A stretch of 64,000 nt of DNA from positions 563,354-627,353 of the forward strand of contig NZ_CP047901.1 in NCBI RefSeq assembly GCF_009936135.1, in the 5' to 3' direction. How positions within the stretch are numbered: position 1 is the first letter of the stretch; each line of letters opens with the position of its first letter. Of the stretch, positions 1-64,000 are shown one piece after another. Under the pieces are notes generated by a model. That model searched no databases, was not told where the DNA came from, and saw only the letters and a list, made by a program, of their open reading frames with translations. The DNA comes from Candidatus Chazhemtobacterium aquaticus. Its GTDB lineage: Bacteria > Patescibacteriota > Microgenomatia > UBA1400 > Chazhemtobacteraceae. A program made the translations under genes and the position numbers.

Positions 1-798
1 ATCAGTGAACTTCTTTCTGCCACACCAAGATCCATAATATATCTTACTAATCTTTAAGTTGGAATCAGAATAAAAACGCCTGACCACGTCCTCATCATAT
101 GCAATTGCAGCTTCAGGAATCTGATGATTTGTTGTCCAATAACCATCTGGGGTCTGTTCGAACGGTTGAGTATTGTTCTGGTCCCCTAACCTCTTTTTTG
201 AATCATCGTTAATTAAGAAATATGTAAAATATGCCTTACCTCCGGGTTTTAGTACCCGATATGACTCTTTTAAATAGTTTTGAACACTATCAGGTGTCAT
301 GTGCGTAAAGACCGACAAGGCCATAACTATATCAAAACTATTATCTTCAAAAGGAAAAACAAACTCCTCAGGCAAGATTTTTCCACGCGGGTTATATGCA
401 CCGTTATATATATCTACGTGTTGGAATCTAAAATTTGGAAAACGATTAGAAATATGTTTTCTGCACCATTTGACACCAGCTATAACTATTTCGATTCCAT
501 CATACCTTCCATGACTATCAATCAATTTGGTCAGTGGTAACGTGTGCCTACCTATTCCACTACCAATATCCAAAACCCTTATTGATGGCTCTGGATGTAA
601 TATTTGCACAAAACTGCTCATAAAAACATCACCACTTTTAAGAAAGTCGTCTAGACTTGCCGGACCATCGAACATTAATCTAGTTGGAGGGATGTGACTC
701 TTTCTCTTTCCAGAGACGCAATCATACAAATCGTGTATTTCCAAAAAAATAATTTTTAGAAACCTTTTTACCGTATTAAACTTTTTCAGTATAAACAT
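1..798 (-). CDS. Class I SAM-dependent methyltransferase. The gene is 3'-truncated by the window edge and was not in the ORF track.
   Basis: Manual reverse-strand translation from the ATG at 796-798 gives MFILKKFNTVKRF...VLDIGSGIGRHT...VLKPGGKAYFTY, which is the Rossmann motif I (LDIGSGIG) of a class I methyltransferase. The reading frame stays open to position 1. Confidence 0.6.
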   Translation of the reverse strand, partial: MFILKKFNTVKRFLKIIFLEIHDLYDCVSGKRKSHIPPTRLMFDGPASLDDFLKSGDVFMSSFVQILHPEPSIRVLDIGSGIGRHTLPLTKLIDSHGRYDGIEIVIAGVKWCRKHISNRFPNFRFQHVDIYNGAYNPRGKILPEEFVFPFEDNSFDIVMALSVFTHMTPDSVQNYLKESYRVLKPGGKAYFTYFLINDDSKKRLGDQNNTQPFEQTPDGYWTTNHQIPEAAIAYDEDVVRRFYSDSNLKISKIYYGSWCGRKKFTD

Positions 799-857
799 AA
801 TATTCTCAAACAACACTCCAACTCTGAGGCATCCATCGGCACTCTAAGACAATAATA

Positions 858-3278
858 TCACCAAGGCAATTTAAAAACCCGACTCAAATGCAACCAAGCC
901 GAGTAGTAATACTCATCTGCCAAAGCATACTTCTTGTCCATATAGTAGTCCTCAGCAATCTGCAGTTTCTCTCTGGCTTTAGACAAGTCTCTTGTATACC
1001 ACTTCCACCTGCTTATTGTCTTCTCCAAATTAATGACCAGCCTTCTTCGACCAATAACCTGTTGTTTCTTGATCTCATAACCTGATTCCTTGATTATCTC
1101 CTCACTCCACAGGTCATATTCATCAAGTAACCCCATTACCATATCAACATCTTCCTGATTACCCTCCCTTGTATGTTGACCGTAAAGTCGATGGCTCCAG
1201 AACTTAATCTGTCTTAATATCCTTAACTGATCCTTGGCCTTTTCTGTCTTACTTAATCTCCCTATCAATCCATCAATCGAATACTTAACTGCATTACTTC
1301 CTCCAGGCCTCTCATTTCTACTGACAAGCTTTATCTGATCCCTGTGTATGTCAAAGGCGATTTCATCTACCTCGCCTGTTTTGCTCAATCTTCCAAAAAA
1401 CACTTCCCAGTCTGCTTTTTCCTGTTGGATATATCCAAAATGCAGTTCATAGTCACCCGTTTCACCATCAGCAATCACCTTCATCTTGTATCTGCCATCT
1501 GCTACTCCTGGCAACCACAATATCTTTCCATTGTCATCAATTATCGAATCAATTTCATTTCCAGACGAATCAAGTAGCTTAATTACTCCAGGAGAACGCA
1601 ACACCGCCACCAAAGCGGAATCATGCTCATCAGCAGTTTCATTAACTACGACTGAGGTTTCATCCAGTCCCAATCGTCCAAACAACGTTGTAATTCCTTC
1701 CTCTCCAAAAACAATCTCACCATGGTTAGCCTCAATCTCAAAATTATTATCAAAATCTGCCTTTGCACTACTAAGTAGCACTGTTCCGTCTCCATCACTC
1801 ATCAGTTTTTCAATTGGCTTGCCATCTTCCCACAGACCTAATAGCTCCTCGATTTTTGATCTTTGCTTAATATTTAACTGGTCGATTGTCTCTTCACCTT
1901 TTCCGGCTATCACCTCTACCTCATAATCCCCCTCGTTAATATCAGGCAAATTTGTATTTTGTTGATTCATTTCATTAATCGGGACATTTGTGCCATTTTT
2001 GTTTAAAAAGTTGTAAGTTGGCAGTACATCCTGAATGGAGGGTGACATTCTCCGTAGTGTCTCGATCGGTAACTCACCAAGATCCTGGTTAAATCTGACC
2101 AACAACTGGATCATCTGGCTTTGCCACCAAGAAGCATTCCAGGTTTCCAGTCCTTCCCAAGCTCCATATGCCTGAGTTACTCCTAGATTAGGAGATCCAA
2201 TCGCTACAATTTGGTCAATTAAACTATCACCATACTCACTCTCGTACGCTCTCGCTACAAGACCTCCGAAGCTATGGCCAACTAAGTCAACCTGCTCACC
2301 GTCCTCAAGTTTACCTTGAGTCTTTAGGTCGTTCATGTAGTCATTTAAGTCATCACTTAAATCAAACAGTTTCTTTCTCCAGTCGTACGGAAAGACAAAC
2401 AGATCTTCATTAAGGATATATCCTTCATTCTCAAGCGAAGCAATCACGTTATTGTATGTCTTAATCCATTCAGGAACTTTCCATGATTCACCAGGTTGTC
2501 CGTTTAGTATGGCTGGGTAGTTCCAGCTGGCAAACATGCCAGGGATGAGAATAATTTTGTCTCGCCCCTCTTCAATTTCGATTGGTTCGACTCGGATGTA
2601 GTCTATTTCGATCGAGCTCCACTCCCATCCCGAGCCCTGTATAGAAGGATTTCCAGCCCACAAACCAACAGGTAAGATATCGCTAGGTGCCGAAATAAAA
2701 ATTGGCACATAGTTATCATCAAGATATACCTCATAATGATTATCCTTATGTAGGTACTCTATTCTTACTTCGTGCCATGAAGTGTCCAAATCACCAGATC
2801 CATCGAAAGAGATACTTTGTAGTTGCCGCACGCAATCAGGATTATCTGACGGGCACAATGTCGTATATATTTTAAAACCATCAATATCCTGCCAAACTTG
2901 GAAAATCATTATGTCTGGCAATTCAGATAAAGGTAGCCCGTTACCATTTTCTGGAATATTTTGTGAAACAGACAGTCCTGTTCCCCATCTACCAGGCATC
3001 GTGTATCTAAAGGCAAATTCAATTTGAAAATCAGTATCAATATCTAAATCAAAACTCTCACCTGTCCTTATGTATGGAAAGGTCTGAGGATATCCAAAGT
3101 TTGCACCGCTAAGAACGACAGAATTAGGTAAATGCTGTATCTGACCAGAATTGGTTGACACAACCCAAGGCTCTTCAAAGCTTCCAGTGAAGTTTTCATT
3201 AAAAGCATGAGCAGAAGAGCAAAAAAACAAACCGGAGCAGAATGCAAAAACTAAACCAACAAAAAACCTCTTAAACAC
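858..3278 (-). CDS. Secreted multidomain alpha/beta-hydrolase, lipase/esterase-like
   Basis: N-terminal signal peptide (MFKRFFVGLVFAFCSGLFFCSSAHA). Lipase nucleophile elbow VDLVGHSFGGLVAR (GHSxG) and an upstream oxyanion-like segment ILIPGMFASW. An N-terminal beta-rich domain precedes the hydrolase domain. Confidence 0.55.
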   Translation of the reverse strand: MFKRFFVGLVFAFCSGLFFCSSAHAFNENFTGSFEEPWVVSTNSGQIQHLPNSVVLSGANFGYPQTFPYIRTGESFDLDIDTDFQIEFAFRYTMPGRWGTGLSVSQNIPENGNGLPLSELPDIMIFQVWQDIDGFKIYTTLCPSDNPDCVRQLQSISFDGSGDLDTSWHEVRIEYLHKDNHYEVYLDDNYVPIFISAPSDILPVGLWAGNPSIQGSGWEWSSIEIDYIRVEPIEIEEGRDKIILIPGMFASWNYPAILNGQPGESWKVPEWIKTYNNVIASLENEGYILNEDLFVFPYDWRKKLFDLSDDLNDYMNDLKTQGKLEDGEQVDLVGHSFGGLVARAYESEYGDSLIDQIVAIGSPNLGVTQAYGAWEGLETWNASWWQSQMIQLLVRFNQDLGELPIETLRRMSPSIQDVLPTYNFLNKNGTNVPINEMNQQNTNLPDINEGDYEVEVIAGKGEETIDQLNIKQRSKIEELLGLWEDGKPIEKLMSDGDGTVLLSSAKADFDNNFEIEANHGEIVFGEEGITTLFGRLGLDETSVVVNETADEHDSALVAVLRSPGVIKLLDSSGNEIDSIIDDNGKILWLPGVADGRYKMKVIADGETGDYELHFGYIQQEKADWEVFFGRLSKTGEVDEIAFDIHRDQIKLVSRNERPGGSNAVKYSIDGLIGRLSKTEKAKDQLRILRQIKFWSHRLYGQHTREGNQEDVDMVMGLLDEYDLWSEEIIKESGYEIKKQQVIGRRRLVINLEKTISRWKWYTRDLSKAREKLQIAEDYYMDKKYALADEYYYSAWLHLSRVFKLPW

Positions 3279-3310
3279 TATAAAATTAAACTACTAAATT
3301 AAGCACGCCC

Positions 3311-4453
3311 ATGTCAAGCAAAAAAAAAGTCGCTGTATTCCATAACCTACCTGGCGGAGGTAGCTATCGAGTTATGCAACAGCTCATAGATCACCTTGTC
3401 GGTTTTGGTTATGAAGTAGACGTGTATTACACTACTGAAAAAGGACAGTCTCTAAAAAGATCATTAAACAACGTTTTACGTACTTATGAATACAAGCTGT
3501 CTATTCCTAGAAACTTAATTGTAAGGTTGATTTGGATACTTTGTGTTCTTCCCAATATTCATAGAGAAATCGCAAAAAAGATAAACAAAAAAGCATACAG
3601 GTTCGTTCTTATTAACCATGACTACCTTACAAAATCACCATATATCATAAAATTCATCAAACATAAAAGAGTGTACGTGTTACACGAGCCTCAGCGAGAG
3701 TTTTATGAACCAGCCGGTATACACGCACCCGATCTCAAAAGAAGAATCGCAAACATGCTCCGATATCCAATAAAAATTGTAGACGAAAACAATACAAAGA
3801 ATGCAGACTATGTTATTTGTAATTCAACATATTCAAGACAAATAATCAAAAAAATATATAAAAAAGACGCTATACTCCTGTACCCAGCTGTTGACAAAAA
3901 CATTTTCAAGCCGGACAGGTCAATTAAAAAGGAAAATCTAATAATTGTTGTTGGGACAATATCAAAGGTCAAGGGACAAGACTTTGTTATCACGTCGTTA
4001 CTCCCCATACTTGGTATATACAGGCTAATAATTTTTGGCGGAGGAAGCGTTGAAGAGAAAACAAGGATTAAAAAAATAACCAAAGAAAATACAAGTAAAT
4101 ATATAGAGATTATTGAAAATGGTAGTGATGTAAAACTAGTAAATTTGTATAGAAGGGCTAAAGTTGTCTGCATAGGAGCACACCGCGAACCCTTTGGGTT
4201 AACTTCCATTGAGGCACAGTCGACAGGTACTCCAGTAGTTGCAGTAAGAGAAGGAGGAGTGCCCGAAACAATAATTGATAACAAAACAGGTTATTTATCC
4301 AACAGAGATCCTGTGCAATTTCTGAGCAAAACCAAAAAAGCTCTCAACAATTACACTACACTAGGTAGGCAAGCACAGATTAACGTAAGACGCTTTAGTA
4401 CCAAAACACAAGAACGCAACTTTAAAAAATTTCTTCAAAAATATGTCGATTAA
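3311..4453 (+). CDS. Glycosyltransferase family 1 (GT4-like)
   Basis: The C-terminal segment EPFGLTSIEAQSTGTPVVAVREGGVPETI is the GT1 nucleotide-sugar-binding E-X7-E motif. Confidence 0.75.
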   Translation: MSSKKKVAVFHNLPGGGSYRVMQQLIDHLVGFGYEVDVYYTTEKGQSLKRSLNNVLRTYEYKLSIPRNLIVRLIWILCVLPNIHREIAKKINKKAYRFVLINHDYLTKSPYIIKFIKHKRVYVLHEPQREFYEPAGIHAPDLKRRIANMLRYPIKIVDENNTKNADYVICNSTYSRQIIKKIYKKDAILLYPAVDKNIFKPDRSIKKENLIIVVGTISKVKGQDFVITSLLPILGIYRLIIFGGGSVEEKTRIKKITKENTSKYIEIIENGSDVKLVNLYRRAKVVCIGAHREPFGLTSIEAQSTGTPVVAVREGGVPETIIDNKTGYLSNRDPVQFLSKTKKALNNYTTLGRQAQINVRRFSTKTQERNFKKFLQKYVD

Positions 4454-5783
4454 GAAGACTCTAATCAAGAACAGCTCATATAATCTAATCAGCTATGCCT
4501 ACTTAGCTGTTGCTAGCCTGATAAGCATCCCTATCATCCTCAACAGTTTAGGTGGGGAGCTATATGGCTCATATATTCTCTTTAACGGAATCGTCTTAGT
4601 TGCTGCCACCTTTGATCTTGGTTTAAGCCAGGCAACTATTAGATGGTTGTCTCTTCCAAAGATCAATCAAGCCACTAGAGTTAACACCTGGAAAACATCT
4701 CTTTTCTTCTTTTACATCCTCGCTGCTTTACTATCCTTCATCACCTTCATTCTTCTACGTTTCTTCCTCATTGATCTCCCTGCATTCACGCCAATTAATC
4801 CTGATCAATATTTACTAGCTACTGTCATCGCCAGTGGCATCGTTCTTATCAATCACCTCAACATAGCTTTCTTAACCATTCCTCAAGCTCATCAACGTTT
4901 TGATATCTACAACACCCGTACCATCATTGTTGGCACCGCCAACACCCTCATAACTGCCTGGCTGTCAACCAAAACGGACAACATTGCAGTTTTATTAGGA
5001 CTCCAATTTATCTTCCACCTATCTGCCTTTATTACCCTCCTTAGCTATTCCCATCATCAGCTAGGAGCTAACCCACTCATTCCCAAGCTACACAAACAAC
5101 TTTCCAAAGAACTTCTCGGATTTGGAGGTAAGAATTTCGTTACTAATATAGCCAACCAGATTCGAGTCCAGTTCTCCAACTTCATTTTAGGCGGACTCAT
5201 TGGGCCTGTCGCGGTCACCGCCTTCAGCATCCCTCAAAATCTCATTATCAAAGCTGCCGGAGCCATCTCTCAAGTTACACTAGCTTTCTTTCCCCTAAGT
5301 ACTTCACTGACTTCACCTGAGCGCTTTCCAAAATTAAAGCGACTCATTATCCAACTTCAGCTAATCATTTTCTTACTGGGTATCATTCAGGTCTTCGTTG
5401 TCTATCAATACGGATATCAAATCTTGACTCTCTGGCTTAACAACCCAGAAGTGGTGATCCAAGCATATCCAGTTTTAAAGATACTAAGCTGGTTCTTCTT
5501 ACTCACCATTCTTACTCCCATCCCCACAGCTGTTTTTGAAAGCTTAAACAAACCTCAGATACCGGCCATCACAGCTAGTTTAAATACTATTTTTACTATT
5601 GGCTTAATCTATATGCTTACTAGCCGTTACAACCAAGTCGACCCGTCTCTTATGCCTGCATACGCAAATTTAATATCGTCACTGATTCTTGTCCCAGCCC
5701 TATTAATCGCTCTTGCTAAATCGTTATCGGGATACGAAAAGACTATTCAATCTACAAAGACACAGTACAATACCAAGTTATGA
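4443..5783 (+). CDS. Polysaccharide biosynthesis protein / Wzx-like flippase (MOP superfamily)
   Basis: About 12 predicted transmembrane helices. The N-terminus (SYNLISYAYLAVASL...LGGELYGSYILF) is typical of Polysacc_synt/Wzx proteins. The start overlaps the upstream GT1 stop. Confidence 0.65.
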   Translation: MSIKKTLIKNSSYNLISYAYLAVASLISIPIILNSLGGELYGSYILFNGIVLVAATFDLGLSQATIRWLSLPKINQATRVNTWKTSLFFFYILAALLSFITFILLRFFLIDLPAFTPINPDQYLLATVIASGIVLINHLNIAFLTIPQAHQRFDIYNTRTIIVGTANTLITAWLSTKTDNIAVLLGLQFIFHLSAFITLLSYSHHQLGANPLIPKLHKQLSKELLGFGGKNFVTNIANQIRVQFSNFILGGLIGPVAVTAFSIPQNLIIKAAGAISQVTLAFFPLSTSLTSPERFPKLKRLIIQLQLIIFLLGIIQVFVVYQYGYQILTLWLNNPEVVIQAYPVLKILSWFFLLTILTPIPTAVFESLNKPQIPAITASLNTIFTIGLIYMLTSRYNQVDPSLMPAYANLISSLILVPALLIALAKSLSGYEKTIQSTKTQYNTKL

Positions 5784-6493
5784 TATACGCATCTATCCCT
5801 GCGGCTGGCAAGGGTACTAGGCTTCAGCCGCTAGCATTTTCTAAGGAGCTGGCATTAATTGGTGAGAAAACGGTTATCGAATACACACTCGAGAGACTAG
5901 TGCTCGCTGGAGTTACCAGAATTTTCATCACCATAAACTCTGACAAACTCGATATCCCAAGATATCTTTCAGACAAAACTAAATACGGACAATACATTTC
6001 ATACATAGTCAAAGATAGCCATTCACTTCCAGAAAGCGTATTTGCCCCCGCCAAGTTTATTAAATCAAATGATCATCTAGTGTTTGGTCTCCCAGATACC
6101 ATCTGGTATCCAAAAAACTGCTACAAGATATTGATTGACAACATTCGGGGCAATCTTACTCTTGGCTTATTCGATTCTGGGTCACCTGAAAAATTTGACT
6201 CAGTAGTAACTAATTCAAATAATCAGATTAAACAGATTGACGTCAAGATTCCAAATCCAAAAACAAAATGGACTTGGGGGATTGGTGCTATTAACAAGTC
6301 GGCTATTAAGTTCATTGACTCATATTTACAAAAACAAGATCAGCTAGAACCAATTTTTGGTATTGCTGCCAACCAGTATTGTCAGGAAGAAACATGTTAC
6401 GCCATCAAATTCCCAAACAGTTCATATCTTGATATAGGTCGCAAAGAAGACTACCAGAATGCTACCCAGTTCATAAAAAAACATCATGAGTAA
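5780..6493 (+). CDS. Sugar-phosphate nucleotidyltransferase (NTP_transferase family)
   Basis: N-terminal AAGKGTRLQPL matches the G-x-G-T-R-L signature of sugar-1-phosphate nucleotidyltransferases. The start overlaps the flippase stop, suggesting an operon. Confidence 0.7.
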   Translation: MIYASIPAAGKGTRLQPLAFSKELALIGEKTVIEYTLERLVLAGVTRIFITINSDKLDIPRYLSDKTKYGQYISYIVKDSHSLPESVFAPAKFIKSNDHLVFGLPDTIWYPKNCYKILIDNIRGNLTLGLFDSGSPEKFDSVVTNSNNQIKQIDVKIPNPKTKWTWGIGAINKSAIKFIDSYLQKQDQLEPIFGIAANQYCQEETCYAIKFPNSSYLDIGRKEDYQNATQFIKKHHE

Positions 6494-7418
6494 TCCTTTG
6501 GTCAGTATCTGCATACCAACCTACAACAGAGAGAAGTATCTTAAACACACAATTGAATCAGCTCTTAAGCAAACATACTCAAATATCGAAATCATTGTTA
6601 GTGATAATGCCTCAGATGACAACACAGTTAATCTGGTTAAAAGCTTCAAAGACAAGCGAATTCATTTAATTGTTCAAAAGAAAAATATTGGCATGGTTCC
6701 CAATTGGAATGCTTGCATAAAGAAGGCTAGGGGAGAGTATATAAAATTTATCGCTTCAGATGACCTAATTGATCCTAATGCGGTCAGCCAGTTGGTAAAG
6801 CCAATACACAAAGATTCATCTATCTCTATTGTTACTTGCAAAAGAAGGTTAATAGACGAAACAGGTAAGACAATTTCAACTCTGCAATACTCCAATCAAA
6901 ACAGAAAAGTTGACGGGATGACTCATGCTCGTTGGATCCTAAAAAATATCCGCCAAAACAAAATCGGAGAACCAACCAGCACTTTATTTCGGCGCACAGA
7001 TGCAATCAAAGCAGGTTTATTCGATCCACAATTTTCACAATTTGCAGATTTCGAGTTCTGGATTCGACTACTTGCTATCGGTGACTTGTATTACCTTAAT
7101 CAAGCACTTTGTTCATTTCGTACCCATCCCGACTCAGGGACGACCCAATCCCAATATAACGGTAAATACATAAGTGAGATATTCAAATTAATTGAAAAAT
7201 ATTATCACAACCCCAAGCTAAAAAAGACATATGGATTAACAGATAAAGACGAAACATTAGTCAAAAACAAACGAACTTTGGACATAGTCAAAAGCATTAA
7301 AGACTTGTTCATTCAAGGTAACATCACTCAAGCAGCCAGATTTTACTCACTTCTCAATCAACATCTTAGTTTGAGCAAGATCTCCTCAACCACAATCTCG
7401 CATCTCCTGAAATCATGA
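6486..7418 (+). CDS. Glycosyltransferase family 2
   Basis: Motifs VSICIPTYNREKYL and SDNASDDNT (DxD region) are typical of the GT-A fold in GT2. Confidence 0.75.
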   Translation: MSNPLVSICIPTYNREKYLKHTIESALKQTYSNIEIIVSDNASDDNTVNLVKSFKDKRIHLIVQKKNIGMVPNWNACIKKARGEYIKFIASDDLIDPNAVSQLVKPIHKDSSISIVTCKRRLIDETGKTISTLQYSNQNRKVDGMTHARWILKNIRQNKIGEPTSTLFRRTDAIKAGLFDPQFSQFADFEFWIRLLAIGDLYYLNQALCSFRTHPDSGTTQSQYNGKYISEIFKLIEKYYHNPKLKKTYGLTDKDETLVKNKRTLDIVKSIKDLFIQGNITQAARFYSLLNQHLSLSKISSTTISHLLKS

Positions 7419-8242
7419 AAACCGCCATCATTATTCTTAATTACAAAGACTATCAGGCTACAGCTGATTGCATTGCTTCAGTTAATAAATCAGACCTACC
7501 GCTAAGATCCACGATTTATGTTGTTGATAACTCAAATGACCCGGCTAGACAACGCCTCCTTCAAAAACAACATCCCCACATCAAAATAATTAAAAACAGG
7601 CGTAACTATGGTTTTGCTAAAGGTAACAACATTGGTATCAAAATGGCCATTAAGGACGGCGCTAGCCACCTACTTATTCTCAATCCAGATGCTTCAATAC
7701 CTAAAGTATTCTTCAAACCTCTCCTTAATCATCTCAATAAAGATCCCAAAATCGCCCTTATCGCCCCAGGACATCTCCACAATAATCAAATCACCCTTGG
7801 TGGTTTTCTAAATCGTTTCACCGGTATGGCCAAACATCAGACCATTAAACGTATAAGAAACAAATCAACATTAACCTTTCATGATTACGTTTCATTTGCA
7901 TGCGTTCTCCTAAAAGCAGATGTTGTAAAAAAGATTGGCTTACTTAACGATCAGTATTTCATGTATTTCGAAGATGTTGAATACTGCCTTAATCTCAGGA
8001 GTGGGGGATACAAAATTGCCGCTGACCGTTCTGTTCTTATATCTCACCAAACCTCATCAAGTTTCTCGTCCTCGCTAGGAAAATTAAAGCATCTCGTACC
8101 TAGTCATTTTCGTTTCATCATCAACAATCTACACGGAATAAACAAACTTACTGCTCTTGTCTATCAATCCATTCACTACCCATACCTATATCTTCTCTGG
8201 ACCTATCACCACTGGCGCTATCGCCGTATCTCTACAACATAA
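7415..8242 (+). CDS. Glycosyltransferase family 2
   Basis: Motifs IIILNYKDYQAT...VVDNSNDPA and NPDA are GT2-like. The start overlaps the preceding gene by 4 nt. Confidence 0.7.
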   Translation: MKTAIIILNYKDYQATADCIASVNKSDLPLRSTIYVVDNSNDPARQRLLQKQHPHIKIIKNRRNYGFAKGNNIGIKMAIKDGASHLLILNPDASIPKVFFKPLLNHLNKDPKIALIAPGHLHNNQITLGGFLNRFTGMAKHQTIKRIRNKSTLTFHDYVSFACVLLKADVVKKIGLLNDQYFMYFEDVEYCLNLRSGGYKIAADRSVLISHQTSSSFSSSLGKLKHLVPSHFRFIINNLHGINKLTALVYQSIHYPYLYLLWTYHHWRYRRISTT

Positions 8243-9689
8243 TCATCAACCAGGTTAATCGTCCTCGTCTTGCCTAATAGTTCAAGAGTAGTTTCTACCT
8301 CTCGTATCCCCGGTTGCTTAAGAATCCCTAGCCTAATATCCTTACCCTCATCCTCTAGCTCATACACCACTCTTACCCAACTGTTTGTTCCTGCTCTAGT
8401 GGTGTTAAACAAACCAATCTCGCTAAATCCATATACCTGTTGGATATCTAGCTCCTCGCTTTTCCCGCTGTATGGTTGTGGCCACAGACCCAGATCTCCA
8501 GTTATCGTCGGCAGTGCCGATACCTGAATGTTTTCTGCCTTCTCAGGAATGTAGAAACGCAAATAGCTTAAGTAATTACCTCCATAAAACTTTGGCTTCA
8601 CTGCAAACTCCTGAGGCGCCTGATTAGATATCTCTACTTCAATTAAATGAACCAATCTTCCATTCGCTGCTACCAGTCTTTGCTTCATTACTCTGCTCAC
8701 ACAACAATTAGCCTTATTTACTCCCAAATTCATCTCAATCACTCCCACGTTAATAGTCTGATGTATTTCATCACTCACTACCAACGGGGCATACTCACCA
8801 GACCAGCCCAGTTCATGGATGGTGTTCTGCGCCGATTCATCTGTAGAGTTAACAACAATATTCTTGTTCTCCAGATCCTCAAAGATTATTTTAGCTACCT
8901 TAAACTTGTCCATGAAGCTTAAATTCTCAAGTTTTTGCATTAACTTCTTTCCTGTCGCCGTTAGAGCGTCTCTTTTTTGGGTTGATCCGGGGAAAAAGTT
9001 CACTTCAGTGTTATCCTCCAACCACTTGTAGAAGTTGTCTTGGTTTAAAGTCTCACCATACTCAGCTATCTCTATCTCACCAATCACGCCCATAATTTTC
9101 TCCATCGTCGAGATATTAAGCGTGATTAGCACATCAGGTACTACCTCCTTCCCTTTATCAAAAAACCATCTAATTGCCGTTGCACTTTTAGGAAAATCAG
9201 GACTCCAGTCAGCATTAGGCAATCGATGACTCCCAGTCTTAAAAGCACGCTGTAACGGCTCTGGTGGGGCAATATACCCCTCTATCTGCCCATCCGGAAC
9301 ATAAATATCCTCAAACCTGACTTCATACCCTCCGCTTTTTACACTTACCACTGCATAAGAGCCCATAAATCCGCCAAAGGTTCTCAGCTCTCTGTCATTA
9401 AGCAGTAACACCGTGTACACCGTCTCTTCGTTTTTCCCTAACCAATACTCACTATCCTCGAGCAATGGTTCAATTTTTTTAAATATAGCTACTGGTTCTC
9501 TTACCTGCTTAAGCGGAACAACTCTACTCAGGGTCTCTAGTTTGCTAATAACCTCAGGAGCGATGTTAATACAGCTCTCAACATCTCCTCCTCGACAGGC
9601 CGCAGTTTCTCTTGCCAATCCGACTACCGACCAAGTTAGTATTAGTAACAAAACAAACAGTCCTAGTAAGATACCTTTAACCCATTTCA
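8218..9689 (-). CDS. Membrane-anchored extracytoplasmic protein, DUF4012-like (putative)
   Basis: The ORF track starts at 9735, but the signal-anchor MKWVKGILLGLFVLLLILTWSVVGLA begins at the second Met (about 9689). The large hydrophilic body contains LLLNDRELRTFGGFMGSYAVV, which resembles DUF4012 proteins of cell-wall polysaccharide loci. The family assignment is from memory. Confidence 0.45.
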
Positions 9690-9722
9690 TTAACTCCAGT
9701 ATATGTGATAAAAATATACTCC

Positions 9723-10100
9723 ATGTCATTATCACCCGAAACTGCTACCATTTACGATCCGGAACAGTACTCAGAGGATGAGCTCCGTGCCTATCAAGCC
9801 CAAGTCTTAGCCGAGATCGCCTCAGAGCTTGAAGCAGGTGACCATCTAGCTCAGGCAGGGGTAGAGGTAGTTTGTTTTACTAGTCTTTCAGCTGGTAGGG
9901 GACGCAGGCGGCGCACTCCCAGAGAAGTCATCCTCGTTAAATTTGCCGGCACTGTTCATCAGTTTGATCGTGAAAGATATCCTGCCTACAGAGGAGCTGA
10001 TTCTCATGCTCAGGAAGTTTTTGCCGATCATGGAGAAAACGGGCACGATCCCTATGATCTCTACTTTGACGCCGTCCTTGGTGCCATATCTGCCCGCTAG
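9723..10100 (+). CDS. Hypothetical protein in a locally GC-rich ORF (orphan)
   Basis: The 378-nt ORF (MSLSPETAT...) has visibly higher GC than its flanks. It runs head-to-head with gene 8218..9689 with almost no spacer. No recognisable domain. The ORF-track start at 9705 was trimmed to the Met at 9723. Confidence 0.4.
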   Translation: MSLSPETATIYDPEQYSEDELRAYQAQVLAEIASELEAGDHLAQAGVEVVCFTSLSAGRGRRRRTPREVILVKFAGTVHQFDRERYPAYRGADSHAQEVFADHGENGHDPYDLYFDAVLGAISAR

Positions 10101-10118
10101 AGGTTACAATCATCCTAA

Positions 10119-10856
10119 ATGACACTCTCCGCCATAGTCTTAACCCACAACAGCCAAGACACTCTTGATACCTGTCTCTCATCACTTGAATTCGCAAACG
10201 AGCTACTAGTCATTGATGATCTATCAACTGACAACACGCCAACTATCGCCAAACGTCATCACGCCAAGGTTATACCCCATCCTCTTACAGACTTTGCCGC
10301 TCAACGCAATTTTGCCTTAAAACAAGCTACCTGTAACTGGGTTCTTTTTGTCGACTCTGATGAATCAGTTCCACCCACTCTAGCCAAACAGATTCTCAAA
10401 GCAATTAAATCAACCAACATAAATGGTTACTACCTTAAGCGCCAAGATATTTTCTTAAACAAAACTCTACGTCATGGCGAAACCAGTCAAGTCCGCTTAC
10501 TAAGACTTGCCAAGAAATCAGCAGGTACCTGGCAGCGACCGGTTCATGAATTCTGGCATATCAAGGGACAGACCTCTACTCTCACCCACCCCTTACTTCA
10601 TCAGCGAAACCTAAGCTTTTCCCAGTTTATCGACAGGCTCAATCACTACACCGATCTTGATGCTAAAGCCTTACTAGCTGAAAACAAACCCTTCTCCTAC
10701 TTTGATCTCTTACTAAAACCACTGGGGAAGTTTGTTTACAACTACTTTGTTTTATTGGGTTTCTTGGATGGCTTCCCAGGTTTCATCATGGCTTTTTCCA
10801 TGAGTCTTCACTCTCTCATTGTTAGAATCAAACTCTATGAGCATGCATCTGCCTAA
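10119..10856 (+). CDS. Glycosyltransferase family 2 (LPS-core type / WaaE-like)
   Basis: LSAIVLTHNSQDTLDTCLSSL...LLVIDDLSTDNT and FVDSDE (DxD) are GT2 signatures. Confidence 0.7.
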   Translation: MTLSAIVLTHNSQDTLDTCLSSLEFANELLVIDDLSTDNTPTIAKRHHAKVIPHPLTDFAAQRNFALKQATCNWVLFVDSDESVPPTLAKQILKAIKSTNINGYYLKRQDIFLNKTLRHGETSQVRLLRLAKKSAGTWQRPVHEFWHIKGQTSTLTHPLLHQRNLSFSQFIDRLNHYTDLDAKALLAENKPFSYFDLLLKPLGKFVYNYFVLLGFLDGFPGFIMAFSMSLHSLIVRIKLYEHASA

Positions 10857-11967
10857 ACTACTCCTCATCTGCCTTGCCTTTATCTGGCCTTTTGGTCAGC
10901 TGTTTGAAGTCCCTCTTTCTCATCCCCAGATTCATATCTATCTTCTAGACCTTATTTCTTTATCTCTTCTTCTTCTGGTCGTCCTAAACAAGAAAAACTG
11001 GCAGGTAATTAATAAGGACCCATTAACCAAGCCCTACCTCATCTTCACCTCAGTTGCTGCTTTTAGTTTACTGCTTGCCTCTTTTAGTCTCACCCCAACA
11101 GATCTGCTCATATCAGCCGCCTATCTTGTCCGCTGGCTCGTCTATCCTGGTATCTACTTTGCCTTAAGGATTTACTCCAAGCCCAATCTCACTCGTCACT
11201 ATCTTCTTCTCTCTCTTTTAGCCTTCACATTTTTGGGGTTTCTCCAGTATTTCTTCTTTCCTGATGTTCGCTCGCTGTTCTATTTAGGTTTTGATGACCA
11301 TTTTTATCGTTTAGTCGGCACCTTGTTTGATCCCAACTTTACTGGCTTGGTCTTGGTTGTCTTTACCCTTCTTCTGCTTCATCAACCAACTCCTCAAAAA
11401 TACTTGGTAGTCTTGTCTGCCATTGCTCTGGCCCTGACCTACTCCAGAGCCTCCTATCTAGCTCTCTTTGTTGCCCTAGTTTACCTAGGTCTTCGTCGTT
11501 TTAAGCCAGTCTACCTCGTTATATTCGCCCTTATATCCCTTAGTTTAGTTTTTTCCCCCAAGCCCTACGGAGAGGGAGTTAACCTGCTTCGCACCTTCTC
11601 CATCTCCTCCCGTCTTGAAGATTCCAGACAAGGCCTGAATTTGTTTGGTCAAAAACCCATACTCGGTCACGGCTTTAATACCTTAAAGAGTATTAAATCA
11701 GGCGATCCGCCCATTCCCTCACGAGCCCAAGGTGGTTTTAGTAACAGTTATGTTTTTGTACTGGTTACCACTGGTTTAGTTGGATTTGTCGCCTACCTTT
11801 ACCTACTCTGTTCTCTCTATACTCTCTTAAAACCCTCACCAGCCCTGACAGCTTCATTCATTAGCATACTGATTCACTCCTTCTTTAACCACAGCCTCTT
11901 CTACATCTTCATTCTTACTCTCCTCTTTGCTCTAGCCAGTCTGCCTAAGGGGTATAGAAAACTCTAA
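10819..11967 (+). CDS. O-antigen ligase/polymerase-family membrane protein (Wzy_C-like)
   Basis: Polytopic membrane protein. A late extracytoplasmic loop carries ILGHGFNTL, which resembles the Wzy_C/WaaL glycine-rich motif. It sits in a glycosyltransferase locus. Confidence 0.55.
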   Translation: MLESNSMSMHLPKLLLICLAFIWPFGQLFEVPLSHPQIHIYLLDLISLSLLLLVVLNKKNWQVINKDPLTKPYLIFTSVAAFSLLLASFSLTPTDLLISAAYLVRWLVYPGIYFALRIYSKPNLTRHYLLLSLLAFTFLGFLQYFFFPDVRSLFYLGFDDHFYRLVGTLFDPNFTGLVLVVFTLLLLHQPTPQKYLVVLSAIALALTYSRASYLALFVALVYLGLRRFKPVYLVIFALISLSLVFSPKPYGEGVNLLRTFSISSRLEDSRQGLNLFGQKPILGHGFNTLKSIKSGDPPIPSRAQGGFSNSYVFVLVTTGLVGFVAYLYLLCSLYTLLKPSPALTASFISILIHSFFNHSLFYIFILTLLFALASLPKGYRKL

Positions 11968-12661
11968 ACAATCTCTCAGTTACGTTGCCCGCATTGTCTA
12001 CTACTTTGATCACATAGTCATTGGCGCCCTCACTCATCACTGTTCGATACACAAAGTTACCTTCACTATCCACCTGGGCAAAGTTATCATTTACCGTGAC
12101 TCGATCCTCCGGCTCGTCAACCTTTCCCTGTATCTCCAGGTTCTTCTGATCCAATCCGTAGAACTGGTGCTCCTCATCCGGTGACGTTATCTCTACCACT
12201 GGTTTGCTTGTGTCCAGCACCACAGTCGCTACGGTGGTATCACTCTCATTATCCTGGTCATCAACAGTCTTAAGCTCTATTCTATTTTCATCGTTACTTA
12301 AGGAAACATTGGAGAACTCAAATCTGCCATCATTATCAGTTCGTTTTTCATCCAAGTCCATTCCATTTAGTTGTAACCTCACCCTCATATCTCCCAAACT
12401 ATATCCAGACACTTTAATTGAAGCACTGTAGGTTGCCTCAGGTAGGGGATCAAGCACAGGAGCTTGGGGTTTTAAGGTTGTTTGGGCTTCTTGTGTCATC
12501 TCCTCATCACCACTCCATACAGAGGCAATACTTATCAAAGCCGGTATACCCCACTTAATCAAACCAGCTACAAATACGATTGAGAGAAAGATATACAGCA
12601 CTGCCTGGCGGTTTGATTGTTTTCTTCTATGTCTCTCCAGGCGTGACAGTCTACGACTCAT
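11945..12661 (-). CDS. Hypothetical membrane-anchored protein with a beta-sandwich-like extracytoplasmic domain
   Basis: Basic N-terminus and one TM helix (AVLYIFLSIVFVAGLIKWGIPALISI), followed by a D/N/S/T-rich region with repeated beta-strand-like segments. Its 3' end overlaps the convergent upstream gene by 23 nt. Confidence 0.5.
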   Translation of the reverse strand: MSRRLSRLERHRRKQSNRQAVLYIFLSIVFVAGLIKWGIPALISIASVWSGDEEMTQEAQTTLKPQAPVLDPLPEATYSASIKVSGYSLGDMRVRLQLNGMDLDEKRTDNDGRFEFSNVSLSNDENRIELKTVDDQDNESDTTVATVVLDTSKPVVEITSPDEEHQFYGLDQKNLEIQGKVDEPEDRVTVNDNFAQVDSEGNFVYRTVMSEGANDYVIKVVDNAGNVTERLFRVFYTP

Positions 12662-12712
12662 AAGCGAATTCTAACATCTTCATCAACTTCCTGTAGTAAA
12701 ATATCCCCATCA

Positions 12713-12784
12713 GCGGGATTAGTTCAACGGTAGAACATTTGCTTCCCAAGCAAAAAACACGGGTTCAATTCCCGTATCCCGCTC
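12713..12784 (+). tRNA. tRNA-Gly(CCC)
   Basis: Manual cloverleaf: acceptor GCGGGAT/ATCCCGC, D-arm GTTCAACGGTAGAAC, anticodon stem TTGC/GCAA with loop TTCCCAA (anticodon CCC), T-arm GGGTTCAATTCCC. Confidence 0.85.
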
Positions 12785-12843
12785 ATAAAGTGACAGAAAT
12801 AAACACTAATTTACATTAACTGATACAATATAGATCAAACATC

Positions 12844-13077
12844 ATGAACAATACAAAATTTACTCTCTATGCTAAAAGAATACTGATAGCTATTATTGTA
12901 TATTTTATAGTGGGACTAATTTTAGGTTTTGTAGGCTTGCAGTTAAGATGTCAACATCCTATGTATTCATGTTGGAGTTTGAGTCAATATCTGACTGATC
13001 CTTGGTTGTTTTCAAATACTTTACTGTGGCCTTTTACTTTTATTGATGGGCTTGATAAAGCGAATATTATATTTTGA
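12844..13077 (+). CDS. Small hydrophobic protein (hypothetical)
   Basis: A 77-aa ORF with two predicted TM segments. No homology recognised. Confidence 0.3.
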   Translation: MNNTKFTLYAKRILIAIIVYFIVGLILGFVGLQLRCQHPMYSCWSLSQYLTDPWLFSNTLLWPFTFIDGLDKANIIF

Positions 13078-13200
13078 GAAAGCTTGAAATATTTAGATGT
13101 TCTTTAAGAGCCTGTAATTGCAGAACCAGATCTGGTTTGATATAGTCATCCAGGCTAAATAGGTTCGAGCAGTGTATCGTTACCCGCTCTAATACCTCAT

Positions 13201-14280
13201 TTACGAACCTGTCTTTCTCATTGGTCTGCTTGCTGTCAAGATTAGTTTGTCCAGTGTCAGGGGAGACAGTAACGAGATTATTTCCAGAGTGAAGATAGAT
13301 AACTCAAAGGCAGAGGGAATATTGTTGGTTATAAAAAATGCTCCCAGACCCACTACTGTCGAGTCAAACACTGCTCTTGAGAACATCTTCTTCTGAGTTG
13401 TCTCGATTATTTCTTCATCAATCCCCATTTTTTCAGCTTCATTACTTTGTCTAAAAATCTTCTGCGTTCCAAACCAAAGCAAGGTTCCAAAAGTGGCTAG
13501 AGCCGTGATTGTGTTAAGTGTTCGGTTGGGTATAGCTACACTCCCAGTAAAGATTCTTAAATCAAATGCTACTGGGAAATGCCTCCCTATCAACCAGGCC
13601 AGAACCAAAAAAAGAACCAGGTAAGCCAAAGAATAGCGGGTTGGTTGTTTTTTAACCTCTGCACCACGTTTCTGCTGGAAGTACTTGAAAGCCATTACCG
13701 TTGCCTGAATTAAAGCCAAACTCATCCACACCACCAATACTCCATACCAACCCATATCAATAGTTTTGCTAATGGCCGGGTAGGGGATCAAGAAGTTCAC
13801 TCCCTCGATTGGATAATCGGGGTAGGGGACAAAGTCATAAAGCCGAGAAGGGGCAATTCTTGTATTGTAAAAATCAGTTAAGAACAATCGTCCGATCGTC
13901 AAGAATGTCGTTAACTGAATTAAGAAATCTGTTAAATAAAACAAGAAAAATCTGTTTCCCTCATGAAACTCTTTCTTTACCTGAATCCGTTGCTGGCCCG
14001 AGGTATTAAGTTTACCAATGTTTTTCTGAAACTCTTTTATATTATCCGACCTGATCACCCGAAAAACTCTCAAAGGAATTAGCAAAAAAGTCTGTGTCAC
14101 ACCCAGTAAAATCACACTCACCCACATCTTGCCGGTTAGAGAATAGTACGAGAACAATAAACTGGCGTAGAAACGATACATCTCACCAGACACGAACACG
14201 TAAACCAGCCAGACAATAATCATCGCCGTCGCTACACTCGACAGCGTCAAAACCCTTATCCCTCCCTTATCTTTATTCAT
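13201..14280 (-). CDS. yidC: YidC/Oxa1-family membrane insertase-like protein (putative)
   Basis: Polytopic membrane protein. MWVSVILLGVTQTFLLIPLRV resembles the YidC TM2 region (GLAII..T.LIR..L.PL). QQRIQVKKEFHEGN...FLIQLTTFLTIGRLF resembles the YidC C1 loop/TM3 region. The assignment is from memory of family motifs. Confidence 0.4.
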   Translation of the reverse strand: MNKDKGGIRVLTLSSVATAMIIVWLVYVFVSGEMYRFYASLLFSYYSLTGKMWVSVILLGVTQTFLLIPLRVFRVIRSDNIKEFQKNIGKLNTSGQQRIQVKKEFHEGNRFFLFYLTDFLIQLTTFLTIGRLFLTDFYNTRIAPSRLYDFVPYPDYPIEGVNFLIPYPAISKTIDMGWYGVLVVWMSLALIQATVMAFKYFQQKRGAEVKKQPTRYSLAYLVLFLVLAWLIGRHFPVAFDLRIFTGSVAIPNRTLNTITALATFGTLLWFGTQKIFRQSNEAEKMGIDEEIIETTQKKMFSRAVFDSTVVGLGAFFITNNIPSAFELSIFTLEIISLLSPLTLDKLILTASRPMRKTGS

Positions 14281-14399
14281 CTTTACTTCTCAATTAGTTG
14301 CTGGCTCAGCATAGCCTATACCCAAATACCCCGTCAAATACGCCAAGAAAACTAAACCTTGCAATGATCATAAACTCCATGCTAACGTATTGGCGTACT

Positions 14400-14580
14400 T
14401 GCAAATCAAACCTTATCTAGGTGAAGCAGGGTGCAATTCCCTCACTGTCGCGCAACGGTAATAGTCCGAGCCCTATCTAAGGATTTTTGTATACGTAGCT
14501 AAGCTCGCGGAAAGCTAACCAGTTGCTGAAAACAGTAATTGTTTTTTAACAAGTCCCGCTTAGAGGGACTTTTTTTTGTA
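14400..14580 (+). promoter_or_regulatory. Candidate cobalamin (B12) riboswitch-like leader with intrinsic terminator
   Basis: GGTGAAGCAGGGTGCAATTCCCTCACTGTCGCGCAACGGTAATAG matches conserved cobalamin-riboswitch core strings (GnGAA; GGUGnAAnUCC; CnGnCGCGCnnCGGUAA). Compare the E. coli btuB leader AGUGCGAAUCUGGAGCUGACGCGCAGCGGUAAGG. A partial B12-box-like AGTCCGAGCCC (14467-14477) follows. The element ends in a terminator hairpin and lies 30 nt before a DUF4430 gene. Confidence 0.45.
14551..14577 (+). terminator. Rho-independent terminator / attenuator hairpin
   Basis: AAGTCCCGCTTAGAGGGACTT is a perfect 7-8 bp stem with a GCTTAGA loop, followed by TTTTTTT. It sits 33 nt upstream of the ATG at 14611. 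Confidence 0.7.
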
Positions 14581-14610
14581 TATCTCCCGTCTTAGTCTGC
14601 GTTACCCACT

Positions 14611-15258
14611 ATGCAGACTCAACTAAAAAAAATTCTACCCTTACTTATAGTCCTTACCGGACTTACTCTCACTGGCGCCTTTACCTACGGACTGTCTCTT
14701 GTCTTACCTCCACTTGAATCAAACCCTGTTAAATCTATATCGTTAACCGAAACCGATCCAACACCTACACCAGCTCCCCAAGACTCCAAACTTGATCCTG
14801 ACTCAATCACCATTACTCCTACACCTACTCCTACCACTCTCTCTGCTAACGATACCAAGCCCACTTCTCAAATCACTCCAGCATCAACACCCATCCCAAC
14901 AAACCCTCCCACACCTACTCCTACTACCCCACCCACCACTACTCCAGCTCCGACCCCCCGACTTAAGCTCACCCTCCAGATTGATAACGATCCACCCTTC
15001 AATCTTGAACTCGATTCACCCAAAAATCACTGCCAGGTTTTAGAAGCCGCTTTAGCTCAAGGTAAATTAAGCTCTCTTAACCTTAAGTTTTTCCCCTCCC
15101 TCTCCTCCTACGCTGTTTATCAAATCAACGGTCTAGGAGACACCAACCAAGTCTGGTGGACCTACTCAGTTAACGGTCAACAACCACCCTATGGTTGTAG
15201 CCAAGTCATGGTCAATCAAGGCGATGTTATTCACTGGACCTACGCCGGTCCCCGTTAA
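14611..15258 (+). CDS. Secreted/anchored DUF4430 protein (transcobalamin/intrinsic-factor beta-domain-like) with a Pro/Thr-rich linker
   Basis: N-terminal signal/anchor (LPLLIVLTGLTLTGAF) and a PT-rich linker. The C-terminal about 100 aa (LKLTLQIDNDPPF...VLEAAL...AVYQINGLGD...VWWTYSVNGQQPPYGCSQVMVNQGDVIHWTY) fits the DUF4430 pattern (..Ing..W.Y.VNG...G.....GD.i.W.Y). Confidence 0.6.
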   Translation: MQTQLKKILPLLIVLTGLTLTGAFTYGLSLVLPPLESNPVKSISLTETDPTPTPAPQDSKLDPDSITITPTPTPTTLSANDTKPTSQITPASTPIPTNPPTPTPTTPPTTTPAPTPRLKLTLQIDNDPPFNLELDSPKNHCQVLEAALAQGKLSSLNLKFFPSLSSYAVYQINGLGDTNQVWWTYSVNGQQPPYGCSQVMVNQGDVIHWTYAGPR

Positions 15259-15264
15259 ACTTAT

Positions 15265-16575
15265 ATGAAACATCTCAAATCATTCATTATTATCTCAATC
15301 ACCCTATTTATCTCCCTTAGGGTAGGCTCATCCGTGTTCGCCAACACTACTGCCATCTCCGAGGCTCTAACATATCTTCAAAGCCAACAAGCAAGCACTG
15401 GTCAGATCAACGGTAGGGGAGGGGAGTCTGACTGGGCCGCTATCGCCTTTTCTCAAAACGGCCTTCCTGCCTCTTCTGTCAAATCAGGTGACACCTCTTT
15501 ATATGACTTCCTTCTCTCAGACCTACCTGCATCTGACTCAGCTGCCACCGTCTGGGAACGCAAAATCATTACCATTGTCTCTCTTAACCAAGACCCCACC
15601 GATTTTGCTGGACACAACTACCTAAGCTCCCTTGAGTCGCTTGCTCTAAATGGGCAACTAGGTGATGAGACTCTTCTAAACGATGACATTTTTGGGTTAC
15701 TTGCTCTTCTCTCTGCCTCATCGACCAACAATGAGTTGATTGAGTCGGTTCTTGATTTCCTCATTACTCACCAAGACCCCAGTGGTGGTTTTAGTTGGAC
15801 CACTAACACCTGCGACCGGTGTTCTCCTGACAGCAATGACACCGCAGCCGCTATCCAAGCCCTCCATCTGGCCAAAACATCAGGTTTTACCCATCCCCAA
15901 CTTGAAGACAGTCTCTCTCAAGCCCAAACATATTTACTAGAGTCACAAACAGAATCTGGCGGTTTTGCCTACGACCCCAATACGCCTACTCCCGATGGTG
16001 CCTCTACCTCCTGGGCTCTCATGGCATTAAATATGCTTGGTCTCTCTGACTCTTCTCAGGCTTTAAAGGCTACAGATTGGTTACTCTCACAACAACAAGC
16101 CGACGGTAGTTTCCCCTGGTCAGCTGAGTATGGCAGCGACCCCACTACAACCAGTCATGCCCTGATTGCTCTAAACTCGGCCTGGTGGACCAAGCAGTCT
16201 CCCGATCCTTCTCAAACACCTACTCCTACTTTGACACCAACACCAACTCCTACTCCCACCTCTACCACTACCCCAGAGCCTACAGCTACTCCTACGCCTA
16301 CTCCTACTCAAACACCTACATTAACACCCTCACCCACAACTACTCCACAACCCCTGCTTCTAGGCTCAAAAGACTCTAGAGCCCCTCTACCCACTCCATC
16401 ACCCGATCAACAGCCAGAAGATACATCCAATCAACCCCTTGTCACTAATGATACTAACGGGCTAAAATCTCCATCAGTATCTACCTCTATTTCATATATC
16501 CCCACCCTAGCTGTTATATTAGGCATCATTACTCTATTCGCTGTCATTAAAATTTACGAACGCAAAAAAACATGA
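15265..16575 (+). CDS. Surface-anchored prenyltransferase/squalene-cyclase-repeat (alpha/alpha-toroid) protein
   Basis: Signal peptide present. Repeated QW-type motifs (HQDPSGGFSW, ESQTESGGFAY, QQQADGSFPW; TAAAIQAL, TSWALMAL, TSHALIAL). A TPTPTPT linker leads to a C-terminal TM anchor (LAVILGIITLFAVIKIYERKKT). Confidence 0.6.
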   Translation: MKHLKSFIIISITLFISLRVGSSVFANTTAISEALTYLQSQQASTGQINGRGGESDWAAIAFSQNGLPASSVKSGDTSLYDFLLSDLPASDSAATVWERKIITIVSLNQDPTDFAGHNYLSSLESLALNGQLGDETLLNDDIFGLLALLSASSTNNELIESVLDFLITHQDPSGGFSWTTNTCDRCSPDSNDTAAAIQALHLAKTSGFTHPQLEDSLSQAQTYLLESQTESGGFAYDPNTPTPDGASTSWALMALNMLGLSDSSQALKATDWLLSQQQADGSFPWSAEYGSDPTTTSHALIALNSAWWTKQSPDPSQTPTPTLTPTPTPTPTSTTTPEPTATPTPTPTQTPTLTPSPTTTPQPLLLGSKDSRAPLPTPSPDQQPEDTSNQPLVTNDTNGLKSPSVSTSISYIPTLAVILGIITLFAVIKIYERKKT

Positions 16576-17147
16576 TTAACACCACCATTATCCTAGGCGG
16601 AATTATTTTAAGACTTGTTCCACACCTACCCAATTTCTCCTCCATCAGCGCTACTGCACTGTTTGCCGGTACCAAGCTACCTCGCCGTTACGCTTTTATC
16701 TTGCCTTTAGTCATAGCCGTCGTCTCTGACTATCTTCTCCTTTACGTTAATCCTTTCGCAATTCCCATCCTTGACTTGTCTGGCATCAAACCCATTTCAG
16801 CCATGTTTCATGCCACCACCCTTTATGTCTGGGGTAGCTTCTTACTTTCAGGCTTAATTGGTCTGTGGTTACGTCGCCACTTTAAAGCCAGTAACTTGGT
16901 TTTAGCCTCTCTGATTACCTCCCTTCAGTTCTTTCTGATTACCAACTTCGGTGTCTGGGCTGCCGGAGCATATAGTCGAGGAATTGATGGTCTTGTAACC
17001 AGTTACGCCATGGGTCTACCTTTCCTGCGTTGGACTATGTTAGGTGATCTTTTCTACAGTTCAGTTTTCTTCTCTATTCACGCCTTTGCTACTAGAACAA
17101 GCACCAAGGTTAGTCCAGCTACTCTAAAAGCTCGTGTCCAAAACTAG
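16572..17147 (+). CDS. Small polytopic membrane protein, ECF-transporter S-component-like (BioY-like N-terminal motif)
   Basis: 191 aa with 5-6 TM helices. LPNFSSISATALFAGTKLPRR parallels the BioY signature PVPITLQTLAVMLAGLILGPR. It is translationally coupled to the preceding gene by a 4-nt overlap. Confidence 0.35.
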   Translation: MINTTIILGGIILRLVPHLPNFSSISATALFAGTKLPRRYAFILPLVIAVVSDYLLLYVNPFAIPILDLSGIKPISAMFHATTLYVWGSFLLSGLIGLWLRRHFKASNLVLASLITSLQFFLITNFGVWAAGAYSRGIDGLVTSYAMGLPFLRWTMLGDLFYSSVFFSIHAFATRTSTKVSPATLKARVQN

Positions 17148-17844
17148 TTCCACTAAATTACTCACCCAGCTTGAATCAGTTGAGGGCTGGCTTCGTGACG
17201 ATGAGGCTATATTACTCAACCAACTAGCTGCTCAAGCCACTCCTGTCACCATCATTGTCGAGATTGGTTCCTGGAAGGGTAAATCAACCATCGCTCTTGC
17301 TCTATCTGCCAAGGTTCCAGTCTACGCCATCGATCCTCATACCGGCTCTCCTGAACACCATCAAAAAGGTAAATCTGTTGATACCTACAAGGACTTTTTA
17401 AACAACATCGAAAGCCATAACCTGACCAAAAAGGTTAAGCCTTTACGTCTCACCTCCAAAGAAGCTGCCAAGAAGATCAACAAGCCTATCAGTCTGCTCT
17501 TCATCGACGGCGATCACTCTTACCAAGCAGTTAGCCAAGACTTTAAAGATTACTACCCCAAGCTTCAACTGGGTGGCACCATCGCCTTTCATGACACCAT
17601 CAGCTGGCCCGGGCCTCGCAAACTTGTTACTCAACAGTTGTATTTTGGCAATCACTTTAAAAATATCCGTCTAGTTGGCTCCATTACCTACGCTCAAAAA
17701 ACCTTGTCTCTCACTATTATTGACAGACTTAAAAACTTATCCGCCTATATTCTCCGCTTACTACGAAATCTGATAGCCACCATTCCCATGCCCAGGTCCA
17801 TAAAGACTGTTCTCAAAGATATCTTCCAACGTCTTCAAGCTTAA
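17134..17844 (+). CDS. Class I SAM-dependent methyltransferase (Methyltransf_24/O-MTase-like)
   Basis: VEIGSWKGKSTIALA (motif I) and LLFIDGDHSYQAVSQDFKDY...GGTIAFHD are typical of CmcI/Methyltransf_24-type SAM methyltransferases. Confidence 0.55.
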   Translation: MSKTSSTKLLTQLESVEGWLRDDEAILLNQLAAQATPVTIIVEIGSWKGKSTIALALSAKVPVYAIDPHTGSPEHHQKGKSVDTYKDFLNNIESHNLTKKVKPLRLTSKEAAKKINKPISLLFIDGDHSYQAVSQDFKDYYPKLQLGGTIAFHDTISWPGPRKLVTQQLYFGNHFKNIRLVGSITYAQKTLSLTIIDRLKNLSAYILRLLRNLIATIPMPRSIKTVLKDIFQRLQA

Positions 17845-17883
17845 TCAGTACTCGTGCATATCTAAACAAAAAACAAACAATAG

Positions 17884-18372
17884 CTATAGCGCTTTTTCAA
17901 TCTTTGACTTTAATTCCTTTGGTGAAATACGAACCGTGTGAATACCTGCAATAAAACCAGAGAAGCCGTTCATTACTTGACGATCAATTCTTGGTATTAC
18001 CTGCCAGTGAAGATGTCTTACAGAAGAACCTGAATCAGGCCCAACATTAAAACCAACATTAAACGACTTAGTCTCAAAGACTTTAGATAGAATTGCCTTT
18101 GTCTCCTCAACCTTTTCTTTCAATTCTTTCCACTCATTTTCATATAAATCTGAAGTATCCTCGACGTGTCGTTTAGTCACCAACATCAAATTACCATCAA
18201 GAATCGGGTACTGATTAACAAAAACCATCCAATAACTCCCTTCAAGTAGCTTTATATTTTGTTTCTCAATAATCTCTTGATTGCAAAATGGGCAAACATC
18301 ACTGTTATAGCTGTGGTGATATTTTTGTCTATACGGATTATGAACCTTGATCACGACATCTAAGAATAACAC
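17884..18372 (-). CDS. HIT-family (histidine triad) hydrolase
   Basis: Zinc-ribbon-like CPFCN at the N-terminus and the C-terminal histidine triad VRHLHWQVIPR (HxHxQ). Confidence 0.75.
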   Translation of the reverse strand: MLFLDVVIKVHNPYRQKYHHSYNSDVCPFCNQEIIEKQNIKLLEGSYWMVFVNQYPILDGNLMLVTKRHVEDTSDLYENEWKELKEKVEETKAILSKVFETKSFNVGFNVGPDSGSSVRHLHWQVIPRIDRQVMNGFSGFIAGIHTVRISPKELKSKIEKAL

Positions 18373-18512
18373 AAATTGATACCCCAGAATTTGCTTGTCT
18401 TACTTCCTCATGTGTACTAAAAGAAACCCTTAACCTCTACGTCAATCAATACCTTAAGTCACATTCATCCATTGATATGGTCAACTGCTCAGAACGGCTA
18501 TAATCATCCTAG

Positions 18513-19295
18513 ATGAGAATCTCAACATATAAAGACAGTTTGATTTTTGGACTAACTCAGGTAACAAACTATCGCAGCGAAGTTTGGCTTATGGTTTTAA
18601 ACAAAGCCATATATTTAGGGGGCATTATTTTTCTCTGGTCATTAATAGGCAAGTCCGCCTCAGTGGGTGTCAATTCGCTTGTTTCATATTTTTTAATCGC
18701 CAATGGCGTCCAAGGCCTTGTTGACGCGGAATCGCTTCGATTTACCAGAACTTTAAATGAGGAAATTAAGACTGGAACCTTAAGTGCTCATTTACTTCGT
18801 CCAATCAATCCAGTCATTTTCTTATACACCTCATTTCTTGGAACTCGTGGCGTGATAATTTTAATGGCTATCCTCTTAGCCGTTACAGGCTTTTTGTTCC
18901 TTCCATCATTCTCGATTATTCAATTTATCCTTTTTTTAATCAGTGTTTTTCTCGCTTTCATAATCAGTTTTATTTTCAACCTTTTGGTAGGCAGTTTAAC
19001 TTTTTGGAGTCCAGAGGCCAATCACCTTCAAAACGTAGCCTCTCACTTTATTCGTGTCTTTGGTGGAGTTCTTATTCCCATCACTTTCTTCTCCGATAAG
19101 ATTAAACAAATTCTATTACTCACTCCGCTTCCTGCCATCGCTTATCTTCCCTCGATCATCATGCAAACACACAGTCTCAATAAAGATATTCTAACCTCGT
19201 TTTTAAGTACTATTTTTTGGATCGGAATCCTATTACCATTTAGTTTTTTTGTCTGGCGATCAGGTTTGAAACGCTATGAAGCAGTCGGTATTTGA
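18513..19295 (+). CDS. ABC-2 type transporter permease (DUF990/ABC2_membrane_6-like)
   Basis: Six predicted TM helices. It is operonic with a second permease and an ABC ATPase. Confidence 0.55.
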   Translation: MRISTYKDSLIFGLTQVTNYRSEVWLMVLNKAIYLGGIIFLWSLIGKSASVGVNSLVSYFLIANGVQGLVDAESLRFTRTLNEEIKTGTLSAHLLRPINPVIFLYTSFLGTRGVIILMAILLAVTGFLFLPSFSIIQFILFLISVFLAFIISFIFNLLVGSLTFWSPEANHLQNVASHFIRVFGGVLIPITFFSDKIKQILLLTPLPAIAYLPSIIMQTHSLNKDILTSFLSTIFWIGILLPFSFFVWRSGLKRYEAVGI

Positions 19296-20103
19296 ACCAA
19301 TCAAAATAAGGCTCGAGATTCTCAAAGCCAACACTCTCTTCTCACTTAAAGAATCACTCGCCTACAGCCTAAACAACTGGGGAGGTTTGGCATCAACCAT
19401 CACCTATATGTTGACCTATCTTGTTTTTCTCTCAGCGCTATACGGACGGGTTGAAACAATCGGTGGGTATCGTTACTCGGAAGCCCTTCTTTTCACTTTA
19501 ATGGTTCAGCTAAATTTCTATCTCATCTGGGTCTGGAGCATGACTAACCTAGAAAAACTAGGTTATGACATCAAGACCGGAAAACTTGACCTAATTTTAA
19601 GCAAGCCACTTCCTTCACTTTGGTACGTCACCTTTCAAAAAATTAATTTATTTACCCTAATAGTAGAAATGTGGCCAGCGACTCTTCCCTTGCTTTATCT
19701 TCTATTCAAACATCTTGATTTTTCAGTCACTCCACTCGGACTTTTTTACGGTGCCCTGACTCTATTTCTTGGTCAAATCGCCACTCACTGCTTCCAATTT
19801 CTTTTCACGCTTTTGACTTTTTGGACAGGCGAATCAAAAGGCTTGACCGGAATTTCATACCAAATTGCTTTTTTTGGTAGCGACGCCATTCCGCTCGAAG
19901 CCTTTCCCAAATCAGTTATCTTCCTCGGTATAACCGCGATTCCATTTCTTACCCACACCGCCCTCACTACTTCATATATACTTGGAAGAACCACCAGTCC
20001 CTTTTATCTCATCCTCGCCCTAGCCTCCACAACCATATTTCTATTTATTAAAATCAAGGCCTGGAATTTTGCCCTAAAACATTACGCTTCAGCCTCGTCC
20101 TAA
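19276..20103 (+). CDS. ABC-2 type transporter permease
   Basis: Polytopic membrane protein. It overlaps the previous permease by 20 nt and is followed 2 nt later by the ATPase. Confidence 0.55.
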   Translation: MKQSVFEPIKIRLEILKANTLFSLKESLAYSLNNWGGLASTITYMLTYLVFLSALYGRVETIGGYRYSEALLFTLMVQLNFYLIWVWSMTNLEKLGYDIKTGKLDLILSKPLPSLWYVTFQKINLFTLIVEMWPATLPLLYLLFKHLDFSVTPLGLFYGALTLFLGQIATHCFQFLFTLLTFWTGESKGLTGISYQIAFFGSDAIPLEAFPKSVIFLGITAIPFLTHTALTTSYILGRTTSPFYLILALASTTIFLFIKIKAWNFALKHYASASS

Positions 20104-20104
20104 T

Positions 20105-21073
20105 ATGAAAGACATAATCAGCGCTAACAAACTAACAAAAACCTATCAAATCCCAATTAAACAAGGGGTACTTAAAAGTATCTTTTTCTCTAATAACCGA
20201 GAGTTAATTGCCGTAGATAAAATTGATTTTAAAGTCAAACAAGGCGAGTCAGTCGCCCTGCTTGGACCAAATGGGGCAGGCAAAACGACTACTCTAAAAA
20301 TGCTTACTGGCCTTTTGTATCCAACCTCCGGAGAGATAGAAGTCTTAGGGTTCACTCCCACCGACAGAAAAAGAGAGTTCCTTCGTCAAATCGCCTTGGT
20401 GATGGGTAACAAAAGTGGTCTCTCTTGGGATCTTTCTGCCATGCAAAGTTTCAATCTCTTCAAAACCATTTATCAAATTCCAGAAAACATCCTCAAGAAC
20501 CGTCTTGACGAAATGACAGAACTGCTCGACATCAAAGACCAATTAGACACACCCATTCGTAAACTTTCCCTAGGTCAACGTCTTAAAATGGAGTTAGTTG
20601 GTGCTATTCTTCATCGACCAAAACTACTCTTTCTGGATGAACCCACTATTGGATTAGACGTCGTCTCGAAACGAAAAATAAGAGGTTTTCTTCGCTATCT
20701 CCATAAAGAAGAACAAACCACCATACTCCTCACGAGTCACGAGATGGCCGACATTGAAAGTGTCTGCGATCGTACCATCATCATCAACCACGGTCAAATC
20801 GTTTTTGACGATACATTAGAAAAACTTTCTCACTATTATCAAGACAAGAAATATCTAACCGTCACTTTCAAGAAACCAGTTAAAGAAGAAAAACTTCAAC
20901 AACTGGGCAATGTTATCTCCAGCAGAGAACTCTCCCATACTTTAGAAATCTCTAAATCAACTCAAAGCACAGTCATCGCTAAACTAGCTGAAAAGTTCCC
21001 CGTAGATGATATAGACATTCAAGGGGTTCCGCTAGACGAGATAATTGAAGACCTGTTTACACAAACAAAATAA
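20105..21073 (+). CDS. ABC transporter ATP-binding protein
   Basis: Walker A LLGPNGAGKTTTLKML, ABC signature LSLGQRLKMEL, Walker B LLFLDEPTIGLDV and an H-loop (TSHEM). Confidence 0.9.
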   Translation: MKDIISANKLTKTYQIPIKQGVLKSIFFSNNRELIAVDKIDFKVKQGESVALLGPNGAGKTTTLKMLTGLLYPTSGEIEVLGFTPTDRKREFLRQIALVMGNKSGLSWDLSAMQSFNLFKTIYQIPENILKNRLDEMTELLDIKDQLDTPIRKLSLGQRLKMELVGAILHRPKLLFLDEPTIGLDVVSKRKIRGFLRYLHKEEQTTILLTSHEMADIESVCDRTIIINHGQIVFDDTLEKLSHYYQDKKYLTVTFKKPVKEEKLQQLGNVISSRELSHTLEISKSTQSTVIAKLAEKFPVDDIDIQGVPLDEIIEDLFTQTK

Positions 21074-21086
21074 ATTGAAACTGTAG

Positions 21087-21169
21087 TGCCGAGGAGAGGA
21101 CTTGAACCTCCACGAGCTTGCGCTCACAGCGTCCTGAACGCTGCGTGTCTGCCATTCCACCACCTCGGC
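21087..21169 (-). tRNA. tRNA-Leu(CAG)
   Basis: Reverse complement is GCCGAGGTGGTGGAATGGCAGACACGCAGCGTTCAGGACGCTGTGAGCGCAAGCTCGTGGAGGTTCAAGTCCTCTCCTCGGCA. It has a long variable arm and anticodon loop TTCAGGA. Confidence 0.85.
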
Positions 21170-21206
21170 ATCAGGCATATTTTACCACTCAAAAAACTAT
21201 ATTGAT

Positions 21207-21863
21207 TTACTCCAACTCACTCATAAACTGGTTCACTCCAAAAGCCCAGGATCCATCAGATGGGGGAGTATATGTCCCCATTACTTCCTCAGCCTCGGTT
21301 CTGGATCCCTTGCTTAAGAACTTCTCCTTAAACTGGGGGGCAATCCTCTCTATCGCTTGCTCATATGACTCAAACCGGGTTATCTTCATTTCCCGACACT
21401 CATTTGCCTCACTATCATAATCCAAACACCATATGCCCCAACCCCAGCAGTTATATGAATCATCAGGAATCCGCTTACACAAATTCGACTCTTGCTGAGC
21501 AATAGCTACCAGCCATCTAAAATCAAAACCATTTTCATCTGATACCTTTACGATCAAATCAGCGTGTGGTTCAAGCGGGGATTCGTGTTTTGCAAGATAC
21601 TGCCGCAAAATCTCTGCTCTGGCATCAGCGGTTCCGATTGAGGTAATAAACTTGTTTTCAGGTGCTGGAATAGCTGCGTACATTAACTCAGGCACTCCAG
21701 TCGGTTGAATCTCGCTCACTAAAGGCGAAGCTAAGGGTACCGGCTTATCCATTTTTACATACATAAAAACAGAAGCCATTAACAAAGCTCCCGAGACACC
21801 GCTCCACACAGGTAGCAACCACAATTTCTTAAACATATCGTACGTCTCTACCCATACTCGCAA
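21207..21863 (-). CDS. Membrane-anchored lysozyme-like peptidoglycan hydrolase (SLT/GH23- or GH73-like)
   Basis: N-terminal TM anchor. FDFRWLVAIAQQESNL...NCWGWGIW resembles lytic-transglycosylase/glucosaminidase catalytic motifs (A.A.QES...G.G). The family assignment is approximate. Confidence 0.4.
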   Translation of the reverse strand: MRVWVETYDMFKKLWLLPVWSGVSGALLMASVFMYVKMDKPVPLASPLVSEIQPTGVPELMYAAIPAPENKFITSIGTADARAEILRQYLAKHESPLEPHADLIVKVSDENGFDFRWLVAIAQQESNLCKRIPDDSYNCWGWGIWCLDYDSEANECREMKITRFESYEQAIERIAPQFKEKFLSKGSRTEAEEVMGTYTPPSDGSWAFGVNQFMSELE

Positions 21864-21886
21864 GATTTAAGCTCATTGTCAACTTG

Positions 21887-21961
21887 CGCGCCTGGAGGGA
21901 CTCGAACCCCCATAAAACCCTGTTCCGAAGACAGGTGCCTTATCCATTAGGCCACAGGCGC
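21887..21961 (-). tRNA. tRNA-Arg(TCG)
   Basis: Reverse complement is GCGCCTGTGGCCTAATGGATAAGGCACCTGTCTTCGGAACAGGG...GGGGGTTCGAGTCCCTCCAGGCGC. Anticodon loop CTTCGGA. Confidence 0.8.
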
Positions 21962-22335
21962 ATATTTTAATTTCCAACTGTTATTCTCATGAGCTGTCTT
22001 TCTTCTATGGCAATTCGCACACCGGACCTCACACTTTCCAATCTCAGTCGAAATTGTTTTTAAAGACAAGCCTCCCTTTACCATATCACTAAGCGTGCAA
22101 CGCTTGTGCTTTCTATCTTTATGATCAAACTCTAAAACAGTTATATCCTTCTCACCACAATCAACACAAGGATGCGTTGATAAATATGTACCAACATACT
22201 GACGCGCCTCTTCTCTTACAACTACGTTTCTTCTTCGTGCTTTTTCAAGATAATATTTTCGATTCTCAACGTAATGCTGCCTTACATACTCTCTTGAACA
22301 CGCGGTGCAATATGTTGCACGAGTTTTATTTCTTC
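21962..22335 (-). pseudogene. 5'-truncated paralog of the HNH zinc-finger endonuclease gene at 24285..24734
   Basis: The minus-strand frame reads ...TRATYCTACSREYVRQHYVENRKYY...HPCVDCGEKDITVLEFDHKDRK...EIGKCEVRCANCHRRKTAHEN. This parallels the intact paralog (CKTCLRERGKSYYRKNRER...CKDCGQ...MDFDHRDE...CDIVCANCHRIRTY) but has no start codon and lacks the first ~30 codons. An IS200-family left end abuts it, and its 3' end runs into tRNA-Arg. Confidence 0.45.
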
Positions 22336-22339
22336 CTTA

Positions 22340-22920
22340 CAGGAAACCCCGCATGGAATAGCGTCACACGAGAGTAGTTAGCGTATGGAATGCGGGGATG
22401 AATGAGCATATCAGGCTGACCTGATATGCTGACTGCATGAGAAAGAGAAGCCTTAATCACTGTGCCTATCAACACCAGTACCATCTAGTCTGGGGAACAA
22501 AATACAGACGGAAATACATCAAGTCGTATGTCAAGGAAGAGTTGCTGTTAGAGTTACACCAACTGATCAAGAAATATCCCACACTGTATCTTTACGCTGT
22601 CAACACGGGTAGTGATCACATTCATCTACAAATTGAGATTTCACCAGATATATCAGTAGCCAGGGTGGTTCAAAGGATTAAGACATATACCAGCTTTCGA
22701 TTAAAGAAAAAATTTAAGTTCATCAGGAAGATATATCTGGACTCTGGTATCTGGAGTGTGGGATATTTCTCATCAACAGTGGGTTTAAACGAGACTTACC
22801 TTCCAGTTAAACTCGGATACATTTTTTCTTTTCTGACAGCGCGGACATGTCTTAAACACAACTGTTTTAATTATATCAATGTACACTTCGAAAATTAAAT
22901 ATGATTTCGAAGTATAGAAA
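22340..22920 (+). mobile_element. IS200/IS605-family insertion sequence (tnpA only) with subterminal hairpins
   Basis: The tnpA ORF is flanked by imperfect palindromes typical of the family. Left end: CCCCGCAT...ATGCGGGG (22347-22397) and AGCATATCAGG-ctga-CCTGATATGCT (22405-22430). Right end: ACTTCGAAA-11nt-TTTCGAAGT (22885-22913). Confidence 0.6.
22437..22898 (+). CDS. tnpA: IS200-like Y1 (HUH) transposase TnpA
   Basis: YHLVWGTKYRRKYI and the HuH motif SDHIHLQIEI. Catalytic Tyr region SVGYFSSTVG. At 153 aa it has the right size for IS200 TnpA. Confidence 0.85.
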   Translation: MRKRSLNHCAYQHQYHLVWGTKYRRKYIKSYVKEELLLELHQLIKKYPTLYLYAVNTGSDHIHLQIEISPDISVARVVQRIKTYTSFRLKKKFKFIRKIYLDSGIWSVGYFSSTVGLNETYLPVKLGYIFSFLTARTCLKHNCFNYINVHFEN

Positions 22921-22944
22921 CTAAACTCAGATAACGCATTCGTG

Positions 22945-23016
22945 TGCGCCCAGGAGGACTCGAACCTCCAACCAATTGCTTAAGAGGCAACTGCTCTGCC
23001 ATTGAGCTATGGGCGC
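22945..23016 (-). tRNA. tRNA-Lys(CTT)
   Basis: Reverse complement is GCGCCCATAGCTCAATGGCAGAGCAGTTGCCTCTTAAGCAATTGGTTGGAGGTTCGAGTCCTCCTGGGCGCA. Anticodon loop CTCTTAA. Confidence 0.85.
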
Positions 23017-23055
23017 ATAACCCATATTATATCAACCCTATATATAAAAGTAGGG

Positions 23056-23130
23056 GGTGGCTGACGAGAATTGAACCCGCGACCTCCGCTTCCACAGAGC
23101 GGCGCTCTAACCGACTGAGCTACAGCCACC
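23056..23130 (-). tRNA. tRNA-His(GTG) with encoded G-1
   Basis: Reverse complement is G-GTGGCTGTAGCTCAGTCGGTTAGAGCGCCGCTCTGTGGAAGCGGAGGTCGCGGGTTCAATTCTCGTCAGCCAC-C. Anticodon loop CTGTGGA. The extra 5' G pairs with discriminator C. Confidence 0.8.
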
Positions 23131-23164
23131 ACGTTTTCAACCATTTTACTTGAGTTTGGTTGAG

Positions 23165-23238
23165 CGCGCCCAGCAGGATTCGAACCTGCGACCTACTGCT
23201 TAGAAGGCAGTTGCTCTATCCGGCTGAGCTATGGGCGC
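23165..23238 (-). tRNA. tRNA-Arg(TCT)
   Basis: Reverse complement is GCGCCCATAGCTCAGCCGGATAGAGCAACTGCCTTCTAAGCAGTAGGTCGCAGGTTCGAATCCTGCTGGGCGCG. Anticodon loop CTTCTAA. Confidence 0.85.
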
Positions 23239-23239
23239 A

Positions 23240-23313
23240 TGGAGCGGGAGAGGGGGATCGAACCCCCGTCTTCTGCTTGGAAGGCAGATGCTCTACCATT
23301 GAGCTACTCCCGC
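23240..23313 (-). tRNA. tRNA-Gly(TCC), CCA encoded
   Basis: Reverse complement is GCGGGAGTAGCTCAATGGTAGAGCATCTGCCTTCCAAGCAGAAGACGGGGGTTCGATCCCCCTCTCCCGCTCCA. Anticodon loop CTTCCAA. Confidence 0.85.
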
Positions 23314-23327
23314 ATAATATGTTCCAG

Positions 23328-23400
23328 TCGGGGTGCCCGGTCTCGAACCGGGGACCTCTGCGTCCCAAACGCAGCACTCTACCATCTGAGCTACACCCCG
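23328..23400 (-). tRNA. tRNA-Pro(TGG)
   Basis: Reverse complement is CGGGGTGTAGCTCAGATGGTAGAGTGCTGCGTTTGGGACGCAGAGGTCCCCGGTTCGAGACCGGGCACCCCGA. Anticodon loop TTTGGGA. Confidence 0.85.
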
Positions 23401-23411
23401 TTGTCAATTAG

Positions 23412-23497
23412 TGCCGAGGGCGGGAATCGAACCCGCACGAGGGTTGAACCTCAAGGGATTTTAAGTCCCTCGCGTCTGCCTATTCCGCCACCTCGGC
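23412..23497 (-). tRNA. tRNA-Leu(TAA)
   Basis: Reverse complement is GCCGAGGTGGCGGAATAGGCAGACGCGAGGGACTTAAAATCCCTTGAGGTTCAACCCTCGTGCGGGTTCGATTCCCGCCCTCGGCA. It has a long variable arm and anticodon loop CTTAAAA. Confidence 0.85.
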
Positions 23498-23535
23498 GCC
23501 AGGCTTAATTTTACCACTTATCACCCGATTTGACC

Positions 23536-23766
23536 TTAAGGCAATACGTTTCTCAAAAAATAGAAGATTCCATCCACTATCGTTCTAAAGATGGGTACTG
23601 AGGCTGGAACAAAGATAATCAATAGTAAAATCCAGATAAAATTACGCTTAATCAAATCTACTAACATCAATACAATTCCCACGAAAATAAGCAAGGCGAT
23701 CAAACCTTGTAACTCCATCGGAAAAAGGGATATAAAATCCTGCCACAACATCATTATCTGATCCAT
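23536..23766 (-). CDS. Small two-helix membrane protein (hypothetical)
   Basis: A 76-aa ORF lying between the two opposed tRNA blocks, with two clear hydrophobic helices. Confidence 0.35.
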   Translation of the reverse strand: MDQIMMLWQDFISLFPMELQGLIALLIFVGIVLMLVDLIKRNFIWILLLIIFVPASVPIFRTIVDGIFYFLRNVLP

Positions 23767-23838
23767 AACGCCATTTTAACATCTCAAAAACCCAAGCCTA
23801 GCTCATCACCCTCGGTCTTGGTATAATATCAGCTGTTA

Positions 23839-23922
23839 GGGCAGGTGGCGGAACTGGCAGACGCGCAGCCTTGAGGAGGCTGTGGGCTTATGCCCGTGGA
23901 GGTTCAAGTCCTCTCCTGCCCA
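23839..23922 (+). tRNA. tRNA-Leu(GAG)
   Basis: GGGCAGGTGGCGGAACTGGCAGACGCGCAGCCTTGAGGAGGCTGTGGGCTTATGCCCGTGGAGGTTCAAGTCCTCTCCTGCCCA. It has a long variable arm and anticodon loop TTGAGGA. Confidence 0.85.
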
Positions 23923-23965
23923 CACAAAAGCCGCGTCATCACGCGGCCTCTTTGTAAAAACACCT

Positions 23966-24051
23966 GCCGAGGTGGCGGAATGGCAGACGCGCTGGATTTA
24001 GGATCCAGTGGGTGTAAACCCGTGGAGGTTCAAGTCCTCTCCTCGGCACCA
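23966..24051 (+). tRNA. tRNA-Leu(TAG), CCA encoded
   Basis: GCCGAGGTGGCGGAATGGCAGACGCGCTGGATTTAGGATCCAGTGGGTGTAAACCCGTGGAGGTTCAAGTCCTCTCCTCGGCACCA. Anticodon loop TTTAGGA. Confidence 0.85.
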
Positions 24052-24059
24052 ACAACCAA

Positions 24060-24133
24060 GGACGGTTGGCGCAGTTGGTTAGCGCGTCTCTTTTACACAG
24101 AGAAGGCCGGGGGTTCGAATCCCTCACCGTCCA
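24060..24133 (+). tRNA. tRNA-Val(TAC)
   Basis: GGACGGTTGGCGCAGTTGGTTAGCGCGTCTCTTTTACACAGAGAAGGCCGGGGGTTCGAATCCCTCACCGTCCA. Anticodon loop TTTACAC. Confidence 0.85.
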
Positions 24134-24166
24134 CCGGAAGATAAAGATGATAAAATAATTACACTT

Positions 24167-24239
24167 GCCAAGCTAGCCAAGGTGGTCACGGCGCGTGTCT
24201 GAAAAACACGAGATTGAGGTTCGACTCCTCAGCTTGGCA
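24167..24239 (+). tRNA. tRNA-Phe(GAA)
   Basis: GCCAAGCTAGCCAAGGTGGTCACGGCGCGTGTCTGAAAAACACGAGATTGAGGTTCGACTCCTCAGCTTGGCA. Anticodon loop CTGAAAA. The D-arm is atypical, with a short stem. Confidence 0.7.
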
Positions 24240-24284
24240 CAAAATACTTGAACTAGTCGCAACCCAAGGGATAACATAATTGTA

Positions 24285-24734
24285 ATGAAGACATGCTCCA
24301 GATGTCACCTTAGTAAGGATTTATCCGAATTCTATTTACGCAAAACCGGCAGGAAAGCAGGGCAATATTACAACCACTGTAAAACGTGTCTCAGAGAGAG
24401 GGGAAAATCTTATTACAGGAAAAACAGAGAGAGGCAGCTCTTCCTATCAAACCAAAGAAGAAAAAAATACGTAATTCTCAAAAAGAAGCTAGTATATAGT
24501 CTCAAAAACAAGCCGTGTAAAGATTGTGGCCAAAGATTTCCTCACTACGTTATGGACTTCGACCATCGCGATGAGACAACCAAGATCGGAAATATCGCCC
24601 ACTTAGTCAGCCAAAACTACTACTCAAAAACAAAACTACTTGCAGAAATCAACAAATGTGACATCGTCTGCGCTAATTGCCATCGCATAAGAACCTACAA
24701 ACACAAAATACGCACCATAAACAAAGTTTATTGA
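24285..24734 (+). CDS. HNH endonuclease with N-terminal zinc-ribbon (homing-endonuclease-like)
   Basis: CSRCH...CKTC Cys pairs at the N-terminus. The HNH core CKDCGQRFPHYVMDFDHRDE...NIAHLVS...EINKCDIVCANCH provides the His-Asn-His triad and Zn-binding Cys residues. Confidence 0.7.
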   Translation: MKTCSRCHLSKDLSEFYLRKTGRKAGQYYNHCKTCLRERGKSYYRKNRERQLFLSNQRRKKYVILKKKLVYSLKNKPCKDCGQRFPHYVMDFDHRDETTKIGNIAHLVSQNYYSKTKLLAEINKCDIVCANCHRIRTYKHKIRTINKVY

Positions 24735-24750
24735 TATAATAATAGAACCT

Positions 24751-24826
<76 letters not shown>

Positions 24827-24832
24827 CACATT

Positions 24833-25705
24833 ATGACGGAACTTTTTGACCAGTACGACTATACTCACCAACGCATTCAAAACAGTCTGGTGTTAGCCTA
24901 TCTCAAGGAAGGGTCAGTAAATGCTATTCTCCCTCAGTTTCCTGAGGTGCCTGAACAAACTGCCCACAACTGGCTTGATGCCTACGACATAGTTAAACTC
25001 CAGGGTCGCAAACCCAATCCATTAGGTTCTGTCCTATACTTCCTGTCTCAATGGGTAGCCGCCAAAGATATTCCTCTAGAACGTTGGTACCGCGAATACA
25101 CGCCTCATCGTATTCGAGAAGTTCTCTCCACACCTAGTCTCCATCGAGTTGTTGATCACATTCGCCGGCTTACCACCAGGCTTTCCGCTACTGCCCTCAT
25201 TATCACTCCTCAAGACGCTCCAGAGCATATCTTAGTTGGTCATGACATTACCACCCCCAATCCTCAAGTAGGTAAAACCTTCGGCTCATTATCTCTACCC
25301 ATGACCTATTCCAATACCGGTGAGCCGCCCCAACTCTCAATTAAACGAGTTCTTCAGCAAGAGGTTTTTTCCAATCTTGTTTTAAGCAAAGACTTTCCAG
25401 ACTGGCTTATACCCGATGAGCTACAACCCTTCATGCACGTAGCCGTCGCTGACGTTGATGTGGCTGCATATCACCTTCAGATCCCCTGGGAGCTTACTGA
25501 TAGTTTTAGTAGTCCCAAGCTTGATGGACTTAAACTTACTCCGCTAGACCAACTTCTTAAGCACCATCCGCTGGATACCTCTATACGATCAGGTGTAGTT
25601 GAGATAGCCAGCGGACATTCATCCTATATCAACCAACCTCAAACAGAACCCATCACCTGGGCTCTATCACGCTTAAACGAAGAAATACTGCTCGCTCGCC
25701 TCTAA
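24833..25705 (+). CDS. Hypothetical protein (orphan). The ORF-track start at 24782 was trimmed because it overlaps tRNA-Gly.
   Basis: The ORF is open from MTELFDQYDY... No recognisable motif. Its composition resembles the other GC-richer orphans in the window. Confidence 0.45.
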   Translation: MTELFDQYDYTHQRIQNSLVLAYLKEGSVNAILPQFPEVPEQTAHNWLDAYDIVKLQGRKPNPLGSVLYFLSQWVAAKDIPLERWYREYTPHRIREVLSTPSLHRVVDHIRRLTTRLSATALIITPQDAPEHILVGHDITTPNPQVGKTFGSLSLPMTYSNTGEPPQLSIKRVLQQEVFSNLVLSKDFPDWLIPDELQPFMHVAVADVDVAAYHLQIPWELTDSFSSPKLDGLKLTPLDQLLKHHPLDTSIRSGVVEIASGHSSYINQPQTEPITWALSRLNEEILLARL

Positions 25706-25735
25706 GAGCCTCAAAATGTTAAAATATCCCAATCT

Positions 25736-25809
25736 TGCCGGATCGTCTAATGGTAGGACACCACCCTTTGAAGGTGGTTATCTAGGTTCGAACCCTAGTC
25801 CGGCAACCA
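25736..25809 (+). tRNA. tRNA-Gln(TTG), CCA encoded
   Basis: TGCCGGATCGTCTAATGGTAGGACACCACCCTTTGAAGGTGGTTATCTAGGTTCGAACCCTAGTCCGGCAACCA. Anticodon loop CTTTGAA. Confidence 0.8.
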
Positions 25810-25882
25810 ATCACCGTACACACTCAATAAAACCAAAACAAAAACCTCCCAATTTGGCTATGTTACTTAAATCTTCTCAAAT

Positions 25883-26521
25883 CTAGTTTGCAAATCTTCT
25901 CGCTAGCCATCCAAACAAGCTAAAACCAGACAACTCTTCCTCCAGTTGTGAGTCTAGAGTATCTGCTTCTGCCTGAAGCTCATCAATAGCCGTTTGAATG
26001 TCCTCAACATCGCTTGCTGTTGCGTCAGCTTTCGTTCTTTCCAATTTATCAATATCATTTCTTAAATCAACGATGTTGCTTCTTACCTGACCTGCATTTT
26101 TGTAATCTGGTCCGAGTAAAAATTTCACTACTCCATTCCTTTTACTCATTGCCTGTACCGCAGTCTGAACCTTTGTCTGAATCTGCTGATGACTTTGAAC
26201 CATTGTTCGAACCTGCTCACCAATTTCCGGGTTATTTGTTCTCTCGGCAACTCGGTTAAGACTTTGCGTGGCCTTGCCAATACCCTGACCCATAGCCTCA
26301 GAGCCAACTTGATTACCTGCCCCAGACTGTTCCACTTGGTCTAACTGATCACCCTGAGGGACTATAGTCTCACCATCGTGAGTTGTTGGATCCTGAACTC
26401 TTTGTTGAACGCCATTCAATTGGCCCTGTCCCTGGCCTTGAGCCATAACGACTACTGGAGTAGAGACAATCAATAATGAAATCGCCGACGCAATTACAAT
26501 TTTTTCTATCATGCCTACCAT
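25883..26521 (-). CDS. Secreted Gln-rich coiled-coil protein (hypothetical)
   Basis: The likely start is the internal Met (MVGMIEKIVIASAISLLIVSTPVVVMA, a signal peptide). The ORF-track 5' extension to 26695 overlaps a plausible divergent small gene. The protein is Q/G-rich and alpha-helical. Confidence 0.45.
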   Translation of the reverse strand: MVGMIEKIVIASAISLLIVSTPVVVMAQGQGQGQLNGVQQRVQDPTTHDGETIVPQGDQLDQVEQSGAGNQVGSEAMGQGIGKATQSLNRVAERTNNPEIGEQVRTMVQSHQQIQTKVQTAVQAMSKRNGVVKFLLGPDYKNAGQVRSNIVDLRNDIDKLERTKADATASDVEDIQTAIDELQAEADTLDSQLEEELSGFSLFGWLARRFAN

Positions 26522-26591
26522 GCTAAACTTATTCGCATGCTTTGTCGATATATACAGATCAATCGGCAAATATTCTCTACAATTACCATAA

Positions 26592-26894
26592 ATGAAAATC
26601 AACAAGCTCAATATCTTAGACAAAGATGCCCTGTTTATCATCATCGTCACAACGGCTATTCTTGTATTCCATTTGTTTGCAACGCTTTTCATCAATCAAG
26701 TCAACTGGGATTTTTTTGATTTTCTAGTCGCAGGCCTTCTTTTGCTAGGTATTGGCTCTGTCTACCTTCTCACCACCAAACTACTTGGGATAAAGCATCG
26801 GCGCATTATCGCCCTGGTTCTAATAACCATTCTTACTCTTATCTGGGCTGAGCTTGCAGTTGGTCTCTTTGGTACTCCATTTGCTGGTAACTAA
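26592..26894 (+). CDS. Small three-helix membrane protein (hypothetical)
   Basis: A 100-aa ORF with three hydrophobic helices, divergent from the preceding gene. Confidence 0.4.
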   Translation: MKINKLNILDKDALFIIIVTTAILVFHLFATLFINQVNWDFFDFLVAGLLLLGIGSVYLLTTKLLGIKHRRIIALVLITILTLIWAELAVGLFGTPFAGN

Positions 26895-26944
26895 ACATTA
26901 CACCCTTGCTTTCATAATCACTTTCCCGATATATTTAAATCTCT

Positions 26945-27382
26945 ATGGACGACAATACCTCAGCCCCAACGGAATCAACAGATCAAGCCACTAGCCTCAT
27001 TTCTCTAGAAAACCTAATTAAGAGCTATCTAAACAAAATAGAGTCCCATCAAGACATCCTAAAAAATCTACGAGAGATGGTTAATGATGCCTTAGAGAAT
27101 GATCCTGACTATGTCGAGGCGGCCAAGCAAGCCAAACAAGCAGCTCAACAAAAATCATCAGCCAAAAAAGCTGTCATCTCTCAACCCGAAATCGCCAAAA
27201 TTCACGACAAGCTTCAAGACGGCACCAAACAGCTTAAAGAAATGCGCGCTGCCCTCTCCCTCCATCTACAAAACTACGCTCAACTATCTGGTAATACCCA
27301 GTTCGAGGATGACGAAGGCCAAGTCAGAGAAATCGTCTACGTCGCCAAAGTAGTCAAGAAAAACCCTAAATACCGACCCTAA
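26945..27382 (+). CDS. Hypothetical acidic/lysine-rich helical protein
   Basis: A 145-aa ORF with coiled-coil-like composition. No motif recognised. Confidence 0.45.
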   Translation: MDDNTSAPTESTDQATSLISLENLIKSYLNKIESHQDILKNLREMVNDALENDPDYVEAAKQAKQAAQQKSSAKKAVISQPEIAKIHDKLQDGTKQLKEMRAALSLHLQNYAQLSGNTQFEDDEGQVREIVYVAKVVKKNPKYRP

Positions 27383-27388
27383 CTCTTC

Positions 27389-28147
27389 TTATCCAGCCAA
27401 CCAGCCTCCATCAACATAGAGTGTCACTCCGGTAATGTAATCAGCCTCATCAGAAGCCAGGAATGCAGCCGCAGCTCCAATATCTTCCGGTTTACCAACT
27501 CTACCTTTAGGTGTTCTTCTCAATACTGCTTCTCCCATCTCCTTATCATCACTCGTTCCCCTGCTCATATCGGTATCTATAGCCCCGGGAGCAATGGCAT
27601 TAACATTAATTCCCTTAGGTCCAAGATCAAGGGCTAAGTTCTCAGTTAGGCCAATCACTCCACCCTTTGAAGCTGTGTATGCCTCAATCTGAGCAAAACC
27701 TACCCCCATTCCACCTGAAGAAATCGAGGCTATGTTAATAATTCGTCCACCATTTTTCATCATCTTAACTGCCTCCTGAGCACAAAAAAACTGACCCTTT
27801 AGGTTTACGCCCAGTACCTCATCAAGCATCTCCTCACTAAACTCACTAAACTCTCCTCCTCGCAATACCCCTGCATTGTTAACCAAAATATCCAGACCTC
27901 CCCACTCTTGTTTGATCTGTTCAAACATGGATACTACTTCACTTCTTTTTGATACGTCTGCTTGAATTATCAAAGCTTTTCTTCCCTTTGCCTCAACTTC
28001 CTGAGCTACAGCCTCCGCCTTGTTTTTATTGGAGGTAAAGTTAATCACCACATCAGCTCCTTGCTCGGCCAAGGCCAAGACAACTCCTCTACCAATACCT
28101 CTTGATCCACCCGTCACCAGCGCTTTTTTACCAGCTAAGCTAAACAT
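27389..28147 (-). CDS. SDR-family oxidoreductase (3-oxoacyl-ACP reductase FabG-like)
   Basis: GKKALVTGGSRGIGRGV (TGxxxGxG), NNAG and the catalytic YTASKGG (YxxxK). Confidence 0.85.
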   Translation of the reverse strand: MFSLAGKKALVTGGSRGIGRGVVLALAEQGADVVINFTSNKNKAEAVAQEVEAKGRKALIIQADVSKRSEVVSMFEQIKQEWGGLDILVNNAGVLRGGEFSEFSEEMLDEVLGVNLKGQFFCAQEAVKMMKNGGRIINIASISSGGMGVGFAQIEAYTASKGGVIGLTENLALDLGPKGINVNAIAPGAIDTDMSRGTSDDKEMGEAVLRRTPKGRVGKPEDIGAAAAFLASDEADYITGVTLYVDGGWLAG

Positions 28148-28204
28148 AGTATTTATATAAAAAACTTACTAACTGCTTAAAATCCTAACACAAATACCCA
28201 GGGT

Positions 28205-29536
28205 CTAACTTCTACCTCGTTTGATCACCACTGCCTCGGGATGATACAGAAATGTTGCTGGTGCGTCCTCGGCAACAAATCTCTGGAAATCAAAATACAT
28301 CTGTCTTCTCTCAATCTGATCCAAAGTCTGCCTACCATCTTCCAACAATTTATCTACCTTTGGACTTAAGAACTTAGTAAAGTTACTCGCCTGGGTTGAG
28401 TGCCAGTTGTAGTACTGATCTGGGTCAGCTGGGATTTCTTGAGTTGCCACCAGTGCTTGGAAACTACTTGGAATCGAAGCTACCACCTTAATATCCACCT
28501 TTATACCAAGCTCTTCCCAATCCTCTTTAATTACTTCCGCCACCTGCAATAGATCTGCCGTACTTGATAACTCAATCCTTAACTCCTGCTCACTTTCAGC
28601 TGGTACCGCCTCTTCCAGCAACTCCCTAGCCCGGTTAACATCATACTCATACTCCTTTACCACCGAGTTGTATGCCCAAGACTTAGGACTAATCGGTCCT
28701 GTCGCTCTCTGATAGCCATAGTCCTTATCTTCAATCGCATACGATAATGCCTGCCTGACTCGCTTATCACCCAACAACGGATCTTTATTATCATAAAACA
28801 CTGCCGTGTAATAGTCGTACTTAGTTACTCTCTCAATTGTTGCGTTACTCCATTCAGATATCTCACCCGCATCAAACAGGCCAACCAGCTCATCAATTTC
28901 TCCCAGCTTAAACGCTGTCAGCGCCGTGCTGGATGTGTCATAAAACTTGAATACCAGAATCTCTTCTTCATTCTCCAGTTGCAGCAAACGTAAAAAAGGA
29001 CCGTCTGCCTGTATATCCCCAACCATATATTTACCGGTTGTGTATCTACCTTCTCGCAGCACTGGTGTGCTTAGCACCACTGGAAATGGAGAGAATGGTT
29101 CAGGTAATACAAACTCCAATACACCATTATCCAGCTTGTTAAACGCTACATCAGGAATACTAAAGTTAAAATCCTCGACTACTACTTTTTTACCATCTGA
29201 CCAGTACATATCATCCCTTAAGTAGAACCGGTAAGTTTTGCCATCCTCTGTCACCTCCCACTTCCTTGCCAAACCAGGCTCCGGTAAGTAATCATCGCCC
29301 AAGCTAGTCAAGCCCATCCCGAGCTCCTGTTCAATTCGCTCAGGTATCTGGGACAGTTCATATCTGCCAATAATTCCCACATAACGATTGGGCTTTGGTT
29401 TGGGTATGTGTGGCCAGATTAAAACCAAGAAACCAATCACCAACAAGCTCCCAATCAAACTCCCAGCCATCACCCGCCTATACTTACCGACAAAACCTGC
29501 CACAAACCAATATGTCTTCCGTATTGAGATAGCCAT
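28205..29536 (-). CDS. ABC transporter substrate-binding protein, family 5 (peptide/nickel type), membrane-anchored
   Basis: N-terminal TM anchor. LARKWEVTEDGKTYRFYLRDDMYWSDGKKV matches the SBP_bac_5 pattern ([27 protein letters not shown]). Confidence 0.55.
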   Translation of the reverse strand: MAISIRKTYWFVAGFVGKYRRVMAGSLIGSLLVIGFLVLIWPHIPKPKPNRYVGIIGRYELSQIPERIEQELGMGLTSLGDDYLPEPGLARKWEVTEDGKTYRFYLRDDMYWSDGKKVVVEDFNFSIPDVAFNKLDNGVLEFVLPEPFSPFPVVLSTPVLREGRYTTGKYMVGDIQADGPFLRLLQLENEEEILVFKFYDTSSTALTAFKLGEIDELVGLFDAGEISEWSNATIERVTKYDYYTAVFYDNKDPLLGDKRVRQALSYAIEDKDYGYQRATGPISPKSWAYNSVVKEYEYDVNRARELLEEAVPAESEQELRIELSSTADLLQVAEVIKEDWEELGIKVDIKVVASIPSSFQALVATQEIPADPDQYYNWHSTQASNFTKFLSPKVDKLLEDGRQTLDQIERRQMYFDFQRFVAEDAPATFLYHPEAVVIKRGRS

Positions 29537-29748
29537 TACAGCATAATGCTCATAACCGCCAGACCGGTAAACAGCACTATCAATCCAATGGTGGCCGCAA
29601 ACACGTATCGCTCCAAACCCTTGCGAGAGTGGTAGCTAACACCACTTCCGCCAAAACTACTCCCCAATCCTGTTCCCTGGCTTTGTAGCATCACCAAGGC
29701 AATCAAGGCCACCGACACAAATATCTGTAGTAACAATAACCAATCCAT
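29536..29748 (-). CDS. secG: Preprotein translocase subunit SecG
   Basis: 70 aa. LLLLQIFVSVALIALVMLQSQGTGLGSSFGG...R.GLER fits the SecG consensus. Confidence 0.7.
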   Translation of the reverse strand: MDWLLLLQIFVSVALIALVMLQSQGTGLGSSFGGSGVSYHSRKGLERYVFAATIGLIVLFTGLAVMSIML

Positions 29749-29780
29749 ACCCCTATTCTATCAAAACCTGAAATTTATTC

Positions 29781-30185
29781 TTAATCCTCAAGAACCCAGC
29801 TAATACTCGAGGCGATCACTCCGATGGTGATCGAGCCCAGCACATACGACATCAAAGTACTTACCTCAAATACTGGTATCACAAAACCATTACTTTCCCA
29901 ACCTGGAAACACAAAACCAACTATTCCAAAACCACTCACTATTCTGGTTAACAAAAATAGAGTCAAAACATGAGCCACCCAACGAAACAGTCCTAATGTG
30001 ATCAAGTTAATTGGTAGCAAAAACAGCTTGATTAAGGGTTTGACGATCCGGTTAAGCAGCATTAGAGCAATAGCAGCTATTATCAGGGTTTCAAGCCGTC
30101 CATCATAAATAATGCCCGGATATATCAGTACCGATAGATACAGCACCAAGCCGCTTAAGAAAAATCCTCTAATTAAGCCTTTCAT
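29781..30185 (-). CDS. Four-helix membrane protein, phage-holin-4_2/YvlD-like (putative)
   Basis: 134 aa with 4 TM helices. Size and topology match the PF04020-type membrane proteins. Confidence 0.35.
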   Translation of the reverse strand: MKGLIRGFFLSGLVLYLSVLIYPGIIYDGRLETLIIAAIALMLLNRIVKPLIKLFLLPINLITLGLFRWVAHVLTLFLLTRIVSGFGIVGFVFPGWESNGFVIPVFEVSTLMSYVLGSITIGVIASSISWVLED

Positions 30186-30223
30186 AACTTCATTTTTTCA
30201 GTCTTGACTGTCTACGTCAACTT

Positions 30224-31552
30224 TTATGATAAACTCCGCCTGTCTCTTACTTGTTTATGATATCCCGTTCCAAATCTATGAGCCTCGTCTCTGATTTGCT
30301 GCAGTAACTGCAAGCCTTTAGATCTTCTTGGCATCTCTATCTCAATAAACTTACCCTCATAGAAAATCACAATCAGCTCTTCCTTTTTAGCCAAACCAAT
30401 CACTGGTACGTCCTTTATCAACTTCAAGGCTGTTGATAGTTGTGGCCTGCCTCCATCAACCAAAATTAAGTCAGGTCGTGGCCAATCAGTTCGCCTAGTT
30501 CTTCGAACAAGCATCTGCTTCATTGCCTCAGTATCGCTATTACTACCATCAAGCTTAAATTTTCGATAGCTACTTTTATCTGCAGTCCCCAAGAAAAAGA
30601 CCACCATCGCTCCCACCGTATCCATTTGTAGAGTAGTGGCCACATCATAACCCTCAATCCGCTCTAAACTAGACTCTATCCCGTAGCTACTCAACATAAC
30701 CTTTAGTTCGCGGATGGCTCGCTCAGGAGTTTGATTATCCTTTAGAAACTCAGCCAATCCGTGCCGAGTCTTGGTGGCCCATTTGACTGCCTCGTACATC
30801 TTCCTAACCTCCTCAGCCTCCTCATATTTTTCATTCTTAGCCAATCTTCGTATCTTCTTTTCTAAGCTAACCAACAAACCACTCGAACTCCCATTTAAGA
30901 ATCTCTTTAAGTATCCGATCTTACTTCGGTACTTTGTCTTACTAACCAATCCCGTGCAGGCGCCATCACACTTGCCAATATGGTAATAGAAACATGCTCT
31001 TTTAACGCCATTGTTAGGTGGATTTTGGCAAAACTTAAAAATATTTCTAGCCACTTTAAGTACCATCTCAGCTTCATAGCGGGTTCTAAATGGACCATAC
31101 ACTGACCTAAAATTCTCTATCTCACCACCTCTGATCAAACTAACCACTGGAAAATCTTCATTACCTACCATGATGTAGGTACTACTCTTGTCATCCTTCG
31201 ACATCGAGTTGTAAAAAGGTTGATGCAGACGGATCAACTTTGCTTCAAGTAGCAAACTCTCGATTTCCGACTCAACCTGATAAAACCTAATCCATTTGGC
31301 CAAATTAACAAACTCCTTTTGTTTACTTCTTGCCTCCTTAGCTTGTTGAAGATGTTGTTTAAGTCTGGACTTAGGATGAACCGATTTACCTATATACAGC
31401 GGTTTACCGGTCTCGTCTTCGAAGCAATAAACGGACGGCTGTGTAGGCACCCGCTGCCAGAATCGTGGCTCCAACTGCTCCGGCCGCCACTTTAACCGAC
31501 GTCCCCCAAGCTTCGTCTTGTTCGACTCTAACCATGATTTCTCGTTGTCCAT
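30224..31552 (-). CDS. uvrC: Excinuclease ABC subunit C (short form lacking the C-terminal HhH domain)
   Basis: GIY-YIG (VYCFEDETGKPLYIGKS...LKQH), a Cys-rich segment (CFYYHIGKCDGAC), and the C-terminal nuclease region DLILVDGGRPQLSTAL...IGLAKKEE...IRDEAHRFGTGYHKQ. The annotated 5' end overlaps the upstream gene by 148 nt, so the true start is probably downstream, possibly non-ATG. Confidence 0.8.
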   Translation of the reverse strand: MDNEKSWLESNKTKLGGRRLKWRPEQLEPRFWQRVPTQPSVYCFEDETGKPLYIGKSVHPKSRLKQHLQQAKEARSKQKEFVNLAKWIRFYQVESEIESLLLEAKLIRLHQPFYNSMSKDDKSSTYIMVGNEDFPVVSLIRGGEIENFRSVYGPFRTRYEAEMVLKVARNIFKFCQNPPNNGVKRACFYYHIGKCDGACTGLVSKTKYRSKIGYLKRFLNGSSSGLLVSLEKKIRRLAKNEKYEEAEEVRKMYEAVKWATKTRHGLAEFLKDNQTPERAIRELKVMLSSYGIESSLERIEGYDVATTLQMDTVGAMVVFFLGTADKSSYRKFKLDGSNSDTEAMKQMLVRRTRRTDWPRPDLILVDGGRPQLSTALKLIKDVPVIGLAKKEELIVIFYEGKFIEIEMPRRSKGLQLLQQIRDEAHRFGTGYHKQVRDRRSLS

Positions 31553-33257
31553 TCTTAATCAATAAATTACTTGGCGCGATTAATCCCTTACCTCGCGCCG
31601 TGTTAACAAGCATTACCCTTTCTCCGTAAGGTGGGATAACCTCCTCACGCACCTCGTCCACCACACCCTCAGGCTCTGATTTTATCACCAGGCTACCTCC
31701 TCCGGCCACCATGCCCTGATTCTTCACCGTTAATTCAATCACTCCTTTCCACCAATTTCGTTTGTATACAGCCTCAAACATCAAGTCCTCACTTGGCATT
31801 ACCACCGGGTCACTGGCAATCACCTTAACATCTTTATTGCTAGTCACCTCCGTCTTATATGCTCCAGCAGGCAAAGGATTCACTGGATCACTACCGTGGA
31901 TTACAAATACAAAGTGGTTCAAGTCCAGTTTATTAAAATAATCGACTCCTCCGGTCGTATCCCCCCAGGTTGGATCAATCTGTACCCACCGCCTTGTCTG
32001 CAAATCATAATACTCAGGCCAAGCATGCAAAATATCCTGGGTCAGACTCAAAGGTCGAAGTTTGTCATTACTAGTGAAAGCATAACCTTCCAGTTCTCTT
32101 GCTGGAATCCCCGCCGCTCTAGCCAATGTCACAAACAAATCCGTGAACTCAGTACAAATAGCCGTCTCAGGGGCATTTAAAGCAGCCAAAGCTCCCACTC
32201 GGCCACCTCCCGTTAACACCTTGTTGTAGTCATAACTTAAATAATCAGTCACGTAGTCATAAACAGACTTAGCTGATCCCAATTTATCAGCCAAGGCTTG
32301 TACCTGAGCATTGTCCACCTGCCAGTAGCCACTACTCGACAAATACGTCTCCCACATATCCTGATTGAGAATAGAGCCATCAGGATTAAAGCTTATCTTC
32401 ACTACTCCCGTTGTACTTACATCAAGTTTCTGACCGGGTAACAACGTGTACTGGGCCAGCCAGTTACCATCCTTATCAATCAATACATTTTCAGGCTCCG
32501 GCCTGATCGACTCATAAACCATTTTTTGGTAATTCGTGTCAGGTGGTATGGCAATCTCTGCTCCTTGTTTTACCGGGCTGTTATTTTCCAAATGGTAGAT
32601 CAGGTTAAAGCGCATATACTGCTCAGTTCCAAACACCGCCGAAATCGCCCTGTTACCCAAAGTCAATGCTTCAAAGCCATAACTATTACTCGTATTTGCC
32701 GCTGGCGGATTGTTCGTTGCTGTATCAGGTTTTGGAGTAATAAAAGCCGGCTCACCAAAAACAGATGGGACAATTAAGGTCACTTTCTGACTGGATATCT
32801 CTTTATCTGCCTCAAGCTGAGGAATGTTCACTTCCCAGATTGAGCCGTTCTTAATCGCAATATCCTGAGTTTCATAGCTTACCGAAAAACGATTTACCTT
32901 ACCCTTGCCCACTACCTTATCAACAAACATAAACCTGATAATTGTTTGATTATCAGTCACCACAATCTCTGGTTCGATCAAGCCAACGGCATCCTTAACT
33001 CTTACATTTCTAATATCAGTAAACCCTACCGACAGTGAGAATCGATCAGCATATACGTTACTTATCTTGTTTTCCAAGGATATATCAAGCACTACCTGAG
33101 TCACCCCATTAAGACCCACCTGATAAATACTGCTATAACTAGTCTCAAACTCAGAGGCGGCCATCAACCTCGGGGCAGACACCAACCACCAGCCCAACAT
33201 TAACACCACCAACAGTAACTTCTTCACACTGATATTTAACCAGCCGCCATGCCTCAC
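31404..33257 (-). CDS. Surface protein with transglutaminase-like cysteine-protease domain, C-terminal TM anchor
   Basis: Signal peptide present. The transglutaminase-core triad context is TAICTEFTDLFVTLARAAGIPARELEGY (Cys), LHAWPEYYD (His) and VQIDPTWG (Asp). C-terminal anchor AVGATILAAGAYTAVRLLLRRRDR. Confidence 0.6.
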   Translation of the reverse strand: MRHGGWLNISVKKLLLVVLMLGWWLVSAPRLMAASEFETSYSSIYQVGLNGVTQVVLDISLENKISNVYADRFSLSVGFTDIRNVRVKDAVGLIEPEIVVTDNQTIIRFMFVDKVVGKGKVNRFSVSYETQDIAIKNGSIWEVNIPQLEADKEISSQKVTLIVPSVFGEPAFITPKPDTATNNPPAANTSNSYGFEALTLGNRAISAVFGTEQYMRFNLIYHLENNSPVKQGAEIAIPPDTNYQKMVYESIRPEPENVLIDKDGNWLAQYTLLPGQKLDVSTTGVVKISFNPDGSILNQDMWETYLSSSGYWQVDNAQVQALADKLGSAKSVYDYVTDYLSYDYNKVLTGGGRVGALAALNAPETAICTEFTDLFVTLARAAGIPARELEGYAFTSNDKLRPLSLTQDILHAWPEYYDLQTRRWVQIDPTWGDTTGGVDYFNKLDLNHFVFVIHGSDPVNPLPAGAYKTEVTSNKDVKVIASDPVVMPSEDLMFEAVYKRNWWKGVIELTVKNQGMVAGGGSLVIKSEPEGVVDEVREEVIPPYGERVMLVNTARGKGLIAPSNLLIKNGQREIMVRVEQDEAWGTSVKVAAGAVGATILAAGAYTAVRLLLRRRDR

Positions 33258-33266
33258 TACAAGCCG

Positions 33267-36176
33267 CTAAATGATCTGTTTTAACTCCTGACCCGTATAC
33301 GATCGCTCACACTCAATGATTTTATTTAAATTACCAGCAACCAATATCTCTCCTCCTTTGTCTCCACCCTCAGGACCCATATCAATTATCCAGTCTGCGT
33401 TTTTAATCATATCTAAGTTGTGTTCAATCACCACCACTGTATTATCCTGCTTCACTAGGCGGTGTAAAACGATTAACAATTTTCTCAAATCCTCAAAATG
33501 CAGTCCTGTGGTTGGTTCATCCAAGACATAAACAGTATGACCCGACCCAGTTTTTGCCAGTTCCGCCGCCAACTTAATCCTTTGCGCCTCACCTCCGCTC
33601 AAGGTTGGTGCTGGTTGACCCAATTTAATATATCCCAGACCCACATCCTGCAACGTCTTAAGCCGTTTACTAATTGCCGGTACTCCCTTAAAGAACTCCA
33701 CCGCATCATCAACCGTCATCTCCAGTACCTCAGCAATATTCTTGCCCCGGTAATCAACCTCTAGAGTCGGCGAGTTATACCTACTCCCCTGACACACCTC
33801 ACACTTAACATATATGTCTGCCATAAACTGCATCTCAATCTTGGTTTGTCCCTCACCTTGACAGGCCTCACATCTACCCCCTTTGACATTAAACGAGAAC
33901 CTGCCCTGATTGTATCCTCGCATCTTTGCCTCAGATGTCATTGCAAACAATGATCTAATGTAATCAAAAGTCTTGGTATATGTAGCCGGATTACTTCTTG
34001 GTGTCCTACCAATCGGACTTTGGTCAATTAAACTAACCCTCTTTACCCTGTCAGGAATCATAATCGATTCATAATTCACCTGCTCTCGCTTATGTCGCTT
34101 GTTTAACTCTCTAGACAGAGCCTCATACAGAGTTTTAACAATTAAAGTAGACTTACCTGAGCCAGAGACTCCTGTTACACACACCATTCGATTCAGCGGT
34201 AGTTCTACATCAACTTGCTTCAAGTTGTGTTCACTCGCTCCCATTAAACGAATCTTCTCCGGATCCATCACTTTACTCTCATTACTCACCTCAATTTTCT
34301 TTTTGTTTGCCAGATACATTCCTGTCAGACTCTTTGTATCCTTCATCATGTTATTAACATCACCCTGATAGGTTATCTCTCCTCCCTGACTCCCAGCTCC
34401 TGGACCAAACTCAACAATCTCATCTGCTGACATCATCATTTCCCGATCATGCTCTACCACAATTAATGTATTACCCAATTTCTGCAGCTCCCGCAGTGTC
34501 CCGATCAATCTCTTGTTATCTCTCTCATGAAGACCAATGGTTGGCTCATCTAATATATACAATATCCCGGTCAATCTAGAGCCAATCTGGGAAGCCAATC
34601 TAATTCGCTGTAACTCTCCACCAGCAAGTGTACCCGCTTCACGAGCCAGAGTCAGATAGTCCAAGCCAACCGCTTCCAAAAACTTTAACCGGGACATAAT
34701 CTCCTCCACAATTGGCCCGGCAATCGTTTTCTCTTTCTCACTTAAACTGCTCATAACCGTCTCCATCCACTCGCGTGCATTCTCAATCGATAAAGCAGTT
34801 ACCTCAGAAATCGAGGCACTCAATATCGTCACCGCCAAAGCCTCCGGTTTTAATCGATATCCATGACACTCAGGACAAATCTCTTTAACCATGTATTTCT
34901 CAAGCTCTGTCTTGACATACTCAGAGCTACTCTCCGTATATCTTCTCTCCAGCTCGGGAATAATGCCGGCAAAACTAGTATGCCAAGTAGTCTCTCTTCC
35001 TTTAGAGTTAATCCCCTTAACCGCGTACTCTCGTTTACCCGTACCGTAAAGCAGTATCTCCCTCTGCTCATCTTTTAGATCTTTGATTGCCGTTTTGCTA
35101 TCAAACCCATTTTCTAAAGCAACCTGACGAATCAACTTAGCCATCCAAGTATTTGTCTCAAACTGGGCAGCCAGTGGAATAATTCCTCCCTCATCTAAAG
35201 TTAAACTTTCAGCCAATAACAACTCTGTCTTGACTACCAGTTTACTACCCAAACCACTACAAACCGGACACGCACCCTCGGGTGCATTAAAGGAGAACAT
35301 CCTCGGCTCAATTTCAGGCATACTCACATTACACTTCGCACAAGCAAACTTCTCGCTAAACAAGTGATCCTCCATCTCCACTGGCGACTCTGGGAAAGAC
35401 AATCCGTTATCGCCAACCACCGACATCACCACCAATCCAGCTGATATCTCTAGAGCTTGTTCAATTGCCTCAAACAATCTATTTTTGGTTTGTTTACCCA
35501 TCTCCTCATTCTTTTCAAAAACAGACTCAGGCTCGATTACGATCCTGTCAACTACTGCCTCAATGTTATGAAAATTGGTTCTGATTAACTCAACCCTGTC
35601 ATCAAGCTTCAAGATTTTTCCATCAACTCGGATTTGAGAGTAACCTTTCTTAGCCAATGTCTTAAACAGCTCCTTAAACTGTCCCTTTTGATGCCTCACC
35701 ACTGGAGCTAAAATAAGTAGCTTAACCCCTTTCTTCGCAGCCATCAGTTCATGTTTCCAAGCCATCCTTAGCATTAACCGGGTAATCTGTTCAGCGTCCA
35801 AACTGGTAATCTCCTCACCACAGTTAGGACAGTGGGGGTGACCTACTCTGGCAAACAACAGTCTTAGATAGTCATAGATCTCTGTCACTGTACCCACAAT
35901 TGATCTTGGATTATTCGACCCTGATTTCTGGTCAATCGAGATAGCAGGGGATAGTCCATCGATTCTGTCCACCTCCGGCTTATCCATCACTCCCAAAAAC
36001 TGTCTGGCGTAGGAGGATAGTGACTCGACATATCGCCTCTGACCTTCGGCATATATGGTGTCATAAGCCATACTCGATTTACCCGAACCAGATAGTCCAG
36101 TAAACACAATCAATTTGTTTTTGGGCAGATCAAGATCAACCCCTTTAAGATTATGTTGTCTAGCTCCTCGCACCAT
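33267..36176 (-). CDS. uvrA: Excinuclease ABC subunit A
   Basis: MVRGARQHNLKGVDLDLP, two ABC cassettes (GLSGSGKSS; VTGVSGSGKST), zinc-finger Cys clusters, and signature LSGGE motifs. The start was trimmed to the Met that aligns with the canonical UvrA N-terminus; the ORF track begins 12 codons upstream at a GTG. Confidence 0.95.
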   Translation of the reverse strand: MVRGARQHNLKGVDLDLPKNKLIVFTGLSGSGKSSMAYDTIYAEGQRRYVESLSSYARQFLGVMDKPEVDRIDGLSPAISIDQKSGSNNPRSIVGTVTEIYDYLRLLFARVGHPHCPNCGEEITSLDAEQITRLMLRMAWKHELMAAKKGVKLLILAPVVRHQKGQFKELFKTLAKKGYSQIRVDGKILKLDDRVELIRTNFHNIEAVVDRIVIEPESVFEKNEEMGKQTKNRLFEAIEQALEISAGLVVMSVVGDNGLSFPESPVEMEDHLFSEKFACAKCNVSMPEIEPRMFSFNAPEGACPVCSGLGSKLVVKTELLLAESLTLDEGGIIPLAAQFETNTWMAKLIRQVALENGFDSKTAIKDLKDEQREILLYGTGKREYAVKGINSKGRETTWHTSFAGIIPELERRYTESSSEYVKTELEKYMVKEICPECHGYRLKPEALAVTILSASISEVTALSIENAREWMETVMSSLSEKEKTIAGPIVEEIMSRLKFLEAVGLDYLTLAREAGTLAGGELQRIRLASQIGSRLTGILYILDEPTIGLHERDNKRLIGTLRELQKLGNTLIVVEHDREMMMSADEIVEFGPGAGSQGGEITYQGDVNNMMKDTKSLTGMYLANKKKIEVSNESKVMDPEKIRLMGASEHNLKQVDVELPLNRMVCVTGVSGSGKSTLIVKTLYEALSRELNKRHKREQVNYESIMIPDRVKRVSLIDQSPIGRTPRSNPATYTKTFDYIRSLFAMTSEAKMRGYNQGRFSFNVKGGRCEACQGEGQTKIEMQFMADIYVKCEVCQGSRYNSPTLEVDYRGKNIAEVLEMTVDDAVEFFKGVPAISKRLKTLQDVGLGYIKLGQPAPTLSGGEAQRIKLAAELAKTGSGHTVYVLDEPTTGLHFEDLRKLLIVLHRLVKQDNTVVVIEHNLDMIKNADWIIDMGPEGGDKGGEILVAGNLNKIIECERSYTGQELKQII

Positions 36177-36220
36177 CAGATGCGTTGCTGGTGATGTATT
36201 CCTCTCTTTCACAACCCTTA

Positions 36221-36244
36221 ATTTTACCAGAAAAATCCCGAAAG
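36221..36244 (-). promoter_or_regulatory. Conserved promoter-proximal motif shared by uvrA and uvrB (extended -10 plus a putative operator)
   Basis: The coding-strand sequence TTTCGGGATTTTTCTGGTAAAAT lies just upstream of uvrA. It contains TGGTAAAAT, an extended -10. A 23/24-identical copy lies upstream of uvrB. Confidence 0.5.
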
Positions 36245-36249
36245 TTTAG

Positions 36250-36744
36250 CTAGTCACTAGACTCAGCAGTACTAGCAAACAGTGCCGTATTAATCCCCAT
36301 CACGTGCTGAACCAATTTAGCTACATCAACACTCTCATCAGCCTCAAGCCGTTCAAAAACTCGATCTATTCCTTGATTTAGTCTATCCTCAACTTGAGCC
36401 AAATCATCGCCCCAACCTAAAGCAGTTACCATCTCATCCCTATCTTGAATCCATCCAGGTTCAAGTTTACCTGCTCCTCGAGTCACGGCCAACAATCTTC
36501 CAAGTAGAGCCCAAGGTGTGTATTCAAGTAACGCCTTCTCTTGAGCTGACAGTTTGTTACTACTTATCACCTTATCCATCGCCATTCTATACTGTCGCAA
36601 GCCTTCTTTCTGTTGCATCATCATTGGTTCAACTGTAAGAATCCGTTCACCCAATACTCCAAGTACCACCTCACTCATCCTCACTGACTCAGGCGTAAAA
36701 CCCATTTCCCTAGTTAAGAAGCGCAAGCCTTCAGTTTGTGCCAT
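36250..36744 (-). CDS. Hypothetical protein (orphan)
   Basis: A 164-aa ORF divergent from the next orphan. No motif recognised. Confidence 0.45.
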   Translation of the reverse strand: MAQTEGLRFLTREMGFTPESVRMSEVVLGVLGERILTVEPMMMQQKEGLRQYRMAMDKVISSNKLSAQEKALLEYTPWALLGRLLAVTRGAGKLEPGWIQDRDEMVTALGWGDDLAQVEDRLNQGIDRVFERLEADESVDVAKLVQHVMGINTALFASTAESSD

Positions 36745-36819
36745 AAATCTGTCCTTTTCCTATAATTTTGAAAAAGTATACCACAGCCGTCCAAGCTCAT
36801 ATTGTGATATATTGTCACT

Positions 36820-37452
36820 ATGTCAGAACGCCCATTTGCTCCTGTTGAAGAAGAACGAGATTACTCGCCACCAACCAACGCTGAGTTTGTCTCAACCCCA
36901 GAGCTACGACAAAAAATAGAACAATGGCGCAAGGATAATCCAGACGCACCAGTTGTCATCGAAATCGGCTCGCGTAGTAATAATAATGATGGCGTCATAC
37001 TTCAAAGTAGCCAGCCTGATGTTAAAGGCGACCCCATACTGGTTATCCACGTAGATCCGCTCAATCAACCAACGGACAGGATTCCTGATGCACCACCCTC
37101 GTCCCATGCTTTTATAGTCCGCGATCGTTTTGATGCCGATATAGGCAGACAACTTAGAGGTCAGGTTGACCTAGCTGTGGTTGTTGGCCTTATTCCCGAT
37201 ATAGATATCGAGAACGAAATCCTTGAAGGCATCAAGAGACTTGCACCTCCATATGTTTATATTTCCTCTGATGCTGATAGTGGTGATCGTCAAGTTACTG
37301 GTTACACCGTTGCGCAAACCAGAAAAAATATTTCTCGTATCCTTGGCAATGAGTACTCCGCCGAAGACCCTATCCTTCCAGCTGATGTCAGACCAAATAG
37401 TAGTATTGTCACACAAGGTCGGTCACTTCGTATGGTTCTTGAGCGCGATTAG
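36820..37452 (+). CDS. Hypothetical protein (orphan, acidic/Pro-rich)
   Basis: A 210-aa ORF. No motif recognised. Confidence 0.45.
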   Translation: MSERPFAPVEEERDYSPPTNAEFVSTPELRQKIEQWRKDNPDAPVVIEIGSRSNNNDGVILQSSQPDVKGDPILVIHVDPLNQPTDRIPDAPPSSHAFIVRDRFDADIGRQLRGQVDLAVVVGLIPDIDIENEILEGIKRLAPPYVYISSDADSGDRQVTGYTVAQTRKNISRILGNEYSAEDPILPADVRPNSSIVTQGRSLRMVLERD

Positions 37453-37456
37453 TTTT

Positions 37457-39538
37457 CTATTCAATTTTTTCAATCAAATCACGCAGGGAAGCTGCCCGCT
37501 CAAACTCCCAGTTCTTAGCCGCCTCGTTCATTAATCTCCTTAGTTTCTTACTCAGTTTAAGCTTGTCACTTGGTGTCATTGCCTCAACATCTACATCATC
37601 AGGACTACTCCAGCCATAATCATCCAGTACATCCATCTTTTTTTTCTTGTTATCTACCTTAATCCTCTTTAAAAGCTTATCTCTCATTGGCTTAATGATT
37701 CCTTTAGGTACGATTTCATGTTTCAAGTTATACCTTTCCTGAATTTTTCTTCTTCTGGTCACCTCATCCATAGCTCGTCTCATTGAATCGGTAATCTTGT
37801 CAGCATAAAGAATCGCCTTACCCTCAACATGTCTAGCTGCTCTACCCATTGTCTGGATAAGTGAGGTTTCTGAGCGTAAAAATCCCTCCTTATCAGCATC
37901 CAAAATCGCCACCAATGACACTTCCGGAAGATCCAGACCCTCTCTAAGTAAGTTGATTCCCACCACAACATCCACCTCACCACTACGCAAATCATCCAAT
38001 ACATCAATCCTATCTAATGTCTCCACATCTGCATGAAGATAATGAACCTTAATTGGACTTTTTAGTTTGTATCCGATTTTTTCCTCTACCCGTTCACTGT
38101 CTTTTATATAATCAGCCAACTCCTCAGCCATTTTCTTCGTCAATGTGGTTGCTAGCACCCGCTCACACTTTTCTTTTCGTTTGACTATCTCTCTTATCAA
38201 ATCACTCACTTGGCCCTCAATTGGTCTCACCTCGATCACCGGTTCAAGCAAACCGGTTGGCCTAATCAGTTGCTCGACGACCTTGCCCCCTGCCAAATTA
38301 ATCTCCCACTCAGCCGGAGTTGCACTTACATAAATAGCCTGTTTAATCTTTCTGGCAAACTCCTCATACTTAAGAGGCCTATTATCTCTAGCTGATGGCA
38401 ATCTAAAACCATACTCTATTAATGTTTCTTTTCTAGCCTCATCTCCTCGATACATACCTTTAATCTGTGGCAGAGTAATGTGACTCTCATCAATTACGGT
38501 CAAAAATTTTTTCTTACCAAAAATCTCAGCATTATGCTGCATGTACTCAATCAAAGTGAAAGGTGCCTCACCAGGCTGTCGGCCATCGAAATACCGAGAA
38601 TAATTTTCAATACCATTCACATACCCCATAGTCATTAACATCTCCAGATCGTAGTTTACTTTCTGTTCCAGTCTATGAGCCTCTAGTATCTTGCCTTGAT
38701 TCTTAAGCTCTTTACTTCGCTTGGCCAAATCTTTCTTTATCTCCTCCACCGCTTTATCCTGACTGTACACATCTGCCAAGAAATGTTTAGCCGGAGATAT
38801 CACTGCCCGTTTCTCTCTTCCTTCACTCTCACCTGTAAGCAGTAGGGGAGTCAGATCAACTGAATCAACCCAGATTAAATCCTTTATCTCCTTCTCACCA
38901 AACACAATTCTTAACACCTCATCTTTATCAGCTGGCCACACCTCAACATACTCACCCCTTACCCTAAAATTTCCCCTAAGCAATTGACCTCTAGTCCGCT
39001 CATACTGCATGTCAACTAACCGTTTCATTACCTCTTCACGTCCAATCAGCTCACCACTAATCAGCTCCAACATATTCAGAGCATAATCCTTTGGCGAACC
39101 CAAATTATATATACATGACACCGAAGCCACCACAATAACATCCGGTCTTGTCAGCAAGTTGGTGGTTGCCGCCAGTCTCAATTTATCTATCTCATCATTA
39201 ACACTCGTCTCCTTTTCAATATAGGTATCAGACTGGGGGATATACGCCTCTGGCTGATAGTAGTCATAATACGACACAAAGTATGACACAGCATTTTCTG
39301 GAAAAAAATCTCTAAATTCCTGGTACAGTTGAGCCGCTAATGTTTTATTGTGGGAAATGATCAAGGTAGGTAGTTTCACTTCCTCAATCACCTTGGCCAG
39401 ACTAAATGTCTTGCCCGAACCCGTCACTCCTAGCAACACCTGACCGCTCTCATTCTGTCTGATTCCTTCCACCAATTTTTTTATAGCTTCTGGTTGGTCT
39501 CCTCCTGGTTCAAATGGTGATTTCAATTTAAAATCCAT
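37457..39538 (-). CDS. uvrB: Excinuclease ABC subunit B
   Basis: N-terminal GDQPEAI, Walker A GVTGSGKTF, DESH, helicase motifs, and a C-terminal UVR domain (KLSKKLRRLMNEAAKNWEFERAASLRDLI). Confidence 0.95.
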   Translation of the reverse strand: MDFKLKSPFEPGGDQPEAIKKLVEGIRQNESGQVLLGVTGSGKTFSLAKVIEEVKLPTLIISHNKTLAAQLYQEFRDFFPENAVSYFVSYYDYYQPEAYIPQSDTYIEKETSVNDEIDKLRLAATTNLLTRPDVIVVASVSCIYNLGSPKDYALNMLELISGELIGREEVMKRLVDMQYERTRGQLLRGNFRVRGEYVEVWPADKDEVLRIVFGEKEIKDLIWVDSVDLTPLLLTGESEGREKRAVISPAKHFLADVYSQDKAVEEIKKDLAKRSKELKNQGKILEAHRLEQKVNYDLEMLMTMGYVNGIENYSRYFDGRQPGEAPFTLIEYMQHNAEIFGKKKFLTVIDESHITLPQIKGMYRGDEARKETLIEYGFRLPSARDNRPLKYEEFARKIKQAIYVSATPAEWEINLAGGKVVEQLIRPTGLLEPVIEVRPIEGQVSDLIREIVKRKEKCERVLATTLTKKMAEELADYIKDSERVEEKIGYKLKSPIKVHYLHADVETLDRIDVLDDLRSGEVDVVVGINLLREGLDLPEVSLVAILDADKEGFLRSETSLIQTMGRAARHVEGKAILYADKITDSMRRAMDEVTRRRKIQERYNLKHEIVPKGIIKPMRDKLLKRIKVDNKKKKMDVLDDYGWSSPDDVDVEAMTPSDKLKLSKKLRRLMNEAAKNWEFERAASLRDLIEKIE

Positions 39539-39546
39539 CAATCTAA

Positions 39547-39571
39547 CATTTTACCAGAAAAATACCCGAAA
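39547..39571 (-). promoter_or_regulatory. uvrB promoter motif (copy of the uvrA motif); -10 sits about 10 nt from the start codon, suggesting a leaderless mRNA
   Basis: The coding strand reads TTTCGGGTATTTTTCTGGTAAAATG, nearly identical to 36221-36244. Confidence 0.5.
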
Positions 39572-39591
39572 TCTTCTACTTGACTTCGGGT
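39564..39591. promoter_or_regulatory. Palindrome ACCCGAA-N14-TTCGGGT in the uvrB-lexA divergent promoter region (candidate operator)
   Basis: It overlaps the lexA -35 (TTGACT 39580-39585; -10 TAAATT 39603-39608, only 7 nt before the ATG) and abuts the uvrB motif. Confidence 0.4.
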
Positions 39592-39614
39592 TTTATTTGT
39601 CATAAATTCTAATC

Positions 39615-40229
39615 ATGGCAGTCACCCTTTACAAGCGACAACGACAAATCGTTGATTTTATCTCCCAATACATTCAAGTTCATGGTTACTCACCCACTCT
39701 TCAAGAAATTGCCGATGCCTTAGGTGTCTCCTCACTAGCTACCGTACACGAACATCTTCAAGCCCTAATCAAGAAAAAAATCATCCGCAAATATGAAGGC
39801 GCTGTCCGAGGTATCGAACTGGTTGACAAAAAGATTGGCCAGGCCTTAAGTACCGTCGAACTTCCCATTCTAGGCTACATAGTCGCCGGTAAACCAATCG
39901 AACCCTATGATGAACCAGACGCTACCTTAAAAGTCTCTCCAGAGATGATCACTGGCAAACGCAAAGCTTTTGTTCTACGTGTTAATGGTGAGAGCATGCG
40001 TGATGATGGTATCTTTGATGGCGATTTTGTAGTCTGCGAAGAAACCAATCAGGCTGATAACGGTGATATAGTGGTAGCTCTTTTGGAAAACGGCTTAGCC
40101 ACTCTTAAAAGATTCTTTAGAGAAAAAACCCGAATTCGACTAGAACCAGCTAATGCTTCAATGAGCCCCATCTACGCCACCAGAGTTCGTATCCAAGGCA
40201 AAGTAGTTGGTGTTATCAGGCGCTTTTAG
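39615..40229 (+). CDS. lexA: LexA repressor (S24 peptidase)
   Basis: N-terminal wHTH (SPTLQEIADALGVSSLATVHEHLQAL). The cleavage region is VAGKPIEP, followed by the Ser/Lys dyad context VNGESMRDDGI...LKRF. Confidence 0.9.
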   Translation: MAVTLYKRQRQIVDFISQYIQVHGYSPTLQEIADALGVSSLATVHEHLQALIKKKIIRKYEGAVRGIELVDKKIGQALSTVELPILGYIVAGKPIEPYDEPDATLKVSPEMITGKRKAFVLRVNGESMRDDGIFDGDFVVCEETNQADNGDIVVALLENGLATLKRFFREKTRIRLEPANASMSPIYATRVRIQGKVVGVIRRF

Positions 40230-40234
40230 TTGAT

Positions 40235-40504
40235 ATGGTAGAAAGACCAAACACTCCTCCAGAAGCCTTCCCTGGAGCTTTCTTTGAGTACGATGAAGGC
40301 TCACCCACTGGCACCATGATTCTCCACTACCATGGACATATCTCTGCACAAGACCTAGAACTCTTTGACCTTCTTCCCGATCAGGCAGTCATCACTCATA
40401 CCACCGGTATCGAAGATGAACCCATCACTCGTGTCGAGTTCATAGCCCCCAACCCTGACTATATGGACGAAAACAACTCTCCCTTACCTGAAACTCTCGA
40501 ATAG
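40235..40504 (+). CDS. Small acidic hypothetical protein directly downstream of lexA
   Basis: An 89-aa ORF beginning 6 nt after the lexA stop. No motif recognised. Confidence 0.35.
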   Translation: MVERPNTPPEAFPGAFFEYDEGSPTGTMILHYHGHISAQDLELFDLLPDQAVITHTTGIEDEPITRVEFIAPNPDYMDENNSPLPETLE

Positions 40505-41326
40505 TTTGTTCATCTCTCTTTTTCTCTTAAGCTCAAGTAAGTTCTTTCTCTCCAGTACTCCATAGCTGTATCCCAAAACCGGTTTACTTTCTCTGAAAAA
40601 CTCGCCGATCATTATCTGCTGGTTAGTCCAGACTCCCTTTTTTAACGCCTCCAGTCTTGATCTTTCCGGTTGCTCTAGCTTTTTGATTCTTTCTCTAAAC
40701 CAGGCATAAGTATTTATTTTGTTAAAAGTCACACACGGTTGTAGCACCTCCACCAAGCTAAAACCTTCGTGATTAATTGCGTCACTAATTAGAGTTGTTA
40801 AGTGCTCAATATCACCAGCAAATCCCCGCATTACCTGACTTGCCCCCAGTGTTAAAGCCAACTGCACTGGATTTAATGGTTCATCAGGTGTACCCATCGG
40901 GTACGTCTTACTTTTACTCCCTTTCAAAGAAATAGGGGATGACTGTCCGGTCGTTAAACCATATATTTGATTGTTATGCAAAATCACTGTTATATCAGGG
41001 TTTGATCGTGATGCTGCCACCAAATGAGCCACCCCTTCACCCAGTAAATCTCCATCTCCGCCCACCACAATTACCTTCAGTTTCTTATTTGCCAACTTTA
41101 TCCCCTCAGCCACCGGAATCGCTCTGCCATGCAGTCCATGCACACCATACACCTTAACAAAACTAGCCATATTCCCCGAACAACCAATGCCATAAACTAT
41201 GACCACATTCTCAATCGGGGTATCAAGTTTACTTAGTGCTTTTTTCAAAGCTGCCCAGATTCCATAATCACCACACCCTGGACACCAAGTCGGGAAGACA
41301 CTGGTATTTAGTTCTTCGGATTTCAT
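40484..41326 (-). CDS. 2-oxoacid:ferredoxin oxidoreductase beta subunit (TPP-binding)
   Basis: Motifs CPGCGDYGI, GIGCSGN and VVGGDGDLLGEG (TPP/Mg binding) are characteristic of POR/KOR beta subunits. Confidence 0.8.
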   Translation of the reverse strand: MKSEELNTSVFPTWCPGCGDYGIWAALKKALSKLDTPIENVVIVYGIGCSGNMASFVKVYGVHGLHGRAIPVAEGIKLANKKLKVIVVGGDGDLLGEGVAHLVAASRSNPDITVILHNNQIYGLTTGQSSPISLKGSKSKTYPMGTPDEPLNPVQLALTLGASQVMRGFAGDIEHLTTLISDAINHEGFSLVEVLQPCVTFNKINTYAWFRERIKKLEQPERSRLEALKKGVWTNQQIMIGEFFRESKPVLGYSYGVLERKNLLELKRKREMNKLFESFR

Positions 41327-43077
41327 ATGATTCTTTTCACCAAATTAACAACCTCATCTACATAAAATGGCCTACCATCATCCTTGCGAATATTACTTAT
41401 CCCCCCCAGTCCCAGATACTCACGCACCAAACCCTCCAACTGTCCAGTCATGTTATTTTCCAAGAACACCAACTTTCTCCCCTCCAACACCTCTCTTGCT
41501 TTGCTAGGCATCGGCCAAACGTGGTTAAAATGGATATAGTTAACGTCATTAAACTCTTTAATCACCTCCAAAGCTACTCCTTTAACACTTCCAAATCCAA
41601 CCAAACTTAATTTAGTTTCCTTTGATCCGTAGATAACCGGCAAAGCCATATCACTCTCAATAGACTTCAACTTAAGCAATCTTCTCCTCACCATTACCTC
41701 CCGCATCTCAGCCGACTCATCAACTAAACCCTCTGGCCCGTGTTCATCTGAGTTAGCCACATAGTACCCATTAACCAACCCTGGTAGAGTCCGCTCCGAC
41801 ACACCATTAGCACTCGGTTGGTAGCGATGGAACATCTCCTCCTCAGGCTTCTTTGGTTTGTCAGTTACATTACTTACCTCAACTACCGGTTTTTCCTCCA
41901 GCAACTCAACCGAGTAATGCGACTCGGCCAGTAACTTATCAGTCAGCAAGATCACCACCGTTTGATATTTTTGAGCCAACTCAAATGCCTTGTAACTCAA
42001 CTCATATGCTTCAACTGGATCTCCAGGGGCCAGTACTATCTTAGCAAACTCACCATGTCCAGCGTGAATTGCAAATCGCAAATCAGTCTGACTTGACCAG
42101 GTTGGTAAACCAGTTGCCGGTCCGGGTCTCATTGCCAACATCACCACCAAAGGCAACTCCAACATTCCAGCCAGTGAGATACCTTCTTGCATCAAAGCAA
42201 ACCCACCACCACTTGTTCCCGTCATTGCCTTAACACCCGCAAAACTAGCTCCAATCGCCATATTAACTGCCGCAATCTCATCCTCCGTTTGTCTGACAAC
42301 CAAGTCATATTTATCCTGGTACTTAGCCAAAAAGTGCATCACTGGCGTTGCTGGTGTCATTGGATATGCACAATACAGTTGCATTCCCGCTGCCATTGCC
42401 CCCATTGCCACCGCCTCACTACCGCTCATCACCATTCGCGGCTTATCTGCCCTTTTCCTTAACTCCACCTGTCTCTCCTCACCAGCCAACTCCCAACCAA
42501 CCCTAAGCGCTTTCTTGTTAATTTCCAACAATTCTTTCTTCTTGCCAAACTCTTCCTCGATCAACTCCTCAAATATACTTATCTCTACACCTATCAAGGC
42601 TGCACTCACCCCCAGGGCAATAACATTTTGCACAATTGGGTTACCCAACTCCTTCGCTTTTTCAAGCAAAGGTACTTGGATAAGTCTGCCCCTATTACCC
42701 TCAATCTTTACACTCTCATCAACCACAATCTTTGTTCGCTCATCAATCTCATCCTCATGTAAAACTACTCCCTCCTCGTTTAAGGCCACTAAAATGTCTA
42801 GATTCCATCTGGGATTACTTACCTGTTTTTCACTCGCCAGTACTTGATACGTGTTATGTCCACCTCTGATCAACGATGGATACTCGGTGTAACCGTTAAT
42901 ATACAAACCTGAACGTGACAAAGCTTTAGCCATAACCTCACCAGTCGACTTTATTCCCAGTCCTGCAGCTCCAGCAATTTTCCAGTTGATTGTCTTATCT
43001 CCCCAGGGCATTACTAATGAGTATAGCAATGCACCCACCCTCCGTCTATCACACATAAATTTAAAAACTAAAACCAC
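41323..43077 (-). CDS. 2-oxoacid:ferredoxin oxidoreductase alpha subunit with fused N-terminal gamma-like domain
   Basis: The N-terminus KIAGAAGLGIKSTGEVMAKAL...YPSLIRGG is the gamma-domain pattern. It is followed by the alpha-subunit transketolase-like region (GYPMTPATPVMHFLA...). The architecture matches two-subunit OFORs. Confidence 0.75.
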   Translation of the reverse strand: MVLVFKFMCDRRRVGALLYSLVMPWGDKTINWKIAGAAGLGIKSTGEVMAKALSRSGLYINGYTEYPSLIRGGHNTYQVLASEKQVSNPRWNLDILVALNEEGVVLHEDEIDERTKIVVDESVKIEGNRGRLIQVPLLEKAKELGNPIVQNVIALGVSAALIGVEISIFEELIEEEFGKKKELLEINKKALRVGWELAGEERQVELRKRADKPRMVMSGSEAVAMGAMAAGMQLYCAYPMTPATPVMHFLAKYQDKYDLVVRQTEDEIAAVNMAIGASFAGVKAMTGTSGGGFALMQEGISLAGMLELPLVVMLAMRPGPATGLPTWSSQTDLRFAIHAGHGEFAKIVLAPGDPVEAYELSYKAFELAQKYQTVVILLTDKLLAESHYSVELLEEKPVVEVSNVTDKPKKPEEEMFHRYQPSANGVSERTLPGLVNGYYVANSDEHGPEGLVDESAEMREVMVRRRLLKLKSIESDMALPVIYGSKETKLSLVGFGSVKGVALEVIKEFNDVNYIHFNHVWPMPSKAREVLEGRKLVFLENNMTGQLEGLVREYLGLGGISNIRKDDGRPFYVDEVVNLVKRII

Positions 43078-43147
43078 TGCGGATACAAAAAACCGGTACT
43101 AAGGTTCAGTACCGGCCTGTAGTAGGCATTTCCAGGAAGTCACTGCG

Positions 43148-43360
43148 TCAATTCACCCTGATCTTAATCAAGGTGACCAGTTTCCCGTCTTTATTGACCA
43201 CATCACTTCCCAGCAATGCCAACTGCTTCCCTGACCCACTGGCCAGAGCCTCTACTTGTGCTCCAGGATCCTCTACCTTGGTCTTAACAACCAAGATAAA
43301 TTCTGACCCAGAACGCATTCTTCGCACTTTAGTGGCCGCAGCCTGTATTGTTCCAGGCAT
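43148..43360 (-). CDS. Small hypothetical protein with canonical Shine-Dalgarno
   Basis: A 70-aa ORF preceded on its coding strand by AAAGGAGGTCAAC-ATG. It is locally GC-richer. No motif recognised. Confidence 0.45.
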   Translation of the reverse strand: MPGTIQAAATKVRRMRSGSEFILVVKTKVEDPGAQVEALASGSGKQLALLGSDVVNKDGKLVTLIKIRVN

Positions 43361-43418
43361 GTTGACCTCCTTTTTAAACTAAAATGGCGACCACCCATTC
43401 TACCATGACTGATACAAT

Positions 43419-44111
43419 ATGCTCATGAAACTAACCATATTAGGCCTACCCTTAGGCAATCATCTTGATATCTCTCTTCGGGCAATTGAAGTCATCAAGA
43501 ACGCCAAACTAGTCATCTGCGAAGATACCAGAGTCTTTAATAGGCTTTACTCGAAACTTCAACACGAGGGCTTCCTTGACGCACCTTTCACCGGTGAGTA
43601 TTTAGTTATTAATGACTTTAACGAAAAAACTACAGTCAACCACGCCCTAATCCGTCTTGAACAACTAGGAGAGGGGATTCTTGTCTCAGACGCCGGCTTA
43701 CCCACCATCTCTGACCCCGGATTCGTCTTGATTAATGCTGTTATAGACAAACAAGGCGAGCTTGATATTATCCCCGGACCTACTGCCGCCATGACAGCTC
43801 TAGCTATCTCAGGTTTTTCTGCTGACAAGGTTATGTTTTTAGGTTTTTTACCAAAAAAGACCTCCAAAAAGCACAAAACTCTTTCACTTCTCACCCCGCT
43901 AATCGGTCAGGGGATCACCCTAATTCTCTATCAATCACCTTACCGCCTGTCCCAAACTATCAAACAGCTGCTTGAGTATTTTCCACCCAGCACACCAGCC
44001 GTAGTTGTACGCGAGCTTACCAAGCCCCACCAAGAAATTATCCGCGACTCACTCGCCAACCTATCCAACCTCAAACCAAAAGGGGAGATCACCCTTTTAC
44101 TTAGGTTATAG
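43419..44111 (+). CDS. rsmI: 16S rRNA (cytidine1402-2'-O)-methyltransferase RsmI (tetrapyrrole-methylase fold)
   Basis: LTILGLPLGNHLDISLRAIEVIKNAKLVICEDTRV and ILVSDAGLPTISDPGFVLI are RsmI/TP_methylase signatures. Confidence 0.8.
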   Translation: MLMKLTILGLPLGNHLDISLRAIEVIKNAKLVICEDTRVFNRLYSKLQHEGFLDAPFTGEYLVINDFNEKTTVNHALIRLEQLGEGILVSDAGLPTISDPGFVLINAVIDKQGELDIIPGPTAAMTALAISGFSADKVMFLGFLPKKTSKKHKTLSLLTPLIGQGITLILYQSPYRLSQTIKQLLEYFPPSTPAVVVRELTKPHQEIIRDSLANLSNLKPKGEITLLLRL

Positions 44112-44625
44112 CCTTAGCCTCTTTAAGTCTCTCAATCGCTGTCTCTGTCATCCGCCTTTTTCCTCGCTGATATATCTGACTCGCAAGTTCTAAGGCCTCC
44201 TTATATCCCACCCACCTCACCACCCCATAAACACACTTGCTCATATCAAACTCAGTCACCAGACACTCGCTTTTAGCCAGAAAATAGTGTTTACCTTTCA
44301 TAGATAGCTCCTCACCCGTCTCTGTCATAATACTTTTTCCCTCAGTTTTATTTGGTGGAAACTCGACTCGGTCTACTCCAACTATTTCTAAGCTAAGATT
44401 TACTCCACTGGTTACCTCCTCACCCAGCTCCTCCTCGACAGTTCTAACCAATGCTGTCATCAAACTCTCACCACCCATAATTCCCCCCTGAGGTATCTGC
44501 CACAAACCATGCTCGACACTGTACGCCATCAGTAACTTTTCTTGATTAATCAAACATACAACCACCCCAGGCCTATAACCCTCTCGTCTTATTTTATCTA
44601 GCTCAGCTAAACTTGGTTCCCTCAT
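44101..44625 (-). CDS. NUDIX hydrolase
   Basis: The Nudix box is QGGIMGGESLMTALVRTVEEELGEEV (GG-x5-E-x7-RE-x2-EE-xG). Confidence 0.8.
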   Translation of the reverse strand: MREPSLAELDKIRREGYRPGVVVCLINQEKLLMAYSVEHGLWQIPQGGIMGGESLMTALVRTVEEELGEEVTSGVNLSLEIVGVDRVEFPPNKTEGKSIMTETGEELSMKGKHYFLAKSECLVTEFDMSKCVYGVVRWVGYKEALELASQIYQRGKRRMTETAIERLKEAKAIT

Positions 44626-44627
44626 TT

Positions 44628-46334
44628 TTACTCATCGGCCAAAGTGCTGGTGTCACCTACCTCCAGTCCCAACTCCTTAGCTCGAAGCATTCTTCTCACA
44701 ATTTTGCCCGATCTTGTTTTTGGTAGCTTATCAATAAACTCAATCTCTCTGGGGTAAGCATGGCCAGCCAAGTGCTTTTTAACATACACCGACAGCTCTT
44801 CTTTTAATTTCTCACTTGGAGTCACTCCAGGCTTTAACACAACAAACGCCTTGATTATCTGACCTCTGACTTCGTCCGGCTTGCCAATTACTCCTGCTTC
44901 AATTACTGCCTCATGCTCAATTAATGCCGACTCAACCTCAAAAGGACCAACCCGCTCTCCTGATGTCTTAATCACATCATCGTCCCTACCCACAAACCAA
45001 AAGTATCCATCCTCATCCATATATGCTCTATCACCGCTGATGAACCACTTGCCCTCAAAATAACTATCAAACTTCTTAGGTCGCCTCCATATAGTCTTCA
45101 TCATCGAGGGCCATCCTCGCTTCAATGCCAAACTACCCTCAGTCATTGGCCCCAACTCTTTTCCCTTATCATCCACAATAGCTGCCACATTTCCCGGTAC
45201 TGGTTTACCCATAGATCCAACCTTTATATCCATTGCTGGGAAGTTGGCAATCGAGATGGCTCCCGTTTCTGTTTGAAACCAGGTGTCATGAAACAAAATC
45301 TTTAATACCCTCCTACCCCATCTAATTGGATCGGGATTGAGTGGCTCGCCTACACTGCAGGCATGTCTCACTTTAGACAAGTCATATTTATCAGGCAACT
45401 CGTCACCAGCCGCTTGCAACAATCTAATTGCTGTTGGCGCTGTATACCACACACTCACCCCCCAATCCTGCAAAATCTTATACCAACTCTCTGCATCAAA
45501 TCTGCCGTTATACACCACTGCCGAGGCACCCAAACTCCATGAGCCCAAAATCCCATAAGCTACCCCAGTTACCCAGCCTGGATCAGCCGTACACCAGTAC
45601 ACATCATCAGGCTGCAGATCCAGCACGTACTTAGCCGTCATCTCCTCTTGTAACAAAGCCTCGTGCTTGTGCACCACCCCCTTAGGCTTGCCAGTTGATC
45701 CCGAGGTGTAAAGCATAAAGGCCGGATCATCTAGCTCCATCTCTCGTACCTCACCCTCGTCATCATACTGCTCCAATACCTTTTCTAAATCGTCACTCAA
45801 AATAATTTTTTCAAGGTTAGGTAAGTCTTTCTTGACCTTTTGAACTCGAGGTAGTAACTCTTTGTTAGTTACCAGAACCTTAGCATTACTACTTCCAATC
45901 CGATCTACCAAAGCCTGTTCCTGGAAAGCACTAAACAAAGTTCCAGCCACCGCCCCTCGTTTCAAAGTGCCTAAAAAGCCATAGTACATCTCCGGCACTC
46001 TTGGTAAAAAGAAAAAGACTCGATCACCACGATCAACCCCCAAGTCCTTAAGATAACTGGCAAACTGGCCGCTTAATCGCTCCATCTCAGCGAAGGTAAA
46101 TTTTCTCTCTGTCCAATCCTCGCCGATCCAATAAAGAGCTACCTTATTTTTCAGCTCATCCCGAGCATGTCTGCTTATCGCATTGTGAACAGCATTAAAC
46201 TTGCCTCCCTTAAAAAACTCCAGATCTTTTTTAACCTCATCCCAACTAAAATTCTTATACCCCTTCTCATAGTTCTCCAAGTTTGGAGTCTTGGCTAACT
46301 TTTTGTTCCCTACCTTTATTACATCTACTTTCAT
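44628..46334 (-). CDS. AMP-forming acyl-CoA synthetase (acetyl-CoA synthetase-like)
   Basis: AMP-binding motif MLYTSGSTGKPKGVVH. Also WYTAPTAIR, GEPLNP, SGDRAYMDEDGYFWFVGRDDDVIKTSGERVGPFEVE and the C-terminal PKTRSGKIVRR. Its size (568 aa) and N-terminal region are like short ACS enzymes. Confidence 0.7.
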   Translation of the reverse strand: MKVDVIKVGNKKLAKTPNLENYEKGYKNFSWDEVKKDLEFFKGGKFNAVHNAISRHARDELKNKVALYWIGEDWTERKFTFAEMERLSGQFASYLKDLGVDRGDRVFFFLPRVPEMYYGFLGTLKRGAVAGTLFSAFQEQALVDRIGSSNAKVLVTNKELLPRVQKVKKDLPNLEKIILSDDLEKVLEQYDDEGEVREMELDDPAFMLYTSGSTGKPKGVVHKHEALLQEEMTAKYVLDLQPDDVYWCTADPGWVTGVAYGILGSWSLGASAVVYNGRFDAESWYKILQDWGVSVWYTAPTAIRLLQAAGDELPDKYDLSKVRHACSVGEPLNPDPIRWGRRVLKILFHDTWFQTETGAISIANFPAMDIKVGSMGKPVPGNVAAIVDDKGKELGPMTEGSLALKRGWPSMMKTIWRRPKKFDSYFEGKWFISGDRAYMDEDGYFWFVGRDDDVIKTSGERVGPFEVESALIEHEAVIEAGVIGKPDEVRGQIIKAFVVLKPGVTPSEKLKEELSVYVKKHLAGHAYPREIEFIDKLPKTRSGKIVRRMLRAKELGLEVGDTSTLADE

Positions 46335-46375
46335 ATCTCCTCACTATATCAACTCTTAAACTTACTCGCAAAGCC

Positions 46376-48001
46376 TTAAAACAAAGGTTTTCCGTTCATC
46401 TCTTCCGGCTGCTCCAATCCCATAATCTTTAGTATTGTTGGCGCTATATCAGCCAAAACCCCTTGCCGCAAACTTAAACCCTCTGGTCGCTTATCCCAGA
46501 CAACAATCAGCGGCACTGGGTTAGTCGAGTGCTCTGTATCAACCTGCTTTCCATCCGGACTCAGCAATTCCTCCACATTGCCATGATCAGCTGTAACAAT
46601 CAACACCCCCTCCTTTTCTTTGACCAAATTCGCTAGCTTACCCAATCCCTCATCTGCCGCCTCAACTGCCTTTACTGCCGCCTTAATATCACCAGTATGA
46701 GCTACCATATCAGGACAGGCAAAATTAATCACCACCAAGCCGTAATCTTGAGACTCCAACTTAACTTGAGTTTCATAAACTATCTCAGGCGTTGACATCT
46801 CAGGCTCAAGGTCATAGGTCTCCACATCAGGAGAGGGGACTATCAATCTATCCTCACCCTCAAACACTTTGTTTATTCCTCCGTTAAAGTAATATGTCAC
46901 AAATCTTTCTTTCTCTGTCTCAGCTACCCTTAACTGTTTTATTCCAGCTTTTGCCACCACCTCGCCCAAAGTGTTTTCAAGCACTTGAGGGGGGAATGCC
47001 ACCTCAGTTGCCAAGCCTGGTTCATATTCAGTCATTGTCGTCATCACAATATTCTTTAGTACAATTTTGCGCTTAAACGGAGTATTCTCTGGCGTAGCCA
47101 CTACCTCCTTTTTCTTTCCGCTTACATCATAAGCATCAAAGCCTTTAATCACCATGGCTGTCTTTTCAAAATCGTCCATAACAAATGCTTTAGTCAGTTG
47201 CCTGGGTCGATCAATTCTAAAGTTATAAAAGATCACTCCATCACCGTCCTGGATTCTAGACTCCTTGGTATTTTCACCAATCTGGATTGGTTTAATAAAC
47301 TCATCAGTGATTTCTTGCTGATAACTTTGCTCCAAAGCAGAAAGTGGGTCTTTAGCCTTATTATCAATCATCTCGGTTAAACCCTCATAAGCCAGTTTAG
47401 TTCTTTCCCAGCGTAAATCACGATCCATCGCATAGTATCTGCCCATCAATGTCGCGATTTTTCCAATCTTTAATTGCTCTAACTCATCCATTAACTTTTT
47501 TATGTGCATCTTGCCCTCAGTTGGTGGGGAGTCACGTCCATCGGTAATGATATGTAAAAACAGATTCTCTATCTGGTGCTTTTTAGCCAGTTGCAGTAAT
47601 GCATACAAGTGGTCGTTATACGCATGGACCCCTCCGCTACCAATCAATCCCATCAGATGTAAACGTGAGTTGTTGTTCTTAGCCTGATTGATTGCCTTAA
47701 GCAAAGCTTCGTTCTCAAAAAAAGATCCGTCAACAATTGATAGATTAATTCTTGGTAAAGACTCCATCACTATCCGACCCGAACCAATGTTAAGATGTCC
47801 CACCTCTGAGTTACCATCCTCACCCTTAGGCAAGCCCACCGCCTCACCTGACGCCTCAAGCTGAGTGTTGGGGTACTCATTTAACAACATGTCATAATTA
47901 GGTTTACTGGCCAGCTCAATTGCATTCCCCTTACCCTCAGGAGCAATACCCCAACCATCAAGAATCAACAATACTACTGGTTTTGTCTTAAGCTCTGTCA
48001 T
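46376..48001 (-). CDS. gpmI: 2,3-bisphosphoglycerate-independent phosphoglycerate mutase
   Basis: KPVVLLILDGWG and the metalloenzyme-domain motifs. The start was trimmed to MTELKTK so that it no longer overlaps the eno 3' end. Confidence 0.9.
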   Translation of the reverse strand: MTELKTKPVVLLILDGWGIAPEGKGNAIELASKPNYDMLLNEYPNTQLEASGEAVGLPKGEDGNSEVGHLNIGSGRIVMESLPRINLSIVDGSFFENEALLKAINQAKNNNSRLHLMGLIGSGGVHAYNDHLYALLQLAKKHQIENLFLHIITDGRDSPPTEGKMHIKKLMDELEQLKIGKIATLMGRYYAMDRDLRWERTKLAYEGLTEMIDNKAKDPLSALEQSYQQEITDEFIKPIQIGENTKESRIQDGDGVIFYNFRIDRPRQLTKAFVMDDFEKTAMVIKGFDAYDVSGKKKEVVATPENTPFKRKIVLKNIVMTTMTEYEPGLATEVAFPPQVLENTLGEVVAKAGIKQLRVAETEKERFVTYYFNGGINKVFEGEDRLIVPSPDVETYDLEPEMSTPEIVYETQVKLESQDYGLVVINFACPDMVAHTGDIKAAVKAVEAADEGLGKLANLVKEKEGVLIVTADHGNVEELLSPDGKQVDTEHSTNPVPLIVVWDKRPEGLSLRQGVLADIAPTILKIMGLEQPEEMNGKPLF

Positions 48002-49289
48002 TATCAGGTTTACTTGTCTCCGTCTGAGCTGGCTTAAGCAAGCTCTCAATCATGCCCATTCGGTTATATTTAATTACCCTCTCACCTCTAGCTGGCGCCC
48101 CAAACTTAACATAGTTTGCCCCCATCCCGACTGCAAAATCAGCGATAAAATCATCGTTTGTCTCGCCCGATCGATGTGACACCACTACCGCCAACTTGCT
48201 ATCCTTAGCCAATTTAATTACATCAACTGTCTCTGATATGGTGCCAATCTGGTTTGGTTTGATCAAAACAGCATTGCAGGCCTTTTTTTCAATCGCCTGT
48301 TTAAGTCTCTTCTTATTAGTCACCACCAAGTCATCAGCCACAATCAAAGTATTTGCCCCTATCTCACTGGTTAATTTCGCCCAACCATCAAAATCATCCT
48401 CCTTCAAACCGTCTTCCAGGGCAAACAGATTGTAATCTTTGTTCAACTGAACATAAAACTCAATCATCTCCTCAGTTGTTAAAGGCTGAGATTTATCCTT
48501 AACCACATACTTCCCATTCTTAAAAAACGAGTTACTAGCTGTATCAAGCCCTAAGAATATATCCTTACCCAATGTAAAGTTGCTTAAATTTATCGCCTCC
48601 ACCAGCAGTTCTAAGGCATCGGTGTTGGTATAAAGGTTTGGCGCAAAACCTCCCTCATCACCAACCGAATAAGCCGCATTTCGCTTGATTAACGACTCTT
48701 TAAGAGTCTGATAAACCGTCTCACCCATCCTCAAAGACTCGCCAAAAGACTGACGTGAAGAGGCGTAAATATGAAACTCCTGGAAATCCAAGTTATTACC
48801 TGCTCCATGTTTACCACCATTAATCAGATTAAAAATCGGTACCGGTAAGGATGACCAATTAAGACTTACCAAAGCATACTTCTCAGCCAAGTACTGGAAA
48901 ATTGCCCTACCGCTAATCAACGCTCCCAGTTCACACACCGCTTGGGACACTGACAAAATTGCGTTAGCTCCTAGTTTTGACTTGTTATCCGTACCATCAA
49001 GATCTATTAAAACCTTGTCTACTTTGGACTGGTACAAAGGATCCATCCCCACCACCTTAGGTGCGATTATCTTATTTACATTATCAACTGCCTTTATCAC
49101 CCCCATTCCCTTAAAGCGACTTGGGTCGCCATCCCGCAGCTCTACCGCTTCAAACTTACCTGTAGATGCACCAGAAGGAATAGCTGCTACTGCTGCTTGT
49201 CCTGTATCAGACCAAATGGTTGTCTCAATTGTCGGTGTTCCTCGTGAATCTAAAATCTCTCTCGCCTTTATTGCTTGTATCTTGGCCAT
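47988..49289 (-). CDS. eno: Enolase
   Basis: MAKIQAIKAREILDSRGTPTIE and the enolase signature region IKPNQIGTISETVD. Confidence 0.95.
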   Translation of the reverse strand: MAKIQAIKAREILDSRGTPTIETTIWSDTGQAAVAAIPSGASTGKFEAVELRDGDPSRFKGMGVIKAVDNVNKIIAPKVVGMDPLYQSKVDKVLIDLDGTDNKSKLGANAILSVSQAVCELGALISGRAIFQYLAEKYALVSLNWSSLPVPIFNLINGGKHGAGNNLDFQEFHIYASSRQSFGESLRMGETVYQTLKESLIKRNAAYSVGDEGGFAPNLYTNTDALELLVEAINLSNFTLGKDIFLGLDTASNSFFKNGKYVVKDKSQPLTTEEMIEFYVQLNKDYNLFALEDGLKEDDFDGWAKLTSEIGANTLIVADDLVVTNKKRLKQAIEKKACNAVLIKPNQIGTISETVDVIKLAKDSKLAVVVSHRSGETNDDFIADFAVGMGANYVKFGAPARGERVIKYNRMGMIESLLKPAQTETSKPDNDRA

Positions 49290-49312
49290 ATCAGGATCAG
49301 TTTAACACAAGC

Positions 49313-51583
49313 CTATTTTCCACCAATCACCCTTTTTTCAGCCTGTGCCACAATCTCTCTAGTCCTCTCCACCGCGTCAGGAGATACCGACACCGAGGTG
49401 ATTCCCCATCTCACCAATTTCTCTACTAAATCAGGATACTGACTGGCTGCCTGACCACATAAACTAGCTGTTAAACCAAGCTTAACCGCCTTTTTAATGG
49501 CCGTCTCCAACATCCACAAAACCGCTGGATTTCTTTCATCATAAGCCCCCGCCACGTCCTCATTGTCTCGATCTACTCCTAGAGTTAACATGGTTAAGTC
49601 ATTTGACCCAATGCTGATTCCATCAATCCCTGCCTTGGCAAACTCCTCGAGCAAAATCACGTTACTAGGGATCTCCACCATCATCCACAACTTAAATGAA
49701 CTAGATCGGCTTAAGCCATTAGCCGCCACAATTCGTTTAACCTTAAGCAACTCATTTGGTTCATGAACAAATGGAATCATTAACCACAAATTCTTATATC
49801 CCAGCTTATCTCTCACCATCTTAATCGCCTCAAGCTCCATCTCAAATACCTGCTCATCAGTAATGTATCGCAGTGCCCCTCGATAGCCCAACATCGGATT
49901 AGGTTCCGGTCTTTCAAAATCCTTACCCCCGATTAAGTTCTGGTACTCATTGGTCTTAAAATCACTCGCGCGATACACTACCGGCCTGCTGCCAAAAGAC
50001 GAGGCAAACTGAGCCAGTCCCACTGCCAACGACCTCACATACTCTTTTCGCTTGCCATCTCTAAGCATCTTCTTGGGGTGCTTACCTATCTGCGCCATCA
50101 TAAACTCAGCTCGCAGCAACCCCACTCCATCCACATTCTTCTGGGCCACACTCGAAGCCAGTTCTGGCTCACCCAAATTAACATATACTTTAGTGGCCGT
50201 CTCTACCAAACCTGCACCAATATCTCGCTTAGTGTACTTCAGGTCTTGTTCTTTAGGTTTACCAGCAAATACCTCACCAGTTGTACCGTTAACTGTAATT
50301 AACTTCTCTTTCTTAAGAACTTTGGTTCCATCTTTACTGCCCACCACCGCTGGCACCCCCAGTTCCCTTGATACGATCGCCGCGTGCGAGGTTTGTCCTC
50401 CTGAGTTAGTCACAATCGCTACCGCTCTCTTCATCGCCGGCACAAAATCAGGAGTAGTCATCTCCGCTACCAACACATCTCCTTCCTTGATCTTGCTTAT
50501 TTCCTTGGCCGACTTTAATACCACCGGCCTGCCCCAAGCCACTCCAGGCGAAGCCGCATCTCCTTTAACCAATAACCTCAAACTAGATTCTTCCTTTAAG
50601 CTCATCTCAGACTGTCTCTCTACCGCCTCCATGGTTGTAATCGGTCTGGTCTGAACTACATACAACTTACCACCTTCCATGGCCCACTCTATATCCTGTG
50701 GGAATCGGTAATGGCTGTGTAGTTTCTCACCAATCTCAGCCAGCTTTACAATCAGGTCATCCTCTAGCTTCTGCCTGCCTACCTTCCACTTAGGCAAGGG
50801 ATACTCTTTGTTTACCCCATTTTTTCTGGTTAGCTCTTTCTTCTGCTCATTAATCTCCCTGGCATAAATGGTCATGTCATCTCGTCTTACCTCATAGTGA
50901 TCTGGTGTGTAGGTACCCTGAACAATCATCTCGCCCAAACCCCAAATAGCCTCGATTACAATAATCCGCTTATCATTATTTACCGGATTAATAGTAAACA
51001 TATTTCCACTTACCTCAGATGCCACCATCAGCTGCACCGGTACTGCCAAAGCCACCTGGAAATGATCAAAGCCATTGGTCTCTCTGTAAAAAATAGCTCT
51101 GGCCGTAAACAAAGATGCCCAAGCATCTCTGACTGCCTGAATAACTGCCGCCTCTCCTTTAATATCCAAAAAAGTAGATTGTTGTCCGGCAAAGCTAGCC
51201 TCGGGTAAATCCTCTGCTGTTGCCGAAGACCTAACCGCTACTAAGGGATTCTTAGTTTTACTGCTAAGTGATCTGTAATGTCTGATAATCGACTCCGCCA
51301 TCTCATCAGGAATATCCGCTTTTGAAACCATCTTCATGATCCGGTCTGCCGCCCTTTGCAGCTTATCCGAGTCCTTCACCTCAACCCCATCAAGCATTTC
51401 TCGAATCTTGCTATCAAAACCATTAAACTTCACCATCTCTCGATACGCTTGTGCCGTCACACAAAATCCATTCGGAACCGGAAAACCAGCTCGGGTCATC
51501 TCACCCAAATTTGCCCCCTTACCTCCTACCAAACCAATATCCTCACGATCAATCTCATTAAATTTTAAAACAAAAACAGACAT
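49313..51583 (-). CDS. ppsA: Phosphoenolpyruvate synthase (PEP-utilising enzyme, PPDK_N + mobile His domain + TIM barrel)
   Basis: N-terminal IGLVGGKGANLGEM and the phosphohistidine domain GGQTSHAAIVSRELGVPAVVG. A C-terminal PEP-utilizers barrel follows. Length is 756 aa. Confidence 0.8.
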   Translation of the reverse strand: MSVFVLKFNEIDREDIGLVGGKGANLGEMTRAGFPVPNGFCVTAQAYREMVKFNGFDSKIREMLDGVEVKDSDKLQRAADRIMKMVSKADIPDEMAESIIRHYRSLSSKTKNPLVAVRSSATAEDLPEASFAGQQSTFLDIKGEAAVIQAVRDAWASLFTARAIFYRETNGFDHFQVALAVPVQLMVASEVSGNMFTINPVNNDKRIIVIEAIWGLGEMIVQGTYTPDHYEVRRDDMTIYAREINEQKKELTRKNGVNKEYPLPKWKVGRQKLEDDLIVKLAEIGEKLHSHYRFPQDIEWAMEGGKLYVVQTRPITTMEAVERQSEMSLKEESSLRLLVKGDAASPGVAWGRPVVLKSAKEISKIKEGDVLVAEMTTPDFVPAMKRAVAIVTNSGGQTSHAAIVSRELGVPAVVGSKDGTKVLKKEKLITVNGTTGEVFAGKPKEQDLKYTKRDIGAGLVETATKVYVNLGEPELASSVAQKNVDGVGLLRAEFMMAQIGKHPKKMLRDGKRKEYVRSLAVGLAQFASSFGSRPVVYRASDFKTNEYQNLIGGKDFERPEPNPMLGYRGALRYITDEQVFEMELEAIKMVRDKLGYKNLWLMIPFVHEPNELLKVKRIVAANGLSRSSSFKLWMMVEIPSNVILLEEFAKAGIDGISIGSNDLTMLTLGVDRDNEDVAGAYDERNPAVLWMLETAIKKAVKLGLTASLCGQAASQYPDLVEKLVRWGITSVSVSPDAVERTREIVAQAEKRVIGGK

Positions 51584-51625
51584 ACCTTCATCATAGGCAA
51601 CTTACATCAAAAAGGGAAGTTGCTC

Positions 51626-52696
51626 TTACTTTAATTTACTCTTGAAATAATCTACCCAGGGAATCGGCGCTGGATCAATCTTATGAAGTAAAGCTAAATA
51701 AAAGGAGACAAATCCACCAAAAGCTATCGTCTCCCACACCTGAGCCAGCGCCCCACTTGTCTCGGCCTTAATCCTAGTCACCCCATATCCTTGTTTAGTG
51801 ATTACCTCCTCAGTTAAAAGCAGACGCTTACTGATTACCGGGTCATACAGCTCACTATCAAATATCACGAAATGAAATACTTTTCTTAACTCCTTAGGGA
51901 AACTTAAACCTTCAAGTAAATGATGGTTTAACTCTGGTAAATCAAACCTAGCCGCAAAGGTCTTCGCATTCTCATTTAATTGGTTTTTAAATACATGAAT
52001 CGCACCGGTCAAGTGCTCGGCTCCAATCATAATCACCGCCTTTTCCTCTACTATCTCGGCTAACCGTTTAGCTGGATTTTCTTTAAACGGCCTATCCTTA
52101 CCCAAGATCTGTTGCTGGCTGCGCAAGTTGGCCAATACCTGAGTTACCAACTCAGACTCAATCTCAACGTGACCACAACGAGACAACACCATTAACACCG
52201 CCATCACGTTCATCCCAATGGCCATCCTTGGCTGTTTACTCGGGTTATATTCCTCATTCAGTTTCAAAACCGGCCAGTTATTTTTCTCTGCCACCTCCAC
52301 CAAACTACCCCCTCCAGCAATCACTACCACACAGGACTTTCTGGCCTCAGCTTCCTTGGCTGCATGAAGTACCTCCTCCGTACCACCAGAATAGCTTGAT
52401 AAGATCACCAAACTTCTTTCATCTACATAAGCAGGCAAATGGTAGTTATTTACAATCTCAAGTGGCAACATCAGCTTATCATTGCACATACTCTTAACCA
52501 CTCTAGCTCCCAAAGCTGATCCGCCCATACCCACAACTACCAAGTTATCAACCAGCCTACACGCCTTGCCTATTTTTAACTCCGTTAAGCCCTCCCACAA
52601 CCCACCAATTTGCTGAGGCAGTGTCAACACCGAGTCATACACCCGACTGCTATCCAGTTTGTAACTGCTTTCTTGATCTAGTTTATGTTTAAACAT
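51626..52696 (-). CDS. SIS-domain sugar isomerase (bifunctional phosphoglucose/phosphomannose isomerase type)
   Basis: Two SIS-like segments (VVVGMGGSALGARVV; ILSSYSGGTEEV), as in archaeal-type PGI/PMI. Confidence 0.6.
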   Translation of the reverse strand: MFKHKLDQESSYKLDSSRVYDSVLTLPQQIGGLWEGLTELKIGKACRLVDNLVVVGMGGSALGARVVKSMCNDKLMLPLEIVNNYHLPAYVDERSLVILSSYSGGTEEVLHAAKEAEARKSCVVVIAGGGSLVEVAEKNNWPVLKLNEEYNPSKQPRMAIGMNVMAVLMVLSRCGHVEIESELVTQVLANLRSQQQILGKDRPFKENPAKRLAEIVEEKAVIMIGAEHLTGAIHVFKNQLNENAKTFAARFDLPELNHHLLEGLSFPKELRKVFHFVIFDSELYDPVISKRLLLTEEVITKQGYGVTRIKAETSGALAQVWETIAFGGFVSFYLALLHKIDPAPIPWVDYFKSKLK

Positions 52697-54077
52697 GGCC
52701 GCCTAATTTTTTTAACATTGAAAGTACCTGTCCTCTTCGTCTCTCCAGTTTACCAACTTCGTATGCTTCTATGTTAAATCTTACCACTGGTTCGGTTCCA
52801 GAAGGACGCAGGTTAAACCAAAAATCTCCATACTCTACTGTAATTCCATCCGTTCTTCTTATCTGCTTTGGTTTACCCAAGCTTGATTGATCGGAAGTTA
52901 TCACCTGAAGCACCATCTCTATAAATCTGTCCCTATCATCCACTTTTACTGACATCTCCTCTGCCTTTTCATAAATACGAAACTCCTCCACCTGCTTACT
53001 TACTGGTCGATCATCACTGGAAATAGCCATCAGCAATATCAATGTGCCAACCAATGCCGAGTCGTTATAGTTATTCTCCTTAAAGTAAAAATGTCCTGAG
53101 TGTTCCCCGGCAAATATAGCTCGATTCTTTCTCATCATTGCCTTAATCAACGAGTGGCCTACTGGTGCCAGTAAAGGAGTTCCTCCATACTCTGATATCT
53201 TTTTAGGCACAATCTGGCTCATCACGCTGGTATACAACATCTTAGGTCTAGTTGTATATTTTCTATGTTCCAATAAATACTTAGCTAAGTAGGCGGTCAT
53301 CAAAGATCCCTCAACGACTCTCCCTTTCTCATCTACCATAATCACTCTGTCTGCATCCCCATCATAAGAAAAACCGCAGTCAGCCTTCTCCTCTCTCACC
53401 CGTTTTGACAATCCCTTCAGCGTGGCTGATAACAAAGGGTTGGGTAAGTGATTGGGGAAACTGCCATCGGGCTCAAAAAACATCTTCACCGCTTTAATCT
53501 GTGGCAAACGATTTAATGCCTCCACCAACTCTATCCCCGCAACACTGTTACCAGCATCAAACACCACCTTCATTGGTCTTATCGCTCTTGGGTTAACCAA
53601 TGAAAAAACATGATCCATCCACCTATTCATAATCTGTTTACTCACCACCTTGCCCTTAACCTTCTCCTTAAGGTGTATCTCACCCATCATCCCCTTAGCC
53701 AATTGCTCCAAATCACTCTTCTCGGTAGCTCTTCCCTTGTCTTTAGCAATGATTAACCCGTTGTACTCTTTTGGATTGTGAGATGAAGACACAATACAAG
53801 CCAAATCTACTTTTAGTTCCTTAGCAGCAAAATAGTTCATTGGTGTGGTGATCATCCCCAGATCAAACACCTTAACTCCAGCCCTCACAAAACCATCTAT
53901 CAAAGCCCTACTCAACCACGGTCCAGACAATCTCATATCTCTCCCCACAGATACCAATTTTGGATGATACATCTCACTTAAAACCAGCGCCAACCTGTAC
54001 ATCACTCCTTCATCAAGCTGCTCAGGATATATCCCCCTTATATCATTGTCCCTAAATATCTCTCTTTCTACTGGCAT
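52689..54077 (-). CDS. Phosphomannomutase/phosphoglucomutase (alpha-D-phosphohexomutase)
   Basis: Active-site Ser loop SSHNPKEYNG, metal-binding FSYDGDADR, and the sugar-binding GEHSGHF. Confidence 0.9.
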   Translation of the reverse strand: MPVEREIFRDNDIRGIYPEQLDEGVMYRLALVLSEMYHPKLVSVGRDMRLSGPWLSRALIDGFVRAGVKVFDLGMITTPMNYFAAKELKVDLACIVSSSHNPKEYNGLIIAKDKGRATEKSDLEQLAKGMMGEIHLKEKVKGKVVSKQIMNRWMDHVFSLVNPRAIRPMKVVFDAGNSVAGIELVEALNRLPQIKAVKMFFEPDGSFPNHLPNPLLSATLKGLSKRVREEKADCGFSYDGDADRVIMVDEKGRVVEGSLMTAYLAKYLLEHRKYTTRPKMLYTSVMSQIVPKKISEYGGTPLLAPVGHSLIKAMMRKNRAIFAGEHSGHFYFKENNYNDSALVGTLILLMAISSDDRPVSKQVEEFRIYEKAEEMSVKVDDRDRFIEMVLQVITSDQSSLGKPKQIRRTDGITVEYGDFWFNLRPSGTEPVVRFNIEAYEVGKLERRRGQVLSMLKKLGGHV

Positions 54078-54091
54078 ATTAGTTCATCACC

Positions 54092-54769
54092 TCATATTGA
54101 TAGTAACAGTAACTCCATTCTTGTTGCCAAGGGTAAGTTGCTTTTACCAAGCTTGGTTTCCTCCTCCAATCGATATATCTCCGTATGAAACCTTAACAAA
54201 CCCTCCATACCAAAGACATCTGCCTGTTTTTTAAGTTTTCCAGTCAACCACGACGGGCCCCTAAAACTAGTCGGGTCACTTAAAATGCTGATCAGCTGTC
54301 TTGTTTGTCGAAGTAACATAAAGAAAATTAGTTCTGCTGGCTCATTACTCGATAGCTCTTCCCATAAAGGCATAAAAGCTCGCTGACCTCCTGGTACTAC
54401 GCTTTCTAAGAATTTAAAAATCTTACTGTTTACCTTAAACTCTTTTATCTCAGCCTTTACTCCCTTAAGTTTTCTTCCATCCACCGGTTTTGGTTCCCAG
54501 ATAACTACCATCTCCGGACTTTCCTTTTTAAGATACTCAATCACTGCTTTTTTTGACGAGCTTGTCAGACCACTAAACAGCTCCTCAATCACTACCAATC
54601 GCAGATCACCAAACAATCCACCCGACTCAACCGCCTGGATTACCTCACTAAGATCTGCCTTTTTTGCCAACAAGGTCACCACCTCCACCCCCTTTAATCT
54701 TGCCTGCTCCTTATACTTATTTAAGTACTCTCTTGACTCAATCTGGTTATCTCCATGTATTATCTTCAT
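54092..54769 (-). CDS. holA: DNA polymerase III delta-subunit-like protein (short; putative HolA)
   Basis: SGGLFGDLRLVVIEE and ELIFFMLLRQTRQL resemble HolA N-terminal and domain-III segments. Weak, recalled similarity. Confidence 0.35.
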   Translation of the reverse strand: MKIIHGDNQIESREYLNKYKEQARLKGVEVVTLLAKKADLSEVIQAVESGGLFGDLRLVVIEELFSGLTSSSKKAVIEYLKKESPEMVVIWEPKPVDGRKLKGVKAEIKEFKVNSKIFKFLESVVPGGQRAFMPLWEELSSNEPAELIFFMLLRQTRQLISILSDPTSFRGPSWLTGKLKKQADVFGMEGLLRFHTEIYRLEEETKLGKSNLPLATRMELLLLSI

Positions 54770-55146
54770 CTCTTTAGTCTTTTAAACATCATTTCTACGG
54801 TCTGATGGGTTACCTGATGGCGTCTGCCCTTACCAATATGGGGTACCAAGGCTCCTGAAAATGTCTTGGGGATATGCATCAACTCGTGAATAATCACCCG
54901 CCATTGATCATCCTCACTTAAGTGGTCAAAATGCTGGCTTAAAAACTCAATACAGTAATGTGGCTTAACCTCCAAAGCTTCCTGCCAAATTCGAGGCATG
55001 GCGTAAATCCTTGCTCTAGCTCTAGCTGTTGCGCCTGTAGATCTAAAAGCCACTACCTGATCTGGCTTAATATGCTCCATATTAAGCCTTTCCACCACCT
55101 CCCTTATCCTCTCATCAAGATCACGCGCTCTTTCTAACTTCATCAC
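54766..55146 (-). CDS. Small HExxH zinc-metallopeptidase-like protein (SprT/DUF45-like)
   Basis: The HELMH motif lies in a 126-aa protein. Exact family uncertain. Confidence 0.4.
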   Translation of the reverse strand: MMKLERARDLDERIREVVERLNMEHIKPDQVVAFRSTGATARARARIYAMPRIWQEALEVKPHYCIEFLSQHFDHLSEDDQWRVIIHELMHIPKTFSGALVPHIGKGRRHQVTHQTVEMMFKRLKR

Positions 55147-55152
55147 CTAACC

Positions 55153-56682
55153 CTAATCAATTTTTGCCTCCAAATCAACCTCATCCCTGACCTCAAATCG
55201 TTTTATCTCATCACCAATCTTGATTCCCTCAACATCAACTACCTCAAGCACCATATCCACCTCCTCATTCGGCCAGATTCGTTTATACGGCGTTGCATAA
55301 CTTGCGTTATCTATCCCCACTACCTTCCCGGACGAGATCCACACTATATATATGTCAAATCTCATCTCCTTCATCCAGAAGGCATATCTATCCTTGTTCT
55401 CAAACACAAACAGCATCCCCTCATTATCCTTCAGTCTGCTTCGCCCAGACAGTCCTCTAATCCTTTCATCATTAGTGTCAGCCACCTCAACCCAGTACTT
55501 TCTTCCCCCAATCTCCACCATCTCTTCGTGAGCCACTCTATCTCTGTTAAGTCCCAATATCCTTGCCAACCACAACCAGACACCCTCCCAATCAACTAAC
55601 TCAAATCTCTCAAAAATTGACTCACTACTATCCTTAGTCTCACTCACCACTCCTCCCTGTTTTATTTCCTCTAACACTTCTTGATTAAGCACAGGTTCAC
55701 CCTTAACCGCCAAGCTCCTCCACACCTGATACACCTCTCTGGGCTGGCCATTCATATCAAGGAAAGAAAAACCTACAAACGGACCGGCACCAGCTCTCAG
55801 TAAAAATGGAGTAATCGCCACGATCCGTGGGTCATTCCACACCTGGTCATGCGCCGTCTTCAAGTATGAAGCAGCAACTCGTTCATCCACAACACTCATA
55901 TCCCATCCAGTCTCGGTAATAAACACGGGCAAATCTCGATCTGTCCTTCTTGACACAAAATCAAGCTCAAAGCGGAAACTTGCTATCGATCGGTCAGTTC
56001 GGTCAGTCGGCCTACCCCTAAAGCCAGGATTAGGATATGCATGACTAGTCCAACCATCTATTTTCTCCAGAATCTCAGGCTGACGAGCAACCATTCTCTC
56101 CCAGTAGCTTCGCCAATGTAGACTCTCCCCGTTTGACGCCGCCGCGTTATCCATACCCGCTGGCAGAATGAAGAAGTCAGCAGACCTCTCCTTAAATATG
56201 GTCATTGCGTTCATTAGAGTATCGGCATATTTCTCAGGGGAAACGTATCCGCCATACTCATCAGCCCGATTCACTTCATTAAAGATCACCACGTATCGGT
56301 TCTTAGTCGGCCACGGCAAGTCGTTCAAAAAGTTAGCAAAATCAACCAGATCATAGTTATTAGGCTCATCCCAATGCAAGCCCGACACCACCGTAGCTAC
56401 CCTTACAATTGGTATCACCCTATTCTCAGCCGCCTGTCTCATAAACCTTATCCACTTCTCTCTGTTTCTATCAGTTGCCTGAATCGGTACCGTCACATAT
56501 CCCCATGCGCCAGTATCACCATTAACTAGCTTGGCCGCCTCCATTACCTCATTAGGATCCAGTACATGAATGCCGATTTTGTTGTTAGCTGTCAGGTTTG
56601 GGTCCTCAACCGCAATTACCCTTCCACCCCCACCGGCAATCAGAGCAAAAAATGTAACTAAAACTACAAAAAAGCGCTTCAT
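55153..56682 (-). CDS. Secreted clan GH-A (GH5-like) glycoside hydrolase fused to a C-terminal DUF192 domain
   Basis: Signal peptide present. IFNEVN (acid/base Glu) and FITETGW (nucleophile Glu) are spaced like GH5. The C-terminal GMLFVF...RYAFWMKEMRFDIYIVWISSGKVVGI fits the DUF192/COG1430 pattern. Confidence 0.45.
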   Translation of the reverse strand: MKRFFVVLVTFFALIAGGGGRVIAVEDPNLTANNKIGIHVLDPNEVMEAAKLVNGDTGAWGYVTVPIQATDRNREKWIRFMRQAAENRVIPIVRVATVVSGLHWDEPNNYDLVDFANFLNDLPWPTKNRYVVIFNEVNRADEYGGYVSPEKYADTLMNAMTIFKERSADFFILPAGMDNAAASNGESLHWRSYWERMVARQPEILEKIDGWTSHAYPNPGFRGRPTDRTDRSIASFRFELDFVSRRTDRDLPVFITETGWDMSVVDERVAASYLKTAHDQVWNDPRIVAITPFLLRAGAGPFVGFSFLDMNGQPREVYQVWRSLAVKGEPVLNQEVLEEIKQGGVVSETKDSSESIFERFELVDWEGVWLWLARILGLNRDRVAHEEMVEIGGRKYWVEVADTNDERIRGLSGRSRLKDNEGMLFVFENKDRYAFWMKEMRFDIYIVWISSGKVVGIDNASYATPYKRIWPNEEVDMVLEVVDVEGIKIGDEIKRFEVRDEVDLEAKID

Positions 56683-56850
56683 ATCTGTATATTAACATCA
56701 GTTAGCCTCGTAAGCAATCAAAAGGCCTAACTGCTAATTATTCCCACATAAGAGCTAGGTGTATACCCGTAAGGGGATGGCCACATACCCGTAGGGGTAT
56801 CTATATCAGACTGTTGGTTTAACCCTCTCATCAGTCCATTAATCTAAACC

Positions 56851-57849
56851 CTATTTTACCCTTTTTATCTTCATTCCTAAATGCCGATAGCTTTCCTCGG
56901 TAACCATCCTTCCCCGGCTAGTTCGCTTCAACAAGCCAATCTGCATCAAAAAAGGCTCATACACATCCTTAATCGTCATCACATCCTCGTTTATCAACGC
57001 TGCCAAGGTCTCCACACCAACTGGTCCACCACCATGTTTCTCAATTACTGCCTTAAGCAATTTTCGGTCAATCTCATCCAACCCCAACTCATCTACCTCA
57101 AGTAGTTTCAAGGCCTTCAAAACCATCTCCCGATCTGCCTGTTTTACACCATGTACCTCAACGTAGTCTCTTACTCTTCTAAGTAGCTTTAGAGCCACTC
57201 TAGCCGTCCTTCTTGACCTTTTGGCCACCTCAAGGCATCCTTGATCATCCAATTTAAACTCCAACTTGTTAGCCGCATTGGCAACTATATTTTTAAGCTC
57301 TTCATCATCATAAAAACTTAACCGATGAATCACTCCAAACCGATCTCGTAGTGGAGCCGCCAACAACCCCACTCTGGTAGTGGCTCCTATCAAAGTGAAC
57401 TTAGCCAGTTCCAAACGCAACGACCTTGCCGTTGGACCCTTACCCAAAATTACATCCAGCACATAGTCCTCCATCGCCGGATACAGTGTTTCCTCCACCG
57501 TCTTGTTTAATCTATGAATCTCATCAATAAACAACACATCACCCTCCTGCAAGTTAGACAAAATTGATGCCAGATCTGCCGCTCGTTCAATCGCCGGACC
57601 TGAGGTTACTCTAATACTCACTCCCATCGACTTAGCTACCAAATGAGCCAGTGTTGTCTTACCTAAACCAGGGGGGCCATAAAATAAAATGTGTTCCAAT
57701 GGTTCCTTGCGGTTTTTAGCTGCCTTAATAGCGATATCTAAAGACTGTCTTAGTTTTTCCTGACCCACAAACTCATCCCACGACTCGGCTCGCAGATTAT
57801 TACCTTTCTCTACCTCCTCAGCTGCCACCACCACTTTATCTTCTACCAT
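56851..57849 (-). CDS. ruvB: Holliday junction branch-migration helicase RuvB
   Basis: Walker A GPPGLGKTTLA and DEIHRL, with the RuvB C-terminal winged helix. Confidence 0.95.
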   Translation of the reverse strand: MVEDKVVVAAEEVEKGNNLRAESWDEFVGQEKLRQSLDIAIKAAKNRKEPLEHILFYGPPGLGKTTLAHLVAKSMGVSIRVTSGPAIERAADLASILSNLQEGDVLFIDEIHRLNKTVEETLYPAMEDYVLDVILGKGPTARSLRLELAKFTLIGATTRVGLLAAPLRDRFGVIHRLSFYDDEELKNIVANAANKLEFKLDDQGCLEVAKRSRRTARVALKLLRRVRDYVEVHGVKQADREMVLKALKLLEVDELGLDEIDRKLLKAVIEKHGGGPVGVETLAALINEDVMTIKDVYEPFLMQIGLLKRTSRGRMVTEESYRHLGMKIKRVK

Positions 57850-58408
57850 CTCGCAAAGCCAATCTAATTTGTTCCTCAGCCGATAACCGGCCGTCTATTT
57901 TCTTCAAACTCTCAACTGCTTCCGCCTTAGTTAACCCCAAGGCCACCAGACCTTTCAAAGCGTCAGCTTGATTTGGATAATCCGCTAAATCAAGTTTCTC
58001 ATCCCCGCCCAACTTACTCTTAAGATCAACAATCAGCCTTTGTGCTCCCTTAGTTCCAATGCCGGGTACAGCTGTAAAAAAACTAACATTACCGTTTCTG
58101 ATAGCCTCAACGATCTCACTTTTACTCCCAGACTCCATCACTGTCATAGCCATTTTAGGGCCGATCCCACTTACCGAGATGAGTTTCTCAAAGAGTTGTT
58201 TCTCCTCTTGGTCGGCAAAACCGTACAGGGCCAAGACCTCTTCTCTTACATGAGTGTAAATATCTAAAACAACTTGCTCATCCAAGACCAGTTTGTTGTT
58301 TAATCTTGCATTTACATTAACCTCATAACCCACCCCATTCACCTCAACGATTATCTTACCTGTCTCTTTCCTGATTACCTTACCTTTTAACAATCCAATC
58401 ATCGCCAC
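57836..58408 (-). CDS. ruvA: Holliday junction DNA helicase RuvA
   Basis: MIGLLKGKV and the HhH motifs (VSGIGPKMA, VPGIGTKGAQRLI). Confidence 0.9.
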   Translation of the reverse strand: MAMIGLLKGKVIRKETGKIIVEVNGVGYEVNVNARLNNKLVLDEQVVLDIYTHVREEVLALYGFADQEEKQLFEKLISVSGIGPKMAMTVMESGSKSEIVEAIRNGNVSFFTAVPGIGTKGAQRLIVDLKSKLGGDEKLDLADYPNQADALKGLVALGLTKAEAVESLKKIDGRLSAEEQIRLALRDGRR

Positions 58409-58452
58409 CTATTGTAACCCAATTTACTCATCACAGCTTAAGTCAAGCCTCC

Positions 58453-58938
58453 CTATGCCTTTAATCTGCTATTTACCGATCCGTGTGTCAAAGCCACTGC
58501 TAAGGCATCAGCTGCGTCATCAGGTTTGGGTGTCTCCTTAAGGCCCAAGATTCTAACTACCATTAACTCAACCTGTTTTTTGTCAGCCTTACCATATCCA
58601 GTTACCGCTGACTTCACCTGTAGGGGAGTGTAACTATAAATAGGCAATTTCTTGTGCCTGCCAGCCAACAACACTACACCTCTAGCCTGACCCACACTCA
58701 TAGCCGTCTTGGCATTGGTAGCAAAGAATAAATCCTCGACCGCCACTTCATCCGGCTTGTACTCATCAATCAGCTCACCGATTCGTTTATATATCAATTC
58801 CAGTCTCTCCACCAACTCACTGTTAGCCTTAGTCTCAAAACAGCCATAAGCCACCATCCTCTCCTTCCCACCATTCTTATCCAGCACCCCCCAACCAGTT
58901 CTACCTGTTCCCGGATCAATTCCTAGTATCCTCATCAC
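58453..58938 (-). CDS. ruvC: Crossover junction endodeoxyribonuclease RuvC
   Basis: ILGIDPGTGRTGWGVL and the RNase H-like fold residues. Confidence 0.9.
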   Translation of the reverse strand: MMRILGIDPGTGRTGWGVLDKNGGKERMVAYGCFETKANSELVERLELIYKRIGELIDEYKPDEVAVEDLFFATNAKTAMSVGQARGVVLLAGRHKKLPIYSYTPLQVKSAVTGYGKADKKQVELMVVRILGLKETPKPDDAADALAVALTHGSVNSRLKA

Positions 58939-59020
58939 CTCATTCTAACAAAGAAAAAACATAATATCCCATAGTCAGTATGGCGTTTAATATTAATCAC
59001 TCATCCTGTATTCTCATACC

Positions 59021-59800
59021 ATGGCTATCAAGCTCAACCACCAACTAAATATCATTAAGGACTCACCTGCTAGTTTCATATTCCTTCACGGGTTAGGTGG
59101 CAATCTCAAGGCGTGGAATCCCATAGTCAGTGAGTTAAATCAACTGGGATATACCACTCTAAGCTTTGATCTTCCAGGACATGGCGATTCTCCAAATACT
59201 TTCTCACTTTCCGACTACACCCAAACAAGCATTGTCCATCAAGTTCACCAGGTTGTTGCCAAATACAAGCTAACCAACCCCATCCTAGTAGGGCACTGTT
59301 ATGGTGGCTTCTCCGCCCTGACCTACGCTCATCTCTATCCCAAAGACGTAAAAAGGTTGGTTTTAATCAGCACCACCTACAAACTCTTCACTCCTAAACA
59401 CTCACTTAATTCAAGATTCATCAAAATGGTTATCCTCTCACTTCTTAAAAACTTAGTTCCATCAAGGCATCAATCATACATACGAGACTGGGATTTAATC
59501 AGGCTGTTTCGTGAGATTATCAAAACTACACCCTTAGGCTATTCTCTTTCAGTCCTAGGGGCCTTAAGTTTTAATGCCACCAAATATCTGGCAAACATCA
59601 GTTGTCCTACTCACGTCATCCATGGGGTAGGGGACAGTGTCATCCCTTATACACTAGCCAAAGAACTAGCTCAAAAGATACCTAAATCAAGCCTAATCTT
59701 GGTTCCCCAAGCCAATCATATTATCGTTATCAATCAGCCGCAGACAATCGCCAAGCTGCTACGCAAAGTGGGTCAGTCAATAAAACAGACTGGCATATAA
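59021..59800 (+). CDS. Alpha/beta-hydrolase fold protein
   Basis: FIFLHGLGGNLKAWN, FDLPGHGDS and the nucleophile elbow VGHCYGG, which has Cys in place of the usual Ser. Confidence 0.6.
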   Translation: MAIKLNHQLNIIKDSPASFIFLHGLGGNLKAWNPIVSELNQLGYTTLSFDLPGHGDSPNTFSLSDYTQTSIVHQVHQVVAKYKLTNPILVGHCYGGFSALTYAHLYPKDVKRLVLISTTYKLFTPKHSLNSRFIKMVILSLLKNLVPSRHQSYIRDWDLIRLFREIIKTTPLGYSLSVLGALSFNATKYLANISCPTHVIHGVGDSVIPYTLAKELAQKIPKSSLILVPQANHIIVINQPQTIAKLLRKVGQSIKQTGI

Positions 59801-59840
59801 TCGGTATAATCAAGCTATTAACATTTGTAACACGCTAAAT

Positions 59841-60227
59841 ATGCCAGGTTTTCACACCCATCTCGAAGACGAGACCGTCAACAATCAAAACTTTAGAAAA
59901 GTTCTTTTCACCGCGAATAATACTCAGCTAGTCGTCATGAGCCTAGAACCAGGTCAGGACATTGGCATGGAGATCCATCCTGACAATGATCAGTTCTTCA
60001 GAGTTGACCAAGGAGAAGGTAAAGCCATCATCAATGACCAGGAGTTTATCCTCCAAGATGGTGATGCCATCATTATCCCAGCAGGAGCAGAACACAACAT
60101 CATCAATACTTCACAGGAAGCATATCTCAAGCTCTACACCCTCTACTCACCTCCTCATCACCCCGATGGCACCATTCACCCCACTAAGGCAGATGCCATT
60201 GCTGCCGAGGAAGCCGAGGGTCACTAA
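59841..60227 (+). CDS. Cupin-domain protein
   Basis: GMEIHPDNDQFF...GDAIIIPAGAEHNIIN matches cupin_2 motifs. Confidence 0.7.
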   Translation: MPGFHTHLEDETVNNQNFRKVLFTANNTQLVVMSLEPGQDIGMEIHPDNDQFFRVDQGEGKAIINDQEFILQDGDAIIIPAGAEHNIINTSQEAYLKLYTLYSPPHHPDGTIHPTKADAIAAEEAEGH

Positions 60228-60399
60228 TAAAAGCCACCCCCTATCTTTTCTAGTAAGAAGGCTGTATAATGTCCTATATTGTTCTAAGAATTAGGCCATT
60301 AGCCTCAATCCTGTTAGACCCGTCCGCCTCTTTGGCATAAGACCGATTGTCTACCTTGAACTTCTACTAGGGCAATCGGGGAGTTTCCCCCTTACAAAA

Positions 60400-61608
60400 A
60401 TGTATCAACAGCGAAATAGTTTTCGTTCTGGCTCTCGTGGCCGTCATAATCGATCTAACTCGAATCGTTCTTTTGGGCATAATCGATCTGGCCGTGGCCG
60501 CTTTCAGCCAAAGCAGTTAGATCCTCGTCTCTTCATAAAACCAGCTGATGCTGTTCAAAGTGAAGTGGCCCCCGTCACCAGTACCTTTAGTGACTTCAAG
60601 CTACCCAAACAGCTAGTCACCAATCTATCCAGTATGGGTTTTGACACTCCAACACCCATCCAGGATCAAGCCTTAACCCCCATCCTTAATGGCCATGATC
60701 TAATTGGTTTAGCTGATACCGGTACTGGCAAAACTATAGCTTTTGTTCTCCCCATTCTGGCTAAATTAATAAAAGACCCTGCTCAAAATGCTCTAATCAT
60801 TGCTCCCACTAGAGAGCTAGCTGTCCAGATCAAAGATGATATTAAAGCGCTTAGTAATGGTCTTCCCATCAAAACTGTCCTGTTAATTGGTGGTACTGGC
60901 ATCTATCGTCAGATCCAAGAGCTTAAGCGCAATCCTCACATCTTCATCGGCACCCCAGGCAGACTCAAAGACCTGCATGAACGTGGTTCACTCAATCTAA
61001 ACAACACTCATACAATCGTACTAGATGAGATGGACCGCATGCTGGATATGGGATTTGTCAAAGACATAACCAAGTTGTTAAGTTTCTTACCCAAAGAGCG
61101 CCAGACCTTGCTCTTCTCCACCACCATAGATGATCGAGTAGAGGGTATAGCTCATACTTTCATGAACAATCCGCTAAAAATCTCGGTCAAAACTGGTGCT
61201 ACAGCTCAGAATGTAGATCAGGATGTTGTTCATCTCTCTGGTTCAGACAAGATAAGTGTCCTAAAGGAATTGCTTAAACAACAGCGATTCCAGAAAGTCT
61301 TGATCTTTGGCCGTACCAAATACGGAGTAGAGAAGTTAAGTGTCACTCTATCTCAAAACGGCTTTTCAGTTGGAGCTATTCACGGTAACAAAAGGCAGTC
61401 TCAACGCCAAAGGGTTCTCACCGACTTCAAAACCGATCGAATCAACATTCTAGTTGCCACCGATGTTGCAGCCAGAGGTATTGATGTTAAAGACATCACC
61501 CATGTCATCAACTACGACCAACCTGATACCTACGCAGACTATATCCATCGTATTGGCAGAACTGGAAGAGCGGGAAAGACTGGACAAGCACTAACTTTTG
61601 TTGAGTAA
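60400..61608 (+). CDS. DEAD-box ATP-dependent RNA helicase with N-terminal R/G/S-rich tail
   Basis: Q-motif region, ADTGTGKT, PTRELA, DEMD, LFSTT and HRIGRTGRAG. A roughly 170-nt untranslated leader lies downstream of a TGTATAAT extended -10. Confidence 0.9.
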   Translation: MYQQRNSFRSGSRGRHNRSNSNRSFGHNRSGRGRFQPKQLDPRLFIKPADAVQSEVAPVTSTFSDFKLPKQLVTNLSSMGFDTPTPIQDQALTPILNGHDLIGLADTGTGKTIAFVLPILAKLIKDPAQNALIIAPTRELAVQIKDDIKALSNGLPIKTVLLIGGTGIYRQIQELKRNPHIFIGTPGRLKDLHERGSLNLNNTHTIVLDEMDRMLDMGFVKDITKLLSFLPKERQTLLFSTTIDDRVEGIAHTFMNNPLKISVKTGATAQNVDQDVVHLSGSDKISVLKELLKQQRFQKVLIFGRTKYGVEKLSVTLSQNGFSVGAIHGNKRQSQRQRVLTDFKTDRINILVATDVAARGIDVKDITHVINYDQPDTYADYIHRIGRTGRAGKTGQALTFVE

Positions 61609-61668
61609 AAACAAATAAGTATCATAAACTTGATACTTATATCTTCAATCCATCATATTCAATCTGTG

Positions 61669-61740
61669 TGACCCCACGGGGAATCGAACCCCGATTACCA
61701 GGATGAAAACCTGGCGTCCTAGCCGTTAGACGATGGGGCC
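61669..61740 (-). tRNA. tRNA-Glu(TTC)
   Basis: Reverse complement is GGCCCCATCGTCTAACGGCTAGGACGCCAGGTTTTCATCCTGGTAATCGGGGTTCGATTCCCCGTGGGGTCA. Anticodon loop TTTTCAT. Confidence 0.8.
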
Positions 61741-61756
61741 TCGGAAGTAAAAAGAG

Positions 61757-61831
61757 TGGGTCCACTGGGATTCGAACCCAGGACACCCTGCTTAAAAGGC
61801 AGGTGCTCTAACCAGGCTGAGCTATGGACCC
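61757..61831 (-). tRNA. tRNA-Lys(TTT)
   Basis: Reverse complement is GGGTCCATAGCTCAGCCTGGTTAGAGCACCTGCCTTTTAAGCAGGGTGTCCTGGGTTCGAATCCCAGTGGACCCA. Anticodon loop CTTTTAA. Confidence 0.85.
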
Positions 61832-61889
61832 ATTACCTTCACGACCAGACCATTACGATCTGTTCGTTATTTTACCATTTTCATGCCTC

Positions 61890-62420
61890 TTACCTGACGA
61901 AAACCTTCTCCTTGCGTTGAATTTTCTTCTTCTTGTCAGCTTTTTTCTTCTCTTTACCAGCCTGATCAGCCTTCTTGGCTAGTCTTTGTTCCTTAGCCGC
62001 CTTAGCTGCTCTTCTAGCAATTAGTTCCTCTTCGCTGGTCATCTCTTCCTTAACCACTACCTGTTCCTCTATATTCTGTGATACACCCTTAACAAAGCTA
62101 TCTTTAACTTTGGTTGCTCTCTTACCTTCTCTACCTCTCAAGTATCCCAAGTGAGCTCGTCTGACCTGACCTCTCTTGGTTACCTCTACCTTGGTTACGG
62201 TAGGGGACTCCTCAGGAAAAATTCTCTCAACCCCAATACCACCTGCTGCGATCTTTCTCACTGTAAATGACTTTAAGCCACCATGACCCTTGATGCGAAC
62301 TACCAACCCTTCAAAAATCTGAATTCTGGTCTTGTTACCTTCTCTAACGGTCTGGTGAACTCTGATAGTATCGCCTGAACCAAATTTAACTTGATCTCTC
62401 CAATTTAATATGTTTGCCAT
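61890..62420 (-). CDS. rplS: 50S ribosomal protein L19 with about 60-aa Lys-rich C-terminal extension
   Basis: MANILNWRDQVKFGSGDTIRVHQTVREGNKTRIQIFEGLVVRIKGHGGLKSFTVRKIAAGGIGVERIFP is the L19 core. A tail (KKADQAGKEKKKADKKKKIQRKEK) follows. Confidence 0.9.
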   Translation of the reverse strand: MANILNWRDQVKFGSGDTIRVHQTVREGNKTRIQIFEGLVVRIKGHGGLKSFTVRKIAAGGIGVERIFPEESPTVTKVEVTKRGQVRRAHLGYLRGREGKRATKVKDSFVKGVSQNIEEQVVVKEEMTSEEELIARRAAKAAKEQRLAKKADQAGKEKKKADKKKKIQRKEKVFVR

Positions 62421-62507
62421 TTTTATGTCTTTAATCGGTTAAAACTAGACTCAAATTTTATCAGGTTATGCCTCAAGGTACAAGAGTCTTGCTTTATCCC
62501 TCTTTTT

Positions 62508-64000
62508 TTATGAGAGTAGTTTGGCCACTTGTTCCCTTACCTCATCACTAAAATCAACTCCATAAGGCAGATCAATGATCTTAGGGCCTCCTCCGTTTGG
62601 TACCACCACTCTGACGTGATCATCCCCTGGGTTCTCCTTTAACAGCTTACTGATCATCATTAACACCTCCTTATCAGTTCCCCTGGGAATCTCTATTTCC
62701 TTGACCTCCTTTTCTTCCTTGCTTACATCCACATACTCAACCTCATTGATCACTAGATTGATTGTCTCCTCACGGTAATCCACCTTACCAGTCACCAGCA
62801 CCGACTTATCTTCCTCCCACAGTTCCTTAGTCTCTGCATAAAGCTTAGGAAACACCACCCCATCAACCACCGAGGTGTCATCCTCCAACCTGACAAAGGC
62901 CATTAAGTCATTGTTCTTTTTAGTCACCACCTGTCTTACTTTTATAACCATGCCACCCAAGGTGACTGTCTGACCAATGTGATGTTCTGGATCAAGCTGA
63001 TTAATCCGATGAGTCACTCTCTGAGCCACTCTAGCCATGATGCTCTTTACCGGGTTATCACTCAAGTAAAAACCCAATAGTTCCTTCTCAAACTTAAGCT
63101 TATCTCGCAGTGGCCACTCGGCTACCTCAGGTAAGCTGTCTGCCAACCTCATTGGATCACTCTCTGTCTCAATTTGCCCAAACAAACTGTCCTGCCCCTC
63201 ACTTTTCTTCTTCTGCATACTAGCTGCTTTGTTGCGGATCTCATCTACACCGGCAATCAAAGCTGCTCGGTTACCAAACGCATCAAAAGCACCCGCTTTA
63301 ATCAAACTCTCAATCACTTTTTTATTTACTTTCCTGGCGTCCACCCGGCTGCAGAAATCAGCCAAACTAGTGAACTTAAGCTTATCTCTCTCCTCAAGAA
63401 TCGCTCCCACAGCTGCTTCACCCACATTCTTAATCGCTCCCAACCCAAATCTGATCACCTGCTCGCCATCCTGTTCCACAATCGTAAATCCGGTTAAGGA
63501 TTCGTTAATATCAGGAGCCAGAATAGTGATGCCCATCCGATCACACTCAGCTATTGCCTCCACCAGCTTATCTGTATTACCAGCCTCTGCCGTTAACAAG
63601 GCAGTCATGTACTCAACTGGATAGTTAGCTTTCAAGTAAGCCGTCCAGTAACTAACCATTCCATACGAAGCAGCGTGAGAGTTGTGTACCACCACATCAT
63701 TGGCCAAAAAGTTATGCTCACCTGTTAAGGTTAGGTCGTAAGTCATTTCCTTTCCCTGTTTCTCTACCCCCACCACCTCATCCCAGAAAACATCCGCCTC
63801 TATTAGCCTTCTTAAGGTTTCGGATTCCAACACCTCATTAATTTTGGTTAAAACCTCCCTGGTATATCCGCGTTTTCTCCTATCATCAGAAAACAATCTC
63901 TTTGACAATCCAGTTTGAGAAACCATCTCCTCTACACCAAAACCCTTTTCTTTCATCTCCTCTCGAATTAACCTAAGCACTCCAATCGGTATGGTATCTA
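62508..64000 (-). CDS. dnaE: DNA polymerase III alpha subunit (3' portion; continues beyond the window) containing the C-terminal end of an intein
   Basis: The C-extein is HAASYGMVSYWTAYLKANYPVEYMTALLTAE..., which is the DnaE region after the FNKSH motif. It is immediately preceded by intein block G, MTYDLTLTGEHNFLANDVVVHN|S. The frame stays open to the window edge. Confidence 0.85.
   Translation of the reverse strand, partial: DTIPIGVLRLIREEMKEKGFGVEEMVSQTGLSKRLFSDDRRKRGYTREVLTKINEVLESETLRRLIEADVFWDEVVGVEKQGKEMTYDLTLTGEHNFLANDVVVHNSHAASYGMVSYWTAYLKANYPVEYMTALLTAEAGNTDKLVEAIAECDRMGITILAPDINESLTGFTIVEQDGEQVIRFGLGAIKNVGEAAVGAILEERDKLKFTSLADFCSRVDARKVNKKVIESLIKAGAFDAFGNRAALIAGVDEIRNKAASMQKKKSEGQDSLFGQIETESDPMRLADSLPEVAEWPLRDKLKFEKELLGFYLSDNPVKSIMARVAQRVTHRINQLDPEHHIGQTVTLGGMVIKVRQVVTKKNNDLMAFVRLEDDTSVVDGVVFPKLYAETKELWEEDKSVLVTGKVDYREETINLVINEVEYVDVSKEEKEVKEIEIPRGTDKEVLMMISKLLKENPGDDHVRVVVPNGGGPKIIDLPYGVDFSDEVREQVAKLLS
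63681..64000 (-). other. Intein (C-terminal part; splice junction HN|S at about 63681/63680)
   Basis: The intein C-terminal motif ...YDLTLTGEHNFLANDVVVHN is followed by extein Ser. Upstream intein sequence (…IPIGVLRLIREEMKEKGFG…) continues past position 64000. Confidence 0.7.

Follow-up and report, generated by a model that had tools for sequence, protein, structure and literature searches.

A cobalamin riboswitch-associated operon encoding transcobalamin-like surface proteins and a candidate corrinoid transporter in Patescibacteria

It has previously been predicted that bacterial SLBB proteins and alpha/alpha toroids scavenge B12 or its precursors in hosts without B12 synthesis (Burroughs, Balaji, Iyer & Aravind 2007, Biol Direct 2:4; PMC1796856). 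In these systems, secreted or surface homologs of the transcobalamin beta-domain are accompanied by a toroid that is either fused to them or encoded next to them, on either side. The corresponding operons carry genes for a CbiO-like ATPase and a CbiQ-like membrane protein, and some of them have a second paralogous SLBB gene. [quoted passage not shown] In the vertebrate carriers transcobalamin, intrinsic factor and haptocorrin (2BB5, 2BB6, 4KKI), the two domains are parts of a single soluble polypeptide that starts with the alpha-domain. A split arrangement was reported for L. sakei, where the ECF-like operon lsa1836-1840 encodes exported beta (Lsa1839) and alpha (Lsa1840) transcobalamin-like proteins together with a fused EcfA/A' (Lsa1837) and EcfT (Lsa1838) (bioRxiv 10.1101/864751). 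The S-component of this operon is recognisable by its HHpred similarity to S-components of L. brevis. The experiments point to heme as the cargo, and a riboswitch is not mentioned in the available part of that report.

Two described transporters are relevant to the membrane component of such systems. BtuM from Thiobacillus denitrificans (PDB 8ovv) is a solitary S-component-like B12 transporter, in which the invariant Cys80 ligates cobalt and is essential (Rempel et al. 2018, PMC6072759). ECF-CbrT from Lactobacillus delbrueckii has an S-component for cobalamin and cobinamide that is encoded in the cluster nrdJ-cbrS-cbrT-pduO (Santos et al. 2018, PMC5997447). CbrT uses an EcfAA'T module, and transcobalamin-like partners are not mentioned in the accessible part of the latter paper.

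The Patescibacteria, or Candidate Phyla Radiation, form a very large group that is mostly uncultured and has minimal biosynthesis. Our literature search found no description of a B12 uptake route in these bacteria and nothing on the Pfam family DUF6580. We analysed a stretch of 64,000 nt (the window) from Candidatus Chazhemtobacterium aquaticus (GTDB lineage Bacteria; Patescibacteriota; Microgenomatia; UBA1400; Chazhemtobacteraceae), namely positions 563,354-627,353 of the forward strand of NZ_CP047901.1 in assembly GCF_009936135.1. A leader and three genes in this window formed the locus of interest, with the following features in window coordinates:

14410-14483, + strand: AdoCbl-II aptamer (RF01689), found by the Rfam covariance model
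14484-14610, + strand: expression platform with a small hairpin at about 14505-14517, two terminator-like hairpins, T-runs and an untranslated spacer to the ATG
14611-15258, + strand: P1, DUF4430 protein of 215 aa (Pfam PF14478)
15265-16575, + strand: P2, alpha/alpha toroid protein of 436 aa (Pfam PF13243, PF00432, PF13249; AlphaFold)
16572-17147, + strand: P3, DUF6580 membrane protein of 191 aa, candidate corrinoid translocator (Pfam PF20221; ECF-S-component/BtuM-like fold)

The main features named in the first-pass annotation were all present at its coordinates and scored above chance. One detail was wrong: the start/stop overlap had been assigned to P1 and P2, but the P1 stop codon (15256-15258) and the P2 ATG (15265) were separated by a gap of 6 nt, and it was P2 and P3 that overlapped (ATGA, 16572-16575). 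The P1-P2-P3 operon was possibly followed by a methyltransferase gene.

We estimate a probability of about 0.7 that the locus is an operon, repressed by cobalamin, with which an uncultured bacterium of the Patescibacteria type captures and imports corrinoids. The corrinoid-scavenging function suggested at first pass was supported by the conserved aptamer, the beta-domain homology of P1, the existence of gene fusions, the BtuM-like fold of P3 and the adenosyltransferase genes adjacent to the module in relatives. The Rfam cobalamin match, the Pfam domains and a significant structural similarity between the toroid and transcobalamin were all found. The concept of bacterial transcobalamin-like B12 scavengers dates from 2007 and is less new than the first-pass annotation implied. 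In comparison to the systems predicted in 2007, P1 and P2 share the predicted surface location of the beta-domain homolog and the adjacent toroid, and a second paralogous SLBB gene was likewise present in four related loci (L003, L004, L008 and L037). However, where those operons carry the ATPase and CbiQ-like genes, this one has DUF6580, with no ATPase or T-component gene nearby. Moreover, AdoCbl-II riboswitch control and the DUF4430-DUF6580 core, found here in Patescibacteria, are not described for those systems.

The aptamer scored 41.3 bits on the RF01689 model, whose gathering score is 36.5 (E 1.9e-6 for the entire 64-kb window and 1.2e-8 in a local search), and was the sole non-tRNA Rfam match within the window, which bore out the cobalamin riboswitch proposed for the leader. 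The same family was also above its gathering score in two related loci (L001 and L002). A covariance model was built from three aptamer matches and run on related loci, where it returned 37 same-strand matches. More than 30 divergent loci carried the aptamer ahead of these genes, among them 17/17 three-gene loci, 3/3 loci with fused genes and 14/23 loci with DUF4430 and DUF6580 only. In the alignment of 41 matches, which was fitted to the covariance model and is somewhat biased toward the structure, 87.9% of the paired cells could pair (59% in shuffles), 14 of the 17 pairs showed compensatory changes on both sides, and the covariation score was 0.577, compared with 0.145 in shuffles (0/500 reached 0.577) and at most 0.132 in slid controls. 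In a relative with 90% identity in the P2 protein, the leader showed 98% identity.

In principle, the riboswitch could have been matched by chance, and the genes could be neighbours with no relation to each other. Indeed, the Rfam score was only about 5 bits over gathering, and three positions of one helix were deleted. This reading was refuted by the recurrence of the aptamer on the same strand before the same genes, by its strong covariation and by its presence in every three-gene locus. The order of the genes was maintained in different Patescibacteria classes, and some of the genes occur fused, which also argues against unrelated neighbours. We therefore give chance a negligible weight.

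Downstream of the aptamer, a terminator scan and RNA folding located one terminator-like hairpin with a T-run at 14520-14541 and another at 14551-14571. The T-run of the latter ended at 14577, about 33 nt upstream of the ATG at 14611, in agreement with the intrinsic terminator that had been claimed 30 nt before the first gene. Of 33 homologous leaders, 24 had a hairpin with a T-run between the aptamer and the start codon. No convincing covarying complement for an L5-L13 kissing-loop was seen when the aligned aptamer loops and the platform hairpins were inspected. From this layout we infer an OFF switch: sufficient cobalamin would bind the AdoCbl-II aptamer, the terminator hairpin would be favoured, and the operon would be turned off.

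At its N-terminus P1 had a hydrophobic anchor or signal. The linker that followed (about aa 45-117) was rich in Pro and Thr, and the DUF4430 domain occupied about aa 113-215. The domain assignment of the first-pass annotation was upheld by Pfam, with 43.7 bits for PF14478 against a cut-off of 23.8. A DUF4430 profile made from the related loci matched the vertebrate cobalamin carriers in the PDB, namely haptocorrin 4kki (2.8e-8), the transcobalamin beta-domain 5no0 (1.2e-6), 2bb6 (9.1e-6) and 2bb5 (2.5e-5). These matches spanned profile positions 6-96 of 99, and the only other significant PDB match was the bacterial DUF4430 structure 3u7z. Judging by these profile comparisons, the P1 domain is homologous over its full length to the B12-binding beta-domain (SLBB) of transcobalamin and haptocorrin. 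In contrast to the single soluble chain of the vertebrate carriers, the domains were found here on two chains with membrane-tethering segments, in the beta-first order. The split beta-then-alpha order and an adjoining S-component-like membrane protein are shared with the L. sakei operon.

The P2 protein had a signal peptide and a toroid that spanned about aa 27-312, and a linker rich in Pro and Thr joined the toroid to a transmembrane helix at the C-terminus (aa 414-435). Its Pfam scores were all above the cut-offs (PF13243, SQHop_cyclase_C, 39.2 bits; PF00432, Prenyltrans, 36.7 bits; PF13249, SQHop_cyclase_N, 27.6 bits), and the AlphaFold model showed a confident toroid over residues 30-310 (pLDDT about 97), with disorder in the linker behind it. 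Thus, Pfam and the structure model agreed with the toroid, linker and membrane anchor described at first pass. A Foldseek search placed class II terpene cyclases on top, and these and prenyltransferases (E about 4e-7) ranked above transcobalamin, which took ranks 27, 35, 40 and 42; the similarity to transcobalamin was significant (2v3n, E 2.7e-5, rank 27; 8ixu and 7qbg likewise). P2 itself did not match PF01122 (Cobalamin_bind) at E <= 0.1, while 10/92 members of its family did, and one of them (P0085) scored above the cut-off (28.3 vs 25). Transcobalamin was not among the best 60 PDB matches listed in the profile search. By both sequence profile and fold, terpene cyclases and prenyltransferases are nearer to P2 than transcobalamin is, and the P2 toroid is only generically similar to the transcobalamin alpha-domain, of the same fold class but with no specific affinity.

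We also considered P2 as a real terpene cyclase. It had no DxDD motif, which occurred anywhere in the sequence in only 11/92 family members; the conserved motifs of the family were NDDxFG and DxN/D-D-TAAA. We rejected this role because of the missing DxDD, the export signal and the external tether, the last two of which would be a poor fit to an isoprenoid enzyme.

The toroid was absent from about 23 related operons, roughly half of them, and it is therefore not essential to the system. Since the toroid is optional, DUF4430 followed directly by DUF6580 is the conserved core. This raised the possibility that the uptake system consists of P1 and P3 only and that P2 is a co-transcribed accessory surface protein such as a scaffold, a spacer or cell-wall-associated module, or a binder of some other ligand. 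The greater similarity of P2 to terpene cyclases and prenyltransferases and its lack of a PF01122 match are in line with such a role. On the other hand, single-chain fusions of DUF4430 and the toroid (P0061, P0065, P0090, P0093 and P0109) were found in several lineages, in the same beta-first order as the genes P1 and P2, and the fusions in L003, L008 and L037 were under the same riboswitch. The DUF4430 domain of P1 belonged to a subtype with a conserved Cys pair that tracked a separate toroid gene, being present in 16/17 loci with a separate toroid and in 0/23 DUF4430 domains of toroid-less loci. The aptamer in all of the three-gene loci and the P2 family members that reach the Cobalamin_bind model also speak for a toroid within the system, as does the fact that the transcobalamin toroid clamps B12 together with the beta-domain (PMC1796856). 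Altogether, an accessory role of P2 seems quite unlikely to us.

P3 was assigned to DUF6580 (PF20221) over residues 4-176 with 146.4 bits against a cut-off of 27. It had a six-helix S-component-like fold, and its closest structural neighbour was the B12 transporter BtuM. A Foldseek search with the P3 model gave non-significant matches only. Searches with phmmer and with the DUF6580 profile gave no match to any PDB sequence at E <= 10, BtuM, CbrT and the solved S-components included. The description of P3 as an ECF-S/BioY-like protein was thus kept for its fold, while no sequence match accompanied it and the Pfam family was DUF6580. As for BtuM, there was no detectable sequence similarity between the two proteins, and the cysteine that is essential in BtuM had no counterpart: P3 contained no cysteines, the DUF6580 alignment had no conserved Cys column, and 36/84 DUF6580 ORFs lacked Cys altogether. 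Also, BtuM is found in Gram-negative proteobacteria alongside BtuB, whereas P3 is found in Patescibacteria alongside transcobalamin-like binders that are probably tethered to the membrane. The similarity to L. brevis proteins reported for the L. sakei S-component had no parallel in P3.

Group-II ECF modules are normally encoded apart from their S-component. P3 could be an ordinary group-II S-component with a shared EcfA/A'/T module elsewhere in the genome, a reading that differs from the main one in energy coupling only. Across 85 loci with a combined length of about 950 kb, a scan for Walker A and LSGGQ motifs gave no candidate for an ABC ATPase adjoining the module, and near the operon of the window only one ABC system was present, of the ABC-2 type. 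ECF-type genes were found neither among the window ORFs scanned nor beside the module in the 85 loci, in contrast to the L. sakei operon, which includes its own. Moreover, the top structural match of P3 was the solitary BtuM, and in two loci (L007 and L021) DUF6580 was directly followed by a gene for a lone BtuF-like protein with no permease or ATPase gene. The motif scan covered the loci only, and we regard the group-II reading as somewhat unlikely. A tentative proposal, which we hold to be somewhat less likely than not, is that DUF6580 may represent a new class of solitary, cysteine-independent, S-component-like corrinoid transporters without an ECF ATPase. They would be fed by tethered extracellular binders, namely DUF4430 with or without a toroid or else a BtuF-like protein on its own, which would make them S-components assisted by binding proteins, and would be the main B12 route of reduced-genome Patescibacteria from their hosts or surroundings.

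The genomic context in relatives pointed to cobalamin as the cargo. A gene for a PduO-type adenosyltransferase was located directly 3' of DUF6580 in 10 loci, and a BtuR gene was located upstream in L002. The CbrT gene likewise adjoins pduO in the cluster described for L. delbrueckii. The window ORFs scanned included no B12-dependent enzyme or adenosyltransferase, and in the search for B12-dependent enzymes or an ECF module, the ten large window ORFs and the genes downstream of DUF6580 elsewhere were only housekeeping genes. The same architecture could also serve for heme or another tetrapyrrole, as claimed for lsa1836-1840, where deletion and complementation of the operon altered heme accumulation (bioRxiv 10.1101/864751). 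However, a cobalamin riboswitch conserved across lineages controls the operon studied here, its module adjoins cobalamin adenosyltransferases in relatives, and the closest fold to P3 is that of a cobalamin transporter. We consider a heme-type cargo highly improbable.

Taking corrinoid uptake as the function, the following order of events can be proposed. P1 and P2 would be held on the outside of the cell membrane by their long Pro/Thr linkers. The P1 beta-domain and the P2 toroid would probably clamp the corrinoid between them, like the two domains of transcobalamin, with the clamp made of two polypeptides in the reversed order. The ligand may then be handed to P3, which would translocate it through the membrane and might do so with no ATPase module dedicated to it.

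An operon of this type offers a concrete and testable B12 uptake route for Patescibacteria and a probable function for DUF6580, a Pfam family with thousands of members to which no function has been assigned. The locus can be considered as a bacterial two-chain counterpart of transcobalamin and could serve as a model for the clamping of B12 and its hand-over to a membrane carrier. If DUF6580 is indeed free of an ATPase and loaded by tethered binders, the range of S-component-type transport would be widened. Moreover, B12 supply may be a lever for culturing Patescibacteria. The DUF6580 family comprised about 5,400 clusters at 50% identity. Cobalamin riboswitches of another family, RF00174, were located on the same strand near DUF6580 genes in two Acidobacteriota loci (L080 and L081) and one Omnitrophota locus (L050).

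It was likely, with a probability of about 0.7, that the operon served riboswitch-controlled capture and import of corrinoids. Three closely packed genes, all on the + strand, were located 3' of a riboswitch leader and encoded a DUF4430 protein (P1), an alpha/alpha toroid protein (P2) and a DUF6580 membrane protein (P3):

14410-14483 (+), AdoCbl-II riboswitch aptamer (RF01689), Rfam match
14520-14541, first hairpin with T-run, terminator scan / RNA fold
14551-14571 (T-run end 14577), second hairpin with T-run, terminator scan / RNA fold
14611-15258 (+), P1, 215 aa
15265-16575 (+), P2, 436 aa
16572-17147 (+), P3, 191 aa

The first-pass annotation had described the same leader, an intrinsic terminator and the three genes. 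However, the start/stop overlap that it placed between P1 and P2 was actually a 6-nt gap, and an ATGA overlap joined P2 and P3.

The cobalamin riboswitch proposed from the sequence was recovered by the Rfam search: RF01689 reached 41.3 bits, above its gathering score of 36.5 (E = 1.9e-6 for the 64-kb window and 1.2e-8 in a local search) and was the sole non-tRNA Rfam match in the window. Covariation in the aptamer alignment was strong, with 87.9% paired cells (59% in shuffles), compensatory changes in 14 of 17 pairs and a covariation score of 0.577 (0.145 in shuffles). The leader was 98% identical in a relative that had the same operon and a 90% identical P2.

Cobalamin bound to the leader would favor the terminator, which would make the element an OFF switch. 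Of 33 homologous leaders, 24 likewise had a hairpin with a T-run. Its 3' arm was in many cases Shine-Dalgarno-like (GGAGG or GAAGG) and stood directly before the ATG, so termination and masking of the ribosome site may be combined there. Since the window hairpin was 40 nt from the P1 ATG, termination was the more likely mode in this leader; unlike in many homologous leaders, no obvious Shine-Dalgarno sequence preceded the P1 ATG. From reading the sequence, AGUCC was present once in the aptamer (14463-14467) and again in the terminator 5' arm (14552-14556), and the two copies could permit competing pairings. A kissing-loop partner was sought in the leader, and none was established. The P1 start codon itself lay within a predicted hairpin at 14597-14622 (GUCUGCGU...AUGCAGAC).

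P1 matched Pfam DUF4430 with 43.7 bits (cut-off 23.8), in agreement with its original assignment. Before the domain, the protein had a hydrophobic N-terminus, then a linker of about 70 residues rich in Pro and Thr, and a single-sequence search of P1 against the PDB returned linker matches only. A profile of 29 DUF4430 domains from related loci matched haptocorrin (4kki, 2.8e-8), the isolated transcobalamin beta-domain (5no0, 1.2e-6), bovine, human and rat transcobalamin, and the bacterial DUF4430 structure 3u7z. These were its only significant PDB matches, and the whole domain was aligned. Thus, the P1 domain was a homolog of the transcobalamin beta-domain; according to PMC4350170, TCN proteins carry DUF4430 as their C-terminal domain.

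P2 scored above the Pfam cut-offs of the toroid models for squalene-hopene cyclases and prenyltransferases. Its AlphaFold model, computed from a 92-sequence alignment, contained a confident alpha/alpha toroid (residues 30-310, pLDDT about 97), followed by a PT linker without order and a helix at the C-terminus (414-435), as expected from the toroid, linker and anchor noted previously. Because of the N-terminal signal, the PT linker and the C-terminal helix, P2 was predicted to be a toroid tethered outside the cell. The proposed resemblance to the transcobalamin alpha-domain held for the fold class only. Foldseek gave significant transcobalamin matches (ranks 27, 35, 40 and 42; E 2.7e-5 to 5.4e-5), but class II terpene cyclases were at the top (E about 4e-7). 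In the profile search against the PDB, terpene cyclases and prenyltransferases were closest, and transcobalamin was absent from the best 60 matches; the Pfam search of P2 gave no PF01122 match either. Thus, P2 shared the fold class of the alpha-domain and was not specifically closest to it.

It was unlikely that P2 was an enzyme, since it was exported and lacked the DxDD motif, a motif that just 11 of its 92 relatives had. The family-wide motifs NDDxFG and DxN/D-D-TAAA resembled degenerate terpene-cyclase motifs, a hint that the family may have descended from a cyclase-like ancestor. Additionally, a toroid loop of P2 had a CxxC-like pair (TCDRCS, residues 183 and 186) that was partially conserved, with Cys in 40/92 and 21/92 relatives, respectively.

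The comparison covered 85 sources. These comprised the window, the contexts of P2 homologs (four) and 80 species-representative loci retrieved with a DUF6580 alignment. The three families were mapped with HMMs built for this analysis, and aptamers were counted with a covariance model trained on three of them. The main arrangements, with the loci that had a same-strand aptamer just upstream, were as follows:

DUF4430, toroid and DUF6580 as separate genes: 17 loci, aptamer in 17
DUF4430-toroid fusion plus DUF6580: 3 loci, aptamer in 3
DUF6580 immediately after DUF4430, toroid absent: 23 loci, aptamer in 14 (some aptamer-less loci end at a contig edge)
DUF6580 without DUF4430 or toroid: 33 loci, mostly Bryobacterales, other Acidobacteriota and Bacteroidales, aptamer in 1

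Rfam itself called RF01689 in L001 and L002, and, in 3 of 15 further loci, the classic cobalamin riboswitch RF00174 near DUF6580 and on its strand. DUF4430-DUF6580 was the conserved core and the toroid an optional add-on. Since half of the related operons lacked a toroid, P2 might have an accessory role instead of clamping the ligand together with P1, which we considered unlikely. The functional link between P2 and P1 was supported by three observations. Several homologs (P0061, P0065, P0090, P0093 and P0109) combined DUF4430 and toroid in a single chain, with DUF4430 first as in the gene order here, whereas vertebrate proteins have the reverse order. One P2 relative, P0085, passed the Pfam cut-off for Cobalamin_bind, and 10 of 92 reached E <= 0.1. 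Moreover, a DUF4430 subtype with a conserved Cys pair was accompanied in 16 of 17 cases by a toroid encoded as a gene of its own, and the pair was missing from all 23 DUF4430 domains of toroid-less loci. The tethered toroid was repeatedly fused to or co-inherited with the DUF4430 domain. In the favored capture-and-import model, P1 and P2 would clamp the corrinoid at the cell surface like the two transcobalamin domains and hand it to P3 for translocation.

Structural modelling assigned P3 to the membrane proteins with a BtuM/S-component fold. P3 also had an RLxPHxPNF motif with an invariant His18. DUF6580 was a large family (5,392 clusters at 50% identity, E <= 1e-3), and in several phyla it was found alongside B12 genes. 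In 10 loci, a cobalamin adenosyltransferase gene of the PduO type was directly 3' of DUF6580, and one of the CobA/BtuR type was just upstream in L002. The report on CbrT, a characterised B12 S-component, describes the same adjacency to pduO (PMC5997447). In L007 (6555-7487) and L021 (6540-7469), a lone gene for a BtuF-like periplasmic binding protein (Peripla_BP_2, 101 bits) came directly after DUF6580 and overlapped it. It was followed by no BtuC/BtuD genes, the next gene being phosphoglucosamine-mutase-like in L007 and diphthamide-synthase-like in L021, which suggests that the BtuF-like protein serves DUF6580 and not a classical ABC importer. P3 was free of cysteine and had no ECF module nearby; a scan for Walker A and LSGGQ motifs found no candidate ABC ATPase beside the module in any of the 85 sources, and in the window the ABC genes close to the operon formed an ABC-2 system. 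It was possible, if somewhat doubtful, that P3 depends on an ECF module encoded far away rather than acting alone.

Transcobalamin-like surface capture of B12 has already been predicted for bacteria. Burroughs et al. (2007) described surface SLBB domains with an alpha/alpha toroid fused on either side, encoded with CbiO, CbiQ and often a second SLBB paralog in organisms without B12 synthesis, and predicted B12 scavenging (PMC1796856). A preprint on L. sakei reports a split beta/alpha pair within a complete ECF operon (bioRxiv 10.1101/864751). The central idea of the first-pass annotation was therefore not new. The L. sakei preprint claims heme as the cargo; a heme cargo here was highly improbable, since the riboswitch and the adenosyltransferase neighbors point to corrinoids. 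In comparison to these systems, the operon described here had a cysteine-free membrane partner of BtuM-like fold from DUF6580, a family with no assigned function, and no local ECF module, a DUF4430-DUF6580 core with the toroid as an extra, and AdoCbl-II riboswitch control. It was also widespread in Patescibacteria, for which we found no published B12 uptake route in the literature searched; the named relatives of the window's proteins belonged to this group (for example Daviesbacteria, Levyibacteriota and Saccharibacteria). Complete genomes with the operon included OZ246414.1 and OY969116.1.

Several records (L005, L006, L007, L020, L021, L027, L037, L040, L043, L045 and L066) were labelled 'uncultured Gammaproteobacteria bacterium', one being a 915-kb 'chromosome'. 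They carried operons and proteins that shared 40-60% identity with their Patescibacteria counterparts, and the organism labels on these MAG records were probably wrong.

Proteins without a significant Pfam match in L016 (2367-3968, 533 aa), L066 (1215-2828, 537 aa) and L043 (7253-8548, about 420-430 aa; relatives in L038, L042, L044, L045 and L047) had their own cobalamin-riboswitch-like aptamer upstream or lay inside a B12 operon. The 420-430 aa family recurred in 6 to 9 loci, usually right after pduO. These were candidates for further B12-related surface or uptake proteins. In L010 (4685-6579), the toroid signal spanned two overlapping ORFs, the second of which (474 aa) also matched DUF6580; this was due to a frameshift or an error in assembly, or else reflected a natural toroid-DUF6580 fusion. 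L004, with no DUF6580 gene and no aptamer match, had a LOOT RNA (RF03000, 73 bits, 9288-9410, +) roughly 2 kb downstream of a gene pair made up of a DUF4430 gene and a fused DUF4430-toroid gene.

In the window, a Methyltransf_24-family methyltransferase gene (17134-17844, +, 236 aa, 73 bits) shared its first 14 nt with the 3' end of P3, provided that its GTG start was real, and may therefore be co-transcribed with the operon. It was probably a passenger, since it was kept in the close relative L086 and absent from the other 84 sources. Directly downstream of the operon, beyond an opposite-strand HIT-family gene, were the ABC-2 type transporter genes (18513-21073, +; two ABC2_membrane_6 permeases and one ABC ATPase), which were syntenic in L086 and not ECF-type. 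Finally, 14 of the 17 tRNA genes of the window were densely clustered on both strands at 21.0-25.8 kb (21087-25806), the others being located at 12713-12783 (one) and near 61.7 kb (two, 61669-61831).

Follow-up and report, generated by a model that had tools for sequence, protein, structure and literature searches.

A predicted class II cobalamin riboswitch in the leader of a putative vitamin B12 acquisition operon from a Patescibacteria-like bacterium

Background

The kissing loop between L5 and L13 is a defining trait of cobalamin riboswitches, and in their clan it is usual for B12 to repress an uptake module. Class II (Cbl-II) is defined by the missing P2 arm, P7-P11 extension and GCCACUG loop, and includes two subclasses: in Cbl-IIa (selective for HyCbl/MeCbl, as in env8) J1/3 is bulged and folds into a T-loop that touches the ligand pocket (PMC7367189), while the AdoCbl-binding Cbl-IIb has a short, mismatched or paired J1/3 and typically a short hairpin extension on P6 (PMC7367189, Fig. 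1). Cobalamin riboswitches signal via L5-L13 (PMC5028336, PMC7367189); in env8, the pairing of L5 with L13 includes two unpaired purines ahead of a terminal U-A pair and needs L13 to be presented in a stem-loop (PMC5028336). On the protein side, the toroid and the SLBB domain of transcobalamin bind B12 together (PMC1796856), and bacterial SLBB and toroid proteins are predicted to cooperate as B12 scavengers (Burroughs, Iyer & Aravind 2007; PMC1796856).

Here we analyse a leader in a 64-kb stretch of DNA from a Patescibacteria-like bacterium; the whole stretch is called the window below, and all coordinates refer to it. Small-genome Patescibacteria-like bacteria rely on other organisms for cofactors. 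Our literature searches found no work on Patescibacteria with a cobalamin riboswitch, and the combination of Candidate Phyla Radiation, riboswitch and cobalamin gave nothing relevant.

Results

Identity of the aptamer

Both strands of the window were scanned with all 4227 Rfam families using cmscan. Above the gathering score the scan gives 17 tRNAs and one other match, RF01689 (AdoCbl-II), at 14410-14483 on the plus strand, with 41.3 bits against a gathering score of 36.5 and an E-value of 1.9e-6. The match is full-length, spanning model positions 1-81. When a 501-nt region is scanned alone, its E-value is 1.5e-8, and the other families of the cobalamin clan, including RF00174, have weaker scores at the aptamer and are dropped by clan competition. 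RF01689 is the former "AdoCbl-variant", namely Cbl-II.

An earlier note, made from the letters only, had compared 14420-14480 with the core of btuB-type cobalamin leaders and suggested a variant class. The string it quoted is present exactly (14420 GGTGAAGCAGGGTGCAATTCCCTCACTGTCGCGCAACGGTAATAGTCCGAGCCC 14473, with AGTCCGAGCCC at 14463-14473), and the significant covariance-model match, above the gathering score of RF01689, bears out its assignment to the cobalamin riboswitches. The suspected variant is Cbl-II, RF01689; this class is already curated and the aptamer on its own adds little. The element at 14420-14480 is real, while its true extent is wider, with the aptamer at 14410-14483 and an expression platform reaching ~14619. 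That neither a GCCACUG element nor a canonical long B12 box could be placed was also correct: these btuB landmarks are unplaceable because the aptamer belongs to the short Cbl-II class. Inspection of 14410-14483 finds none of the three hallmarks (0/3) of Cbl-I (RF00174), namely a P2 arm, a P7-P11 extension and a GCCACUG-type L5 loop, and the aptamer is not of the btuB type (Cbl-I). The parts of the aptamer are as follows.

14410-14483, plus strand: predicted Cbl-II aptamer, 74 nt, from cmscan, P4/P6 covariation and the P1/P3 closing helix in relatives
14411-15/14478-82, plus strand: P1, CCUUA/UAAGG, C14411-A14415 with U14478-G14482
U14416 C14417 / U14476 C14477, plus strand: J1/3, a symmetric 2x2 internal loop UC/UC with 2 nt per strand between P1 and P3
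14418-21/14472-75, plus strand: P3, UAGG/CCUA, U14418-G14421 with C14472-A14475
14428-31/14439-42, plus strand: P4, AGGG/CCCU, closing the T-loop L4 UGCAAUU with the GGUGNAAUUCC motif
14446-47/14453-54, plus strand: P5, U14446 and G14447 with C14453 and A14454
14448-52, plus strand: L5, UCGCG
14456-58/14466-68, plus strand: P6, CGG/CCG, closing the 7-nt loop UAAUAGU
J6/3, plus strand: AGC, read from the sequence
14463-73, plus strand: B12-box core AGUCCGAGCCC, read from the sequence

The sequence thus holds the elements of the four-way junction, AGGG-UGCAAUU-CCCU and CGG-UAAUAGU-CCG with the conserved AGUCNGA core. The pentamer AGUCC is in any case invariant aptamer core. Overall, the score, the core, the closing helix, the co-variation of L5 with L13 (from which the kissing loop is deduced) and the absence of peripheral domains agree with Cbl-II. 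We consider it likely, in a judgement that covers the mechanism proposed below as well, that a class II cobalamin riboswitch, predicted to bind cobalamin, has its ligand-binding domain at 14410-14483, in the 5' leader of a four-gene operon.

The regulated operon and its relatives

Four genes follow the leader.

14611-15258, plus strand: gene 1, a membrane-anchored or secreted protein with an N-terminal anchor, a Pro/Thr linker and a C-terminal DUF4430 (Pfam PF14478, E 3.9e-11)
15265-16575, plus strand: gene 2, a secreted alpha/alpha-toroid (prenyltransferase/squalene-cyclase-repeat) with a Pro/Thr linker and a C-terminal membrane anchor (Pfam PF00432, PF13243, PF13249)
16572-17147, plus strand: gene 3, a DUF6580 membrane protein with an ECF S-component-like fold, a putative B12 transporter
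17134-17844, plus strand: gene 4, a Methyltransf_24 class I methyltransferase (Pfam PF13578, E 3.9e-20), the last gene of the operon

We take DUF4430 to be a transcobalamin-type SLBB domain. The DUF6580 model is closest to the B12 transporter BtuM, with an identity of only ~12%, and a literature search gave no published characterisation of DUF6580. DUF6580 genes also lie directly behind classical RF00174 riboswitches in loci of Lysobacterales and of Pseudomonadota (L032, L035). At another locus (L120), a DUF4430 gene stands behind nrdR and the genes of a class II ribonucleotide reductase and a PduO adenosyltransferase. No B12-dependent enzyme is found among the ten largest ORFs of the window. 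From these gene contents, the operon most likely serves to scavenge and import vitamin B12 in a Patescibacteria-like bacterium.

Relatives were collected in three ways: genomes were scanned for the DUF6580 protein, metagenomes were scanned for the aptamer core, and relatives of gene 1 were looked up with their contig neighbourhoods. The DUF6580 scan gives 65 loci, the closest of which, with identities no higher than 60%, belong to MAGs of Patescibacteria, Saccharibacteria, Curtissbacteria and Levybacteria, and the aptamer-core scan, with the L5 triplet left free, gives 42 loci. The operon is preceded by this aptamer in many Patescibacteria/Saccharibacteria genomes: RF01689 is located ~2.1 kb upstream of DUF6580, before a DUF4430 gene, in L003, L005, L007, L010, L012, L013 and L015, while in L017, L019 and L020 its distance to DUF6580 is 0.85 kb. 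Five distinct metagenomic leader types (L109, L111, L113, L118 and L122) have the whole leader architecture of the window at gene 1 identities of 39-69%, with RF01689 scores of 38.5-42.7 bits, all above the threshold. In addition, a contig of 52.6 kb (L068) carries a nearly identical copy of the window, the synteny of gene 4 is kept in L108, L111 and L113, and the aptamers of L075, L079 and L107 have an insertion of the P6 hairpin-extension kind.

Covariation of the aptamer helices

In 33 related aptamers, RNAalifold recovers P4 and P6, with double changes in 4/7 pairs; the middle pair of P6 is GC in 15, UA in 12 and CG in 6. On the plain MAFFT alignment RNAalifold gave only these two helices, and the P1/P3 flanks are variable in length and were not aligned by MAFFT. 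P1/P3 was tested sequence by sequence, by constrained folding with the core blocked and a closing helix of at least 6 pairs required, and such a helix is found in 37/45 related aptamers. Its sequences are unrelated among the relatives (CCUUA..UAGG, UUACGUG, AAGUAAAUAUAG, CCAGCGG), and in L118 and L122 it is a continuous helix of 7 bp. For the P1/P3 of the window, 7/100 flank shuffles fold equally well.

The margin of the window aptamer over the Rfam threshold is only ~5 bits. Its P1-J1/3-P3 part fits the RF01689 model poorly, with deletions and pairs marked as non-canonical in the cmscan alignment, because J1/3 is a bulge of roughly 7 nt in the model but a short symmetric loop in the window. 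Such a marginal score, together with a fold z-score of -0.9 for the whole region, which is not significant, is what a chance resemblance or a decayed, non-functional riboswitch relic might show. We regard this explanation as extremely improbable, for the element keeps its place in front of the operon even at gene 1 identities of 39-69%, its helices covary, the L5 and L13 classes described below co-vary, and the platform alone has a fold z of -2.64. The resemblance to a cobalamin riboswitch exceeds chance.

The proposed L5-L13 kissing loop

Downstream of the aptamer we find the following two elements.

14484-14501, plus strand: J1/13 linker, whose 3' part 14493-14501 would also serve as 5' strand in two proposed helices, the anti-sequestor and the antiterminator
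14502-14516, plus strand: P13 regulatory hairpin, stem AGCU/AGCU 14502-05/14513-16, with loop L13 CGCGGAA at 14506-12

The implied L5-L13 pairs are G14452-C14506, C14451-G14507, G14450-C14508, C14449-G14509 and U14448-A14512, with G14510 and A14511 unpaired. This layout (UCGCG x CGCG[GA]A, with unpaired purines, a terminal U-A pair and L13 in a stem-loop) is in agreement with the description of env8 (PMC5028336). Among the collected sequences, L5 falls into three classes with matching L13: UGCCG with CG[A]GCA, UACCG with CG[A/G]GUA, and UCGCG with CGC..A, the last including the CGCGGAA of the window. A pattern search for the first downstream hairpin, requiring a complementary loop on a stem of at least 3 pairs, detects the L13 of the own class in 39/40 GCC, 12/14 CGC and 2/2 ACC sequences, and that of a wrong class in 1/40 GCC and 1/14 CGC; these tallies are counts and not probabilities, the sequences being phylogenetically non-independent. 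They include 18 distinct P13 hairpins for GCC, 8 for CGC and 2 for ACC. The P13 stems covary as well (CCUU/AAGG, GUUC/GAAC, CUCU/AGAG, CCC/GGG, AGCU/AGCU, GGCU/GGCU, GCC/GGC and others).

Two other pairings were considered and rejected. The collected sequences are not compatible with the kissing register of the Rfam consensus (CCU x AGG); comparing the ACC, GCC and CGC classes gave the register used here, UNNNG x CN'[bulge]N'N'[bulge]A. An extended P13 (GUAGCU 14495-500 x AGUUGC 14521-26), an alternative to the hairpin B described below, is possible in the window and L113; it is broken by a mismatch in L118 and occurs in no computed fold.

The predicted expression platform

The evidence on the platform comes from six leader types, the window and its five relatives, several of them closely related, so that the compensatory events are a handful and not a statistic. 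The elements around it are listed here.

14359-14388, plus strand: tentative sigma-70-like promoter, -35 TTGCAA at 14359-14364, an 18-nt spacer ending in TGc, and -10 TAACGT at 14383-14388
14520-14547, plus strand: hairpin B (CAGUUGCUG AAAA CAGUAAUUG), stem-loop 14520-41 followed by U6, a conserved structured spacer nested in the alternative long-range helices
14551-14577, plus strand: intrinsic terminator T, stem AAGUCCC/GGGACUU 14551-57/14565-71, loop GCUUAGA, U8 at 14570-77
14554-63, plus strand: terminator 5' half UCCCGCUUAG, complementary to the P13 strand 14499-14511; proposed antiterminator
14585-95, plus strand: post-terminator near-repeat UCCCGUCUUAG, followed by CUGCGU to 14602 (UCCCGUCUUAG-U-CUGCGU); putative 3' strand of the anti-sequestor, pairing with 14493-14511
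14594-14619, plus strand: start-codon sequestor hairpin of 9 bp, AGUCUGCGU (14594-14602) x AUGCAGACU (14611-14619), with all three AUG bases paired

The promoter-like TTGCAA/TTGCAT with TGnTAACGT is kept in L111 and L109, and L113 has a similar TTGCAC...TGCTATTTT. A consensus scan did not report this promoter because its -10 matches just 3/6 positions.

Terminator-like sites number 3 against 0.2 expected. A terminator-like hairpin with AGTCC in its 5' arm is located at 14551-14571 and a T-run follows. Hairpin B is kept in 6/6 leaders with G.U to A-U changes (L113, L118, L122), and the U-run behind it is present only in the window and its closest relatives. Hairpin B (14520-41 with U6) is ruled out as a general regulated terminator, no U-run being found behind it in L113, L118 and L122.

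As to the coupling between aptamer and terminator, the earlier note had suggested an antiterminator sharing AGTCC with the terminator 5' arm. In such a mechanism AGUCC (14463-67) of the ligand-free RNA would pair with GGACU in the terminator 3' arm, and ligand would sequester AGUCC and so bring about termination. In the window the B12 box and the terminator 5' arm do both carry the pentamer, and the 3' arm could in principle pair with either copy. However, the corresponding terminator arms are AUCCCG in L113, AUCCCGC in L122 and AUCCCUC in L118, so that the pentamer is not conserved; the pairing would span ~100 nt in competition with the adjacent 5' arm, and it is absent from all computed folds. 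Moreover, cobalamin riboswitches signal via L5-L13 (PMC5028336, PMC7367189). We consider an antiterminator that shares AGUCC very unlikely, and the comparative data point to the L5-L13 kissing loop with the P13 hairpin as the coupling element.

Folding suggests how a P13 locked by the kissing loop could act on two hairpins downstream. For a nascent RNA ending at the loop of T, the MFE fold is the antiterminator CUAAGC (14499-04) x GCUUAG (14558-63), with -16.5 against -12.7 kcal/mol when P13 is locked. P13, hairpin B and the terminator are able to form together at equilibrium, and at -23.6 the terminator state lies ~7 kcal/mol below the antiterminator (-16.5); any antitermination must therefore be kinetic. 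In the full leader, the free MFE fold has the anti-sequestor helix with the AUG open (-38.9 kcal/mol), and is nearly isoenergetic with the P13-locked fold, which holds P13, hairpin B, T and the sequestor (-37.7 kcal/mol). Once P13 is locked, the sequestor is present in 6/6 leaders by folding. The anti-sequestor is the best fold in 6/6 leaders when the AUG is held open, and the free MFE fold in 3/6 only, being 2.8-4.7 kcal/mol above the MFE in the other three. In L118, compensatory changes are found in both switches, the anti-sequestor being AAACGCAGCAA x UUGCUCGUUU and the sequestor GGUUGCUCGU x AUGAGCACC. Most genes of the window have no Shine-Dalgarno sequence, and therefore occlusion of the start codon is a plausible control of initiation here.

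Proposed mechanism

Combining these elements, we propose that cobalamin would be bound in the P3-P6 four-way junction and L5 (14448-52) would then kiss L13 (14506-12), a step backed by covariation, by which P13 would be locked. In the ligand-free RNA, the 5' strand of P13 and L13 would pair with the terminator 5' half at 14554-63, and termination at 14570-77 would not occur. In read-through transcripts the same P13 strand may pair with the near-repeat at 14585-14602 before the start codon, leaving the AUG open. With ligand, neither pairing would be possible, and both the terminator and the 9-bp hairpin burying the AUG (14594-14619) would form and switch the operon off. The net logic would be that B12 represses genes for B12 uptake, and the downstream read-out may govern both transcription and translation.

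The part played by the terminator can be read otherwise. With the same aptamer and kissing loop, control might be translational only, through sequestration of the start codon, the terminator at 14551-77 being a constitutive leaky attenuator or the end of a short riboswitch-only transcript. P13, hairpin B and the terminator do not exclude one another and jointly make up the MFE fold of the platform, the sequestor/anti-sequestor is the better conserved of the two switches, and the antiterminator pairing is short, varies in register among the relatives, and is not found by folding in L118. On the other hand, a strong U8 terminator between the riboswitch and the gene is kept in 6/6 leaders, its 5' half is complementary to the P13 strand in 5/6, and in the window and L111 the antiterminator is the MFE fold of the nascent RNA. 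In the Saccharibacteria leaders of the GCC class, read from their sequences, a 14-nt P13 segment CCUUCGAGCAAGGG is also complementary at 12/14 positions to the terminator 5' half CCUCCGCUUGAAGG. On this evidence we judge control by translation only to be rather unlikely, and prefer a read-out in which the terminator would be regulated as well.

Discussion

The novelty of this element is limited to another member of the curated Cbl-II class, found in an uncultivated lineage. Its predicted meaning is that a minimal 74-nt Cbl-II aptamer serves as a B12 sensor in Patescibacteria-like bacteria, over a dedicated module for surface binding and import. The association with a riboswitch here, together with RF00174 in other phyla, gives the DUF6580 family a testable role in B12 transport. 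The leader is also a compact candidate for the read-out of a kissing loop by a terminator and by start-codon occlusion without Shine-Dalgarno sequences. The leads to follow are thus the riboswitch-based assignment of DUF6580 and a possible dual read-out, at terminator and start codon, on a duplicated decoy. We put forward tentatively, as a proposal somewhat less likely than not to hold, that one ligand-locked P13, complementary to both UCCCGCUUAG and the near-repeat UCCCGUCUUAG, would set both termination and access to the start codon in an organism largely without Shine-Dalgarno sequences, and that the split SLBB/toroid pair and the BtuM-like DUF6580 under its control would form a B12 acquisition system of Patescibacteria.

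Among known systems, the window is most similar to the Cbl-II type example env8HyCbl (PDB 4FRN), with which it shares the P3-P6 junction, the GGUGNAAUUCC-type L4 T-loop, the AGUCNGA core, a short loop-closed P6, the lack of a P2 arm and of P7-P11, and a predicted L5-L13 kissing loop in which L13 is carried by a stem-loop and a terminal U-A follows two unpaired purines. It differs from the Cbl-II model and Cbl-IIa in J1/3, which is a 2x2 loop (fully paired in relatives) and not a bulge of roughly 7 nt, and from the RF01689 consensus in the palindromic CGCG core of L5/L13, which replaces the CCU/AGG (ribosome-binding-site) pairing. The putative read-out is a terminator and a start-codon hairpin, unlike the ribosome-binding site inside L13 of the Cbl-II type, and the host is Patescibacteria-like and mostly without Shine-Dalgarno sequences. 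As for the subclasses, the bulged J1/3 T-loop of Cbl-IIa is not found in the window, where the loop is symmetric and cmscan deletes the J1/3-P3 model positions; the short and mismatched J1/3 (paired in relatives) is like that of Cbl-IIb, while P6 with its plain 7-nt loop is unlike Cbl-IIb and like Cbl-IIa. The subclass features are thus mixed and point to no single form of cobalamin.

With the Cbl-I/btuB type (RF00174), the window has in common the clan, the core junction, the L5-L13 principle and the predicted regulation of B12 transport genes. RF00174 elements precede DUF6580 genes in other phyla. Finally, as in the bacterial transcobalamin-like proteins and BtuM, the operon encodes an SLBB/DUF4430 domain, an alpha/alpha toroid and an S-component-like membrane protein, and unlike in the system of Burroughs, Iyer & Aravind 2007, the SLBB domain and the toroid are carried by two separate genes.

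DUF6580 and the other products of the operon

The third gene of the operon (16572-17147) encodes a DUF6580 protein, for which modelling predicts with confidence an S-component-like structure with BtuM as its closest match. Across 44 homologues the residues H18, R14, N21 and D159 are invariant. The family is uncharacterised, and no mention of it was found in the literature searched. The two preceding genes (14611-15258 and 15265-16575) encode secreted proteins, both containing long low-complexity linkers rich in Pro and Thr, e.g. TPTPTPTPTPTSTTTPEPTATPTPTPTQTPT, and the membrane anchor is N-terminal in one and C-terminal in the other, an arrangement suggestive of two surface-anchored domains on flexible stalks. 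The fourth gene (17134-17844), overlapping the end of the DUF6580 gene, encodes a Methyltransf_24 (TylF-like) methyltransferase and is kept in the same place in three related loci (L108, L111 and L113). As for the need for B12, the gene order in one relative (L120, 583-4708) runs from nrdR through a ribonucleotide reductase of class II, the B12-dependent type, and an adenosyltransferase of the PduO type to the DUF4430 gene, a hint that these organisms require B12 for AdoCbl-dependent nucleotide reduction.

Features of the leader and the window

In the leader, GUAUAC (14489-14494) and GUAUAU (14578-14583) bracket the whole block of P13 regulatory hairpin, hairpin B and terminator, and are predicted to pair in the P13-locked fold. 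The pairing is kept in L111 and is probably incidental, since it is absent from four other related loci (L109, L113, L118 and L122).

For 24 ORFs of the window, the 30 nt preceding the start show no recognisable Shine-Dalgarno sequence in most cases, with GAGG or GGAG present in only a few, e.g. 44628-46334 and 52689-54077. The pattern points to a lineage in which Shine-Dalgarno-led initiation plays only a small part. The 64-kb window also has 17 tRNA genes, distributed as follows.

tRNA genes in the window
12713-12783, single tRNA gene
21087-25806, both strands, dense cluster of 14 tRNA genes in about 4.7 kb
61669-61831, pair of tRNA genes at 61.7 kb

Cobalamin aptamers in relatives

The closest DUF6580 relative (60%) is encoded on L001, a contig whose record is labelled 'Gammaproteobacteria', and for this reason L001 may be a mis-binned Patescibacteria contig. 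Here the CTGTNNNGCAAC core pattern is matched twice, once per strand, with the L5 loop triplet being GCC on the plus and CTG on the minus strand, both matches scoring below the Rfam gathering score. Classical cobalamin riboswitches (RF00174) lie directly 5' of DUF6580 in MAGs of Lysobacterales and Pseudomonadota (L032, 5644-5847; L035, 396-605). In a Saccharimonadia MAG (L014, 3824-3908), the equivalent site 2.1 kb upstream of DUF6580 matches RF01482 (AdoCbl) and not RF01689, the aptamer family of our leader, showing that related lineages use different cobalamin-aptamer classes for the same operon.

Follow-up and report, generated by a model that had tools for sequence, protein, structure and literature searches.

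The window, by which we mean the whole 64-kb stretch of DNA that was analysed, carries uvrA, uvrB and uvrC together with lexA and ruvCAB (Table 1). On the minus strand, the segment from 30224 to 36212 is contiguous: uvrA is followed after a gap of 9 nt by a transglutaminase-like gene, which in turn overlaps uvrC. It is possible that these three genes are co-transcribed, and their contiguity suggests that uvrC may be co-regulated through the operator predicted below for uvrA. An initial inspection of the letters and open reading frames (the sequence-only reading) had placed lexA next to uvrB, and Pfam assignments confirmed lexA on the plus strand, divergent from uvrB. Between uvrA and uvrB lie the ORFs 36250-36744 (minus) and 36820-37452 (plus), neither of which matched a Pfam family above threshold. 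The 210-aa ORF of the two has a homologue at the same position in L001, one of the related loci described below. When the LexA protein was aligned to solved LexA structures, the Ala91-Gly92 cleavage site, Ser127 and Lys165 could be assigned, and all of these are invariant in our LexA alignment. By these features it is a canonical LexA, with a cleavage site and a Ser/Lys dyad. Its nearest relatives are the LexAs of Candidatus Collierbacteria and of other Microgenomates/Patescibacteria.

Table 1. Genes, promoter boxes and predicted sites in the window, and uvrB promoters of related loci.
Feature	Position	Strand	Description
uvrC	30224-31552	-	Pfam UvrC_RNaseH_dom, GIY-YIG
transglutaminase-like gene	31404-33257	-	Pfam Transglut_core
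uvrA	33267-36212	-	Pfam UvrA_inter, UvrA_DNA-bind, ABC_tran
motif copy, uvrA side	36221-36243	-	TTTCGGGATTTTTCTGGTAAAAT
extended -10 of uvrA	36221-36229	-	TGGTAAAAT; promoter type TGnTAnAAT, as found genome-wide
predicted LexA operator of uvrA	36227-36242	-	TTCGGGATTTTTCTGG; TTCGG-N6-TCTGG direct repeat; 17.3 bits, rank 3 in the window
uvrB	37457-39541	-	Pfam UvrB, UvrB_inter, Helicase_C, UVR
motif copy, uvrB side	39548-39571	-	TTTCGGGTATTTTTCTGGTAAAAT
extended -10 of uvrB	39548-39556	-	TGGTAAAAT; TGnTAnAAT-type box
predicted LexA operator of uvrB	39555-39570	-	TTCGGGTATTTTTCTG; 18.3 bits, rank 2 in the window
lexA promoter (promoter scan)	39580-39608	+	-35 TTGACT 39580-39585, 17-nt spacer, -10 TAAATT 39603-39608
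predicted LexA operator of lexA	39585-39600	+	TTCGGGTTTTATTTGT; fills the promoter spacer; 19.3 bits, best in the window
lexA	39615-40229	+	Pfam LexA_DNA_bind, Peptidase_S24
ruvCAB	56851-58938		promoter with TGnTAnAAT box, without the element
TGnTAnAAT boxes, examples	21179-21187, 23026-23034, 23819-23827, 24148-24156, 24732-24740, 25717-25725, 58942-58950, 12668-12676		
uvrB promoter, L001			TTTCGGGTATTTTCTGGTAAAAT
uvrB promoter, L081			CTTCGGGATTTTTTTGGTACAAT
uvrB promoter, L082			TTTCGCCTAATCTTTGGTAAAAT
uvrB promoter, L003			TTTCGGCAAACCTTCGTCTTCTGCTAAAAT
uvrB promoter, L088			four 11-nt units in tandem

The sequence-only reading had described a near-identical motif upstream of uvrA and uvrB, and both copies were found as described, their sole difference being one additional T after GGG in one of them. 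The interval it had given, 36213-36262, does hold the uvrA copy and a near-palindrome, but the uvrB copy lies outside it. With up to three mismatches allowed, the 64-kb window yielded no further match beyond these two copies, and 100 dinucleotide-preserving shuffles of the window yielded none. The sequences flanking the two copies bear no relation to each other, either upstream (gctaaac versus gtagaaga) or downstream (taagggtt versus gttagatt). The likeness thus ends sharply at the motif edges, indicating that this is not a duplicated segment. The near-palindrome, CTAGTCACTAG, is present at 36250-36260. However, it overlaps the stop codon of the ORF 36250-36744, and palindromes of this form number 59 in the window; we therefore attribute it to chance and regard it as irrelevant to the operator.

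Both copies contain the extended -10 box TGGTAAAAT, as had been noted, and this part of the motif is generic because it represents the ordinary promoter type of the genome. The box is also present at three other promoters in the window, and its general form TGnTAnAAT (TGNTANAAT) occurs 21 times against 12.6 expected, a count reached by 1 of 100 shuffles. Seven of the 21 boxes are located 9-11 nt before tRNA genes, while several others stand 6-9 nt before start codons: those of ruvC, of a gene starting at 12661, of a gene at 43419, and of uvrA and uvrB. No recognisable -35 was found at these extended -10 promoters in the window. Start codons at this distance imply widespread leaderless mRNAs, and judging from it the transcripts of TGnTAnAAT promoters are probably leaderless. 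For uvrA, the GTG start at 36212 is 8 nt downstream of the -10, and the N-terminus (...SPATHL) is shared with orthologues. For uvrB, the start (ATG 39538 or TTG 39541) is 6-9 nt downstream of the -10; its orthologues start with M-D/K-F-K-L, 6-7 nt past their own -10. The tRNA genes of the window include 14 between 20900 and 26000, in a cluster that is broken by an IS200-like (Y1_Tnp) transposase gene at 22437-22898.

Since TGGTAAAAT is a generic extended -10, the whole motif might be taken for a mere promoter feature, or for a recently copied promoter, in either case without regulatory meaning. We consider this very improbable. The upstream part TTTCGGG(T)ATTTTTC is present at none of the 19 other TGnTAnAAT boxes in the window, that of ruvCAB included, and the same holds for the pattern TTCGGG...TYTGG. 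Occurrence before many unrelated genes, the outcome that the sequence-only reading had itself named as speaking against an operator, is thus not what the window contains. The unrelated flanks argue against recent copying, and the element is kept at orthologous SOS promoters even where the LexA of the genome is only 53-79% identical to the one studied here. The proposal that the 14 nt upstream of the -10 exceed the needs of a generic promoter is correct in so far as TTCGGG...TYTGG is non-generic, but the predicted operator is not confined to that stretch and extends into the TGG of the extended -10. A search at ruvAB had also been recommended; the ruvCAB promoter lacks the element and falls outside the set.

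LexA-based scans of genome and metagenome contigs gave about 45 Patescibacterial loci, in which lexA commonly adjoins uvrB and uvrA. One of them, L100, is a contig of the same organism with identical sites, and the relatives among the loci have LexAs that are 53-91% identical. De novo motif discovery by expectation maximization (EM) was performed on 64 non-redundant lexA, uvrB and uvrA upstream regions from the other Patescibacterial loci, with the window and L100 excluded. The motif converged on TTCGGGTATTTTTTGG, which has the form TTYGG-N6-TTYGG, a direct repeat with a period of 11 bp. The information content of the 16-nt matrix is concentrated at positions 1-5 (TTYGG) and 12-16 (T..GG), and the self-similarity of its columns is maximal at a shift of 11 (0.62 versus about 0.26). 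This peak indicates a direct repeat with a period of one helical turn, a two-part arrangement suited to a dimer. When both strands of the 64-kb window were scanned with the matrix, the top three matches were those at lexA, uvrB and uvrA. The next-best match scored 11.6 bits (background mean -25.8, sd 9.5), and every other promoter in the window, that of ruvCAB included, was without a strong site. All the non-redundant Patescibacterial lexA upstream regions examined score at least 11.3 bits, whereas among random 95-nt segments 11 bits are reached by 1.45%.

The operator predicted for uvrB is kept in L001, L081, L082, L003 and L088, and a uvrB site is found in L095 too. At uvrA, the element is present in the promoters of L087, L111, L010 and L099. 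Matrix scoring gave no convincing site at, for example, uvrA of L003 and L005 or uvrB of L002, L006 and L010. The regulon is thus not uniform, a point against the LexA reading, as some orthologous uvrA and uvrB promoters do not carry a convincing site. In L087, a gene for a 185-aa protein lies between lexA and uvrB (5350-5907, minus strand), and its promoter contains TTTCGGCATATCTTCGCCTAAT; L111 has an equivalent near 5940. No Pfam family above threshold was found for the L087 protein, and the gene is a candidate for an extra SOS gene in those genomes. We also considered whether the 164-aa ORF upstream of uvrA in the window (36250-36744) could be its counterpart, and rejected this, as the two have no similarity.

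Upstream of lexA, where a motif search had been recommended, there is a third, diverged copy of the uvrA/uvrB element, which the sequence-only reading had missed. It is equally far from the -10, and it lies in the spacer of a promoter with both a -35 and a -10. The ATG of lexA at 39615 is only 6 nt past the -10, implying that the lexA transcript is leaderless or nearly so. Across the loci, the TTGAC -35 keeps its place directly before the TTYGGG half-site, and the lexA promoters share TTGAC followed, after 0-3 nt, by TTYGGGTATTnTTTGG. LexA autoregulation is classically recognised by a motif copy in the promoter of lexA itself. Here, a predicted site is found inside the lexA promoter, with equivalents at lexA of the relatives.

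Comparative genomics thus supports the suggestion, already made in the sequence-only reading, of a shared operator that might be the LexA box of this lineage. In our assessment, this Microgenomates/Collierbacteria-like bacterium very probably has in the motif its LexA operator (SOS box), joined into one element with the promoter under its control. We tie it to LexA because it is always found at the lexA promoter, occupies repressor-like positions and co-varies with the LexA recognition helix. The positions, namely the promoter spacer, the extended -10 or a place immediately past the -10, are ones typical of repressor sites. Two features of this genome count against the LexA reading. The operator halves are unequal, TTCGG as against TCTGG or TTCTG, and the uvrA and uvrB copies differ by a 1-nt indel that moves the register of the second half, which in the best matrix register reads TCTGG at uvrA and TTCTG at uvrB. 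At both genes the second half also coincides with the extended -10 (at uvrA, the TGG of the box overlaps the 3' half of the predicted operator), so that in this genome alone the roles of half-site and promoter are inseparable. The relatives are informative in this respect. Eight loci (L005, L006, L008, L009, L010, L093, L096 and L097) have the repeat, for example TTCGGGAAACGTACGCCC, on the downstream side of the -10, which indicates that the second half genuinely belongs to the site and is more than a promoter box.

Across phyla, the type of motif varies together with the LexA recognition helix. The helix of this LexA, SLATVHEHL, is identical in Gemmatimonadetes LexAs, which are 46-48% identical to it overall. 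Among the Gemmatimonadetes, L015, L016, L018 and L109 have this direct repeat in two tandem copies, CTTCGGGCAATGTTCGGATA and CTTCGGGTACTGTTCGGTAG, about 80-110 nt upstream of lexA. That these bacteria share both repeat and helix suggests a specificity class common across phyla. LexAs of Limnocylindria and of the Firmicutes type have a different helix and the palindrome CGAACATGCGTTCG; those of Limnocylindria, about 44-47% identical, are the nearest palindrome-using LexAs in our search. A distant Patescibacterial clade (L014 and L103-L106) has LexAs about 48-50% identical and yet another helix, and its loci contain the palindrome TATACGAAATATCGTATA between -35 and start, with the half-site TTTCGTAT inverted.

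The position of the element at uvrA and uvrB invites comparison with the mycobacterial RecA-NDp/PafBC system, in which an element of damage genes is likewise found just upstream of a -10, with no -35 and with leaderless transcripts. The RecA-NDp consensus at mycobacterial PafBC promoters is tTGTCRgtg-N8-TAnnnT. By analogy, the motif could be the site of a different damage regulator, for instance a PafBC-like activator that replaces the missing -35. The uvrA and uvrB promoters do lack a -35, the element is directly upstream of the -10, where an activator element would be, and its tie to LexA rests on sequence comparison. However, a WYL-domain protein acts as an activator at the RecA-NDp element, whereas our element is placed as one would expect of a repressor site, both at lexA and in the leaders of relatives: at lexA it is inside the spacer of a complete -35/-10 promoter, and in several relatives it is downstream of the -10. 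Moreover, the co-variation with the LexA recognition helix would be difficult to reconcile with another regulator, the annotated genes of the window yielded no WYL/PafBC-like or other candidate regulator, and the element does not match the RecA-NDp consensus. We therefore regard an activator of this kind as unlikely.

The uvrB copy could also be read as part of a structure. A terminator scan flags a hairpin at 39564-39591 (minus strand), composed of ACCCGAAGTC-N8-GATTTCGGGT with a 10-bp stem and followed by ATTTTT, and its predicted RNA fold has an energy of -15.4 kcal/mol (z = -3.7). The uvrB copy would then be the 3' arm and T-tract of an intrinsic terminator or of another RNA or DNA structure. 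The hairpin is made by two inverted TTCGGGT elements together with the lexA -35 (GTCAA). On neither strand does a gene end upstream of it, a complementary arm is lacking at the uvrA copy, and the spacing is not conserved, since the two inverted TTCGGG elements of L081 are 46 nt apart, compared to 14 here. For these reasons the hairpin is probably incidental, a by-product of two divergent operators and the lexA -35, and a structural role of the motif seems highly unlikely.

We next compared the predicted LexA operator to known LexA boxes. A LexA-binding motif of Patescibacteria is credited to an earlier study (Sanchez-Osuna et al. 2017, Environ Microbiol 19:3465; cited in PMC7739468 and PMC8565304). 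In the passages that refer to it, PMC7739468 places this motif among direct-repeat motifs and PMC8565304 counts it among 17 distinct LexA motifs reported. As far as these descriptions go, superphylum, regulator and direct-repeat arrangement are the same as here. Compared in this way, through the direct-repeat description in the citing papers, TTYGG-N6-TTYGG is probably the same as the 2017 consensus, and the sites of this genome are presumably absent from the 2017 site list. The sharing of the motif across phyla and the fusion of operator and extended -10 would be new if the 2017 paper describes neither.

The alphaproteobacterial box, GTTC-N7-GTTC, resembles the present site in being an 11-bp direct repeat with a TTC core, bound by a canonical LexA and involved in lexA autoregulation. 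It differs in that here T or C, not G, precedes TTC, and in that the conserved bases extend 3' (TTYGG) and not 5'; in addition, the hosts are phylogenetically unrelated. The half-sites of this genome, TTTCG or CTTCG and TTCTG or TCTGG, do not have GTTC in both halves. The sole match to GTTC-N7-GTTC in the window, at 11266, is unrelated, and the three promoters are without it. With the Gram-positive (Cheo) box, CGAAC-N4-GTTCG, the half-site core TTCG is held in common. That box, however, is an inverted repeat with 4-nt spacing, while our halves point in the same direction with an 11-bp period, and the recognition helix differs from that of palindrome-using LexAs. By its sequence, the site belongs to neither the alphaproteobacterial nor the Gram-positive class. 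No GAAC-N4-GTTC and no cyanobacterial box was found at the lexA, uvrA and uvrB promoters, and the window contains no match to the E. coli-type CTGT-N8-ACAG.

We propose the following model for regulation by LexA at this locus. The operator would consist of two half-sites of about 5 nt in direct repeat, here TTCGGG(T)ATTTTTCTGG, and one LexA dimer would bind per direct repeat. At uvrA and uvrB, which have no -35, it would span about -29 to -13 from the predicted transcription start, its 3' half overlapping the TG of the extended -10, and at lexA it would occupy the 17-nt spacer between TTGACT and TAAATT. Bound LexA would in each case shut out RNA polymerase by occlusion. The near-identity of the uvrA and uvrB copies could then be explained by two overlapping constraints, that of the operator and that of the promoter, which would jointly cover almost all of the 23-24 positions; the single-T indel would be taken up by the T-run. 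Upon DNA damage, RecA-stimulated self-cleavage of LexA would release the uvrA, uvrB and lexA promoters; the transglutaminase-like gene and uvrC, which lie downstream of uvrA, may be released along with it. Release would lead to more nucleotide-excision repair, and the system would be reset through lexA autoregulation. The other near-universal SOS gene besides lexA is recA, and tblastn with an E. coli RecA query found none in the window or in any fetched Patescibacterial locus.

Most likely, the SOS response is arranged here in an ordinary way that earlier work has already reported in Patescibacteria, and current understanding is left unchanged. The value of the finding is that an uncultured lineage of the Candidate Phyla Radiation now has a concrete, testable operator predicted for its SOS response, and that the locus shows how an operator may be built into -35-less, leaderless promoters; this should be useful for annotation and for studies of the evolution of LexA specificity. 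The only targets detected within the 64 kb are nucleotide-excision repair genes and lexA itself. The regulon described by Sanchez-Osuna, Barbe and Erill in 2017 is reportedly centred on repair genes. It is tempting to speculate further, although we regard this as rather doubtful, that TTCGG-N6-TTCGG and the helix SLATVHEHL constitute one class in Microgenomates and Gemmatimonadetes, which arose from the Gram-positive palindrome by the flip of a half-site. In this scenario, the leaderless promoters of the present lineage, which have no -35, would have the 3' half-site fused with the TGG of their extended -10, and LexA and sigma factor would compete for the same bases.

Some further features of the window may be mentioned. 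Phage-associated families are present amid housekeeping genes at 29781-30185 and 54766-55146, namely the holin-like Phage_holin_4_2 and PhageMetallopep. The ORF 62508-63980 (minus strand) has an intein splicing domain ahead of HHH_6 and OB-fold domains, the latter being typical of the C-terminal portion of DNA polymerase III alpha. It is possibly a dnaE gene with an intein, extending in the direction of the window edge. Finally, the GC skew is strongly negative throughout the window (-0.15 to -0.37), irrespective of gene orientation, and a similar strand disparity is reported, according to the title of the publication, for a complete Microgenomates genome (PMC7143001).

Follow-up and report, generated by a model that had tools for sequence, protein, structure and literature searches.

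The uvrB and lexA genes of Candidatus Chazhemtobacterium aquaticus are transcribed away from each other from a short common spacer, and the question raised by this locus is whether the inverted repeat that lies there is an operator in its own right. An earlier note on this DNA, made from the sequence alone, had described a palindrome, ACCCGAA-N14-TTCGGGT, which overlaps the lexA -35 hexamer TTGACT, had placed a -10 hexamer close to the start codon of each gene, and had proposed the repeat as an autoregulatory operator. We followed up this proposal in the window, by which we mean the whole 64,000-nucleotide stretch of contig NZ_CP047901.1 that was analyzed, and in the corresponding regions of relatives. 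The inverted repeat, its overlap with TTGACT and both -10 positions are borne out by the sequence (Table 1). Our results point to a different origin for the repeat. The spacer probably consists of two outward-facing modules, each combining a promoter with an operator, in which each arm of the palindrome would be the distal TTCGGGT unit of that module's own direct-repeat LexA box.

Table 1. Features of the uvrB-lexA spacer and of the related site upstream of uvrA, in window coordinates
Feature	Position	Strand	Remarks
uvrB CDS	37457..39538	-	start ATG 39538-39536
lexA CDS	39615..40229	+	TIGR00498 lexA equivalog, 186.7 bits (cutoff 110.95)
Left arm of inverted repeat, ACCCGAA on the plus strand	39564..39570		
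Right arm of inverted repeat, TTCGGGT	39585..39591		
lexA -35 hexamer TTGACT	39580..39585	+	promoter scan; 17-nt spacer to -10
lexA -10 hexamer TAAATT	39603..39608	+	6 nt before ATG 39615
uvrB -10 hexamer TAAAAT	39548..39553	-	9 nt before ATG; preceded by TGG (extended -10-like)
uvrB-side box TTCGGGTATTTTTCTGG (TTCG-N7-TTCT)	39554..39570	-	first unit is the palindrome's left arm
lexA-side box TTCGGGTTTTATTTG (TTCG-N7-TTTG)	39585..39599	+	occupies the -35/-10 spacer; putative autoregulatory operator
uvrB module TTCGGGTATTTTTCTGG-TAAAAT	39570 to 39548	-	
lexA module, TTGACT overlapping TTCGGGTTTTATTTG, then TAAATT	39580 to 39608	+	
Third module copy, TTTCGGGATTTTTCTGG + TAAAAT	36221..36243	-	8 nt upstream of uvrA GTG 36212

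The identities of the two flanking genes are clear. UvrB matches the NCBIfam UvrB equivalog with 940 bits against a cutoff of 743, and relatives align with its N-terminus, MDFKLKSPFEPGGDQP, from residue 1-3. The start that is kept in relatives is the ATG at 39538, the TTG at 39541 being a one-codon extension in the list of open reading frames. The earlier note had given the spacer as 73 nt; it is indeed short and divergent, but with the conserved uvrB ATG its length is 76 nt (39539-39614), and the gap between the two arms is 14 nt. On the other side of the spacer, the top homologs of LexA belong to Candidatus Collierbacteria, to Microgenomates and to the 'Patescibacteria group', which places the window in the candidate phyla radiation, and both PF01726 and PF00717 are on record for all listed homologs. 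An alignment of 25 homologs that includes the window protein shows no variation at the Ala91-Gly92 cleavage site, at Ser127 or at Lys165, and the encoded LexA can be firmly predicted to be a canonical one, with a self-cleavage site and a Ser/Lys dyad.

An acidic 89-aa open reading frame without a family match begins 5 nt after the lexA stop codon (40235-40504, plus strand). A homolog of 47% identity occupies the same position in the relative L081, whose LexA is 95% identical, and is absent in L086 and L089. This may be a fast-evolving gene that is co-transcribed with lexA.

The leaderless type of geometry that had been suggested for both promoters holds up in our analysis. Because the -10 hexamer ends 6 nt before the lexA ATG, the predicted transcript start coincides with the A of that codon, which supports a leaderless lexA mRNA; the corresponding 9 nt at uvrB support a near-leaderless transcript with a predicted leader of about 3-5 nt. 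A GGAGG-like Shine-Dalgarno sequence is absent upstream of both lexA and uvrB. This arrangement appears to be widespread in the window and not special to the uvrB-lexA locus: at half of the open reading frame starts (28 of 56) a TAnnnT box is found 3-12 nt before the start, most commonly at 6-9 nt, and a Shine-Dalgarno-like sequence is found at few of them. Among Patescibacteria, uvrB promoters have a TATAAT-type box 6-10 nt from the start codon. The predicted length of the lexA leader differs between close relatives: the window and L081 have about 0 nt, L002 and L086 about 4 nt, and L001, L083, L085, L088 and L089 about 45-55 nt. Comparable leaderless mRNAs are known from Actinobacteria, Mycobacterium tuberculosis among them (PMC3898074, PMC4633059), and the cases share a gap of about 6-9 nt between the -10 element and the start codon and the lack of a Shine-Dalgarno sequence, the geometry at our locus being a prediction from sequence.

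The window also has a marked compositional asymmetry. Its plus strand contains 27.5% C and 15.7% G, and the GC skew of -0.27 is present in every 4-kb bin. At third codon positions, genes on the plus strand have a skew of -0.43 and those on the minus strand one of +0.45, and the bias therefore follows the DNA strand and not the orientation of the genes.

The palindrome as such is not significant by a chance test, because 12% of shuffles of the 76-nt spacer hold some perfect 7-bp inverted repeat with a loop of 3-30 nt. Such a repeat is likewise present in 103 of 1683 tiles of 76 nt from the window. Unlike the palindrome as such, the specific sequence of the arms is not random: CCCGAA-N8-24-TTCGGG has a single occurrence in the 64 kb, 100 shuffles yielded no occurrence, and both arms overlap a motif that is kept in relatives. 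The statement that the repeat matches neither of two familiar LexA consensus sequences was confirmed. With up to one mismatch allowed, the Cheo box GAAC-N4-GTTC is absent from 39539-39614 and is not above chance in its count across the window, and the E. coli-type CTGT-N8-ACAG is absent from the spacer and occurs in the window as often as expected by chance.

The repeat can be extended to a stem of 10 pairs with an 8-nt loop and one mismatch, which on the minus strand is a G-U pair. It could be argued that the arms are there to form a nucleic-acid structure, be it a bidirectional intrinsic terminator, an insulator hairpin or a cruciform, that would stop antisense or read-through transcription. 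The predicted folding energies, -15.4 kcal/mol on the minus strand (z = -3.75) and -12.3 kcal/mol on the plus strand (z = -3.0), are in keeping with this suggestion, as is a scan that returned a terminator-like call on the minus strand, in which the 10-pair stem and 8-nt loop are followed by AUUUUUCU, giving a G+C-rich hairpin with a U-run. The hairpin, however, would lie upstream of both predicted transcript starts, between divergent genes, where no known transcript ends. In relatives the arm changes ACCCCAA and ACCCAAA stand opposite an unchanged TTCGGGT, so they are uncompensated and there is no covariation; conservation falls on the sequence and not on the pairing, and an Rfam search of the region gave no match. 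We consider a structural role of this kind barely credible.

The nature of the conserved motif emerges from the lexA promoters of relatives. Our sample comprised 80 genomic loci encoding LexA relatives of 68-91% identity, together with 10 contigs carrying closer relatives (82-95%). Unsupervised motif discovery by EM on 79 lexA upstream regions from Patescibacteria, with the window excluded, returned TTGAC..TTCG-N7-TTCGG-T-TAnnnT, a direct repeat whose units recur every 11 bp and which lies between the -35 and -10 elements. The core TTCG-N7-TTYG is present in 26 of the 79 regions, against 0.4 expected, and the N6 and N8 spacings are not enriched. The divergent arrangement seen in the window, CGAA-N16-TTCG, occurs in only 3 of the 79; a convergent one, TTCG-N13-CGAA, is found in 19, which belong to another clade and carry it downstream of the -10 element. 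Matrix matches of at least 15 bits at lexA promoters number 66. The LexA box in this group is thus likely, as judged from these regions, to be a same-strand direct repeat at a set spacing, conserved at lexA promoters in the manner of an autoregulation signature. The lexA-side box of the window lines up in register with the TTCG-N7-TTCGG that is conserved among the relatives.

The lexA promoter of the other clade has a second conserved element downstream of its -10, TTCGGG-N5-TACGCCCGAA, which fits two descriptions, TTCG-N7-TACG and the palindrome TTCGGG-N9-CCCGAA. It was found at lexA of L027, L028, L041, L043-L047, L050, L070, L074 and L077-L080, and also in L095, L108, L113, L161, L181, L193 and L196. 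Changes in its arms are uncompensated, and a protein site is therefore favored over an RNA hairpin. When metagenome contigs were scanned with this element, 112 of the matches listed (at least 120) had no upstream direct repeat and were mostly on G+C-rich contigs. The 8 listed matches that did have one were all on contigs of 32-45% G+C, and 7 of these 8 precede lexA. The scan revealed no further regulon genes among the matches listed.

An alignment of 11 close relatives (LexA identity 81-100%), anchored on the lexA promoter, shows how differently the two arms of the window's palindrome behave. The sequence TTGACTTCGGGT is invariant in the 11 relatives, whether uvrB or another gene lies upstream. 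The left arm reads ACCCGAA at a spacing of N14 in the window, L081 and L001, ACCCAAA at N13 in L084, and ACCCCAA at N16 in L002 and L086. L088 and L003, in which uvrB is adjacent, have a degenerate left arm or none, and L083, L085 and L089, in which a different gene is upstream, have none; a left arm occurs only where uvrB is the neighbor. Besides the window, a 7/7 inverted copy is found in L001 and L081 only, with 6/7 copies in L002 and L086 (N16) and in L084 (N13), and once these closest relatives are set aside, the frequency of inverted copies upstream of the lexA box over the 79 loci does not exceed that in shuffled flanks. Because TTGACTTCGGGT is invariant while the left arm drifts, shifts its spacing or is missing, the palindrome is, on the comparative evidence, most likely a by-product of two divergent operators and not an operator itself. 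As a unit it is essentially not conserved in relatives; its arms are, individually.

This pattern bears directly on the possibility that ACCCGAA-N14-TTCGGGT is a single palindromic operator through which one LexA dimer, or another dimeric regulator, controls both promoters. Palindromes make up the majority of known LexA boxes, the arms form a perfect 7-bp repeat that is unique in the window, and both L081 and L001, the closest relatives, retain arms at N14. A single operator is nevertheless hard to reconcile with spacings of 13, 14 or 16 and with a left arm that drifts or disappears beside an invariant right arm. The divergent arrangement is also rare at lexA promoters compared with the direct repeat (3 against 26 of 79), its 28-bp span exceeds the 11-18 bp of the LexA boxes in the papers cited here, and the uvrA promoter, described below, has the same module with one arm. 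We regard a single palindromic operator as quite unlikely. The proposal of an autoregulatory operator stands to the extent that a likely LexA operator overlaps the lexA promoter; it is the direct repeat that is conserved, and only the right arm of the palindrome would belong to it.

In L088 and L089 an inverted box unit, ACCCGAA, is located directly before the lexA ATG, about 60 nt downstream of TTGACTTCGGGT and beside a second -10-like box. This may be a second operator or a second promoter.

The uvrB side of the spacer was assessed by scanning both strands of the window with a 24-column matrix trained only on the lexA promoters of relatives. The best match is the uvrB-side site TTCGGGTATTTTTCTGGTAAAATG, with 19.3 bits. 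With an operator-only matrix of width 17 this site scores 14.4 bits and ranks first among about 128,000 positions, the uvrA site ranks 2-3 and the in-register lexA site 16-22. With the 24-column matrix the last of these scores only 4.6 bits, since its -10 element is offset by 1 nt. The uvrA-side site, TTTCGGGATTTTTCTGGTAAAAT at 36243-36221, repeats the uvrB module almost exactly within unrelated flanks, although with a spacing of N6 instead of N7. The 14-mer TTTTCTGGTAAAAT has exactly two sites in the 64 kb, one upstream of uvrB and the other upstream of uvrA, the latter gene being identified by Pfam and followed by a transglutaminase-like gene and then uvrC. The second repeat unit is degenerate at all three window sites, reading TTCT at uvrB, TTTG at lexA and TTCT at uvrA, and the TTCGGGT element begins 16-18 nt upstream of the -10 in all three promoters.

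These matches have to be set against the view that the palindrome is coincidental, with at least its uvrB-side copy functionless. The chance frequency of perfect 7-bp inverted repeats in shuffled spacers is compatible with that view, and a box is missing from most Patescibacteria uvrB promoters. Coincidence would have to account, however, for a uvrB-side site that a matrix derived independently of it ranks first in 64 kb and that has an almost exact duplicate before uvrA despite unrelated flanks. We find it very unlikely.

How specific the element is within the window can be judged from the remaining promoters. The spacers of about 25 other candidate promoters in the window contain no TTCGGG, and we rejected TTCGGG as a general promoter element on that account. 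These other candidates show a weak enrichment of G two bases before the -10 hexamer, and only that G looks general. Since the other promoters are without TTCGGG and the other annotated neighbor genes are housekeeping genes, the element appears, within the window, to be specific to lexA and the excision-repair genes. The loose core TTCG-N7-TTYK has 8 matches across the window against 7.7 expected and therefore cannot be used alone to call sites.

A small SecG-like open reading frame on the minus strand (about 29540-29760, identified by eye) has a promoter, TTGATA..TAGGGGTATGGATTGGTTATTGT, that scores 14.2 bits with the lexA-promoter matrix. The GG-N-TAnnnT portion of the matrix therefore partly reflects general promoter features, and the GG of the second unit may in part be a general extended -10 feature.

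It is conceivable that the TTCGGGT element is functional but is not LexA's, and belongs either to another regulator of excision repair and lexA or to a promoter element specific to this clade. The almost constant distance between the element and the -10 hexamers of the three window promoters would fit such a role, the second unit of the element overlaps the G-rich extended -10-like position of other promoters, and the case for LexA binding is made from sequence. A general role in promoters is at odds with the absence of the element from the other candidate promoters of the window. It is instead present at essentially every lexA promoter in diverse Patescibacteria, the classic signature of LexA autoregulation. 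In L008, L009 and L024, moreover, the uvrB side has a perfect TTCG-N7-TTCG at varying distances from the -10, which is the behavior of an operator and not of a promoter or polymerase-contact element. A statement on LexA direct-repeat motifs in the literature, discussed below, also has a study of Patescibacteria among its references. An element that is not LexA's is in our judgment unlikely. The direct repeat TTCG-N7-TTYG is likely to be the binding site of the encoded LexA; conservation of the kind seen under autoregulation, a LexA protein of canonical type and the literature together lead us to infer binding and repression.

The distribution of the box suggests that the lineage of the window gained LexA-type control of excision repair, because the uvrB and uvrA promoters of most other Patescibacteria are without the repeat and have only a TATAAT near the start codon; the uvrA of L009 does carry a box. 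No recA is present in the window or in the 90 fetched loci, and these contain no other classical SOS gene with which the regulon could be compared. In L002 and L086, uvrA directly follows uvrB. In the window the two are separated by the open reading frames 36250-36744 and 36820-37452, which encode 164 and 210 aa and match neither Pfam nor NCBIfam. This gene order suggests that an insertion split a uvrB-uvrA operon and that the module of promoter and box was duplicated.

The genes uvrA, transglutaminase-like and uvrC (30224-36212, minus strand) have the same orientation and apparently form one unit. The pairing of uvrA with a transglutaminase-like gene is present also in the relative L086.

A more ambitious extension of this picture is that the excision-repair genes uvrB and uvrA, the latter together with the downstream uvrC, joined the LexA regulon in a Collierbacteria-like lineage through the spread of a compact element of about 24 nt, TTTCGGG[T]ATTTTTCTGGTAAAAT, which combines operator and leaderless promoter. 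Back-to-back with the lexA box, this element would form a single 45-bp bidirectional SOS switch on which LexA dimers bind cooperatively, the box centers being about 30 bp, or three helical turns, apart. We put this forward tentatively and think it rather doubtful as a whole.

There is a precedent for the overall layout. In Bacillus subtilis, lexA (dinR) and yneA diverge from a short spacer in which several LexA boxes repress transcription in both directions. As proposed for the uvrB-lexA case, lexA and a damage-inducible gene share one short intergenic region. The B. subtilis boxes are palindromes of the Cheo type (GAAC-N4-GTTC), and lexA is paired there with the gene for a cell-division inhibitor; at our locus it is paired with uvrB, the putative boxes are direct repeats, and the transcripts look leaderless.

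Direct repeats are known from other LexA proteins. The alphaproteobacterial LexA recognizes GTTC-N7-GTTC (PMC4951493, PMC8565304), which resembles the TTCG-N7 repeat described here in its 4-bp core, 7-nt gap, 11-bp period and shared TTC. The register and the sequence are different, however, the phylum is unrelated, and the second unit is degenerate in the window. PMC7739468 states that LexA independently evolved the recognition of direct repeats several times, with the cases treated there as independent origins, and one of the three references given in support is the 2017 study of the Patescibacteria SOS response by Sanchez-Osuna et al. That study of the Patescibacteria SOS network (Sanchez-Osuna, Barbe and Erill, Environ Microbiol 2017;19:3465) is cited in both PMC7739468 and PMC8565304. 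The superphylum, the regulator family and the placement at the lexA promoter are the same as here, and the direct-repeat statement agrees with TTCG-N7-TTCGG. The likeness to the Patescibacteria LexA box is drawn from the statement of the citing paper, and in our sample most relatives lack a box at the uvrB and uvrA promoters.

We propose the following mechanism for the two-module arrangement. Each module would comprise a TTCGGGT unit, a weaker TTYKG unit 11 bp further on and then the -10 box. A LexA protein bound to the direct repeat in the spacer between -35 and -10 would block RNA polymerase at lexA, resulting in autoregulation, and likewise at uvrB and uvrA. Following DNA damage, RecA-stimulated self-cleavage of LexA would release all three promoters, with transcripts beginning at the lexA start codon itself and within a few nucleotides of that of uvrB. 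The 7-bp palindrome would be nothing other than the two distal TTCGGGT units viewed on opposite strands.

The region does not overturn the current understanding of LexA and would be an ordinary case of a known kind of DNA-damage control region, namely two divergent copies of the direct-repeat type of SOS box attributed to Patescibacteria, with no new palindromic LexA box. It offers a clean example of a putative repressor site packed into the -35/-10 spacer of leaderless-type promoters. The 76-bp fragment, with its three natural variants (lexA, uvrB and uvrA), is suited to probing how a LexA dimer reads a direct repeat. Reading such sites correctly, as what are probably paired direct repeats, matters for the annotation of regulons in the uncultured bacteria of the candidate phyla.
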